Shown here: one piece after another, positions 1 to 64,000 of the stretch
Numbering within the stretch: the first letter of the stretch is position 1
Layout of the letters: each line of letters opens with the position of its first letter
DNA from: Basidiobolus meristosporus CBS 931.73
Taxonomy: Eukaryota; Fungi; Basidiobolomycota
Direction of reading: 5' to 3'
Length of the DNA stretch: 64,000 nt
NCBI GenBank assembly: GCA_002104905.1
Contig: MCFE01000245.1
Span: 51,345-115,344, forward strand
Translations under genes and position numbers: made by a program
Notes under the pieces: model-generated
Seen by the model: the letters and a program-made list of their open reading frames with translations, nothing else
Told to the model about the DNA's origin: nothing
The model's database searches: none

Positions 1-1021
1 ACTCTTTGCTAAGATACATCAAGACCGGAATTTGTGGAATGATGGTACCCTGGCTATATGTCGGAATGTGCTTCTCAACCTTTTGCTGGCACACCGAAGA
101 CCATTACACCTATTCGATCAACTACATGCATTGGGGCGAGACCAAAACCTGGTATGGAATCCCCTCATCAGAAGCCGCGAAATTCGAGGAGACGATGAAA
201 AAAACTGTGCCGGAATTGTTCGAGCAGACCCCGGACCTCTTGTTCCAGCTTGTTACCATCATGTCACCTAAAACATTGACAGAGAATGGAGTCAAGGTTT
301 GTGCATTGGATCAGCGTGCCGGCGAGTTCGTCATTACATTCCCTCAGGGCTATCATGCAGGCTTCAGCCATGGAGTAAGTTTGTCGCTCGACTATTTTCC
401 ATTCTTTCAAGGCTAACCACAGTTCTCCCAGCTCAATTTTGGTGAAGCCGTCAATTTTTGTCCCAAGGACTGGCTTCCATTCGATTTGGATTGCGCTCTG
501 CTGTACAAGCAGTTCAAAAGAGTCCCAGTTTTCTCCCATGACGGACTTCTGGTTACCATTGCCAATGAAGACCATTCTCCAGACACTGCCAAATGGTACT
601 ATTTCTCTCCATGCTAGGATTTAGCAATTTTGGTAACATTTACCATGTTTAGGCTGACTGTGCATTTGGAGGAGATGCAGGCCCGCGAGCTTCGAGACAG
701 AGAACAGTTACGTAAATGCTCTCATACTGTGTTGGAGTATTTAGATAGCGCAGAGCCAACCGAAGATCAAATGCGATGCTCCTATTGCAACACACTGAAC
801 TATTTGAGCTCTTTGACTTGCCGTTGTGGTAGCAAATATACGTGCTTGGACCACGGCGAACATGTAAGCACATATCGATCTATATATACACCTGCTCACT
901 CCAACTAACAACCCACTCCGCTTAGCTATGCCAATGCGACCCGTCTACGCTGAAGATGAGGTTGAGATTCACAGACGCACAACTTGGTGAACTCATCCAA
1001 AAAGTCAAAGGTCGACTGTGA
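1..1021 (+). CDS. KDM5: KDM5/JARID1-family JmjC histone H3K4 demethylase, 3' part (5' end is outside the window); about 4 exons
   Basis: JmjC motifs [19 protein letters not shown] and [18 protein letters not shown], then a C5HC2 zinc finger ([20 protein letters not shown]). GT-AG introns near 376, 595 and 864; last exon reads LCQCDPS...KGRL with TGA at 1019-1021. Confidence 0.9.
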
Positions 1022-1751
1022 AGTAGCAAACCTCCAGTGGCTCGATATTTTGCTCGTAGCCATGTCTTGACTGCCTTTCAATCCATCCCAAAATGTAATA
1101 TAGCACTGTTCAGCTAATAAGAGCCATTCTATTCACATGCATCCAACAAAGCCCTCGCGGACCTCGCCGGGCTTTTCCTTTGATAATTTGAACCAACTGC
1201 CTCTGTTTAAATATAATTTAATATCCGATTAAGCAGCCAATGGTTTATTTATTTTGGATGTTGCTCTACAGTGTCAGTACACACGATCACTCATCTATTA
1301 GCGTCTAGTCTACAATCCTAGAGTCCGCCCAGGAAACTTCTTCATATTTTCTCGATTAAATAGTAGAAGTGCTTTACGGAATTATTCGACTCGAAAAAGT
1401 CACTACTGGTGGCGGTGTATTCGATTACATTAGGGGTGGATGGTTCGTGGAGATCTTGTTACCGCGTGCGTTAGGAATTAATGAGTTAGTTTCGGTAATG
1501 TTTGGAGCCTTCCAGAAGTTTAGAAAGGGGTGGACTCTTCGAATCGAGACAGAGACTGCTCACGGTAAATGGGAAATTTGCAAAACTATCAAAAATGTCC
1601 GAGCTTTGAGGAGGTTTCGTAACACTATAGGCGACGGGCGGGAAGAAGCGTTGGGTATATGGATTGGAGGGCTTAAAAAGAGACTTGTAGATGGCGGATT
1701 TTGGGTCATCAAGGCCGGCTGATGAGGTTTTGATTCGGCTTACTTGTTGAA

Positions 1752-3973
1752 CTATTGCATACGGCAGATGGAGTTGTTTTCTTTGGCAAGCTTTGCTAGC
1801 ATGAGATCCCGCTGTTGTTCTATTGTCTGGACCACGGTTCCTTGCTCGACATAGCTCTGTAGCTCCGTAATCAATTCCTTCTTCCAATTGAATCTAATGG
1901 AGAACACGCCCACAACTGGCTTGTGATCCGATCCATACATTTCCATCAAGCCTTCGTAGCGAAGGACATCTATTTCCCCGGTCAGGGATTTGTAGAGTAT
2001 TCGGTCAGTCCACGATGGGATTCTAGCTTTGGGGCTCGAGTCATAAATATGTCTAAGTGAGGGGGGCATGGAGTCGGAGAGCGACGATTCGGAGCTCATA
2101 AACGTTTGCCCGGTGTGTGGGACGTCGAACTTGTATGTAGGCGGGAAAGTAATTGGCGCCTCCTCGAAATTCGGAAACACCGTTCCCTTCTCCCGTTCCT
2201 GAGTAAGTTGGTCGCGATCCAACAAATACTGAAGGGATGTTAGAGACGCACCCGAGGGTCAGCCTAATATGCGTACTCACTCCGTAATCACCAGAGCTTA
2301 GCTTAGCATCGATGGTTCTACGATCTCCTTCCACCCGATAATTCAGGTCGCCCACCCAGAAAGTATAATCAAACCGGTCGCTCACTGTGACCGGCTTTTG
2401 ACCTAAATTAGAGCCGTGAGCTTCAATCCCAACCGCACGTTCGTGTCCGACGTACCTGGGGGATAGGTTTTGTATCCATTTAGTCTAAGTTCTTTGTCTA
2501 TACGTTTGTAGTCGTAATTTCTATCGGCAACTTTTCCTTGGTGTGCTGGAGGGTTGTTAGTCGGCGTCCGAACAATCTCTAACACGGTGTGTACTCACCA
2601 GTAAAGTGGCTATTTACAAAAAGCAACGAGGTGGTTCCAAACAAGACTGAAATCCCAACCCCTCCTTTGTTCCCAATCACACCACCAATACCTGTCGCTA
2701 CCTGAGCCGAGTGAGTGGCTGAGCATTCGAATATGAATGGTTACTAACGGCCGAATAGGTTCCTGTAGCGAATCCACCATACCTTTGATCCAATGCCTAC
2801 AATCTCTCCACACGAACACTGCTAGATGCAATGCAGCCATGGTTTCGGATTTTACAAGCACATACTGGGGACTCAGGAGCTTCACCAGCTGTCTTTCCCA
2901 CTCTTCCTTGGAAGGAAACAGCACTGACTCTGAGATGGGCCTTTGACATTCTTGGGTGCCAATGACCAGAAAATGGTATGGGTGCCCCGTCTGGTGACTG
3001 AGGTATGGGGTGACGCTAGGAGTTTCCTGGGTGGGTTTCTCGATGAACGGGTCTAAATTTTTTGGCGGCGGCTGCGATGGATGGTGGTGAGAAGCCAGGA
3101 CCAGTGCGCCAAACCAAGGGCACTTACTTTGCCATACATGTTCCAGGTCCCGCAAAATATCTTGAGGGAATTCTTGTCGGGTGCTTCGTCGCTGGCATCA
3201 AACAAGGTTGAATATCTGTCGGCACTTCGATTTTTGTGTTTGAACACGGATCCCATCACTGTGAGAAAGCTCTTGACAGAGCGGGGTAGAGTCGAATGCC
3301 GAAACGAAGCAGACTCAGTGTCCAGATCTATCCCCGCATCGTCGTTCATGCTGAAGTGGCGTCGCCGGGTGCCTCTGGGTGCTGGCAAGGAAGGCCTTCT
3401 ATCTATATCTGCTCAAGGAGGTTACCATAGGGCTGATCAGCCAACACCACTCACAAACTAACCTGCAAGCCTTCTTTTGCGCAAGTGGCGGATTCTTCTG
3501 ATCCTTTCCCTCTGTCATGCATAATTTCAGTTCTCCAATCTTAAAAACACATTCCCTCACGCACGCTTTACCTGAACTCTCCAGATCTCTTCCTCTTCAT
3601 TCCAGCTTGAATCGGACAGATTCGGCTGCTGTGGAAGCTCTCCGAAGGACTGCGATCCAAAAGAGCCTCTATAGTACTTTCCAAACTTCCCCCTGATCGA
3701 CGTGCGCTCGAAAGATGTCCTTTTCCCTTGCTCCGAATCGTTATGCAGGCTTTGGTCGGTGTCATCCGTCTCGGTGTCGGTATTTCCTCTCTCGCTCTCG
3801 CAAGAAGAATGTGTCAGGGACGATTTGTCGGAGCCAGAAGAATTCTCCAAGTCCCCATCGCAGCTATCGGTGTCGTTCAGCACGGACGGATTCGATTTGG
3901 GGGTTAGGGATGGAGAGAGTATTGAAGCAGTGGTCTCGATGGCAACCCGCACTCCATTCCAAAGCGATGTCAT
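1752..3973 (-). CDS. Inositol polyphosphate 5-phosphatase (IPPc domain), INPP5E-like, with C-terminal CaaX-like CRMQ; multi-exon
   Basis: Motifs IFCGTWNM, VIGTQEC, FWVGDLNYR, PPTYKFD, PSWTDRIL, SDHKPV across ORFs 3053-3388, 2610-3155, 2403-2585, 2053-2385 and 1752-2225. Ser/acidic-rich first exon from ATG at 3973; GTGAG/GTAAG donors between the exons. Confidence 0.88.
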
Positions 3974-4494
3974 TTACGGTTAAATACGAAATACTGCTCG
4001 TATTTGTGCAACTAATCAGGATTTGTGTTTTCGTCAATTTATTCAAGTTGTATTACGGGCAAGATGAACTTGATCAGTAAAAGCGTGAATTCGAGAAGCA
4101 GCGAAGGTATCAAGGTAATCAAGGTGGCCGCTTGGAGGAACGAAAGAGTTGGATTCCTGAGGAGAGGATAAACTTGATGACATCGATGGCGCTTGACTTA
4201 TATAGTCAATGGAAGTCACAAATCCTCCGACAACACTTGATGCACCTTCGGACGGGTCCCAGTCTGATCAAACATAGGCCAGATCTTGACCAGCTCCTAA
4301 CCAACTTTATCTCTGCAGCGGAGAATTCCATTAATGAGGTGCATTGTAGGGATTGTTTCACTTGATATGGCACGAGATACCGCACGGGATACGTCAATGA
4401 TTGCTTTCAATATTGTGAGGCTAAGTGGGTTTATTTATGAGGCGAAATGCAAAAGTCTGGTATGATAGAGCGATGTATAGATGAGGATATGGTC

Positions 4495-5558
4495 TTAGGC
4501 TTGGTTGAAGATTTTCAACTCCGGAAGAATGCGCGAATCAATGGTGATCACTGGTAATTCTTCATTGACATGCTGGAATTCCGCCTCCTCTTCTCTTCCG
4601 AGATTGAGATCGTCCTGGCTCAGCTGACGCACCCTGCCTAGGGCAATGTCTACGGATTGCTGTCCTGCAAAGTCGACCCACTGGTAATCAGTAAACCATG
4701 AATAGACCTTGCGAGGGAAGTTACGCCATCCAATGATGTTGCAAGAAGGCACAAATCCAATAGAAGGCAACTCTGGAAGCGTATCTGCCTGAATGGGGGT
4801 CTCGGGGACTTGCTCTTGTTCGAAGAGCTCGACTACTTCAATCTTTGGCTCCTCAAGTATATCTTCTTGCTCAGTGCCTTGAGTCTGAGTCTGACCCTTG
4901 CTTGCTTCCTCGCTCTTGGTTTCTTGAGCCTCTACTTCCTCGGGCTCCACCAGCGAGTCGTAGCTGCCTTTGCTCAGCCCGTTCAGCACTTCAGCATAGG
5001 CAACTCTACCAACTGCTATTACCCCATCTGCAAATGGTCTATCCTTGTCGCGACTCAAAATAGCACCAACAGGATTGACTTCAGGATCGATAGGTGGAGT
5101 TGGATTGATACGTTCGCGTCGCAAACGCTTGACCTCAGTACTGACTAATTTCTCGACATCCCCGGACTCCTTTCCCTCTTTTACCTCGTAGTCTAGAGCT
5201 GCGGCATCCATGATGGGCTGTTGGTTACATTAATGAGTAGGAATTAGCTCGACAACTCGTAAAGTCATATAGAAATCGATAAAGCTAAACATACTTTCAC
5301 GTACTCCTTAAAGAAATATCTCGACTTATGGATACCATCCCCCGCGGGTGGGGCTAGGTAAACGATGAGCTTACGAGGCATCTCTGAAGTAGCCAGAGGC
5401 TCCTTTGCAATGTGCTCAACCTGTTTAACATAGCGTTCACGTGTTTGTTTGGTCAGATATTTGTCTCTCTGGATCAGCCCGAGTATACTTCCGGTAACTC
5501 CAAAGAAAATCAAGGTTCCTCTGGAGGGGAGCTTTGGCTTTTTAAACCAACTAGACAT
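4495..5558 (-). CDS. TIM54: Mitochondrial inner membrane translocase subunit Tim54; 2 exons
   Basis: N-terminal KLPSRGTLIF plus TM segment, PRKLIVYLAPP, AAALDYEV, and GWRNFPRKVYSWF resemble fungal Tim54 blocks. One intron of about 5220-5295. Confidence 0.82.
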
Positions 5559-5915
5559 GTCGGATACTGTGAGCGTGAACTACGATGCGCATTCAGTGTC
5601 AGTCACCCACAGTTTTCACCAAATTTTCACCAAATCCCATCGAAATTTTTTCCAGCTCCACCTCTTCGCTGGAAGCCACTGGCACACGAAAGGTGCATAG
5701 ATCAGTGATTAAATGAGCAGAATCTAAACCAAGCTTCCAAGACGAAGCAGTCATCACACGTGCGAATCCCCATGTCTTAAAGGTGAGCGTGAATGCAGTA
5801 TCCAATAAGAAGTGGGTGAGGAGCAAAAAACTCGGCAAGAATAAAATCACCCGATCCTGCCAAACACCATTCCTTCTCTTTTTACCAGTTGGTGATTAGC
5901 AAGACTTTATCAGCC

Positions 5916-6293
5916 ATGCCTGCCGCCAGACAAACCAAAGCCAAGAAGGTCACTTACAAGTTCACCTTGGACTGCAGTGGTCCCGCCAACGACAAGATCT
6001 TCGATGCTGCTGCCTTCGAGAAGTTCCTTCACGATCGCATCAAGGTTCAAGGTCGCACCAACAACCTTGGTGACATCGTTTCCATCAAGCGCGGTGATGA
6101 TGCCAAGATCACTGTTGTCTCCACCCAAGCTTTCTCCAAGCGTTACCTTAAGTACCTTACCAAGAAGTTCTTGAAGAAGCACAACCTTCGTGACTGGCTC
6201 CGTGTCATTGCCACCAACAAGACCACCTACGAGCTCAGATACTTCAACATTGCCAACCAAGAGGAGGAGGAAGAGGAATCCGATGAGGAATAA
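5916..6293 (+). CDS. RPL22: 60S ribosomal protein eL22
   Basis: [14 protein letters not shown]...[12 protein letters not shown] and [25 protein letters not shown], acidic tail, strong codon bias. ATG at 5916. Confidence 0.97.
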
Positions 6294-6455
6294 GCGTCTC
6301 CCCACTAGAATCCCTTTAAAATGTCTTTTAAATATTGACAATAAACTCTTGTAAGTGTTTGGTCAACCGAGAACCCGTTAATTCGATGGATGCACGGAAA
6401 GAGTGTAGATACGTAATTGATTTATTGTTGAGAAATACTTGTGAAATGCATGTGA

Positions 6456-7970
6456 TTATTCTGAGGCAGGTTGTTCCGAGGGCTTGGCCAGTTTCTTTGC
6501 AACAACCTCACGGAGAGAGGCCCATTGGTCAGCAGGCACATAGGACTTAACCTCCTCCACTGCCTTCTTGGCGTCTTCCAGTCGGCCGCTCTCGGTATAA
6601 GTGTCGACCATCATCCCGAGAGTCTGGCTGGTGCATTTACCAAGAGAGTTCAGCTGCTCAAAGATCACCTTCTTGGCCATCTCTGGCTTCTGAAGAGTAT
6701 AGCATGTTTGAATCAGGGAAGTGAATACAGCCTCATCAGGAGTGAGGTTGTACTTCTCCAAGTCTTGATAGTAGTGAATGGCTTGGTTAAGGTTTCCATA
6801 TCTACCAAATTGAGTGATCAAGTTGGTGAATGTTTGGATATTTGGCCGAGTGCGGGATTTTCTCATTTGGGAGAAGATTTCTTTCACCTTGGCCATTTCC
6901 TGTGCATTGCCGAAACCAGTGATCAACGTGTTGAATGTTGCGGTGGCTGGACGAAGCCCGAGTTCAGGGAGGCTATTGTACACCTTCATGGCCGAATCTA
7001 AGTCTCCGTTCTGCATGTATCCCTTAATGAGAATGTTGATTGTCACCACATCGGGTGACACCTCGTATTTTTTCAGATCCTCATTGAATATTTTCTCCAT
7101 GCTGGTGATATCATTCTGCTTGACATAGCCATTGAGCAAGGAGTTGAATGTCCGTATGCTTGGCTTGATCCCGGAGGCGGTCAGCCTGTCAAACATCTTG
7201 AGAGCAGACTGCATGTCATCATGATAGACATATCTGGAGATAAATACATTGTGGGCCACGGGTCCAGTTTTGATGCCGCGCTTCTCCATCTCTACCAAAA
7301 GTCCCTTGGCCTCTTCCACCTTATTCGCCTCCAATCTGGAGGTAACCAGCACACCAAAGGTATTATCATCTGGCTCGTATCCATCGGCAAGAAGTTGTGC
7401 GTACATCGCATCAAGTTGCGAAATATTGTTGGTGGATTTACAAATAGCGCCCATAACGATATTATAATGGGTGAGAGTGGGCTTGACTTTCGAATCGTTC
7501 TTCAGCCTTTCCCACAGCTCGAGTGCGCCCTTGTTGTCTTTATATTTCAGGATATTTTTAAACAAGTGGCTGTAGTTTTCCTCGGTGTATTCCAGGCCAG
7601 ATTTGGCTATATCCTCAAACACCTGCTGGGATTTTCTTTTGTCGAAGTATTGAAGCAGTACGTCGTAATCCTCGCTACTGAAACCCCCTTTCCCGTCGAC
7701 CCCGTGGTCTTGATAGAGTGTCCAAGCATCACGGAAATGATGGTTGTCAATGGCACTGCGTAAATCTTCTTTCCAGTTGAGCCCTTCTGGATTTTGAATG
7801 TTGGCGTTAAATACGACATTCGCAGCATATTGAAATGCTCGAAAGTTCACCAGGCTTCCGGTCCGTGCAAGGTTGAGCTTGGAAAGGTTGTGAGCTAATG
7901 CAGAGGCCGGTGTACCACCAATACTGGGATACCTCAAAGGCAGAGCTAACTTGGAGAGAATGCTATTCAT
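6456..7970 (-). CDS. Pentatricopeptide-repeat (PPR) protein, probably mitochondrial; single exon
   Basis: Tandem ~35-aa repeats such as PTLTHYNIVMGAICK, PSIRTFNSLLNGYVK, PDVVTINILIKGYMQ, PNIQTFTNLITQFGR. Basic presequence-like N-terminus. First ATG at 7970 (the ORF track starts at an upstream GTG, 8042). Confidence 0.9.
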   Translation of the reverse strand: MNSILSKLALPLRYPSIGGTPASALAHNLSKLNLARTGSLVNFRAFQYAANVVFNANIQNPEGLNWKEDLRSAIDNHHFRDAWTLYQDHGVDGKGGFSSEDYDVLLQYFDKRKSQQVFEDIAKSGLEYTEENYSHLFKNILKYKDNKGALELWERLKNDSKVKPTLTHYNIVMGAICKSTNNISQLDAMYAQLLADGYEPDDNTFGVLVTSRLEANKVEEAKGLLVEMEKRGIKTGPVAHNVFISRYVYHDDMQSALKMFDRLTASGIKPSIRTFNSLLNGYVKQNDITSMEKIFNEDLKKYEVSPDVVTINILIKGYMQNGDLDSAMKVYNSLPELGLRPATATFNTLITGFGNAQEMAKVKEIFSQMRKSRTRPNIQTFTNLITQFGRYGNLNQAIHYYQDLEKYNLTPDEAVFTSLIQTCYTLQKPEMAKKVIFEQLNSLGKCTSQTLGMMVDTYTESGRLEDAKKAVEEVKSYVPADQWASLREVVAKKLAKPSEQPASE

Positions 7971-8149
7971 ATTGAACCGAGGCGTTTCCTTGACTATATG
8001 TGCATATATATGTAGCGCAACCAAAATTTTTCGAAGTGCCACTCTCGCAATTTCCTAATACGGTTCACTGCTTTTTTGTTTATTAAGTTGGCTATTGTTG
8101 GGTTGGTAGATTAGATGTAAACAAAATTCAATCGAGACAAAATTATTGA

Positions 8150-10704
8150 TTAAAGCTCTATACTATTTTCGCTGCTATATTCACTCTCGGAACTCTCCGA
8201 CGATTCACTACTCTCGGAAGATTCGGTGGATAGATCCGACTCAGAAGAGCTACTACTCCAAGACATCCTGGACAGCGGAATCACTTCTACTCCGTCCAAT
8301 TCGACAGGATTGACTTCCATCTCGTCGTATTGGTCTTCGTCCTCGTCCTCGTCTTCGTCTTCGTCTTCGTTGTTTAGCATCAAGTAGGCATCGCTATTCT
8401 CTTGATTAGCTCCGAACATTCGATACGTTGATGCGGCGACAATCAGTGATATGGATCCCACCAGAGCAATTATTGGTAGTAAAGTGTTTGTGGACGGTTT
8501 GGCCTTCGTAAGGTTGGGGTCTATGGCGGTTTCTGGGACCCCTTCATTCTCCGAACGTTCCAAAACTGGCTCATGCTTTGCTCCATAAAAGTCCAGAGTC
8601 CAGGAATGCAGTATTCCAACTTTCTCTGGATTGTGGTCATCTATGACAGTAAGGGTCCAATTACCTACAACAGGCTCATCCCTACAAACTGATTAGCGCA
8701 GTGCAGGTACACTTTTAAAGATGGAAGACATTACCAGTGCTGGACAGACATGAAAGTCCAGTTTTTAAACCCCTGCTCGCTACTGTCGAGCGGTCGACCA
8801 GGCGAAAGTACTGAGGTCACATTGTTAGGGGAGGTAAGATAAACCTCCACGTCTCCACGCAGTTGGTGCGATATATCAACGGTTACTGTAACATGCTCCA
8901 AAAGATTCAGAAGATGGTTTTGGGCCGCTTCGGTCGAAACGGCAAATGTCTGCTTAATGCCAGCGCTACTGAACGGAATCGCTTGATCCACTTTCAGTAA
9001 GCCGGAGCTATAATGCACCTGTGGTCCAACTGATTCATAACTTTTGGATGCCTCGATGAGCTGGTAGGCATCAAGTTTTCCAAAGCCGTATTTGTGATTG
9101 AACTTCAGCCCAGAAGTGGTGTTTTTCCAATCGGGGTCATCCAGAGAGAATGGTTGAGCAGAGCGAACAGTGAGGTGTTGAACATCCCGCCAGTGAAGGT
9201 CAGGCCTAACCGACAATACAAGCGCAAACAGCCCAGCGGCTAATGGGGCAGCAGCTGAGGTGCCTCCGTGCTTATCTGTGCAAACATCACTGCCCACATC
9301 CGTAGTAAACTAATTTGAGAACACATTAGCCTGCGATCTCTCGCAACAGGTCGATGAGATAGTTACAATTCCGCCGCCATTAGCACCACTGCTGTAGGTG
9401 ACGGCCAGCTGAGCTGAACACTGTTCGGAGTAAAACGGCTGTTGGTCGTTGCGGTCAATAGCTCCAATCGATACCGTGTATATGCTATTGACGTAACCAT
9501 CAAAATTACAGTTGTCACTCTCACCACCGTTCCCAGTGGCGAACACAAAGATGCTACCCTTTCCATCCCGCCCTTGGGTAACTCCAGAAACCAGAGCATC
9601 CTGAATTACCTGGCTGGGTCCGTCCATCGAGATGCCATCGTCAGCAGGCCCCCAGCTACACGAATAGATGTGGTTTTTCTGGTTCTGGTAAACCAATGCT
9701 AGCGCCTCGTCTACATCGCTTATTTCCTCCGAGAGGATTCGGATTCCTAGTAATGCTCTTTAATCAAACTAACCATGGGGCACTCTGAGTTTTGAGCATC
9801 ACGTTACCGGCAACCTTGGAGCCGAACGCTACCCCCACTCCACAAACGCTATTATTGGCGGCGGCGATTTCTCCGGCACATCTTGTTCCATGATAATCGT
9901 CTGGCAACCTAGGCTTGGGCACGGCGGAGCGGTCATTGAAGTCGTAGGATCCTTCAGCAAACTGAAATCACTGGTTAATGCATCAATACACCAAATCGCA
10001 TGTTTACGGCAGCATCATACATAATTAGTCTTTAGGTCCTCGCTGTCCATATCCAGCCCATCATCCAACAGTGCAACAACTACATTCTCTCCAAATATTC
10101 CTAGAATTCGAAATACTTGTTAATATACGGCGTAAGGAGCGCTGGTTAGAAAGCTGAATCACCTTGTTGCCACACCTTCAGAACATTCAGGTCGTTTCCT
10201 ACGTTCTCCGTGTTTTGCTACATAGTTGTTAAATAATTGATGCAAATTTTGTTCTTAAATTTACTGCAACTCACTAGATGCCATTGTTTTGGGAACCCGG
10301 GATCTCGTAGCATAGTTACGTTGAACACCGGCTTATTTGGGACGGTGCTCTGATTTCGCTGAGGTGGGATGGGGCCTCTCTTGATTCGCCTCCGAAACGA
10401 TTCTTTGTGGAGGTGCTGAATGTGTTTCGACACGAAACTGTCCCGCTTTTCAAGGGAACCTTCAAGAACAGGCTAGATTTTTAGGCCCAGAAAATAAATG
10501 ATAATCACCAAGGCTGCTCAATCTCCCCAAGTATTTAACTCCAAGCTGCTTTGAAATCATCTCTGGCGTGGCCGAAGCATGTACCCGAATTGCATAATGA
10601 TCATTTGCACGGTTGCGATTGGTATACCAAGCGGGTAGAGAACCCTCAGCAACACAGTACGATGCCAAGACAAACAACAGAAGGGATGCACTTGTTTGCC
10701 ACAT
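8150..10704 (-). CDS. KEX2: Kexin/furin-like subtilisin proprotein convertase; multi-exon
   Basis: Signal peptide [17 protein letters not shown]; S8 catalytic motifs [41 protein letters not shown]; P-domain [15 protein letters not shown]; TM segment followed by an acidic/Ser-rich cytosolic tail. Confidence 0.95.
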
Positions 10705-11045
10705 AATAACAATAGACGGCTACCTGGTTATTTCTAAAGCTAATACATAAATAATTCAAAGACTTCAGGCTAAACTAATTCTATCGCTCCGAAACCTTTC
10801 TAGGCGTTATATACAAAGCATTCTAATGGACTTGAGCGATGATTTGTCACATTAAGAAAATGGAACTTCGAAAATCTCCTTTGTGCTACTATGACGTGAC
10901 TTGAATTTTGTCACAATAACCCAAGTTGGCTCAAGAGTTAACCACCACCAACGCAATCGTTGATTAATGGAACTCCACAGTAGATGCTTGGAAAAGCAAA
11001 CATCTAGCTAAGACGTATGCAGTCTTAATCAACAGTTATACTCAA

Positions 11046-11942
11046 TTAAGCATTTTGTTTATATTTGTGATATCCAAGGTCATCATCAACATCCTTGTAC
11101 ACAACTTCCATAGTTTCAACACCTATATATTCATATTCATCATGACTCAAAATTTTATATTTGACATCCACCTCACCTTTCATTACTGATGTCAAGACCT
11201 GAGGCCAAGCTTTTCCAGAATCAGCGTTGAGACATTGTCCCTGAGATGCTTTCAACGCTTGATTCAATATAGTTAGTCTAACCCATACATATGACAAGCA
11301 AGTTGAAGCGGCCTGGTCCTCATGTGTGGTATAACCTACTGCTGATAACCCAGAAGAATCTAGGAAAATCTCGCTTTCAAAGCTCTAACATCCCCCAAAA
11401 CTTCCGGTCAAATACCCGAGATGAACACCAGCAAAAGTTGCACCTTTCAGTTCTGTGACACCCATACCCTCCAATGCTTAGCAACATGCAGCAGAGTCGA
11501 AATCCCTTCCGATACTACCCAGATTCCCACCATGGTTACAGCCACTCTGGAATGATCCCGGAGCTCAGTGGTTTGTAGAACAAAACCAAGGCGCATCTGG
11601 ATTGTTGAAAGCCATAGAACATCTGTCAAACACCACTCTGCTGCATTGCGCAGTGTCGCAGGATTGTAAACTCGTATGTTAGCACCAACCCATCAAGGAA
11701 TATTGATGGAGGCAGACACGATGCATTACGGATACTAGTTGAGAAGTGGAGGTAGCAATTGGTATCACACCATTACTACTATTTGTGGCAATCTCATTGT
11801 TGATAACAAGGCTTAAAGCTCCAAAACTTGTAATGGATGGTGAGTTGATGAGATGATGATAAACGCTTGGCAGGATTCTTAAACTCTTATTATTTCCCAG
11901 TTGCATCGGGGTATTGAATGCTAGAAGGAGTAGATTCGTCAA
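11046..11942 (-). pseudogene. Putative decayed gene of unknown family: a 299-codon frame with 4 internal stops
   Basis: ORFs 11679-11942 and 11046-11297 are in the same frame, and the gap between them holds only three more stops (TGA, TAA, TAG). The translation is Cys/Gly-rich; I recognise no domain. Confidence 0.4.
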
Positions 11943-13467
11943 TCATGGACAATTATGTTAACTCTCGCTCATCAAATATTTTCCTAGTAGCACCAATTTA
12001 TCCATTCATTTAAGCCGCGTTTATGTTTTATCTTATTTCTGAGCCAACAGGATGAAGCAAAGTGGATTCCGACTGTTCTTCCAAAGCATGTTATTGCCCA
12101 GGATAGCGCAACATACCTGTGGTGACTTATTGAGTTGCTGCGTGTTTGTTACATTCCCGGTCATATGCCTGATTGCTTTGATATGATGGCGGGAGAATTT
12201 CATCACGGATACTCTCCGGTCACAATCAGCCAAGTCTTCATAGCGTAGCATTAGTAATGCGGAAAGGTTCAAGAAGATCCAAGCTATTTTGGATACACAA
12301 CCTGTACTTAAGCCCAGAATATCCATAATAATGGAAATCTATGGCTGTAGGCCGCATACATCAGGACTGTGCACCTTTTTTGGGTAAACTCTTAATGACT
12401 TTTTGCATAGAATAGCGTCTCCCTATAGCGCCATCTACTATTTCCTAGTCTATTAACTACGTCTGGACTGGATGCACAAATCAGGCAAAGAGAGGGTTCG
12501 CATCGTTGTCTTAATAAATGCCATTAGGAGTGCGCAATGATTGATTGTTCCACTTGGGCAAACAACAACAGTAAACGTTGATGCTAAGCATAGAGCTCTC
12601 CTCAGAACAGCCACTGTCCGCTGCCGATGGACATGCTGATCTGTTCTGGGTAGATCTGTAAGGACGAGTGGTACTGCTTTCTTTCGCCCCAAAACTCAGC
12701 GTGCTTTGTGCCACCCATGATGATAATGTAGGCTTGCATTCATTTTAATTATGCAACCGAAGAACGAAGTACCGTTGTTAACCTTAGGTACCTTATCACC
12801 AGATCAAGCTTACACAAGGCCCAATTTGAAAGCCACTTCAAATTGCTCGGGATATTCTTGCCTGAGGGATTAGAGCGAGGTTATATTAGGCGATCAGAAT
12901 TATCTGTAGCATTGATCTCGACCAAGAGTGCCATCGCAACAAACGATTAATCTGTTGCATCACCATATATGTACGAGCAAACCAAAGGTCTGATCGGTCT
13001 GTGTAACGAATTCTATATATACCTATGCTTGAGTGGCAGCTTTCAAATGGATGCATACGCGATAACCTTTTGGGACGAGAACGGCTATTTCCTTACTTTC
13101 CAATTCTTGAGTCCTTGTGATCCCGGGTCAGTTGTTTGTCACACAGTAATTAATCTTTTCTCCCAAATTCGGAGCGACGACTAAGCTGTTGGCGCTCCAT
13201 TGCAATGGGGTAAAGTTAGCACCAATGGTGTCCAAGGAATATCACAGCTATTTTGAGCAGGATCGCTTTTGATGAATGTTAGAAGCTTTGTCTTACCAAA
13301 GATTTGAAGTTATCGCATTTTATCTGAACCTTAGGTTGCGATAGATATGGCATCCCCTCGACTTATATAAGGGCGCCATCCATATCCCACTCCCTCAGAA
13401 ATACAGCTACACTGCCTTGTCATATATCCTAGAAAGTTCCTTGTGTTCTCGTACATACATTGCCAAC

Positions 13468-15900
13468 ATGTCATCCGGGAATCCCTCCAGCAATTCCCCC
13501 ACTTACTCTAGTGACAATTCAAAATATAGTCCTGCCAGTACTCTAAGGAACCCAATATACTCCGTTAGCTCTGATGGCACGGTCATGGATGACGATGAAA
13601 TCTTTTGGGATGAAAAGTATCAATTACCACCCATTGAGAAGCCCATCACCTCACCCAAGGCTCAGAAGGTCTGGGTGAGAATCAACAGCGTTGTGGACTT
13701 CTTTTTCGTCAAAACATTTCTCAAGCCCTGTGGCCTTGACACCAAAGAGAAGCGTGAAGCATGGCGTGAGAAGATTCGTTACTTCCGTGCCATGGTGTTT
13801 CTCGTGCTGCTGATGATTGCCCTGCTGTTTGTAGTTCCTTTCTTCATTTGCAAGCAGTCCAGCGGCGCTGAGAAGGGAATCATCACGATCAAGACGCCGT
13901 ACTGTATGTTTCTGGATGTTGTCTATATAATCTTCATGGTGTGTGCAGTTGGAGTAATGGTTTTGAACGTGCTGGCCGCAATCATTGTTCAACGCTCTGG
14001 CAAGATCTACAGGTCCCCATTGGCCCCCGAAGTCAAGCCGAAGAAGCTTCTAGCTCTCCACATTCCTTGCTACAGTGAAAGCAAGGAGGTCATCTTGAAG
14101 ACAGTGAACTCGGTAGTTCAGAGCGACTACGACGACGAGTCCAAATTACTCTTTGTGGTGGCCGATGGGAATGTCACCGGTTCCGGAAATGACAAATCTA
14201 CACCAAGAATTCTGATTGAAGATATCTTCAAATGCACTGGTCAGGCTGAACCCCTCATGTATCAATCAGTTGGACATGGTGATCAACGACTAAATAAGGC
14301 CTGTGTCTACACCGGATATTACTCCCCAGATGATGAACCGGAGAGAAAGATCAAGTATCTTCTTGTTGTCAAGGTTGGTTTGGAGACTGAAAAAGGTGCC
14401 GCCAAACCAGGAAATCGCTCGAAGCGTGATTCTCAATTGATCGTATACAACTTCTTCAGAGAGGCAAATGGTTTCTTCCTTGATGACGTGCTACAGAAGA
14501 TCGAGACCGAGGAACAAAACCCGTTTATGAATACTGCTTATGAATTTGATAGCGCCAATGGATCCGTCAATGCTGAAATCGCTAGAACTAGTGCCTACAT
14601 CCAAGATTTATCTCTTTGGGGTACCGGTCCAGGGAACGGATATAGTGTCACCTCCCTCTCATCGTCTGCCTACGACTCTACACCAGGAACTCCGACACGT
14701 ATGCACAGTAGCATGTCAATCAACGGAAGCTACTTCAAGAGAAAGAAGACCCGTTTCAGCTGCCCCATGTTTGCCGAGATGTATAGTTCATTGAAGTTCA
14801 TTAACTGCAATGCCAAGGATGTAGAATACGTCTTGGTAGCCGATGCCGATACTTTCATTCGCCCAAATGGCCTTGATATCCTGGTGCATGCTCTAGAAGC
14901 TGATCCTAACTTATCGGGAGTATGCGGTGAAACCAAGGTTGAAAACCGTACCCAAAGTTATATTACTATGATTCAAGTTTTCGAGTATTTCTTGACTCAT
15001 TGTCTGCTGAAATCATTCGAGTCTTTCTACGCCAATGTACTGGTTCTTTCGGGTTGCTTTACAGTCTATCGACTAAAGCGTCATATCAAAGACCCTGAAA
15101 CCGGAAGAATCGTAGTCAAGCCAGCTGTACTTGATCCAAGAATCATGAGGGACTACATGGCCGAACCCAAGCTCATGAGAGAACACAATCTTCTGACTAT
15201 TGGTGAAGATCGCTATCTGTGCACTTTGGTTATCCGATACCTCAATGACATGCGTACCAGATATATTCCCACTGCAGTTTGTACTACCACGGTTCCTGAT
15301 ACGCTCAGCGTCCTCCTTTGTCAACGCAGAAGATGGACGAATTCGCTTATACACAACCATTTTGATTTGTTCATGAACCCACCCAAGTTCCCTTCACTAC
15401 GCATGAGACTCTGTATGAAACTGGTGATGCTCTCGGAGTTGTGGTCAGCAGCAGCCATTCCATTCTTCTTGCCATTTGGTTTCGTGATTGCCATCTACGG
15501 CTTCTGGACACATCTTACCTGGCTCTCATTGGCCTTTACATTGGTATTATTCTGCCTCCCTGGGCTGATCGCTTTCATGGCTGGGCGCTACTCGCAAGTC
15601 GGCTGGTGGCTAGTATTCTTGCTGGGATTACCCTTATGGGCGGTTGTCGTTCCATTATACAGTCTCTGGAAAATGGATGATTTTAGCTGGGGTAGCACAC
15701 GCCCAACCAATGGGCCAGCAATGGATGAGAAAGGCGGAGCCACTGGCGACTTTGTATCGGTTGAAATTCCTGAACCTGCTTATCAATCGCGCGACACCTC
15801 AATCTCCACCAACAGCTCCAATACTACCTCAAGAGGAAATTCGACCGAGGTGCCACCTGCACCTGGCCGCTTACCACCACCCAATAATAGTCGAGTATAA
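13468..15900 (+). CDS. Chitin synthase, Division 2 (class IV/V-like catalytic core, no myosin motor or cytochrome b5 domain); intronless
   Basis: Motifs PCYSES, DGNVTGSGND.STP, GNRSKRDSQ, DADT, CGET, QVFEY, GEDRYL, QRRRW; C-terminal TM helices. TATA-like TATATAA near 13364; first ATG at 13468. Confidence 0.95.
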   Translation: MSSGNPSSNSPTYSSDNSKYSPASTLRNPIYSVSSDGTVMDDDEIFWDEKYQLPPIEKPITSPKAQKVWVRINSVVDFFFVKTFLKPCGLDTKEKREAWREKIRYFRAMVFLVLLMIALLFVVPFFICKQSSGAEKGIITIKTPYCMFLDVVYIIFMVCAVGVMVLNVLAAIIVQRSGKIYRSPLAPEVKPKKLLALHIPCYSESKEVILKTVNSVVQSDYDDESKLLFVVADGNVTGSGNDKSTPRILIEDIFKCTGQAEPLMYQSVGHGDQRLNKACVYTGYYSPDDEPERKIKYLLVVKVGLETEKGAAKPGNRSKRDSQLIVYNFFREANGFFLDDVLQKIETEEQNPFMNTAYEFDSANGSVNAEIARTSAYIQDLSLWGTGPGNGYSVTSLSSSAYDSTPGTPTRMHSSMSINGSYFKRKKTRFSCPMFAEMYSSLKFINCNAKDVEYVLVADADTFIRPNGLDILVHALEADPNLSGVCGETKVENRTQSYITMIQVFEYFLTHCLLKSFESFYANVLVLSGCFTVYRLKRHIKDPETGRIVVKPAVLDPRIMRDYMAEPKLMREHNLLTIGEDRYLCTLVIRYLNDMRTRYIPTAVCTTTVPDTLSVLLCQRRRWTNSLIHNHFDLFMNPPKFPSLRMRLCMKLVMLSELWSAAAIPFFLPFGFVIAIYGFWTHLTWLSLAFTLVLFCLPGLIAFMAGRYSQVGWWLVFLLGLPLWAVVVPLYSLWKMDDFSWGSTRPTNGPAMDEKGGATGDFVSVEIPEPAYQSRDTSISTNSSNTTSRGNSTEVPPAPGRLPPPNNSRV

Positions 15901-18900
15901 GACTTTATTATAGTATATCCCTTTGTTCTTATTCACCACCTTAGACACTATACATCATCCATACAAAATCCCATGCCTACTATTCATATCGAACAACTTG
16001 TATAAAATCCGATTTAATTCAACTTAATTGTTCACGCTGACAACCATCATCCACCCTACTTCCATTGGCTCGTCAGGCCAGAAGGAATATTTTCTATAAA
16101 CAATATGGGTTATAGTGTAACAATTCCAGTCCTTTTCGTTCCGAGCACCCAATTTGTTGGTTTCACCATAATATGTCTCCTCTCCAAAATAGGAAGGCGA
16201 GATCAGAAATCAATAGAGTCATAACCGAGGTAGTGGCTTAGTAATTCAATTGGGGACGGCTGACAATGGATTAGAGGAAATCCAAGTAAGCCAATTGCAC
16301 GATTATAAGCGTGGTTGCCGTATGGGCTTGACCAGTAGCCGATCAGGATGCTGGATCCAAACCAAGTAGGAAAGTTTCCTCATTAGCGGTCTTTGTTAAA
16401 GAGACTCAAGTGTGCGACACTAAGTCATTCATGTGATCGCGGTGCTTCTTTTACATGATAGACTTTCAAGATCTTATTGATGAACACTTGGAGAAGAAGC
16501 ATCTCAGTCGCTACAGGTGGCGGCCCTACCGATACGTGAAGTATTCTAAATATAACTCAAACAATGGTTAGATTCCCCCTATGTATGGAAGCTTATGCTG
16601 CATTTGAAAGATTGAGGGACACGCCTCCATACCGCAGACTTGCTCTTTACTATTTTTAGAATATTCTTCCTCGAAATCTAAACAGGTATTTTCTGACAGA
16701 AATCAGCATGTGTCTATCGAGCCCAAATTATATAAGCTGATATACGGAGATTCGATAGCAATATCTATATTTGTTAGCTAATGAAATTGATCAGTTTACA
16801 CTGATAGAGGTTTCAAATAGTGTTAAGTCCACGCACTGAACGTGCCGTAAAACCTCGCCATACAAGTTACTTTGAGTGCATGGTAAGCCAATTAAATTCT
16901 CGATGGTAGGCTCGGGGATTCTTGGGACTGGGCATTAGCGGAATGCCCAGTATCATGGAGATGAAATTCATGTTGGTTGGCCAGTGCCAGTATTTCGCAA
17001 GATAATCTGTGCTCTATAATATATACGGAAATAATGGGCGAGTTTTTATTTTTACCTCGACTGGAAATGTAAATTGCCATTCTTGCGGAAGATGTTGTGT
17101 GCACATCTTAATTCACGCTCAGAAAGTTTACCATAAGCCTTTGGTACCACTATCGACTCATCAATTTAATATATCGCTGAGGTGTTGCTTGGGAATTTAC
17201 TCGAACTATCACTAATCGCAGACTCAATGCATGACGCCGCAAGTTAGTGTATCCCTTGCCGCCCTGGGCGTTGGATTCGTAAGCGCATTCCATATAGCAT
17301 CCCGAATTACTCTGTGAAAATAGATTTAGAGCCATGTCGTGACGTCTCGAATAAAGGATCGAAGCTCGACAAAGGGACCGAGGGATTCTCATTGGATAGG
17401 CAATGCTCGGATATCACGAGCCTAAATTGTAGCCTATCTTTACCCTTGATGCTACATAATTATATCGACCAGAGGTAATGTGATGAGCATTTGACACTAG
17501 AACTGGCGCCGACGATGATTCTGCTTCACCCCCGTACCAGCAAATAATAGGCGAGCCTCGCTCGCAGTTGATTTGTCGAACCGCTAGAATCCAATTTTGT
17601 AGACAGCGATTGGTTTATCAGTATTCTAGAGCCTGAGGATGGTTGAAATGAGAATTTCATGGCACTCCCAACGTCACACACATATTTGACTAACTACAAA
17701 TATGATATCTTCCCAATATTCCCCTAATTCCCTTTCTGGATATCGTTGTGATGGAGGGGGGCCAATAATGACCATATGTCAATTCGCCACAAGAACGATT
17801 ATTGATCGTGATGCACTGACCAATCGGGGGAATTGCATAGATGTGATCAAAAAGTCTAGCGTTTCACGACTCCAACATTTTTGTCAAATCTGATGCTTCG
17901 ACTAATGGAGCTTGGGGATGTGGTACGATTAATTTGTATCTCGGTCATCCCCAGAGGTCAAGCCTGTTTGGTAACTAGGTTAATAGCGTCCGCATTTGGA
18001 CTGAGGACCTAGATATCCTTCTTTGGAGTGCCAGGTGAAATAGCGTGGTCTACCTCATGAATGGTCTTGAAACATTTCCAACTGGATAGATACTCTCAAC
18101 CGGTTTCGATGAATGCCATGTGTATGCTATTTCTGATTATCAGAGCCATCGATAAGAGAGTGAGTCCTCACCACATCCTTGCTAAATCTATCATCACAAT
18201 TATCTCACTTATGTCATAACGTAATCAGTACATCCTGCCATCTTCAATCAGCGGAGTGCATTGCCGCACAACGCTTTTTTTCAAGATGAATGGCCGTTCA
18301 GTGTTTGACCAGTAGGAGTTTGCACAGTAACCAGCGACGATTAGCCGAGATGTCTCAGACTCGTAGGAAATCAATATTGATTTTCCCAGAGTGTCCATAG
18401 CTTTGCTCGGTTACCCGATCGACAAGTAGCCGATTGCTCAGTTTGTTAATTTCGCTTGTATTGTATTGAATAAACCACCTTTTAGATGGTTGTATTCTAT
18501 TGCGATTACTGCCACGCTATGTCACAGATTGGTGAGGTCCTGAAACCATGGTTAGATGAGTGTTTCATTGAGGTAGGAAGGTGTGAAATGCGCTTGTACA
18601 CCCATTCTCAGAATTTCACTTGTACTGGTTGATCATGGTCAGTTTCTATGTATATCCACTGATCACTTGACATCCTTCAACCGATTCTTTCGCTGGACTA
18701 TAAATCGTCTTATGATCTGAATTGTACTAACGGCATATTCCTAACATGTGAAGCCGTGTATATGGTTTACCTAAAGCGTTGGACGTCTTACAGCCATTAG
18801 AGTTGGAATCCCACCCTTAACCCTCAATTAACCTCTGGCCTGTGCTACAAAAGAAAGAGATGATATATTCTGAATTGATCGAGTATGGTAGCATTGCTCT

Positions 18901-19540
18901 ATTTGCCACTTGTCCAGATTGTCAACATGCCCAAAAACTACCTTAAGCAATATTTCCTAGTTCCGGCCAACCTTCGCAAACACTTCCAGATATGTAGCTC
19001 TGGTGTTTCGGACCGGTGTAAGCAGCCTAGAATTTATATCGACAGATGAATGGGACTATATATTACTCTACGTGCCTTCCGAGGTCTAAGGATCGGGACG
19101 CTTGTTTTAAGCAATCATGGATCCTAATGTGTTCCTTCGATTACTGTAAGATTGTACGAATGTTGGTTTAAAAGGAGGTCGAAATATCATTTCTTATCCT
19201 TCCTGGAGGTAACAGAGCACTGGAAAGGAAGAAAATTTATTGTATGTATACTGGATAGGAAAATATAATACAATTACCAAATAAAGATGCTGTCATAAGA
19301 AAGACGAGGTATTGGGATTTCATAACTCTACACTTGCGTGGGGTAAAGGCAGGGGGAGGCTAGTGATCAGAATACTGTCGCACAGCTCTTTCTTCTTGAT
19401 CGATATCACTTTGCATATCGCAAATGATATAGGATTGCCAATTCTCATTAAAAAAAGTTGCTTATACAAAATCAAAATTATCTCTTGTAGAGTCGTGCTC
19501 CTGAATCTCTTGTTGTGGGAGATTCATCGACTCTGTCACG

Positions 19541-22415
19541 TTAGCACCCGTCCACGTGGATCGTGATCTCCTCCGCTTCTACCCTTCGCCCGCTTGGGGC
19601 ATGCGGAGCTGAGATATTCGGCTGATATGAGGGATGTCTGTGCCAGTCTTGCATGATGCAGTTCAACGCGTCCCGGATACTCAGATGGAGGTAGCGATGT
19701 TCATCCTCAGGCCCATCATCCGGGTGCTTGGTGATACCCGAGGGCTCAATGCGCCTCAGCACATTCGACTTCAGCCCAACAAAGTGCAGCTCGAATCCTT
19801 GGTTCCCCGCATAGTTGCTCAGTTGCACCTTCAGATCCAACAGCCACTGTAGGCCAGCATAGTCGCAATGGTTCACGCTGCTGAAGTCCAGGATCACCGC
19901 TCGTAGGACTGGGAACTGAGACCCATTCGCCATCTTTTCCTTCTCTTGGATCACGTTCTCCCCGGCGATCTGGGTGTTGAGAGCGTTGTGGCTGCCCACC
20001 TTCAGCTCCTCATTTGGCCTTGGATATGCATTGGATGGGAGTCGGGGGATCAGGAAGTTCCGGATGCGTTGGATGCGGGTATCTTGGTCATCGGACCAGT
20101 TCTTCTCGGACCATGACTTCCCCGACCTCTCGGCAGGGTCGGTGGCAACGTAGGTGGCATTCAGCACCTTGTTCTTGAAGTACTCCCCGTTCAAGAAGGT
20201 GATCGACTCGGAGAAGCGGAAGATCACCACCCCTGGTGGGGCCGGGTATGTGGCCCAGTCACTCGACCACCGATCCACATAGATGTCCGAGTCGTCCACC
20301 GCCTGGCCCAGCATCTGCCATTTGGGTCGAGCAATCCGGTGAAGACTGATGATCAACGAGAACCCGGCTGCCACCCCGATGCCAGTCTGGATGTTCGTGA
20401 ACACGGTCAACAGGAATGCGAGTAAGCAGGCGACCATGTCAGTCCCTAGTGGTGGTGGACAAGTGGATGGTTAGCTTTTCTTCGTGGTCATTGCTCAAAT
20501 AGTGAGTGAGTTGCATCAGAGGGTGGAGGAGGAGAAGGCGGAGGAGGTAGGTGGTAGGGGAGGAACAACGCGGCAGAGAAGCAGGAAAGTATGCGTATGC
20601 GTGTGCGTGTGCGTGTGTATGTGCGTGTGTATGTGCGCATGTATGTGTGTTCGAGTGGATGGTCATTCTGTGAGGACTACTTACTTTGGATCTTCCACAG
20701 CTCACTGTACATCTTGTAGTCGTAGATCAATGGCATGATGCTCACAATGATCACCGAGGCGAGTGTTGCTTTGGGAACAAAGAACATCACTGGGGGTAGG
20801 AAGTTCATGCACAGCATCACAATGATGCTAGTCAAGATCCCACTCCCGGGTGTCTTGACTCCGGACTGCGAGATCACGGCTGACCGGGACAGCCCTCCTG
20901 TCGATGGGTATGCTCTGAAGAAGCTGCTTGACAGGTTGCATATCCCCACAGCTATCATCTCCTGGCTACTGTCGACCTTGTAATGGCCTTTTCGAGCTAC
21001 GATCCGAGAGAGGAGAATGAAGGAGGTGGTTAGCCTGACCTGCTGATAGGTAAGTAGGGCGAGGAGTGGTGAGGTGAGTAGTAGCCCTGATAGATTGGTG
21101 AAGTGGCTGTGACTCATGAGGTGTAGGTGAGTGTGGGTAGGCAGCTAGCAGACACTCTGATGCTCACTTCCCAGGAAATGACCACAAACTCGAGCTCAAG
21201 CCTGGCTTCAAGTGCACACGCACCATTCACATCACAACATGCACATCCGCACATCCACTCGCTTGGCTGCTCATCAACGCGCTCACTCACCACCACTCTC
21301 CTCAAGGTTCTTGATGAATGACTTACCATACGTCCGTGCTCCAGAGATGTGCTCAATGATCGCTACAAGAACGCCCACAGCAGCCGGCCCGACCACCTCA
21401 GATAGGAAGCCACTGTCCAGTCGAGGAAGTCCTGGCTGCGGAAACCCTTTTGGGATGTTGCCCAGCACGGTGACAACTCCGTTCCCTTGTGTCTTGGCCA
21501 CGATGAACGAGATCAGGGTGTAAAATATGACCACGATGGCACTGCGACCAATCCCCACCATTTTCATGGCGGGGTGGATGTAGCTGTACCTGGCGGAGAG
21601 TCGTTTCAGTATCATCATCATGGCTATCCCACTGAATCCAACCAGGGCGTCCTGCCAGCGAGTTCTGCTCAGCGCACTGCCAATGGCCTTCAGCACATCG
21701 ACCAGTGGCCCTTGAGCCTTGACCCCGGCCAATCCAAGCAATGATGGGATCTGAAGTGAGGGTGAGGGTGAGGGTGAAGGTGAAGGTGAAGGTGAAGATA
21801 AGGATGATCATAAGAATGGTGGCAGCAGCAGGAATAGTGGCAGTGGCAGTAGCAGTGGCAGTGGCAGTGACAGTGACAGTGGTGAAGAAGTGAAAGAAGC
21901 GAGGTTAGTTTCGTGCGATGCATTGGCGCCAGGTGTCACCTGCTCTCGCGTGATCCCTCTTCGCCGAGAAATGAAGCCTGAGCGCTTACCTGACTGAAAA
22001 AGATGGTCACCGCTGCCCCGGCGGTGAACCCTTTGGTCACTGGAATGGAGATCAGATCAAGAATGATCCCCAGCTTCAGCACGCCCAGACCGATCAGCAT
22101 ACAACCCATCAGGAAGGACATGGTAATCACACACTCAATCGGATCCAGTCCTCGCGACACCAGCGTGTCAAGGGTGATCCCCACATACAAGGAGAGTACC
22201 GCCGATGGCCCGATCGAGATGTCCCTGCTCGTGCCAAAGAAACAGTAGAGTGCAGTCCCCACGAAGCTTGAGTAGAGACCGTACTGCAGTGGGACTGTGG
22301 CCAGTTGAGCATATGCAAGTGCCTGTAGATTGTAAACATTGAGTAAGATGATTCATTCTGGCACACGAACACGCACGAACACACGAACACACGAACACAC
22401 ACACACACACACACA

Positions 22416-22450
<35 letters not shown>

Positions 22451-22717
22451 CCACATCCACTGTTTGTAGCATTTCTGCGGTGTGTATGTTACCCCGCAGC
22501 ATGTGTGTGAAGTGCTCGGTAACAAAAGTGCAAGCACACATACCTGAGGGACGATTAGAATACCGATGGTGATACCGGCAATCAGATCACCAATGAGCCA
22601 CTTTTTGTTGTAGTGAGGGGCCCATGTGACGAAAGGAAGGTGACGTCTAAGGATACCGTTAAAGGTGATCTCCCTGGTCTCGGTGACTTCCTGGATGAAT
22701 TCTGGTAACTTGATCAT
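19541..22717 (-). CDS. SulP/SLC26 sulfate permease with STAS domain, left arm copy; 5 exons
   Basis: GDLIAGITIG...PQ|ALAYA, YGLYSSF, GTSRDISIGP, TGGLSRSAV, VIFRFSESITFLN, and STAS motif ILDFSSVNHCD. Inverted near-identical partner at 23784-26927. Confidence 0.93.
22360..22448. repeat. Compound (CA)n(TC)n microsatellite in intron 1 of the left SulP copy
   Basis: Direct reading: acacacac... followed by tctctctc... Confidence 0.95.
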
Positions 22718-23783
22718 TTAATCCACAATTGTATTGACAGGTCTTAGCAACGAGCTAACTTCAAATAGGCTTTCTCTCCCTTAGAGACTCTCAGCGATAA
22801 AAACCTATACTTTCAGGTGTCGAGATTCGGGCCTTATATATTCCTTGACAAGGAGTTCTACATTAAGGCTTGAAGTGTTTGTATCAGCTCCATAAGTTCT
22901 ATTGCTTCTGGTAAAGACCATGGTTCAGAACCTTCCGTGGATTCATCATTTGAATGTTGCCCCTTAGTACAACCAGAATCCAACCCCTTTAAAGCTTATT
23001 CCTACTGAGAACCAATCCTGACTAATTTGGCAAGTGCTACTATAGGTTTGATTTTAATTACAAGATGAAGGGAAAGTTGAAACATACGTTTTTGGTGAGT
23101 GATTGTAACCGAGTTTCGACCATGGTTGGAGGCTCACGAGTGCTGGCAAGACATCTTACCATCGAGTAAGAGCTCTCCACTTGAGTTTCAATCATGGTTC
23201 GTAAGAGACCAAGGAGCCAATGATTTGTGTAGGGGGAGGAGAAGGAGTTGCTCGTACATATTTGGAATCTGAGTGTGGGGTGTAAGACATCTCCAGAGAA
23301 GAGTGAATGTGGAAAATAAACGGCATTATTGCATTGTACTGATTATTTCTACCATACCTACCCACTACGCTGGAGTATCAGTTCTACAAATGTAATTTTA
23401 ATTCGAGCTATGGCTAAATTTCAAGCAAGCAGTTAAGACAATGTATAACCTAGGAATATACATGAAAATAAATCATTTTGGATTCAGGGTGAATTCAAGT
23501 TCAAGAAACAAAGTCATGGGTGTTAAGGGGGAAATGGAGAACAGGTTCGTGGCCTAGTATTAAGTAACTTTTGAGTGAAACCACTGCTTTCTAGGACCGT
23601 ACCGAATCCATTCTAATTGATCTTTTGCTCCTTCTTGGAATACGCACTGGCGAATCCATCGAGAGAATAAATACCCTGGTGATTCTCATTTGGTACTCAC
23701 CGTTGGTTCATTTCTGGATTACTTGGGTTCTTTCCTATCTTACCACCAAATCAGCCTTTCGTTTTCCTAACTAGCGGCCTCAC

Positions 23784-24050
23784 ATGATCAAGCTGCCAGA
23801 ATTCATCCAGGAAGTCACCGAGACCAGGGAGATCACCTTTAACGGTATCCTTAGACGTCACCTTCCTTTCGTCACATGGGCCCCTCACTACAACAAAAAG
23901 TGGCTCATTGGTGATCTGATTGCCGGTATCACCATCGGTATTCTAATCGTCCCTCAGGTATGTGTGCTTGCACTTTTGTTACCGAGCACTTCACACACAT
24001 GCTGCGGGGTGACATACACACTGCAGTAATGCTACAAACAGTGGATGTGG

Positions 24051-24121
<71 letters not shown>

Positions 24122-26927
24122 GTGTGTGTTCGTGTGTTCGTGTGGCAGAATGAATCATCTTACTCAATGTTTACAATCTACAGGCACTTGCATATGCCCA
24201 ACTGGCCACAGTCCCGCTGCAGTACGGTCTCTACTCAAGCTTCGTGGGGACTGCACTCTACTGTTTCTTTGGCACGAGCAGGGACATCTCGATCGGGCCA
24301 TCGGCGGTACTCTCCTTGTATGTGGGGATCACCCTTGACACGCTGGTGTCGCGAGGACTGGATCCGATTGAGTGTGTGATTACCATGTCCTTCCTGATGG
24401 GTTGTATGCTGATCGGTCTGGGTGTGCTGAAGCTGGGGATCATTCTTGATCTGATCTCCATTCCAGTGACCAAAGGGTTCACCGCCGGGGCAGCGGTGAC
24501 CATCTTTTTCAGTCAGGTAAGCGCTCAGGCTTCATTTCTCGGCGAAGAGGGATCACGCGAGAGCAGGTGACACCTGGCGCCAATGCATCACACGAAACTA
24601 ACCTCGCTTCTTTCACTTCTTCACCACTGCCACTGCACTGCTACTGCTACTGCCACTATTCCTGCTGCTGCCACCATTCTTATGATCATCCTTATCTTCA
24701 CCTTCACCTTCACCTTCACCCTCACCCTCACCCTCACTTCAGATCCCATCATTGCTTGGATTGGCCGGGGTCAAGGCTCAAGGGCCACTGGTCGATGTGC
24801 TGAAGGCCATTGGCAGTGCGCTGAGCAGAACTCGCTGGCAGGACGCCCTGGTTGGATTCAGTGGGATAGCCATGATGATGATACTGAAACGACTCTCCGC
24901 CAGGTACAGCTACATCCACCCCGCCATGAAAATGGTGGGGATTGGTCGCAGTGCCATCGTGGTCATATTTTACACCCTGATCTCGTTCATCGTGGCCAAG
25001 ACACAAGGGAACGGAGTTGTCACCGTGCTGGGCAACATCCCAAAAGGGTTTCCGCAGCCAGGACTTCCTCGATTGGACAGTGGCTTCCTATCTGAGGTGG
25101 TCGGGCCGGCTGCTGTGGGCGTTCTTGTAGCGATCATTGAGCACATCTCTGGAGCACGAACGTATGGTAAGTCATTCATCAAGAACCTTGAGGAGAGTGG
25201 TGGTGAGTGAGCGCGTTGATGAGCAGCCAAGCGAGTGGACGTGCGGATGTGCATATTGTGATGTGAATGGTGCGTGTGCACTTGAAGCCAGGCTTGAGCT
25301 CGAGTTTGTGGTCACTTCCTGGGAAGTGAGCATCAGAGTGTCTGCTAGCTGCCTACCCACACTCACCTACACCTCATGAGTCACAGCCACTTCACCAATC
25401 TATCAGAGCTACTACTCACCTCACCACCCCTCGCCTTACTTACCTATCAGCAGGTCAGGCTAACCACCTCCTTCATTCTCCTCTCTCGGATCGTAGCTCG
25501 AAAAGGCCATTACAAGGTCGACAGTAGCCAGGAGATGATAGCCGTGGGGATATGCAACCTGTCAAGCAGCTTCTTCAGAGCATACCCATCGACAGGAGGG
25601 CTGTCCCGGTCAGCCGTGATCTCGCAGTCCGGAGTCAAGACACCCGGGAGTGGGATCTTGACTAGCATCATTGTGATGCTGTGCATGAACTTCCTACCCC
25701 CAGTGATGTTCTTTGTTCCCAAAGCAACACTCGCCTCGGTGATCATTGTGAGCATCATGCCATTGATCTACGACTACAAGATGTACAGTGAGCTGTGGAA
25801 GATCCAAAGTAAGTAGTCCTCACAGAATGACCATCCACTCGAACACACATACATGCGCACATACACACGCACATACACACGCACACACGCATACGCATAC
25901 TTTCCTGCTTCTCTGCCGCGTTGTTCCTCCCCTACCACCTACCTCCTCCGCCTTCTCCTCCTCCACCCTCTGATGCAACTCACTCACTATTTGAGCAATG
26001 ACCACGAAGAAGAGCTAACCATCCACTTGTCCACCACCACTAGGGACTGACATGGTCGCCTGCTTACTCGCATTCCTGTTGACCGTGTTCACGAACATCC
26101 AGACTGGCATCGGGGTGGCAGCCGGGTTCTCGTTGATCATCAGTCTTCACCGGATTGCTCGACCCAAATGGCAGATGCTGGGCCAGGCGGTGGACGACTC
26201 GGACATCTATGTGGATCGGTGGTCGAGTGACTGGGCCACATACCCGGCCCCACCAGGGGTGGTGATCTTCCGCTTTTCCGAGTCGATCACCTTCTTGAAC
26301 GGGGAGTACTTCAAGAACAAGGTGCTGAATGCCACCTACGTTGCCACCGACCCTGCTGAGAGGTCGGGGAAGTCATGGTCCGAGAAGAACTGGTCCGATG
26401 ACCAAGATACCCGCATCCAACGCATCCGGAACTTCCTGATCCCCCGACTCCCATCCAATGCATATCCAAGGCCAAATGAGGAGCTGAAGGTGGGCAGCCA
26501 CAACGCTCTCAACACCCAGATCGCCGGGGAGAACGTGATCCAAGAGAAGGAAAAGATGGCGAATGGGTCTCAGTTCCCAGTCCTACGAGCGGTGATCCTG
26601 GACTTCAGCAGCGTGAACCATTGCGACTATGCTGGCCTACAGTGGCTGTTGGATCTGAAGGTGCAACTGAGCAACTATGCGGGGAACCAAGGATTCGAGC
26701 TGCACTTTGTTGGGCTGAAGTCGAATGTGCTGAGGCGCATTGAGCCCTCGGGTATCACCAAGCACCCGGATGATGGGCCTGAGGATGAACATCGCTACCT
26801 CCATCTGAGTATCCGGGACGCGTTGAACTGCATCATGCAAGACTGGCACAGACATCCCTCATATCAGCCGAATATCTCAGCTCCGTCATGCCCCGAGCGG
26901 GCGAAGGGTAGAAGTGGAGGAGATTAA
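23784..26927 (+). CDS. SulP/SLC26 sulfate permease with STAS domain, right arm copy; exons about 23784-23957, 24184-24516, 24743-25166, 25497-25808, 26044-26927
   Basis: Same motifs as the left copy. The five GT-AG exons sum to 2127 nt, an intact frame. An extra T at 26886 shifts the last codons relative to the left copy. Confidence 0.93.
24053..24140. repeat. Compound (GA)n(GT)n microsatellite in intron 1 of the right SulP copy
   Basis: Direct reading. Run lengths differ from the left copy. Confidence 0.95.
24620..24740. repeat. Hexamer repeats (CCACTG-like, CTTCAC, CCTCAC) in SulP intron 2; mirrored at about 21755-21885
   Basis: Direct reading of the tandem hexamers running up to the splice acceptor. 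Confidence 0.85.
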
Positions 26928-27383
26928 GATTCACGTGGACGAGCGCTAATGTGGCAATCAGTGGATGAACCGCTGCAGACGAATTAGGGGTGTTGGAAGC
27001 GTATGAGATAATTTTGACTTTGTACAAGTAACTGTTCATTTTAACCAAGTATAGGCACTTCTATCGAATTCTTCATATGTAAAGCTAACACCGGACAAGG
27101 CAGGGGAGAATTTGGTAATGGTCTCAGTTAGGACACAAATCATACCATGTTCACTCACTACCGTATACATACACATACAGTGCCATTTACATACCACCAC
27201 GGACACTGTAAACGGAGCGACACCGCTTAAATAAATCATGCATCTCTTTTTAAAACCACCACTTGAAATTGACAATTAGAAGCAGGAGTTGGGTGAAAAT
27301 GTAGTGCTTATTCAAGTTCACTAAATTTTATTTGCCATCTGAGGTGTACTGTTGTTGTTCAACCAAGGTTGACCTAATTCAAC

Positions 27384-27790
27384 TTAGTTCTTGCCAGATT
27401 GGGACTTGATGACCTTCTTGACAATCTTTTGTTCTTCGATGAGGAAGGCACGGACGATGCGCTCACGAACGCAGTGGCCACAGCGACTACCACCATAGGC
27501 ACGTTGGACGGTCTTTTGGCGCTTGGAGATACGAGCGTATTCACGAGGGCGGAGGGCGGGGACCTAGATACCATAACACGTTAGCTCCATCAGATGATCT
27601 CTCGAAATGAGGGGTTGTGTGGAGCACTTACACCGGCAAGAGCCATTCCGCAGTCACCGCAACGGGGAGCACTGCCAGGCTTCTTTTCGTGCAAGTAGGT
27701 AAGCTTGCCACCAGGAGTCTTAACGATGCGGACACGGTTAGACTTGGTGTTGTAGGAGAGACGACGGCGGTAAGTGACACGTTGAGCCAT
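27384..27790 (-). CDS. RPL34: 60S ribosomal protein eL34; one coding intron plus a probable 5'-UTR intron (about 27807-27950)
   Basis: [33 protein letters not shown], then exon 2 ...[34 protein letters not shown] donor near 27631. Confidence 0.96.
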
Positions 27791-28537
27791 TGCGACAGTA
27801 ACTACTAAACAGACCACAGGGGTTTCGTTAGTTGATGAATAAGAGAATGGGACTTGGCGAGGAAGGCGAATGGATGCATCGATTTGGGTAAAGATGAGGA
27901 TGCTTGGGAACGGGAAAGTCAAAGATATTCAGTGCACTCGATGAACGTACCTCGTTGAGTTTTTCAACTGGATGTAGGCAAAAGGGAGAGCCACATTAAC
28001 ATCTCCTTTCCCTTTTGTAGGTCGACCGATTTGCTGTATCCTGGATATCCGTACCCGCCGATGATTGGCTGGTAAGAGCAAATTTCCACATCACTTTTTT
28101 TTTACCGCCTCGATTGAATTCATTGATCGAAGGGATGGACGGTTGTGCGGCTGCCGATGAAAATTTCCCCATCCACCATCACCAACCGTCGCTTGGAGGA
28201 GATATCCAGGCATTGGGAGTGTGCAGTTTCCATTCTCACCCACAGGCGGAGTGCGGCGTTGTAGGCTGAAATTTGGTTGATAGATTTTTTTATTACTATA
28301 CATATTATGAAAAGATATTGGAAAGTGAGCCAAACGAATATGAATGTAATATAGTGACGTAGAAGACGGTACACAAAAGTAAAGTCTCGGAAGAATCGAG
28401 GGGAAAATCAAATAAACTAGAAGATGAATGGCTCCATAGAAGGCATAAAAGAGGTATTCGTGCTTTGGTTGACCAGGGGACGGTGTGTTTCACCGCTGCT
28501 GGCCAGAAGGGTAGCATGATCTCTTGGAGAACGTGGT

Positions 28538-29932
28538 TTACCATTCGAAATCTCCGTTGACTTTATGGAAGAGATAATCCTTTCCGTTGACTAGCATGAT
28601 TCCATCTTTGAGAACACACTTCCACTTGTTTTTTGTGCGCGTGACTTTATCGTACTGGCACAACACGATATGCTCCATTTCCTCGCCACCATCCTCACCA
28701 CGATCGTCATCATCGGTGTCGTCCAGGTCGGAGTTGATCGCATCTTCAGAGTCCACAACTGGCTCCGCTTCATCACCCTCCTCCTCGCCTTCCGCATCTT
28801 CATCATCATCATCATCTTCCCCATCAACTTGAGGAATCTTGCGCGCGTGCTTGGCGAGAGCTCTGGTGGCAATCATCGCATCAATTTCCTAAGGAAGCCC
28901 GTGTGAGATCATGAATGAGTATATGGTTGGTAGTGAGCTACTCACTTGAGTGGACATATCCGCGGGGCCATCGGTTTGTGGGATGTTGTGGTTGGACTTT
29001 GGATCTACTGTTCGTTATTAATATCTCTCGCCACCATGGGTGTCTTGACCGAAGAAAGAAAATCGACTTACCACCGTTACTACCGGTTGGCAACATGATG
29101 GTGTTATAGTAAGACGCAGTTGCCTGCGTCGGCTGGGGGAGCTGAACCTGGTCGTCATTACGTGGTGGCTAAATGGAACTTTGTTGTTATTCGCCTGGTC
29201 GTAAACACTCTATCTTGCCCACGATCGTTACCATGTAACTTTGGGGAGCACCGACACCATTCTCCTGTTTCAAAGCGCTGCTAGCCGATGCCAAGGTAGC
29301 CAGGTTGGCAGCTGCCACACCATGAGGTTGCTGTTGCTGGTATTGCTCAGCATACGCGTACTAAAATGGATACTCTGTGAGATTATGACAAGAAGTGGGG
29401 TCGGGTTTAGGCCTTGCTACCTCTTGAGCCTCTGTAGGGGCTGGAGCATGTGGATATTGGTCAGCGTATTGTACCGGATTTCCGGACTCATCGTAATAGG
29501 CATTAGTATAACCTTCAGTAACTTGGGGATCCGAAACTACAAAATTCGCCACTCTAGCGTTGGCGATCTTGGTCTCCCAAGACTGCACAGAAGAATAGGG
29601 TTAGTGTGCAGGCAATTTTGACGTGGAAATAGGAACCCCACCCGTTGCAATTCTTGAAGGATCGACTCATCAACGCCCATGTCTTCGAAGTCCTTTTGAA
29701 CAGTGCTAATCACTTCGTCGATAACGTGTCTGTACACACCGGCCTTCAAACAGAATAAACGGTTAGAATGGGAATCCACGACAGGTATAGAAAGCGGGGT
29801 AGGTAAAATCGCTCTACAGTTGTGATCGAAGCCTTGTTGAAGACTAATCTAGACGCAACGACGTACAGAAAACCAGTGGCGACCCGGTGTGCGAAAGAAT
29901 ATTTATCAACATACCACAATACTGTTCGACAT
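28538..29932 (-). CDS. TOA1: Transcription factor IIA large (alpha/beta) subunit; multi-exon
   Basis: Micro first exon MSNSIV|GTATGT, then AGVYRHVIDEVI...LQELQR|SWETKI; acidic linker; C-terminal LCQYDKVTRTKNKWKCVLKDG...GDFEW. Confidence 0.93.
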
Positions 29933-30472
29933 TGTAAGTTTGTACTCAAAACTTTATCCGTGGAAGGGGTAGTATGATTTTGGGCTTTAGATAAGAGTCT
30001 ATTCAAAATACAGGAAGGTGTCAACACAGCAGAAGTGATAGAGAATATGTCCACGAGAAACATGAATAAGCATCGTTGTCAATAAGTAGAAAAATTGAGT
30101 TGCAAATAATAATAAGATATTTGCCTTTCCAACCAACCAGTATTTCTATTTATACTGTACTTCCAAGCCAGCGAGTGCAGAAGAGTGAGAGGTATTTAAA
30201 GACAAGAAGGGGCAGAGAGGGCTAATCCGCTTAAGTTGGCCCTCTGAATCAGCCAAGTGTTTGATTGGTTAGAAATGTGGGATTCATCAAAATAGAATAT
30301 TTTAAATGAGTAAATTCATGGTGATTCATCATCACGGTTGCAAGTACGCAGTTTCCCAAATGGATGTTGAAAGGTCTATGATTAGTAATTTGGATTGCCA
30401 TAAAATTCTTCATTTAAAGCATATGATGAATGCGGGTTTTATTTGGATCTTATTGGTAATCGGCGATTTCGT

Positions 30473-33490
<3,018 letters not shown>

Positions 33491-34206
33491 TTAATGTACA
33501 AAAGTCTATGGCTCACTACCACCAAAGTAACCGGAGCTTGTATATGTTGATTTCAATCAATCCAGCTTAATACATGGATTTTGGACACTAATCATCCAAA
33601 TTCGATCCTCAGAAAAAGTCGAGGATTTACCATCAATTTTATATCACTCTTCTGGCACATGTGCATTAGAGAACCTGCCCTGAGCGAGCCACCACACTAT
33701 CGCATGGTATTCAACGTAGTTGGGGACTGACTGAAAACTCGGGGTATTTCTCTCCAAAGAGAGGTCATGTACGCGTAAAATGAGACCCACCTCGATTGAA
33801 TTGATAGACAACATTTCACAAAATCCATCCCATGCTGTCTGCAGTGCGTGAGAAATGGCCGTCCGTTCTGAAAAGCATGGGTCAGGGATCACGTGCATGG
33901 GGCGTTGAAGCAACCACTGTAAATCCGAGTACAATTAACAGTTGCCTACTGACAATAGAACCAAACAACAACATGACGCCTCATGTCGGGTCGGGCCTTT
34001 CTGCAGGAAACCATTGCAAATCTGGCAGTGAATCAAGTAGGGAGTGTGAAGGGCTAAGAGGGAACGATTAATAATAGTGCCATATCACAGCCAATGGCCA
34101 TACGGATCGTCCCGGTGAGGCTGAAAATGAGGAAGTGGAGTAAAACGATCGAAAGAACAGTGGCGTTCAAATTCGAATCTCAACTTTTACTGGTGGTGTA
34201 ACCCAG

Positions 34207-34356
34207 TGATAATCTCAAGGTAATTATTAGTTAACCGTGTGCACATTCCCCCCTCAATACCCCCTCAATGTACCATCTGCCCTCGTTGAGATAATCTAAC
34301 GAGCTCTAGCTTAATTACCCTTCGCACATTAGGTTGCTTAAAATAATTGATTATCG
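34207..34356. promoter_or_regulatory. Three GATAATC (GATA-factor type) sites upstream of AGX1
   Basis: GATAATC at about 34208 and 34290 and its reverse complement GATTATC at about 34349. Confidence 0.3.
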
Positions 34357-34516
34357 AGCGAGAGCACATCTTTGTCAGACGAGCAATCAGTCCCACCTGA
34401 AGGAAATCTCATCAGATGGATCGCCTTTTTTGGTACTATTTGCAATGGCTTAAATACAGCCGGCCACTCCCCTCATTGAAGCCATCAGTTTCTTCAACTA
34501 TCACTCAACAATCAAT

Positions 34517-35748
34517 ATGTCCAACCAAGCTATTCAACCCATTAGAGACCACGAGGCCAAGCGTACTCTTTGCATGATTCCTGGTGTGTATTCAGTTTAC
34601 TTCATCTTTACCGCGTCATCTCTAACAAATCTCTAGGTCCTATTGAGTTCCACGAGCATGTCCTTGAAGCCATGACTGTTGGAGCTACCTCCCACGTCGA
34701 CCCCGGGTTCATCAACATCTTCGGTGAAACTATCGAGATGGTTCGTAAGGTAGTCTTCTCCAAGGATGCTCAGCCCTTCATTGTTGCTGGCTCTGGTACC
34801 CTTGGCTGGGATATGGTTGCTACCAACCTTGTTGAGGCCGGTGAGAACGCCCTTGTTATCACCAACGGATACTTCGGTGACAAGTTCGGTCTCTGTCTTC
34901 AAAACTACGGTGCTAATGTCACCTTCCTTCCTTCCAACACCCCTGGAAACCGCCCCAGTTTGGAAGCCATTGAGCAAGAGCTCTCCAAGAAGAAGTACAA
35001 GATTGTCACTGTCACCCACGTCGATACCTCCACCGGTGTCCTCGCCGATATTGCCGGACTCGGTCGCCTAGTCCGTCAAAAGTTCCCTGAGACTTTGGTC
35101 GTTGTCGATGGTGTCTGCTCCGTCGGCTGTGAGGAAATCAAATTCGACGACTTCGGTTTGGATATTGTCTTGACTGGTTCCCAAAAGGCTCTTGGTGCTC
35201 CTCCTGGTTTGTCCATCGTAGTTGCCTCTCAACGCGCCGTCCAAGTCTACAACAACCGTAAGTCTCTCCCCGCCAGCTACTACGCCGGATGGAACCGCTG
35301 GATCCCCATTATGCAAGGATACGAATCCCGCAAGCCTACCTACTTCGCCACCCCAGCAGTTCAACTTGTGATGGCTTTGAATGTTAGCTTGAAGCAATTG
35401 TTGGCTTATGGTGTGGAGAACAACTTCGCCAAGCACCGTGAGGTTAGTAACAAGGTCAAGGACACCCTCGAGAGCTGGGGCCTTAAGCTTGTTCCGGTCT
35501 CCCGTGGCGTTGCCGCTCACGCCATGACTGCTGTCTACTACCCTGAGGGTGTCCAGGTTACTGACTTGCTCCCTAAGATGGCTGCCCACGGAATTACCAT
35601 TGCTGGTGGACTACACCCCACCATCGCCAGCAAATACTTCCGTATTGGCCACATGGGTATCTCCGTCACCCAACCCGAGCGCGGTCACATCGAGAAGGTT
35701 CTCAAGGGAGTTCAGGCTTCCCTCCGCCAATGTGGCTACAAGTGCTAG
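34517..35748 (+). CDS. AGX1: Alanine-glyoxylate aminotransferase (PLP-dependent class V); one intron
   Basis: MIPG|PIE, GSGTLGWD, THVDTSTGV, VVDGVCS, PLP-lysine motif GSQKALGAPPG, YFATP, FRIGHMG. High codon bias; intron about 34584-34637. Confidence 0.93.
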
Positions 35749-36719
35749 ATTTCTTAACCATAGCCGAATCACCTCAAGCCCTACCAGTCACCACAGCATA
35801 TCGTCAGTCCAAACAAATAATCACATCACCATCCTTCCCCCTGGGAAGGCAGCATCAAACGATTTATTGTTAATATGGTATCATATCGTTTTACCTCAAT
35901 AAACATTGATATACTTGATCCCCAACCCCAAGCTCAATGGTTCCTTTTTTTTGCCACTTCGGTAACTTCATTTGGATGGTGCAAGCGGCCGTATCAGAAC
36001 CTCACCTCATGATTCGCTCGTTGGTGATTTGTGCGGGTAGTGACACAGCGATGTAATCTCCGTCTTTATAGATGAGGTTTGTAGACAAATATTTGTTGGT
36101 TCATACGTGCATCTAAGCCCAATGGAGCTGGATCATGGACAACCACAATGGCATTTGTTCACATTGTACATCACATGTTCGGTGAAGATCCGTTATCTGG
36201 TGTATCGTCTGTTGGCCAAAAAACCCTCACCCACGGAAGAGAATTCGGATTTCCCACCCACTACCATTAACACGGTTCAGTTGCCACCGAACCAGCACCC
36301 AGGGAGAAACTTCACTTGAAACCACTTGGAATCGTCCCACATCGTAAAATACAAATTAATTATTATTCCTGATTTCAAACGGTGTGTAAAGCGATTAAAG
36401 ATTTGGCTGTGCTCCATAGACGTCAGCGACAATGGGATAGATGTTTGGTTTTTCGATGTTCGTAGTGACTAGGGTAGGGGTGGAGATGATGACAGGGGAA
36501 GAGATAATTACACAGAGTGGAGTACTTTGATGTAAACTAGTTACGTGTGAAGTCAGAGAATGCAATCCCAAGAAAAGTAATTGTACAATATGGTATGCCG
36601 AGAAAATCAATAGAACCCGTAGAAAAAAGATGTGTAGAAGAAGACGAACCAGGTAAATTCCAAGTACACAAAAGAAATGGGACTCCGATCACTTCTTTCT
36701 TATACTATGCATGTATGAT

Positions 36720-39066
36720 TCACATACCACTTGGTGGCATGTGCGTTGGAACGAAGTTTGGACCTATCGGCACAGACGGCATGGACATCGACCCGGGTAT
36801 ATTGACGGAGTGACCATTTGGGGGAGCAAAGTCGAAGTTACGAACTGGTATCTCGTACTCTGATCTTCTGCCTTGTTTGCGATTTGCCGTTTTGCCTTTG
36901 TTCGATTTATGATCATCCGTTATCATGATGGGCGGTGACATGCCGGTGGCAATGACTTGCCCGAGATAATCCTTCATTGTGAAATAAATACTATACATGA
37001 CAACAACTCGATTAGCTGCTGGTTCATACGTGTGGAATAGGGCTCAGACGTACCAGAAACCAACTTTCTCATTATGGTGTCTGCAGTAGCATGTTATACG
37101 AGCTGGTAATATGGTATCACCGCTACTGAAATCAACCAATTCATTGCAATTGAACAGCAAGATCTTGCGTTGTTCGAGTTGCAGCGACTAAAGGGGAGGT
37201 GTCAGTGTCGGTGGACGAAGCGAATCCTTGATTGAAGGGTACTTACTTGTTCATCATCCAAGTTGAGGCCTGGTAGTGCGTTTCCAAGCTCACTAACCGG
37301 CGACGAGGCTCTACTGGCGTTGGGTGTATTACATACGCTAGCCTGGCTCTTTGCCTTATTCTCTTTCTTACGAAGTGCTCTTTTCCTCTAGACACATACC
37401 GTTAGGTTGGGGCAGCGAAATCAACCTCGGGTACACTACTAACCTCCCGCTGCACACATGATATACATGTGTAAACTTTTCTTGTGATGTCAGTCGCACA
37501 GATGACATTCGTTTCCAGATTAAGAACATTATGCTCCAAAGGGTTGGTTTGATCTGAAGAGGAGGTTAGCTCTATGCTGGCGACTCGCTGGAAATCAACA
37601 CTATATCAACTACCTTTCGAATTCTTGCGCTTGAACTTCTCTTTCGCTACCATGAATTCGGGCAATCGTAGGTGGGACCACAATGACACTTTCTCACCGC
37701 GATCCGTGACCAATTGAAGGCAGAACTTGATTTGAGTTTCGACGCGCGATTTAGCTCCTGATTCTGGAACTCCAAGAACACGAATTTGCAGTCTATTTAC
37801 AAGAAAATCAATACCACTTCAACATTGAGCACCAGGGGACGAAAAATACCCTTTTCCTGCAATATTGTTGGTTTGAGGTGTGTTGAAGCTGGCGATATGG
37901 GTTGGAATCGAATTGCTAAATTTCAGGCTTCTTGAGCACAAAGGCCAGTACAATGCAGAGTTCAAACAGACCTACCTTCTGTTGTGCATGTAGTCCGGGC
38001 AGTTGTTAGATCTTCCCGAGTTCTCTGGGAAACTCATGGCATTGGCTGGATGATACTAAGCAGGAAGGTTGATTAGTCAAATGCACGCCACTAAGAAAAA
38101 CCTAGGTTTGTGTACATTAGGTACCGCGAAAAATTGAGAATACACGGATTCTGGATTGTGCTCAGCGTGATTATTAGAGGGATCTCCAACGCTATCCAGC
38201 GCGAGCATATCGCTAATAGAGACCGTTTGCAGTGGCTGCTGAGGAACACCGGCGGCGTTCATACCAAAGAAGGCGCCATCAAGCTGGTGCTGTAATGGGG
38301 AGGGGGGTCTAGATAAGGGTGCCATATCCTGCGGCAAGTAAGGATGTATAGCTGAAACCGATGGGGAAGCCATTGGTGTAGCACTCGGAGAAACCGGGCG
38401 AGAAGGTATGGCGAAAATATTTCCTTGCGCATCAATGGATACTGGAGTGTTCTGGGGAATGTGAGAGGTTGGGCTTGAAAAGTTTAGCGAGTAGTATGGA
38501 TGACGAAGAGGCTGTTGCAACGGTGATGGTGGTGAGATGAATGCGGCATTCAGAGGAGGTGAAGCCATAGGCGTTGCTGTTGGTGAGGGCGGTTGTGAAG
38601 GCCCCAACAGCATATTACCATCCAGTGAAAATGGCATCGGTTGGAAAGAATTGTTTGGTTGAGCGCCATAACCTGGCGGGAGGAAGGGGCTTTGGTAAGG
38701 TGAAGGAGGTCTTGATAAATGGGCTAGGTTGGGGTTAGATGGTATGAACTTTTTTATGCCCGTCAACGCTGGAGATGCCACCGGTGTGGCACTGGGGGTT
38801 GCTTGAAGAGAGGGAGCGAAATAAAGATTTCCTTCAGCATCGAGATTTTCCATTTTGGGGATACAATTGAACTGATCAACGTTTCCTTGAGGATTAACGT
38901 AGTTGAAGTTGAATCCGGGAAGCTCTTCGGACGGAGTATTCACTGCTGAATTGACCGCTGAATCAAACGCATTAAAGTGGGGTGAAAAAGAATTCTCTGG
39001 TCCTAGAGAGGGTGAGGAGGATTGCCCGAGATTAGACCGACGATGCTTTAGACGGTTTTGATACAT
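36720..39066 (-). CDS. Spt23/Mga2-family DNA-binding-domain protein, apparently lacking IPT, ankyrin and TM domains; multi-exon
   Basis: Exons encode AKSRVETQIK, TRITCYCRHH and SPPIMITDDHKS, hallmarks of the Spt23/Mga2 N-terminal domain. Long Pro/Ser-rich first exon 38123-39066. The 3' end is approximate. Confidence 0.75.
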
Positions 39067-40515
39067 GATGAGTAGATCAGAGAAACGACACGTAGAAAGG
39101 ACGCTCGGTGCCGCAGTTGAATTTTTGGCCCAGAAATACTAGCTTGAGGGTATTTAACTTGGGATGATTTCGTTTGAAGCGCGAAAATTGGAACTTCCTC
39201 GGGGAAAACAAAAGCGTGGGTTGGTTTGAGTACTTCTACCAGAGCTAGGTTGAGCGTGTAAAATGGATGAATCTTGTTAAAGGATCCAGCGTTGGACGGT
39301 TTCTCCATGTCGCTTTTCACATTTTGAAGATTTGATTGGCCAGAGCATTCAATCATCAGCTGATTGCCTCTACTTAAAACCGAGTGCTTGATTGGTAGAA
39401 CGATCTACTGTTGAATCTTGGAACATTAATTTTGATGGTACGCACACGTCCTGCCAATGCTCTGCTCATTCTTCGACCGTTACACATATTGGACGCAAAA
39501 GAACATGAGCAGAATAATCCACCAATCATTCCAGAACCCAGCTGTCTCACCGATGATTTGTCACAGACACAGCGTTGTTCCGGAACAAGGCACCGCGAAC
39601 GAAAGACAAAGCACCCCCTCTTAAAGGTTGTAATGTGAAAATCACACAAGATCCATTGCCCACAGTTACCGTTCGTATGATTTGGGTCGTAATGATAGGC
39701 TATTGGTACACGCTGAGATATCCGTGTTCACTAAACAGAGAATACATTGGCCAGTCAAGTCGCATAAAGCCACTGTTTTGATACGATATGAAACATGGCT
39801 TCCGTGTGTAATGATACGGCTTCCGGTGATTGGTGCGTGTGATTCATATTAATCAGTAATCATATTCCAATGGTTTTGTCAGAATGCAAGTGGTTTAGAT
39901 TAGGTGATTACCAAATTCTCTCAATACGCGGATAGGCAGATAGGTATATGTGATGAATGCTACTGACCACCTGCATGTAAAACAAAGGCGGATCTTCATC
40001 TTTAAAAATGCTCAGTATTACCTTATATACCTATTACCTTGATACGTTGTGATATGCATGCATATCCATTTGTGGAGCTCAATTGAATCGGTCTTGTTTC
40101 AAAATACCAGGTTGGCTGTTCTATATGTTTGGTAAAGTTGGCCGACAACCTGGCCTTATTCAAGTTCCACAAAATATGTTCCATCAATCAGGTATTCAGG
40201 TCCACACAAAAAGCTTCCCACATGAAGCACTCGTAATGCTGGAATGAGGTAGAATGACTATGTTCAGCTTCATGGGTACCTCCCTCTGCAAATATCATTC
40301 TACCTTATAATCAACACCTAACAACCCTTGCAAGCAAGGCCGAGTTGGCTAAAATATACACATCAACAGGTGGATACTCTATGTTGTAAGCTGGTTGCAC
40401 ATGCTGAATTGGTGGTGCAATGTATACTTATTTGTTTATGCGTAGGCTTACTATGAGCCACTAACCAGTATCAATCTTTATTAAGAACACCCATTAAACA
40501 TTTGATGAAGCATTG

Positions 40516-43500
40516 TTAAGATCTTTGATGTAAATTAACGACCATTTCACAAGCATTAGTCAATATCAATTGATCCAAGTGTCTCAAGTCTATGTATTCT
40601 ATTTCGTTCCATTCATCGCTTCTGGCTTTATCTCCGTTGAACATAGGTGTAAGGGTCTCAATTTCTTTTCTTGAAAGCTTGGCAATGTCGCCTTTCACCT
40701 CAGCTATGAGCCTCTTGTAGTATTCTGTTGAGGAGTTTAGTTCGATTCCTCGATAATCTAACCATCCATGGGTTGCGTCGAAATCTTTCCCAACACGTAG
40801 TCGCAGAAGTGTAAGATTATACATTGGGTGTGGATCGTCTACCACAGAAATCAATGAGCTTTAGTGTAAATCATATTTCATAAAGCTGCTAGTTACCTGA
40901 TGAGAGATACGCCGATTTTGTAAAGATTTCTATTGCCTCTTCCACCAGTCCCAGTGTGGATAGCATATATGCTTGATTGTTGTAGGTTTGCATCTAGAAA
41001 AAATCTCAGTACTGAAAAAGTGACCCAACTCCACTTGCTTCTTACCAGTAGGGATTTCCTGTAGTTGTCGTTAAATAATTGCTCCAAGTCCTCACGGTTT
41101 CTGTATTTACTCGGGTCCAAAGTGTCTGTACACGCATCTGATTCCAACTTGGCTCTCTTCATTGTGGGCTCTTCCACTGAAATAAAGCCAAACCACTGAT
41201 TAGCTACGCTTTTCACGAACATCGATCACTCGATAGACTACCGTTATCACTTTCTTGAGCACAGAGTTGTGAGATTTCATCAAGTATCTTCTGCACCACG
41301 AGATATATTTCTTTTGCCTTCTCTGCAGAATCGGCAGTTTGATCTTTGTACCATATCGCTTCAGCCAAATACATTTGAATTGGCACATCTAAAGGATCAA
41401 TATCCAATATTGACTGACACATATTGATGGCTTCGTCGAGCTTGGGCGGAGTAAGCATCAGCAAGGTGTATACATAGTCTCTAGTGACCTTGCGCATGAT
41501 TCCGTCTGCGCTGTATCGCATTGTGGGCCGTAATCCGTTAGTGGGGTTAATAAGGCTGGAGTATTCATCAGCAGCTTCGTTATGTTTTCTTTGCTCCGTG
41601 TAAATTGTTCCCAAGCGATATATAACGTTCGGTAGACTCATACTAGATTGTGAATTATTTCCATTGAAAAAGTGCTCGTCGTTATGGACCGGGTCACTTG
41701 TGAGCCTCTGTTGTGTGTCAACATGTAACTAAGAAGGATGCTAGACATGTGCTTAATGTGGTTGGTCTTTACCTCTATAAGGTGGGTGAGCATTTTTGTC
41801 TCTACTTGCAGTTTCCCTGTCCTTTCGTAAATCACACACAAATTCCATAGCGGGTGGTTGTTCCTTATATTCGATTCCAACGACGACTTGAAGTATCTAA
41901 CTGCCATATTCGGTTTTGACTGTTGCCAGAAATCCTTCAGTAGGCGTTCTAAAAAACCCAGAAAAAAGCACCCACCAAATGAACTGCGGAGCATCCGGCC
42001 ATATTAAACGCGTCACCCCTTAAGCTTTTTTCAGCTACAAAGCATTGCTTGAAGTACTCCAATGCCTCTGAATAGCATCGCTCATGGTACTTGATATAGC
42101 CTAGGCAAGTTGTAAGTGAAAATCGTCATACAAGAGATAAAAAAACTCCACCTATACCCAATAGATAGTAAGCTGGATAGAATTCGGCTCCAAGAAAACG
42201 GGTGCATTTTTCGACCAAGCTGTAATCGATTTTTTTCACTGGCGTTTGAGCATAGAGAGCAGCCAGCAGATACAGGGTAACGCCATACTCAACCTCAATA
42301 TCATCAGGTGGTAATAGCGAGTACGAGACCTTGACCATATTACCCTGATTCAAATTGGTGTGTGTTGTCTTGTCCATAATACTCCTCTCTAGGTGCATCT
42401 TGATTAACGAGAGCAATGATTCCACCGAATCCTCACAAGCCTCTCTGGACTGGGAAAGCTGATTGACTACTAGGAGCCACGCCAGCTTCACCAAGTAGTA
42501 TCTTATGAAGCGAAGGTTTTTGTTGATAATCGGCAATGTCGGCAGTTGTTCGAAATATATATTGTATATTTCCACCAGAGAAAGCTCGTCTGTACTTTTG
42601 ATAAACTTTTGCAACTGGTCCATGTGAGCGAGAGCATGAAGTCCAATTTTCAGCCACTTTTTCAATCTTCTTATGAATGTCACGGTTGGCTCAGACACAC
42701 ACACAACAGCGAGATTGTGCACAGTCCCCAAAAAATAGGCCAACGCTAACGGATCACCTTTCGAGGTGTGGTTTATTAACATTAATCAAGTATTCTACAG
42801 CAAAATATCAAGTCGCTAAAAGAATACTTGAATATTTCCCCCTGCGAGGGGGAAGTAAACAATACTTAAGCCAACCGTAATTGAATGCCTACCTCTCAAC
42901 TTGTGCAACAATTCCTCCAATACGCGTATATACGAAACTTTTGAAGCACTATTCTGGGAGTTCTCAAGGGCTTGTAAACAACAGAGGTGTATGTGTATGC
43001 AGCGTTAAAAATGATTGTATACCATGTAATCCAAGGTCTCTCTATTTACGTCTATAGCCAAAGTCTCTATATCTTTACATAATAATACTTCTTACGAGAT
43101 CAGTACCTATTGCGGTTCAAGCTACTTAACTTTTTTTACCTGCAGACCCGTCTGTACTCTCTATCGCTTGGGTAATTCTAAACGTCGCTGCATATATACA
43201 CTGGTTCAGCCAGGTCAAGTTTCGCTGGAGCTTTCTTCGCCAGCTTTTATCAATGGGTATAAATATGGTTGACACTTCCCCACGAAAGTCGAGATTTGCC
43301 ATCACCCGTTGATACCAAACAGGATCAACATCCTTCCTTAGGATTTCCTCATATAAAGGGTTGCAAGTAGATTCCGTAGGGTTAACTCTTAGCCTCCATA
43401 ATAACTGTGTGAGTAATGGCTCTAAGATTGTGAAAGAGCGTTCTTTGAATAGCTTATATATATATGAGCAAATACATGGGCTATAATCTTTGCATATGCT

Positions 43501-43554
43501 AGAGTCCGCTGTATGGGAAGACGGAATCCCACACCAAGAACAAGGTGTATTCAT
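40516..43554 (-). CDS. Uncharacterised TPR-repeat protein; multi-exon
   Basis: Long stop-free exons with GT-AG boundaries and TPR-like helices (YYLLGYIKYHERCYSEALEYFKQC, AVRYFKSSLE...LWNLCVIYERTG, IYRLGTIYTEQRKHNEAADEY). Cys-rich N-terminus. Confidence 0.65.
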
Positions 43555-43851
43555 CTCTAGTGCGTGAAGTATGCGATAGCATTTAGTTATATCATAGGTC
43601 GGGAATATAAGTCACTTTCATATGATCACTCACTAAAATGTTTGCAATTTACATAGTTTAATCAATATGGCTGGCCAATGAATTTCGAGATTCCGCAGTA
43701 GGAATTTAGGGACAACCAGCTGCGCATGATGAAACCACTAAGAATGGAGGGGCGATAAGAAATTTTTTGCTTGGGGCACGGAGGAATTTGAATATATTTT
43801 CAAAAATTGCTCGTTACTGGACTTCGAACTTTTGGTTGCGTATCACACAGT

Positions 43852-44903
43852 ATGGCTCAACAAGCTGCTAATTTTTTGAGAGGTAACGGTAAATCCATGT
43901 TCACCGGTGTCGGTGCCTTGGTTACTCTTGGTGCTCTCGGTTACGGTATCAATGCCTCCTTATTCAACGGTATGCACTTTTCGTAGTTAACCCGCTCAAC
44001 ACTGCCGAAAACTAACATATCTCTCAACAGTCGATGGTGGTCATAGAGCCGTTAAGTACTCCAGAATCTTTGGTGTTCAAAAGGAAATCTACCAAGAAGG
44101 TACCCATATTGTTATCCCTTGGCTCGAAACCCCCATCATTTATGATGTTCGTGCCAAGCCAAGAAACATTGCTTCCTTGACCGGGACCAAAGGTACATAA
44201 ATACTATCGGGATTTCATGTTATATCACACAAGCTTACCCTATTGTCCAGATCTTCAGATGGTAAACATCACCGTTCGTGTCCTCTCCAAGCCCAAGGCC
44301 GATGCTCTTGATACCATTTACAAGACTCTCGGTACCGATTATGACGAGCGTGTATTGCCCTCCATCGTGAACGAAGTTCTGAAGAGTGTTGTGGCTCAAT
44401 TCAATGCTTCCCAGCTTATCACCCAGCGTGAGAGAGTCAGCAGACTTGTCCGTGAGAATCTTCTACGCCGTGCCCTTCGTTTCAACTTGGTTCTCGATGA
44501 TGTTTCCATCACCCACGTTGCCTTCTCACCCGAGTTCTCTTCTGCCGTTGAAGCTAAGCAGATTGCTCAACAGGAGGCTCAAAGAGCATTCTTCATTGTT
44601 GAAAGTGCCAAGCAAGAGAAGCAATCAACCATCATTAAGGCAGAGGGTGAAGCCCGTTCCGCCGAACTTATTGGTGAAGCCATTCGCAACAAGCCAGGTT
44701 TCATTGCTTTGAGAAAGATTGAAGCCGCCCGTGAGATCGCTCACATCATTGCCAACTCCAACAACCGTGTGATGTTGGATGCTGATACACTCTTGCTCAA
44801 TGTCCAAACAAACATGTAAGTGAGCCTAGCGCCCATATTCCAATCGAACCTGTACTAATGGTTAACATCTAGCCCTGCTGCCACCACTGTTACTTCAGAG
44901 TAA
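43852..44903 (+). CDS. PHB2: Prohibitin 2; 4 exons
   Basis: [30 protein letters not shown]|[54 protein letters not shown]. Confidence 0.95.
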
Positions 44904-45237
44904 ATTGACACAACCGCATAACTTCATACGTCATATATCTTGTTAGATTAAACATCATGGTTTACATTGCACTTCACTTTACTCCTGTTCTACGATGCCA
45001 TATTCATGATATTGTAACATTGAGTTTCATCCAAAATACAAAGCCAAGCAAAATAAATTTAAATTGAAACCAAGCCATATCGCTACGAAATTTACTCAAC
45101 TAGAGGGAAAATAAGCCAACTCTAGAGCCAATTAGAATTGCATAGGAATCAATTATTTTCGGCAAATAATAAAAGATTTTCGGTAGGCGCTGGGGAAATC
45201 CTCCTCTTTCTATTTTCCCGTAGGGCTAGCAGTCAAT

Positions 45238-45920
45238 ATGGTTAGTATTAATTGGTTACTTCGTACATCAACTCGATGGATGGCAGATGCTAGTTAGTTC
45301 GATTCCCGCGCCCCCAGACAGACAGCATACATTTGCAAGCGATACTGAGCGCTCTCTATTGCTAGGGTATTGATCTCAAGAAACACCACGTAAAGAACGG
45401 CAACAGAACCGAACCCCGCAGTCAAGATGTCTATCTTAGATTGTTGGTGAAGTTGTACAGATTCCTCGCTCGCCGTACCGATGCCAGCTTCAACAAGGTT
45501 ATCCTCAAGCGTCTCTTCATGTCTCGCGTTAACAGACCCCCTCTTTCCATCTCCCGCTTGGCTCGCTATGCCAAGGGCAAGGAGAACAAGATCGCTGTCA
45601 TTGTTGGTACCGTCACCGATGATGAGCGTCTTTTGGAGGTTCCCAAGTTGAGCATTTGCGCTCTTCGCGTTACCAAGACTGCTCGTGCCAGAATCCTGAA
45701 GGCCGGCGGAGAAATCATCACCTTCGACCAATTGGCTCTCCGTGCCCCTACCGGTGCCAACACCCTTCTCTTGAGAGGCCCCAAGAACTCTCGCGAGGCC
45801 GTCAAGCACCGCGGTGCTGCTGGTGTGCCCAAGAGCCACGCCAAGCCATACGTTCGCTCCAAGGGTCGCAAGTTCGAACGTGCCAGAGGTCGTCGTGCCA
45901 GTCGTGGTTACAAGAACTAG
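45238..45920 (+). CDS. RPL18: 60S ribosomal protein eL18; ATG alone in exon 1
   Basis: ATG|GTTAGT intron 45241-45365, then GIDLKKHH...[12 protein letters not shown]...[19 protein letters not shown]. Confidence 0.96.
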
Positions 45921-46611
45921 ATATATTTTTTGTAAATTGTCGGGGAATAAACTGAACTGTTTAGTTACATCCGGTCGCATGATTTAGCCATCCACAACTA
46001 ATACCCTTGTTTCCCCCATATGACTTGTAAAAATAGGAGGGTACGTTATCTAAACATTCTAAACGAATCATCAGTTGTGTGCGTTGTTACTGCCCTTTGT
46101 GCTTGATCGATCTCCAGGCTGCCCATGCTTACCAAAAGCCACTCTTCATTCCAATATTTTTACGATTGAGGCATCGAAGCCAATCCCGTGTGCGGGTAGC
46201 ACGCTGCAATGAAACACCGAGCGTAACTTGCTTGCTAGGTACAGAAGCTTAATTAATAATTCAAACGATAAGTGTTGTGGTGGTAATGGTGGTAATGATG
46301 GTAATGGTGGCTATGGTAATATTAATAGTTATCTCTTGACCAACCTGATCCAATAAACCCTGGCTCTCCACCGGAAAAAATGAGCTGGGGAGCTCACCCA
46401 CAACTGCTCGAGGGTGTTATCAACATTGTTGTTGTCATGCTGGTTCCGGTTCTGACCACTCATGGTGAGAGGTCTCCTTACTGATCAGCAAGTTTCACCC
46501 AGACCGACTTAAAAATACGCCCCGAGAATCCAATGGGATTATGCTAATGCTGATCTAATTCAACGTTACCAGATATAAAGCCAAGCCAACCCCTCTTTCC
46601 GATGCACAACC

Positions 46612-47073
46612 ATGTTCTCTACATCACCGTCGCAATCCAACAAGGGCAACTCCAACGAAGGTAATGCCCCGAACAAGAGTGCCAAACCCAATAGAGGTCT
46701 TGTAGAGACAGTCACCGCCCCGCCGAACAAAAAGCGTCCGGTGGAGCAGGCGCCCACAGGCCTTCAAGAGGAGAGTCATGTGTCTGATCATGGCCACCAC
46801 GCTAACGCTCAGAGCAACCGCACATCTACCAAGCGCTTGCGCCACGATGCCAGCTTTTGCTTCGCTGAGAGTCGCCTGGATCATTGTTTATACGAAAAAG
46901 TGAATCCGCTTTCCATGAAACCATATCATCCAAGGCACACGACTGCCAACCTGGAGCGCGGTCTTGTTCTCACATTCTCGCTTGATCCTATTACCAGGGG
47001 ATGTAGCATTTTCACGCCCGGGAAGCGAGTCGGACAACACCGTCCATCCTTGATCCAACGTTTGAGGGGTTAG
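46612..47073 (+). CDS. Hypothetical 153-aa low-complexity protein
   Basis: ATG-initiated ORF with TATA-like ATATAAA about 35 nt upstream and two basic clusters (PNKKRP, STKRLR). No recognisable domain. Confidence 0.4.
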   Translation: MFSTSPSQSNKGNSNEGNAPNKSAKPNRGLVETVTAPPNKKRPVEQAPTGLQEESHVSDHGHHANAQSNRTSTKRLRHDASFCFAESRLDHCLYEKVNPLSMKPYHPRHTTANLERGLVLTFSLDPITRGCSIFTPGKRVGQHRPSLIQRLRG

Positions 47074-47096
47074 CTCAACCATCAAGGGTTGTGGTT

Positions 47097-47165
47097 TATA
47101 CGTACAAAGTCTAGATACTATACGCTACAAAGACTAGACACTATACGTACAAAGACTAGATATAC
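47097..47165. repeat. Minisatellite, 3 copies of a ~22-23 bp unit TATACG(C)TACAAAG(T/A)CTAGA(T/C)AC
   Basis: Direct reading, immediately after the 47073 stop. Confidence 0.85.
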
Positions 47166-47590
47166 TTGTAAACATGTAAATAGATGATTATTTCTTGTAA
47201 GTATCCCATCAAATAAATTTCATCGGGTTCGTACTGTAGCTTGGCTCAATGTCATCTGATTTCGTTGTCCTTGGTTGAGGAACTGAAGCATGGCGACCGG
47301 AAAATATTCTCTGACACACGTCTAGTGTTAGGTATGACGTAGGAGAGTTTGATATTAGCCCATCAATTAGGCTCCGGTTTGTTCTCGATGCGAACAATGA
47401 TTTGTGCCATGAATCGTCGTTATTGTTTGTTGCTCATAAATGGAGTATTTTGAGGATTTCACCAATGTGGGGGGGGGAATATATATATATTTATTGGTCT
47501 CTCTATGGGGAATACTAGGTGGAGATTGAATGATGCATGTGAATGCCAACATCGGAACCAAATGATCCAAGCATATTCACCATCAATTGA

Positions 47591-50500
47591 CTATTTCTTC
47601 TTGTTCTTCTTTGCTTTGGATTTGGCTGCTTCGATGTTGGCTGCGGATACTTTCACCTTGCCCAACATCTGAGAGATCATCTCCATTTCCGGAATGCTCT
47701 TGATGAGCTCCTTTTCACGAGGGGTGGTTTCGTTGGAGTGAAGGAAAAAGTTGATTGCAGCTTTGCAGGCTAGTAGGATCAACAATGGTTAGAAAGGTCG
47801 AATCAATCAGTCAAATCGGCAGTATACCTTTTCCTTTCTTCATGGATCCAGGAGTCAGCTTCACTCTGTACTTGTACTTCTGCAATGATGTGTAGGGTGC
47901 ACATACAGGAACGGCGAAGAGTAGAGTATCATCGGGGAAGGGGCTTCCCGTTAGAGTATCCAGAAGAGTTAGATTCTCCTAAATCAAAGCGAGTTGAGTG
48001 TTACAGCTGCACGACTGTACAAAAATCCCAATACTGACCGCGTCCTCGCCTTCAATCAAGGTAATATTCTCCTCCTTCAGAAGCTGTCTAATTTCCTCAG
48101 CTTCGTGGGTATTTGAGGGAATTTGCTGTAAAGGATTGCTCGTCAGTACATGGACACGAACAATGATCTATTAATCTAGTTACTGGAAGATCGATCAAAT
48201 TGTTATCCAAGCCCTCGGTAGCATCAGCTTCAATAGATGCTTCGGTGAGGTTCTTGGGATTTGTTTTGTTAGACGGCTTTTGTCCTTTAGGTTGGTTTTT
48301 CTTGGATTGGGTGGGAGCTTGTTCCTCACCCTTGGATTTGCCTTTCTTTTTGGAGGATTTGGCCGACTAGTTGAAATTCAATTAAATGATGATCATTGCC
48401 GTTAGTTTGGTTTTACATGAATGCTCACCCCAAGAAGGGCCATCTTAAGCTCTCTCTCCTCTTCGTCTTGATCGGCATATTTCTCTTTCATCTTCTTCAT
48501 TTTGCCTTTCTTACCCCGCGTGGTGGGTGGTGCAGGCTGCACTGGCTTCTGCTTTTCGGCTTTCTTCTGTGGAGCTTGCTCAACCTTGACGATCTCTTCC
48601 GCGGGCTCCGGAGTTGAAGAATCAGCCGATTGGGTTTGTTTCTTCTTTTTCAATTCCCTTCTCTCCTTGGCCGACAGATATTTTTTCTTTTCTCCGGCCT
48701 CTTTAGAATTCAAATTTCCTTCATCGGCTTTACTTTCCAAGGGCGCAAAATCCAAATCTTCGCCATGCTCGTCCAGATTATACTTATCAAACGACTCTAC
48801 CATTTCATCTACTGATGGGCTTGCTGGCTTAGAGACATCGGTAGTGATATTGCTCGATTCACCGTCAAGCGATGGTCCATCGCCCTTCGTGGGTGATACT
48901 AGCTCGTTCTCGCCTGTGCTATCATCTAAGCTTTGGGTGTTATCCTCAATTACATTATCGGAGGTGGCGGGACTCGGCTGGGCTTCCTCAGGACGAATGA
49001 TTTCAATTTTATCATCCATGTTTTCAAGGACAGGTCTGCTCAAATCCTTGAGCTCTTCTTGCTCTATTTTCCTCTCAATAATATGATTACCAACTGAGGA
49101 GTCATCCAAACGGAAGGCTATTCCAAAACCATAAACCAAATGGGATGGTGGCATGAAGTTCTTCTTTCCGCGAATCATGAAACTACCGGTGGTAAGATAC
49201 TCACCAGATGGTGCAGTCTTTGAAACTTGCTCATCATACACCCACCAAGCACTTGTCACAATCTTGGCATCCCACGCTTTACTTTGGCATACTGACATGA
49301 TTCCAGCTTGGAAGAGTGTGCTGGGTGGAATTGGATCCTCGGTGTTCTTATTCTTGACGATCACTGATGCAGCACCATGAAGATCCGCATGAACGTAGAT
49401 ATCGCCCTTCTTGAGATGACGTTTAACCAGCAATTCATTCTGTTGCATGTCTCGACCAGCAATAATCAGATAGCCTTCAGACGAGATAAACCATAGGAAC
49501 TTTTCAAACCAAAACGGTTTGCGCATCTTGTTGATGGTCGCGGTGATCTTGGTATCCTTCAGATCCTGGCGGATCTTTTGCTCGGCACTCTTCAAGGCTT
49601 TTTCGGAGGCTGCAAGCGTTTTTTCGTGCTTCGACGCAGAGTACTTCTTAACATCGTAGTATTTAGCGAGCATTGGCGAAGGCGGAAGAAAAAATGTCTA
49701 CATCAACATCCATTGGCTTGAAATCATCTGTTTCGTCGGATTCCTCATCAGAAGAATCAAAGAAGTCCTCGACTTCTTGAGGGTAGCTTAACGACAATGT
49801 GATCTGATTCTTCTCCAACTTCAGTTTGGCGATTTTAACAGCCACTGGGTTATTTCGCTTCTTCTCGAGCTCGACCAGATCATCTAGTTCTTTCCAATCC
49901 ATGCCGCTAGCCACATAGTTACGAATAACTAAAACGGCCTGGTCGACAAGCTCTAGATTTTCCTCGATCAATTGAGCTTTTTTAACGTTCAGCTCCTGCG
50001 CATCCTCAAGCCCCTTCGCTCTACTCAGTTGCTCGTTCTTGATGCTTTCCAATTTCTTTAAGGCTGCTTCTTCCTAAAATTAGGCACGTTTGGTTGATAA
50101 TACGGCCAAGCAGCAAACCAGCAACAATCTTACCTGTTGACGGGCCTTCAAGTCAATCTTCTGACTCTCTAAAGCAGAGAAAAACTCATCCACTGCTTTA
50201 TCAAATGAGGGGAATTCACGGTGCGAGGTTTTAGAGTGTTGTTCGAACAGGAACGGGTGGAATTCCTCATAGGTTTCAAGAGCAGGTTCGTCGTTGGTGC
50301 TCTGGTCAGGGAGGCGTGACCCGTTGGTATCATGCTTCTTTTGGATAATATATCCTTTCTGCTGTTCAGATCCACAGATCTCTACCATTCTATCGGCCTC
50401 ATAGAATGCCTGAAGCAAAGGATCGAAGCGCACTGGATCTGTTATTCGGTGATGGTATAAATAAACCACTAGACTTGGAATATATTTTGAAGAAACTAGC

Positions 50501-51513
50501 ACCCACCTTTACTCAATTCGGATATTCCCTTTGCATTAGGATCCATCTTGGCAAGTAGAATCGCATGCTCGGTCAAGGCAGGCCCATAATCTGCCAGGCG
50601 CACATTCAGTTTACAAATCTCCAAGAACGCGTATTAGAAAAGGCTTACCAAAGCTTGCATTAAGGAGTTTTTTTAGGGTGTCCTTGGGGCCAGCCTTATC
50701 TAAAGCTTCGGCCAATCTTTCATGTGACATGCGAGTAAACTCTCGCGCAACCGACTTTGTATCGTATATTTCGCCAACAACCATTCTCACATTTTCATTA
50801 GATTGTACAACACGAAGTAAGGTTAAGATCTTGTATGTATGGTCCGTCAGAATGATATTGCCCTAGCAAGATAATGCTCAAAATTTAGCTTCAATCAAAT
50901 ATCAAAAGAAAACTCAAAAGCTCCCTTACAGAAGCGTAGAATTCGGCAATAATATGGAAACCTCCGACCCCATCTTCATTAAAACTGGCAAATTCGAAAT
51001 CAATGATACGATCAACACCCAATTGACGAACATCGGTAAGCCTACGGGCCCGCAAATGCTTACGTAGCTACGGGCGGTAAGGAGAAAGGTTAAGATGTAA
51101 GAGCAAATAGAGCTTAAGTCAACTTCCAGCAGTACCTTCATGCAAAAGGTTGATGGTGCAGAGTACTTGTCACGAGCGAACTCCGTTGTATGAAGTCGGA
51201 TACCAGATTCAATCAACAAGTGTTCTTTGCGGTCGGGCTAAAATACGGGGACCGGTCAAAATCTAGGCTTTGCCGGTTTGTGCATTTCTTCCAGAAAATG
51301 AGGAGTGGGCTCACCTTTGAAAATTTGAAAAGGTATGTTTTCGAATTGACATCGTAACAATTTTGAAGTCGTAAACCAACGATTCTTTGAAGTTATGCGT
51401 CAGCATCGAAATTGTTGGGAGCACGCATTTGAGAATAGTCAAATGTCAACCGACCTTTGTTTCAAATCGGCTACGGTTGCGCGAATATCTAATGCTGAGA
51501 ATCTCTGCTTCAT
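47591..51513 (-). CDS. RQC2: Ribosome quality control subunit Rqc2/NEMF (NFACT family); multi-exon
   Basis: [80 protein letters not shown], and C-terminal [12 protein letters not shown]. Confidence 0.95.
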
Positions 51514-51920
51514 AGCTCTTAATTTAGGCACCTATCCAGTGGGTGTAAAGTGTATTTACTAATAAAAAATGAACTGGATGCTCCATGGAATATTAAAGGA
51601 ATATCATGATGTGGCTGCGGACCAACAGTTCATCGCCGTAGCCAAATAATCGCTGGCATTCCAATAAACAATTACCAGCGTTGAATAAATGGGCGTATAA
51701 TCATGAGGAAATATCCCACCATTTTGGAGTAACCATTAATAATCAACAGAATGTGCCAGTTTAAGAATTATTGGTAATCTATATGGCAGATATATCCGGT
51801 TCATCCAAAAAATTAATCATCGGAAATCCTGTCCTTTTTTGACCAGACCTTCTCCCTTTCACATATATATATCTTCTGGTCCGCCAGCAATAATACGTAT
51901 CCATTTGTTATTACTAGAAT

Positions 51921-52521
51921 ATGTCACGTCCATCGATTGTCGGCCCTGAAGTTCCCACTGAACCATTTCCTTTCGAGCTTCAAGGCGAAGTAATCCGAGG
52001 TTTTGGACGCGGTAGCAAGGAATTAGGCATTCCAACTGGTATGTTTATTGTCTACCTGAGAGGTATTATGCTTATCTTCGCTCACTGCTAACCCCACAAA
52101 CTTAAGCCAATCTTCCTGAAGATGCTGTTAACTCGATGTGCAGCGAACTCGAGACTGGTGTCTATTACGGCTGGGCTCAAGTAAATGATAAAGAGGTCCG
52201 TCCTATGGTGATGAGCCTTGGCTGGAATCCTTACTACAAAAATGAGAAACGCTCAGCGGTAAGTTCTTTGTCTCCACTTGGTGTACCTCGGGAACAAAAT
52301 ACTAAAGCGTTTCATAGGAAATTCATATCATTCATAAGTTCGAGTCGGACTTCTATGGTAGTGAGCTCAAGGTGGTCGTTGCTGGTTACATTCGCCCGGA
52401 ACGCGACTACGACTCCCTCGATGCTCTCGTGACTGATATTCACACTGATATCGAAGTTGCCAAGAACTCGCTCAATCGTCCTGGTTACCTGACACTCAAG
52501 CAGTTACCATTTTTTGCATAG
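51921..52521 (+). CDS. FMN1: Riboflavin kinase; 3 exons
   Basis: [13 protein letters not shown]|[39 protein letters not shown]. Confidence 0.95.
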
Positions 52522-52956
52522 TCATTGGATATAGTCTCACTGCATTGACATTGTATTGTCACCCGTTTATTCGTTCATTACATTTAATGATTTTTCTTTT
52601 CTGAAAATATGTGTTTACCTTCCGTTGTTCAAGAGTCTTATATAAATAGACTCTTTCTAGAGTACATTGCACATATTCCTCCATTTATTCTTTACTAGAA
52701 GCATCCTGAGTAGTATACTCAACTTTATGCCAATAATATGCTCTATACAGCTATGAATACCATATATGCTTAGTACCCTCAGCGCATGATTATTCCAAAA
52801 TTTTCTTTGGAAGGGTGATTGTCACAATTTAGAGAACATGAGTATTTTTATGAAATCCTGGCATGTTGCACTGATATAAAGGAGCTGTGCTTCACATGGA
52901 GCTATGTACAAATAAACAAGTTCTGGGAAGCTGTATGCAGAGTTTGAGGACTTTTG

Positions 52957-53150
52957 TGTTGTAAGAGTTTTGGAGATATTGGAAGTGATTGTGAGAGCAA
53001 GTAGACATGGTTTTCCACTTGGTGGTTCAATGAATGTAACGGTAGTATTTCTACATTTACACAGTCTTGGCAAAATAACATGTAGAGTATGCTTAGAAAG
53101 GTCCCAAGAGAATGTGTGCAAAGTTTGATGCTGTTTGGACAGCTTTAAGA
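52957..53150 (-). mobile_element. Diverged LTR fragment (U5 end) of the local copia family, inverted
   Basis: Begins TGTTGTAAGAG..GGAGATATTGGAAGTGATT, the reverse complement of the LTR end at 57372 and 62074, with many substitutions. Confidence 0.8.
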
Positions 53151-53543
53151 TATTTGTAAATACAGAATTTATAACAGGCTTTTCTGTTGGCTTTATCTTT
53201 AGGCACTGTTGTTCTGCTTCAAAGCCTGTATAATCTTCCACTGCTACTACATTGGAAATTGGCTCAATCCTGGTCTGTCTCATATAGCTGCTTGAGTTCC
53301 TTCTTTGCAGCAAAGTTACTGCATTCCCTACCTGGGGTACTGATTGCTCTACATGCGTTATCCACTCATCCTTGTCTCTGTATTGGTTCTGGATTTCTCT
53401 GTGCCATTGCATCTATCCCTCTGAAAAACAATTTGGTCCTGCAGGTGGATCCAGCCCAGATCAACTGTCAGAATCCCACAATGAGGCCATGATGATGCCA
53501 GTAGCTGATCTGACCATCTACATGTATGTGGTCATGATGTCTT

Positions 53544-53602
53544 TGTTGTAAGAGTCTTGGAGATATTGGAAGTGATTGGGAGGACAAGTAGATTATGTGG
53601 TT
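53544..53602 (-). mobile_element. Short inverted LTR-end fragment
   Basis: TGTTGTAAGAGTCTTGGAGATATTGGAAGTGATTGGGAGGACAAGTAGATTATGTGGTTT matches the LTR terminus. Confidence 0.85.
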
Positions 53603-53672
53603 TTTGTATTGTATCACTAATATCTACTTGTCTAGATCATCACTTCAATCTGGATATGAATTCTTGTGGATT

Positions 53673-53905
53673 TGTTGTAAGAGTTTGGAGATATTGGAAA
53701 TGTTTGGGAGAACAAGTAGATTATGTGGTTTTCACTTAATAATTTATTGAATGTGAAAGTAGTATTTATACTTTTACATGGTCCTGTCATTACAAACATG
53801 TAGAATAGGTTAGGGAAGGTCCCAAGAACATGTGTGCAAAGTTTGGGGCTGTTTGGACAACTTTGAGAATTCTCATGTTCTGGGTAAATATTCTAAGTAA
53901 ATCCC
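53673..53905 (-). mobile_element. Inverted partial LTR fused directly to the pol of copy A
   Basis: About 230 bp reverse complement of the LTR with a small internal deletion; joins TATTGACTCTGGAGC (protease IDSGAS). Confidence 0.9.
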
Positions 53906-53906
53906 C

Positions 53907-56900
53907 TATTGACTCTGGAGCTTCTCAACACTTTACACACCAAAAAGAACTTTTTACCCAATATCAAGAAATTCCAATTAAGAAGGCTTTCATGGGTGAC
54001 GGTAGAACACTTGATGCAGTGGGAGAAGGAACTATCCTAGTAAACCTAAGAAGCAGTGAAGGAAGCCATACACTGACTTTCAAAGAAGTACTCTATGAAC
54101 CAGAAATAGCCAAGAACCTACTATCTGTAAGCAAGGCCACTGCAGAAGGACTCAGTTTCAGCTTTGACAATTCTGGATGCAAGATCACTGATCAAAATGG
54201 TACCCATATTGCTTTGGATATCAGAGATCAGAATCTATACAACTTGACTTATATTCCATTGTATTTGGAAGCCAATATAAGTAACTTAAGCAAAGAAACA
54301 CCAATGCTTTGGCACAGGAGATTTGGGCACATCAATTTTGATTATTTGTGCAAAATGATCAAAGATCAGCTAATTTCTGGAGTAAAAATTGATCACCCAG
54401 CTAATTTGCAGCACTGTGAAGCCTGCATATATGTGAAACAAGCCAGACAACCATTCAAGAGCTCTGGGTTAATCAAAACTAAGAAAAAATTAGATCTAAT
54501 TCACTCAGATCTGTGTGGACCTGTGCAAAATTTATCCTTAGGCGGGATGAAGTATTTAATCACTTTTATTGATGATTATACAAGATACACATGGATCTAC
54601 TTCATGGAGAGAAAGGAAGAAGCTCTGTCTAAGTTCAGGGAGTTTAAAGCCATGGTGGAGAGAGAAACTGGTGAAAAAATCAAGAAAATACGCTCTGACA
54701 ATGGTGGAGAATATACCTCAAAACTCTGCATCCACTTATGCAAAATTCATGGGATAAAGCAAGAGACTACTGTACCATACTCCCCACAGCAAAATGGAGT
54801 AGCAGAACATGCTAACAGATCAATAATTGGTATGGCAAGATCTATGATCCATGATCAAAAATTATCCTATGATATTTGGGTGGAATCAGATGCACTGACG
54901 TATATCTTAAAGATGGGAGTTATAGCAGAATACTTTGTGATTCTACTCTGATTGAAGCATGGCATGGATACAGACTAAGTGCAGAACATCTAAGAATATT
55001 TGGGTGTACAGCATATGCCAAGAAACTGCCCGGAAATCAGTCAAAATTTGAGCCAAAAAGTGTAAAATGCATATTTTTGGGCTACTGCAATGAGAGTAAA
55101 GTATACAGACTCTACAATTCCAAAGCAAAGAAGCTAATCAAGTCCAGGGATGTGTTGTTTGATGAAAATTCAAAATTCTCACAAAAAATGACATCAGATA
55201 ATGACAAAAATCTGATGTCAAGTCCACCAATTGTCAGGATTGAATCAGAGCAAAACAGTGAAAATCTTTTCACTCCAGAGGACTCTACAACCATAGTTCA
55301 GCCAGAATCAGTGCCCAGGAATATCCCAGAAGTGATCATTTCAGTATCAAAAGCCCGGAGATCCAATTGGACAAGAAATAGCCCAAATTACTATATCAAT
55401 GAGGGTACAAACTTAGCCTATGCCTATTCAGTCCACATTGATGAACACCAGACTGTAAAAGAGGCCCTAAATAGCCCTCAGATGAAGTTTGGAGATCTAC
55501 AATGATTGAGGAATATCAGGCCCTGATGGAAAATCAAACTTGGGCCTTGGTCAAATTACCAATCAACCAAAATTTAATTGGATGCAGATGGGTCTTCAAG
55601 ACAAAATACAAGGCTGGTGGTACAATTGAAAGATACAAAGCAAGACTTGTAGCCAAAGGATACTCTCAAACAAAAGGACTTGACTATACTGAGACCTTTG
55701 CACTGGTAGCCAAGTTTAATTCCATCAAATTAATATTGGCTATTGCAGCCAAATATTAGTTTTTTATTCATCAAGTGGATGTAAGAGCTGCATTTTAGAA
55801 TGGGGAGCTTGATGAGGATGTGTATATGGACCAGCCTGATGGGTCTGTTGACTAAGATAACCCCCATTTGGTCTGCAAGTTCAAAAAGTTTCTATATGGT
55901 CTTAAACAATCACCAAGAGCCTGGAATTGGAAGATAGGTTTGTATTTGGAATCTTTGAGTTTCAAAAGGAGTAATGCTGACTATAGTATATACTACAAGC
56001 CAGATAGAGCAAATCCAGTTCTATTAGCTCTATATGTGGCTGATCTGATTATAGCCACCAATAACCTAGAATCATTGGAAGAGACTAAATCCAGCCTATC
56101 TAAGGAGTTCAAGATGTCCAATCTAGGAGAACTCAGTTACTACTGAGGGATTAGGTACTCCATAGACAGGACTACCCAGACTATTACCCTAAGCCAATCC
56201 AAGTATATTAATGATATACTAAAGAAGTACAAAATGGAAGACTGTAAACCAGCAGCTACCCCAATAGAGACAAACCTTAACTTGGTCAAAACTCAGCCAA
56301 ATCAAGAGAGCTTGGTGCCATCTGAAAGCCATGACTTTCCTTATCAATCTATGGTCAGCAGTCTGATGTATATCATGCTTGGAACATGTCCAGATATCTT
56401 ATATTCAGTGGGAGCTGTCAGCTAACATAATCAGAACTATGGATCTGATCATATTGCAGCCATTTAGCGGATTTTTAGATACCTAAAAGGAACTGCTGAT
56501 ATCTGCTTAAGATATACTTATAAGGATTCAGAACAGGATCTTGTGGAATACTCTGATGCTGATTGGGGACAAAACTTGGAAGACAGAAGATCCACCACAG
56601 GATACACCTTTCTTTACTGTAAAGGAGCAATCTCATGGAATTCAAGAGAGCAGCCAACCATGGCACTTTCTACCACAGAGGCAGAGTATATGGCAGCCTG
56701 TGAAGCTGCAAAAGAAGCAATGTGGTTGAGAAAGCTTTTTACAAATTTATGCCTATGTCAAAAAACACCTATTACTTTATTTCAAGATAATCAAGGATGT
56801 AAGCAATTAGGTAGAAATCCAACTTTTCATGCTAGAACCAAGCACATAGATATCAGATATCAGTTAATATGTGAAGCTATAGAGAATAACTTAGTTAGCT

Positions 56901-57372
56901 TAGCTTACTGTCCTACAGATGAAATGATTACAGATATATTCACCAAACCATTAGCCAGAGACAAGTGTGAATATCTTGGGTCAAAATTAGGACTAGTCAG
57001 TATGAGCATTTAGCTGAGTGGGAGTGTTGTAAAAATTTGTAATTCCACCTAAATACTCACCTAACTCAGTCACTTAGATTGTTATCTTCAAATCCTAGAG
57101 AATACTGACCAAATTCCATGTTGGGATTTACTTAGAACATTTTCACCAAAGTACCAGGTACCCAGAACATGGAAATTCTCAAAGTTGTCCAACCAACCCC
57201 AAACCTGCACACATGTTCTTGGGACCTTGCTTAATTTATTCTATGTGCTTGTTATGCCAAGACCAGGTAAAAGTATAAACACTACTTTTACATTCAACAA
57301 ATCACTAAGTGAAAATTACATAATCTACTTGTTCTCCCAATCACTTCCAATATCTCTAAGACTCTTACAACA
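53907..57372 (+). mobile_element. Ty1/copia copy A: 5'-truncated, degenerate PR-INT-RT-RNaseH, PPT and 3' LTR (57025-57372)
   Basis: [43 protein letters not shown] split across frames by stops and frameshifts. PPT GCTGAGTGGGAG then LTR TGTTGT...ACAACA. Confidence 0.93.
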
Positions 57373-57903
57373 AATATAAGGCCCTGAAACTTGTCTGTCA
57401 GGCTATGCAGGATGGCAACTATCACATCCTCATCAGTAGTTGGTATGCTCACAGATTCCATTTCATCTACCAGCAGGGAGATTCCGTTAATTAGATTTTT
57501 CATTTCTTCTCCTGGCAGCATCTTTGTAGTAAATTTTTTTTGTCTCAGATACATTTTCTTAGCAGCTGAACATGACTGGTAGGTGTCTTCTAATGCCTTC
57601 CAGGCATTCTTTGCTGTTTTTGTTCTTGAGCATTGAATTAGCAATTTGTCCTTAACATTAAGGCAAATGCAGTTACAGGCACCTTGTTCTTTCTTCTGGT
57701 ACTTTAAGGCTTCCTCTCCCAAGCTTTTAGGAGGGCATTCTTCTCCCATGACAATATCCCAAATGCCTCTTTCTTGTAGCAGCATCTTCATTTTCACCTC
57801 CCACACTTGGTAGCTAGTTCCATCCAACTTTTCAGCAGAGGGAAAAATTCCAGTAATAGCAGTAGTAGATACTGCAGAGAGTGAGAGCTTGGGGCTCATA
57901 ACC
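57373..57903 (-). mobile_element. Inverted 5' fragment of another copia copy (D): PBS, gag start codon and gag N-terminus
   Basis: Minus strand reads GGTTATGAGCCCC then MSPKLSL...EKLDGTSYQVWEVKMKMLLQERGIW...DKFQGL; clearly diverged from the overlapping gag of copy B. Confidence 0.9.
57892..57903 (-). other. Primer-binding site GGTTATGAGCCC complementary to the anticodon arm of initiator tRNA-Met
   Basis: Exact complement of GGGCUCAUAACC in fungal tRNA(iMet); the same PBS type as yeast Ty5 and Drosophila copia; preceded by CA. Confidence 0.85.
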
Positions 57904-60900
57904 TGCCCTCCTAAAAACGTGGGAGAGGAAGCCTTAGAGTACCAGAAGCAAGAACAAAGTGCCTTTAACTGCATTTGCCTTAATGTCAAGGACAAATTGC
58001 TAATTCAATGCTCAAGAGCAAAAACAGCAAAGAATGCCTGGAAGGCATTAGAAGACACCTACCCGTCATATTCAGCTGCCAAGAAAATATATCTGAGTAG
58101 AAAACTCTTTACTACAAAGATGCTGCCAGGAGAAGAAATGAAAAATCTAATTAACAGAATTACCATGCTGGTAGATGAGATGGAATCTGTGGGCATACCA
58201 ACTACAGATGAGGATGTGATAGTTACCATCCTGAATAGCCTGACAGACAAGTTTCAGGGCCTTGTATCAGCCCTAGAGTCCAGAACTGAAGATTTGACCT
58301 TAAATTACGTATATGGAAGGCTCCTGGATGAAGAATTAAGAAAATCAAGTGCCAATAAGAAGGAAGAAGAAAATGCTTTAATAAGCAATGATAACCAACA
58401 AAGAAGGTACCCAAGACCCTACAAAGGCAACAGCAACCTATTTTGCAACTACTGCAAAAGGAAAGGACACACATCAGACCGGTGTTTCAAAAAGAGAGAT
58501 TATCAGCAAAAGAAGCCTGAATATGGAAATGCTGCAACAACTGAAGATAGACTATTCATATCTGCACTAAATATGACCACAAACAAGGATTCTCAGACGT
58601 GGTATATTGACTCTGGAGCTTCTCAACACTTTACACACCAAAAAGAACTTTTTACCCAATATCAAGAAATTCCAATTAAGAAGGTTTTCATGGGTGACGA
58701 TAGAACACTTGATGCAGTGGGAGAAGGAACTATCCAAGTAAACCTTAGAAGCAGTGAAGGAAGCCATACACTGACCTTTAAAGAAGTACTCTATGTACCA
58801 GAAATAGCCAAGAACCTACTCTCTGTAAGCAAGGCCACAGCAGAAGGACTCAGTTTCAGTTTTAACAATTCTGGATGCAGGATCACTGATCAAAATGGTG
58901 CTCATATTGCTTCGGGCATCAGAGATCAGAACCTATACAAGTTGACTTATATTCCATCATATCTGGAAGCCAATATAAGTAACTTAAATGAAGAAACACC
59001 AATGCTTTGGCACAGGAGATTTGGACACATCAATTTTGATTATTTGCGTAAAATGATCAAAGATCAGCTAATTTCTGGAGTGAAAATTGATCCCCCAGCT
59101 ATTTTGGAGCACTGTGAAGCCTGCATATATGGGAAACAAGCCAGACAACCGTTCAAGAGCTCTGGGTTAATCAAAACTAAGAAAAAATTAGATCTAATTC
59201 ACTCAGATCTGTGTGGACCTATGCAAAATTTATCCTTAGGCGGGATGAAGTATTTAATCACTTTTATTGATGATTATACAAGATACACATGGGTCTACTT
59301 CATGGAGAGAAAGGAAGAAGCTCTGTCTAAGCTCAGGGAGTTTAAAGCCATGGTGGAGAGAGAAACTGGTGAAAAAATCAAGAAAATACGCTCTGACAAT
59401 GGTGGAGAATATACCTCAAAACTCTTCATCCACTTCTGCAAAATTCATGGGATAAAGCAAGAGACTACTGTACCATACTCCCCACAGCAAAATGGAGTAG
59501 CAGAACGAGCTAACAGATCAATAATTGATATGGCAAGATCTATGATCCATGATCAAAAATTATCCTATGATTTTTGGGCGGAATCAGTTGCCACTGCTGT
59601 ATATCTTAAAAATAGGAGTTATAACAGAATACTTCGTGATTCTACTCCATTTGAAGCATGGTATGGATACAGACCAAGTGCAGAACATCTAAGAATATTT
59701 GGGTGTACAGCATATGCCAAAAAACTGGCCGGAAATCAGTCAAAATTTGAGCCAAAAAGTGTAAAATGCATATTTTTGGGCTACTGCAATGAGAGTAAGG
59801 CATACAGACTCTACAATACCGAAGCAAAGAAGCTGATCAAGTCCAGGGATGTGTTGTTTGATGAAAATTCAAAATTTTCACAAAAAATGACATCAGATGA
59901 TGACGAAAATTTGATCTCAAGTCCACCAATTGTCAGGATTGAATCAGAGCAAAACAATGAAAATTTTTTCACTCCAGAGGACTCTACAACCGTGGTTCAG
60001 CCAGAATCAGTGCCCAGGAATATCCCAGAAGTGATCATTCCAGTATCAAATGCCCGGAGATCCAATCGGACAAGAAATAGCCCAAATTACTATATCAATG
60101 AGGGTACAAACTTAGCCTATGCCTATTCAGTCCATGTTGATGAACCCCAGACTGTAAAAGAGGCCCTAAATAGCCCTCAGACAAAGTTTTGGAGATCTGC
60201 AATGACTGAGGAATATCAGGCCCTGATGGAAAACCAAACTTGGGACTTAGTCAAATTACCAATCAACCGAAAATCAATTGGATGCAGATGGGTCTTTAAG
60301 ACAAAATACAAGGCTGATGGTACAATTGAAAGATACAAAGCAAGACTTGTAGCCAAAGGTTACTCTCAAACAAAAGGACTTGACTATACTGAGACCTTTG
60401 CACCGGTAGCCAAGTTTAATTCCATCAGATTAATATTGGCTATTGCAGCCAAATATAAGTTTTTTATTCATCAAATGGATGTAAAAACTGCATTTTTGAA
60501 TGGAGAACTTGATGAGGACGTGTATATGGACCAGCCTGATGGGTTTGTTGACCAAGATAACCCCCATTTGGTCTGCAAGCTTAAAAAGTCACTATATGGT
60601 CTCAAACAATCACCAAGAGCCTGGAATTGCAAGATAGATTCTTATTTGGAATCTTTGAGTTTCAAAAGAGGTAATGCTGACTATAGTAAATACTCTAAGC
60701 CAGATAGAGCAAATCCAGTTCTATTAGCTCTATATGTGGATGATCTTATTATAGCCGCCAATAACCTAGAAACATTGGAAGAGACTAAATCCAGCCTATC
60801 TAAGGAGTTCAAGATGTCCGATCTAGGAGAACTTAGTTACTACTTAGGGATTAAGTTCTCCATAGACAGAAGTACCCAGACTATTACCCTAAGCCAATCC

Positions 60901-62074
60901 AAGTATATTCAAGATATACTAAAGAAGTACAAAATGGAAGACTGTAAACCGGCAGCTACCCCAATGGAGACAAACCTTAACTTGGTCAAAACTCAACCAA
61001 ATCAAGAGAGCTTGGTGCCATCTGAAAGCCCTGACTTTCCTTATCAATCTATGGTCGGCAGTCTGATGTATATCATGCTTGGAACACGTCCAGATATCTC
61101 ATATTCAGTGGGAGTTGTCAGCCAACATAATCAGAATTATGGATCTGATCATATTGCAGCAGTTAAGCGGATTTTTAGATACCTAAAAGGAACTGCTGAT
61201 ATCTGCTTAAGATACACTTATAAGGATTCAGAACAGGATCTTGTGGGATACGCTGATGCTGATTGGGGACGAAATTTAGAAGACAGAAGATCCACCACAG
61301 GATACACCTTTCTTTACTGTAAAGGAGCCATCTCATGGAATTCAAGAAAGCAACCAACCGTAGCACTTTCTACTACAGAGGCAGAGTATATGGCAGCCTG
61401 TGAAGCTACAAAAGAAACAATGTGGTTAAGAAAGCTCTTTACAGATTTAGGCCTATGTCAAAAAACGCCTATTACTTTATTTCAAGATAATCAAGGATGT
61501 ATACAATTAGGTAGAAATCCAACTTTTCATGCTAGAACCAAGCACATAGATATTAGACATCATTTCATACGTGAAGCTATAGAGAATAACTTAGTTAGCT
61601 TAGTTTACTGTCCTACAGATGAAATGATTGCAGACATATTTACCAAACCATTAGCTAGAGACAAGTTTGAATATTTTAGGTCAAAATTAGGACTAGTCAG
61701 TATGAACATTTAGCTGAGTGGGAGTGTTGTAAAAATTTGTATTTTCCACCTAAATATTCACCTAACTTAGTCACTTAGATCATTACCCTCAAATCCTAGA
61801 GAATACTGACCAAATTCCTTGTCGGGATTTACTTAGAATATTTTCACCAAAATGCCAGGTACCCAGAACATGAAAATTCTCAAAGTTGTCCAAACAGCCC
61901 CAAACTTTGCACACATGTTCTTGGGACCTTCCTTAACCTATTCTACGTGTTTGTAATGCAAAGACCATGTAAAAGTATAAATACTACTTTTACATTCAAT
62001 AAATCATTAAGTGAAAACCACATAATCTACTTGTTCTCCCAATCACTTCCAATATCTCCAAGACTCTTACAACA
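57904..62074 (+). mobile_element. Ty1/copia copy B: uninterrupted gag-pol ORF (to 61713) missing only the gag N-terminus and 5' LTR; PPT; 3' LTR 61725-62074
   Basis: Zinc knuckle CNYCKRKGHTSDRC, protease IDSGAS, integrase D-D-E (SDLCGP, SDNGGEY, NGVAER), RT QMDVKTAFLNG and YVDDL, RNaseH DADW, EAEY, DNQG, ADIFTK, in PR-INT-RT-RH order. Confidence 0.97.
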
Positions 62075-64000
62075 TAAAGAAGTACTCTATGTACCAGAAA
62101 TAGCCAAGAACCTACTCTCTGTAAGCAAGGCCACAGCAGAAGGACTCAGTTTCAGTTTTGACAATTCTGGATGCAAGATCACTGATCAAAATGGTGCTCA
62201 TATTGCTTTGGGCATTAGAGATCAGAATCTATACAAGTTGACTTATATTCCATCTTATCTAGAAGCCAATATAAGTAACTTAAATGAAGAAACACCAATG
62301 CTTTGGCACAGGAGATTTGGGCACATCAATTTTGATTATTTGCGCAAAATGATCAAAGATCAGCTAATTTCTGGAGTGAAAATTGATCCCCCAGCTAATT
62401 TGGAGCACTGTGAGGCCTGCATATATGGGAAACAAGCCAGACAACCATTCAAGAGCTCTGGGTTAATCAAAACTAAGAAAAAATTAGATCTAATTCACTC
62501 AGATCTGTGTGGACCTATGCAAAATTTATCCTTAGGTGGGATGAAGTATTTAATCACTTTTATTGATGATTATACAAGATACACATGTATCTACTTCATG
62601 GAGAGAAAGGAAGAAGCTTTGTCTAAGTTCAGGGAGTTTAAAGCCATGGTGGAGAGAGAAACTGGTGAAAAAATCAAGAAAATATGCTCTGACAATGGTG
62701 GAGAATATACCACAAAACTCTTCATCCACTTCTGCAAAATTCATGGGATAAAGCAAGAGACTACTGTACCATACACCCCACAGCAAAATGGAGTAGCAGA
62801 ACAAGCTAACAGATCAATAATTGATATGGCAAGATCTATGATCCATGATCAAAAATTATCCTATGACTTTTGGGTGGATTCAGTTGCCACTGCTGTATAT
62901 CTTAAAAATAGGAGTTATAACAGAATACTTTGAGATTCTACTCCATTTGAAGCATGGCATGGATACAGACCAAGTGCAGAACATCTAAGAATATTTGGGT
63001 GTACAGCATATGCCAAAAAACTGGCCGGAAATCAGTCAAAATTTGAGCCAAAAAGTGTAAAATCCATATTTTTGGGCTACTGCAATGAGAGTAAGTCATA
63101 CAGACTCTACAATACCAAAGCAAAGAAGCTAATCAAGTCCAGGGATGTGTTGTTTGATGAAAATTCAAAATTTTCACAAAAAATGACATCAGATGATGAC
63201 AAAAATTTGATCTCAAGTCCACCAATTGGCAGGATTGAATCAGAGCAAAACAATGAGAATTTTTTCACTCCAAAGGACTCTACAACTGTGGTTCAGCCAG
63301 AATCAGTGCCCAGGAATATCCCAGAAGTGATCATTCCAGTATCAAATGCCCAGAGATCAAATTGAACAAGAAATAGCCCAAATTAATATATCAATGAGGG
63401 TACAAACTTAGCCTATGCCTATTCAGTCCATATTGATGGACCCCAGACTGTAAAAGAGGCCCTAAATAGCCCTCAGACAAAGTTTTGGAGATCTGCAATG
63501 ACTGAGGAATATCAGGCACTGATGGAAAATCAAACTTGGGACTTAGTCAAATTACCAATCAACCAAAAATCAATTGGATGCAGATGGGTCTTCAAGACAA
63601 GATACAAGGCTGATGGCACAATTGAAAGATACAAAGCAAGACTTGTAGCCAAAGGATACTCTCAAACAAGAGGACTTGACTATACTGAGACCTTTGCACC
63701 GGTAGCCAAGTTTAACTCCATCAGATTAATATTGGCTATTGCTGCCAAATATAAGTTTTTTATTCATCAAATGGATATAAAACTGCATTTTTGAATGGAG
63801 AACTTGATGAGGACATGTATATAGACCAGCTTGATGGGTTTGTTGACCAAGATAACCCCCATTTGGTCTGCAAGCTTAAAAAGTCCCTATATGGTCTCAA
63901 ACAATCACCAAGAGCCTGGAATTGCAAGATAGATTCTTATTTGGAATCCTTGAGTTTCAAAAGAGGTAATGCTGGACTATAGTAAATACTCTAAGCCAGA
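62075..64000 (+). mobile_element. Ty1/copia copy C: starts mid-protease immediately after LTR B, degenerate, runs off the window
   Basis: TAAAGAAGTACTCTATGTACC matches copy B at about 58779; premature TGA near 62931 and further stops and frameshifts. Confidence 0.93.

Follow-up and report, generated by a model that had tools for sequence, protein, structure and literature searches.

The window analysed here, a 64,000-nt stretch of contig MCFE01000245.1 from Basidiobolus meristosporus CBS 931.73, contains a head-to-head pair of SulP/SLC26 genes, each of 708 codons and four introns. The genes, their neighbours and the DNA between them are:

13446 to 15900, plus strand: chitin synthase gene, the left-hand synteny neighbour
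19541 to 22717, minus strand: left SulP gene, with exon 1 at 22717-22544, exon 2 at 22322-21990, exon 3 at 21750-21327, exon 4 at 20996-20685 and exon 5 at 20445-19541
22389 to 22448, no strand: (CA)n(CT)n microsatellite in intron 1 of the left copy, with its partner in the right arm at 24053-24121 and a 6-nt indel between the two
22718 to 23783, no strand: unique spacer of 1066 nt, the upstream region of both SulP genes
23784 to 26927, plus strand: right SulP gene as assembled, with exon 1 at 23784-23957, exon 2 at 24184-24516, exon 3 at 24743-25166, exon 4 at 25497-25808 and exon 5 at 26044-26927
27414 to 27790, minus strand: ribosomal protein L34e gene, the right-hand synteny neighbour, placed by annotation and by blastn against loci L003 and L005 (see below)

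The inverted repeat arms run from 19523 to 22717 and from 23784 to 26969, and align over 3205 columns at 98.0% identity, with 36 mismatches and 10 gap openings. In both copies the five exons are separated by four GT-AG introns of 226-330 nt; the left gene ends in a stop codon at 19541-19543, and the right-hand exons exactly match database model P0003. The public annotation models (588 aa, and 483 aa marked partial) are too short for two near-identical 708-codon genes. The pair thus consists of cis paralogues lying inverted around unique DNA, as in settings of interlocus conversion, and the original prediction of two near-identical divergent SulP genes about 1.07 kb apart is borne out by the arms, the exon structure and the domain content alike.

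To place the genes in a family, we ran a Pfam profile search exon by exon on the arms. Exons 2, 3 and 4 match Sulfate_transp (PF00916; E = 2e-21, 2e-17 and 4e-34), jointly covering positions 40-370 of the 380-position profile, and exon 5 carries a C-terminal match to STAS (PF01740; E = 2e-11). Both domains that mark SulP/SLC26 proteins are therefore present, and the pair shares with fungal SulP/SLC26 sulfate permeases a Sulfate_transp membrane domain followed by a C-terminal STAS domain. Relatives in B. ranarum are annotated as 'Sulfate permease 2', and identity to animal SLC26A11 is 36-37%; on the strength of family membership and the names of these relatives, sulfate (anion) transport is the putative activity of both products. 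Basidiobolus has an enlarged complement of the family: B. ranarum has at least four more paralogues, and B. meristosporus at least three.

Most of each gene falls within a segment of nearly uniform similarity, which we read as a probable conversion tract:

19604 to 22705, no strand: putative converted core of the left arm, from codon 5 to codon 695 and including all four introns
23796 to 26885, no strand: putative converted core of the right arm, counterpart of the left core

Between codons 5 and 695 there are 10 synonymous differences and no non-synonymous ones, giving a dS of 0.020 (501 synonymous sites) and a dN of 0 (1584 sites). As had been claimed from a smaller set of checked sites (tta/ctg, gct/gcc and cca/ccg among them), all 10 exon substitutions before codon 696, held in nine codons, are synonymous. 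Both SulP copies are under purifying selection, none of the 10 substitutions being non-synonymous. All four introns align as well, and differ at 16 of 1010 sites (1.6%), close to the synonymous distance; the introns have thus been homogenised along with the exons. We considered whether an uneven spread of differences might mark several recent tracts, but the longest difference-free run (528 nt, in exon 5, against about 2.5 differences expected) is not significant (P ~0.08, a rough Poisson estimate from the core rate).

What distinguishes this locus is the sequence just outside the core on its 3' side, where homology continues at much lower identity:

19395 to 19540, minus strand: 3' UTR of the left copy, homologous to the 3' flank of the right copy; outer limit of the duplicated unit
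26886, plus strand: 1-nt insertion relative to the left copy, at the outer end of the putative converted core; it frameshifts the last codons of the right copy
26887 to 27101, plus strand: older layer of the right arm that probably escaped conversion, made up of the former CDS tail (26887-26949) and 3' UTR to 27101

Near-identity stops at the 1-nt indel (19603 on the left, 26886 on the right), 21 codons short of the ancestral stop. From there, homology extends for roughly 210 nt, to 19395 and 27101. The 63-nt CDS tail is 89% identical between copies (JC distance 0.12), and the left 3' UTR blocks at 19523-19540 and 19395-19485 (3' UTR nt 1-18 and 56-146) are 78% identical (JC distance about 0.26), with no alignment past 19394. 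In the 81 nt past the core, 11 sites differ (13.6%, vs 1.6% in introns; Fisher p = 1e-6), a step of about 15-fold in neutral distance at 26886/19603, and the Smith-Waterman score of the 3' flank is 36-38 vs a null of about 10.5 ± 1.8, the 3' UTR of the left copy scoring 36 vs 10.3 ± 1.8. A tract is thus far more alike than the homologous sequence that adjoins it. Profiling identity through the UTRs, the check proposed at the outset, accordingly returned a stepped profile, from about 2% divergence in the core to the tail and then to the 3' UTR. Several details of the original prediction need adjustment in consequence: its right-hand edge at 26886 stands, while the left-hand one, put at about 19580, belongs at 19603; near-identity is not bounded by the coding region, since it ends inside the CDS; and of the UTRs described as almost unalignable, the 5' flanks are indeed unrelated, but the 3' UTRs align in blocks.

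The insertion at 26886 gives the right copy a new 13-aa tail and a stop at 26925-26927. Translated in the old frame, the right copy still gives ...VEVEEIKIHVDER and a stop at 26947-26949, so that the frameshift is either recent or a consensus error of the assembly, which was built from PacBio reads (PMC7466969). In the left copy the ancestral tail survives at the C-terminus (...VEAEEITIHVDGC), matching B. ranarum P0002 and the paralogues. Two other origins for the diverged shoulder were rejected. Conserved 3' UTR elements are ruled out, as the blocks occur in neither the B. ranarum orthologue nor the L005 paralogue, both of which were compared; the 3' UTRs are hence alike through common ancestry, not through deep conservation of an element. 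That a third paralogue served as donor is likewise disfavoured, with L005 only about 75% alike there and its alignment stopping sooner.

The inner edge is of a different kind. The two arms cease to match precisely at the start codon (GGATTAA|ATG in the left copy, CCTCAC|ATG in the right), an abrupt boundary that had been noted beforehand, as had the uniqueness of the spacer; our comparison of the two spacer halves agrees on the latter point, giving a Smith-Waterman score of 15 vs a shuffle null of 14.2 ± 2.0. Set against the DNA upstream of the L005 paralogue and of B. ranarum genes A and B, the spacer likewise scored at shuffle level each time. On this side no flank is homologous, and all that differs outside the tract is codon 4, at 9-11 nt from the ATG. 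Its two synonymous changes (TTA/CTG) would suit a small remnant of older sequence at the 5' end too; given how short the older layer is in all (about 210 nt plus 12 nt), its age can be given only roughly. The abrupt edge had been suggested to be a once-homologous UTR that has decayed. We disagree with that suggestion: a 5' flank of the same age should be as detectable as the 3' UTR, which survives at 78%, yet none is found, and the missing 5' homology would most simply be read as the breakpoint of the duplication. The Caenorhabditis paralogue review carries the same caveat, that ORF-restricted identity can come from the limits of a duplication (PMC3966223). No mechanism explains why the inner breakpoint should coincide with the ATG, which counts against the breakpoint account; for a breakpoint placed at random in an upstream region of roughly 1.4-2 kb, the chance of landing so close to the start codon, within a few nt, is well below 1%. 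A retrocopy of an unspliced transcript is disfavoured, with poly(A) remnant and target-site duplication both absent at 27101 and 23783. In the spacer, put forward in the original prediction as a possible bidirectional promoter, a scan for sulfur-regulon and TATA motifs found none above expectation. The spacer has no Rfam match, and no tRNA was found.

The two edges together bear on an alternative in which a single inverted duplication, about 2% old, produced the pair with no conversion at all, so that the limits of identity are those of the copied segment. The clean inner breakpoint with no flanking homology, the uniform divergence across the core (0.016 in introns vs 0.020 at synonymous sites) and the precedent for ORF-restricted identity arising in this way (PMC3966223) would all suit such an event. 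It nevertheless leaves unaccounted for both the double-hit codon 4 and some 210 nt of significant homology past the core that is 6-15 times more diverged, and we regard it as improbable. A step in divergence inside a longer homologous segment points instead to a duplication of greater age, upon which at least one conversion was later superimposed.

Synteny indicates which of the two copies is likely to be the parent. The paralogous locus L005 and B. ranarum L003 both have the order TFIIA-RepA3-L34e(+)-SulP(+), and B. ranarum L004 and L001 have SulP(+) followed by chitin synthase(-); the chitin synthase of the window is 77% identical to the B. ranarum gene adjoining the orthologous SulP. The gene order of the window is that of these syntenic loci with the right SulP copy inserted in reverse, and the left copy, between L34e and chitin synthase, has the same position and orientation as in L005, L003 and L001. 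On the basis of this synteny with the paralogous locus and B. ranarum, we infer that the left copy is parental and that the right copy, a gene-sized inverted insertion, was derived from it; the spacer, by synteny, is the left copy's own ancestral upstream region. The same comparison speaks to whether the palindrome might be a fold-back, a set of collapsed arms or a chimeric join introduced in assembly. The use of PacBio data, together with a 1-nt frameshift that may be a consensus error, gives some reason to ask. Set against this, the arms are separated by a unique spacer and differ by their 36 substitutions and 10 gaps, either end of the 115-kb scaffold is tens of kb away, both flanks are in ancestral order and orientation relative to each other, and the exon differences are all synonymous, unlike random errors. 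An artefact is, in our judgement, very improbable indeed. A point against the account of probable conversion is that the pair is known from one genome, as assembled.

The comparison with B. ranarum also raises the question of how old the duplication might be. In a tree of the family built from database proteins, the window gene groups with B. ranarum gene A (92/90), and L005 with L003 (95/96); B. ranarum yielded a single full orthologue copy, and it is with that one gene that the window pair groups. Synonymous divergence between B. meristosporus and B. ranarum is saturated (pS 0.70-0.76). At the end of B. ranarum contig L004, nt 3-28 are the exact reverse complement of 26 nt of exon 5 (nt 2780-2805), placing an inverted exon-5 fragment 1008 nt upstream of the ATG of the orthologue, vs the 1066-nt spacer here. 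Given this fragment, the duplication may be much more ancient than one would judge from the 3' UTR distance. Inverted contig ends as a habit of the assembler were considered and set aside, as three other whole B. ranarum contigs have none. A search via L34e paralogues for the B. ranarum contig adjoining JASJQH010009839.1 found only L006 and L007, neither of them syntenic, and no second STAS-bearing protein fragment turned up in B. ranarum.

One way to accommodate the fragment is an inverted copy already present in the ancestor of B. meristosporus and B. ranarum, maintained by repeated conversion in B. meristosporus with tract ends eroding inward, and truncated in B. ranarum by loss of the inner part of the second copy. 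Conversion would then have kept the B. meristosporus arms alike over the whole divergence of the genus. The position of the fragment (1008 vs 1066 nt), the three contigs with no such inverted ends and the layered divergence at the 3' end (0%, 11%, then 22%) are in its favour. It is weakened by a fragment that is visible over 26 nt only, and whose inner edge lies in mid exon 5 rather than at the ATG, which calls for a further rearrangement, as well as by the failure to find a second STAS-bearing fragment; moreover, with between-species dS saturated and the 3' UTRs of the arms at only about 0.26, the UTRs too would have had to undergo conversion until fairly recently. We consider such an ancient palindrome unlikely, while giving it some credence. 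Alternatively, the right copy might have been built in two steps, beginning as an older, partial inverted copy that took in the 3' UTR and the 3' portion of exon 5, such as may survive in B. ranarum; break repair would later have lengthened it, using the left gene as template as far as the start codon, before end joining sealed the product. Such a course would account for a B. ranarum fragment abutting about 1 kb of unrelated upstream DNA, for the similar distances and for the absent 5' flank homology. Yet the boundary between old and young sequence lies at 26886 and not at the equivalent of the fragment edge (about 26105-26130), requiring extra conversion; synthesis would have to halt at the ATG for no known reason; and the upstream DNAs of B. 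meristosporus and B. ranarum do not align. This course strikes us as distinctly improbable.

The history that we consider probable is accordingly an older inverted duplication followed by arm-to-arm conversion of nearly the whole SulP gene, with the left copy parental and the right one derived. A unit reaching from the start codon, the presumed original breakpoint, to about 150 nt past the stop would have been duplicated in inverted orientation and inserted between L34e and the parental gene, 1066 nt upstream of the latter, giving the head-to-head pair. Much later, at least one arm-to-arm conversion would have let one copy overwrite the other, exons and introns alike, between about codon 5 and codon 695. 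Some 2% neutral divergence would have been gained since, with purifying selection keeping both proteins identical, while codons 1-4 and about 210 nt at the other end (the 21-codon tail and 3' UTR) would have escaped conversion and retained the older divergence. The central claim of the original prediction, a core homogenised by arm-to-arm conversion after an older inverted duplication, is in this respect upheld.

Its analogy to Y-chromosome palindromes holds less well. Those palindromes have arms of kilobases to more than 1 megabase that are >99.9% alike, carry many genes and lie on a non-recombining chromosome. The SulP arms, by comparison, span 3.3 kb, hold one gene and are 98% identical, with about 2% neutral divergence in the core and no sign of a non-recombining setting. 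Continuing concerted evolution of the Y-chromosome kind is not called for, as a single conversion event is enough for the data. The resemblance lies in the inverted arms, the unique spacer and the arm-to-arm conversion, features also described for sex-chromosome palindromes of primates and other animals, in which conversion between the arms homogenises their genes (PMC3403216). Closer parallels are found in Caenorhabditis, where hsp16 modules form an inverted repeat with a 416-bp unique spacer, and where the ORFs of col-12 and col-13, intron included, are 99.5% identical between dissimilar flanks (PMC3966223). Like these, the SulP genes are small, gene-sized cis copies with near-identity over ORF and introns and with dissimilar flanks, for which conversion is the proposed cause, and head-to-head orientation is among the cases described (PMC3966223). 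The SulP pair differs in its host, an early-diverging fungus, in having four introns, all of them apparently converted, and in keeping a more diverged homologous 3' layer, so that telling conversion from recent duplication needs no second species.

As an instance of gene conversion, the SulP pair is clear-cut but unexceptional. With an older, unconverted layer preserved beside the core, one genome suffices here to separate conversion from recent duplication, and the pair illustrates how a promoterless inverted copy the size of a gene can come to occupy the parental upstream region. By itself it changes nothing known about gene conversion; its wider value hinges on such pairs proving unusually frequent and persistent in Basidiobolus.

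The two SulP/SLC26 genes form an inverted repeat (19523-22717 against 26969-23784) that shows 36 mismatches and 10 gap openings in an alignment of 3205 columns (98.0% identity); across most of its length, identity between the arms is 96-100% in 100-column windows. The original prediction of a near-identical inverted gene pair with a unique spacer is thus borne out. In each arm the encoded permease has the Pfam domain Sulfate_transp, spread over exons 2-4, and the domain STAS, in exon 5. The exon map was set by open frames and by exact match to P0003, the B. meristosporus CBS 931.73 database model of the right copy, which right-gene exon 5 matches at 100%. The locus of this protein (L002; scaffold MCFE01000245.1, 115,344 bp) begins at 13862 in the window. 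Searches used single exons by reference, the tree used database proteins, and codon classes were read by coordinate in a script.

Features of the inverted pair
19541-22717, minus strand: left copy, its exon layout mirroring that of the right copy
22718-23783: spacer, 1066 nt of unique sequence
23784-23957, plus strand: right copy, exon 1
24184-24516, plus strand: right copy, exon 2
24743-25166, plus strand: right copy, exon 3
25497-25808, plus strand: right copy, exon 4
26044-26927, plus strand: right copy, exon 5 as assembled

Every GT/AG site is intact in both copies, and annotation of the B. ranarum orthologue and of one paralogue places the start at the same ATG (23784 and 22717 here); both genes look like full-length genes of 708 codons each. 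The public models, one of 588 aa (19703-22639) and one of 483 aa that is marked partial (23862-26327), begin 26 codons within the open frame and end before the 3' end.

Up to codon 695, the exons differ by 10 substitutions in 9 codons, all 10 synonymous, which extends what had been claimed for the substitutions checked earlier; core dS is 0.020 (501 synonymous sites) and dN is 0 (1584 sites). Across the four introns, 16 of 1010 aligned sites (1.6%) carry substitutions and there are a few indels; the core's neutral divergence is therefore even. The arms differ in length at a (CA)n(CT)n microsatellite (6 nt), in intron 2 (a 12-nt unit) and in intron 4 (4 nt). These counts indicate that the two proteins have been kept identical since the arms last matched. 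They also bear on whether the pair is an assembly artefact, which is unlikely: the arms lie away from the ends of their scaffold (115 kb), dozens of sites tell them apart, syntenic genes flank them in the correct relative orientation, and their exon differences are all synonymous, as errors would not be.

At the outer edge, near-identity stops where a 1-nt indel falls (19603 on the left arm, 26886 on the right), not at about 19580 as first proposed for the left arm, and homology continues past it. The 63 nt directly beyond are 89% alike and the 3' UTR (nt 1-18 and 56-146) is 78% alike (JC 0.26), with no alignment past 19394/27102. Within the first 81 nt past the indel 11 sites differ, against the 16 of 1010 in introns (Fisher p = 1e-6). 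Similarity between the 3' flanks is significant (36-38 versus about 10.5 ± 1.8) and has no counterpart in the 3' flanking sequence of either the B. ranarum orthologue or L005, the paralogous SulP locus of the same genome, which argues for descent rather than a deeply conserved element.

The left-copy tail, ...VEAEEITIHVDGC, matches those of the B. ranarum protein P0002 and other paralogues. The extra base at 26886 in the right copy, relative to left 19603, shifts the frame into a novel 13-residue tail as assembled (stop 26925-26927). The old frame is still open there (...VEVEEIKIHVDER) and stops at 26947-26949, the same place as in the left copy, so the shift is either very recent or a consensus error of the PacBio assembly (PMC7466969). 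Over the 21 codons of the tails, the old frame gives 3 changes that are synonymous and 4 that are not, far above the core level.

At the inner edge, homology ends one base before the ATG, and the spacer halves, each oriented as its gene's upstream region, show no likeness (score 15 versus 14.2 ± 2.0 for shuffles). The UTRs had been called almost unalignable, which describes the unrelated 5' flanks but not the 3' UTR with its blocks of 78% likeness. The sole exon-1 difference, TTA versus CTG at codon 4 (9-11 nt from the ATG), needs two synonymous steps, which is unlikely at the core rate; the recent tract therefore probably leaves out the first four codons. Since a co-duplicated 5' flank should have remained about as alike as the 3' UTR, the ATG edge most likely marks the breakpoint at which the duplicated unit ended, and the diverged 5' UTR beside identical introns loses its force as proof of conversion. 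The same caveat, that an edge at the ORF may be the limit of the copied unit, has been raised for Caenorhabditis paralogues (PMC3966223). A scan of the 1066-nt spacer for sulfur-regulon and TATA motifs gave none above expectation.

One recent duplication as the origin of the pair is incompatible with the 3' step in divergence. That step fits an older inverted duplication, at a neutral distance of at least about 0.26, which would have been followed by at least one gene conversion spanning codon 5 to codon 695, about 0.02 ago. A single conversion suffices for the data; they support the old duplication and arm conversion of the original prediction, and sustained concerted evolution would go beyond what they require. 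Gene conversion within palindromes is a classic feature of sex chromosomes (PMC3403216), and converted adjacent paralogues, among them inverted pairs with short unique spacers and converted introns, have long been known (PMC3966223). The window pair is real and cleanly resolved, yet of an already known sort.

Gene order is TFIIA, RepA3, L34e(+), SulP(+) in both L005 and the B. ranarum contig L003. The B. ranarum contigs L004 and L001 adjoin exactly to give one gene, downstream of which lies a chitin synthase in convergent orientation. On the opposite strand, the order in the window is TFIIA, L34e(+), right copy(-), spacer, left copy(+), chitin synthase(-). Taking out the right copy regains the ancestral order, with about 1.4 kb from L34e to the left ATG (versus 1.7-2.2 kb in L005 and L003), so the left copy is parental; gene order identifies the right copy (23784 to about 27101) as an inverted gene-sized insertion. 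The small gene RepA3 (PF08661), which separates TFIIA from L34e in L005 and L003, gives no tblastn match in the whole window and was apparently lost from this version of the region (its site would be 27800-28540).

Several other elements occur here. A short element upstream of L34e (window 27945-28019, L003:4990-5062, L005:7648-7694, L006:5612-5654) keeps 82-92% identity over paralogous loci and both species despite saturated synonymous sites, and probably serves as a ribosomal-protein promoter element. Close to the chitin synthase gene, a 48-nt block (window 13112-13158, L001:7769-7816) is 92% identical between species. The AT-rich stretch at 53685-64000 holds three direct copies of one unit (90-97% identity, spacings of about 4.7 and 3.3 kb) and a 364-nt inverted pair (57374-58267), and a stretch related to it (77-93% identity) recurs downstream of the SulP paralogue (L005:13207-14604); the unit is probably a dispersed repeat or transposon.

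In the protein tree, gene A of B. ranarum is the partner of the window gene (92/90) and L003 that of L005 (95/96), making the two SulP lineages older than the species split. Synonymous sites are saturated between the species (pS 0.70-0.76), so B. ranarum is too distant to date either the 2% or the 26% event. The second lineage keeps a block about 230-330 nt upstream of the ATG across species (L003:7534-7634, L005:9697-9792; Smith-Waterman 69 versus 18.5 ± 1.9). The palindrome-bearing lineage has no conserved upstream block between species, which fits a rearranged upstream region.

In B. ranarum, the first 28 nt of L004 (JASJQH010009839.1, 2807 nt) include 26 nt that exactly match, as reverse complement, the contig's own exon-5 sequence at 2780-2805, within its last 28 nt; this far end of the contig meets the start of L001 with zero overlap. 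Three other whole contigs of the same assembly lack such inverted ends. The B. ranarum orthologue thus has an inverted SulP fragment upstream, 1008 nt from its ATG, a distance near the 1066 nt of the window spacer; the inner edge of the fragment falls mid exon 5, and a contig adjoining the fragment end of L004 was looked for and not found. Should this fragment descend from the duplication that made the window pair, the pair would be ancient and the originally proposed model would hold in its strong form; otherwise, inverted copying at this locus would have occurred twice.
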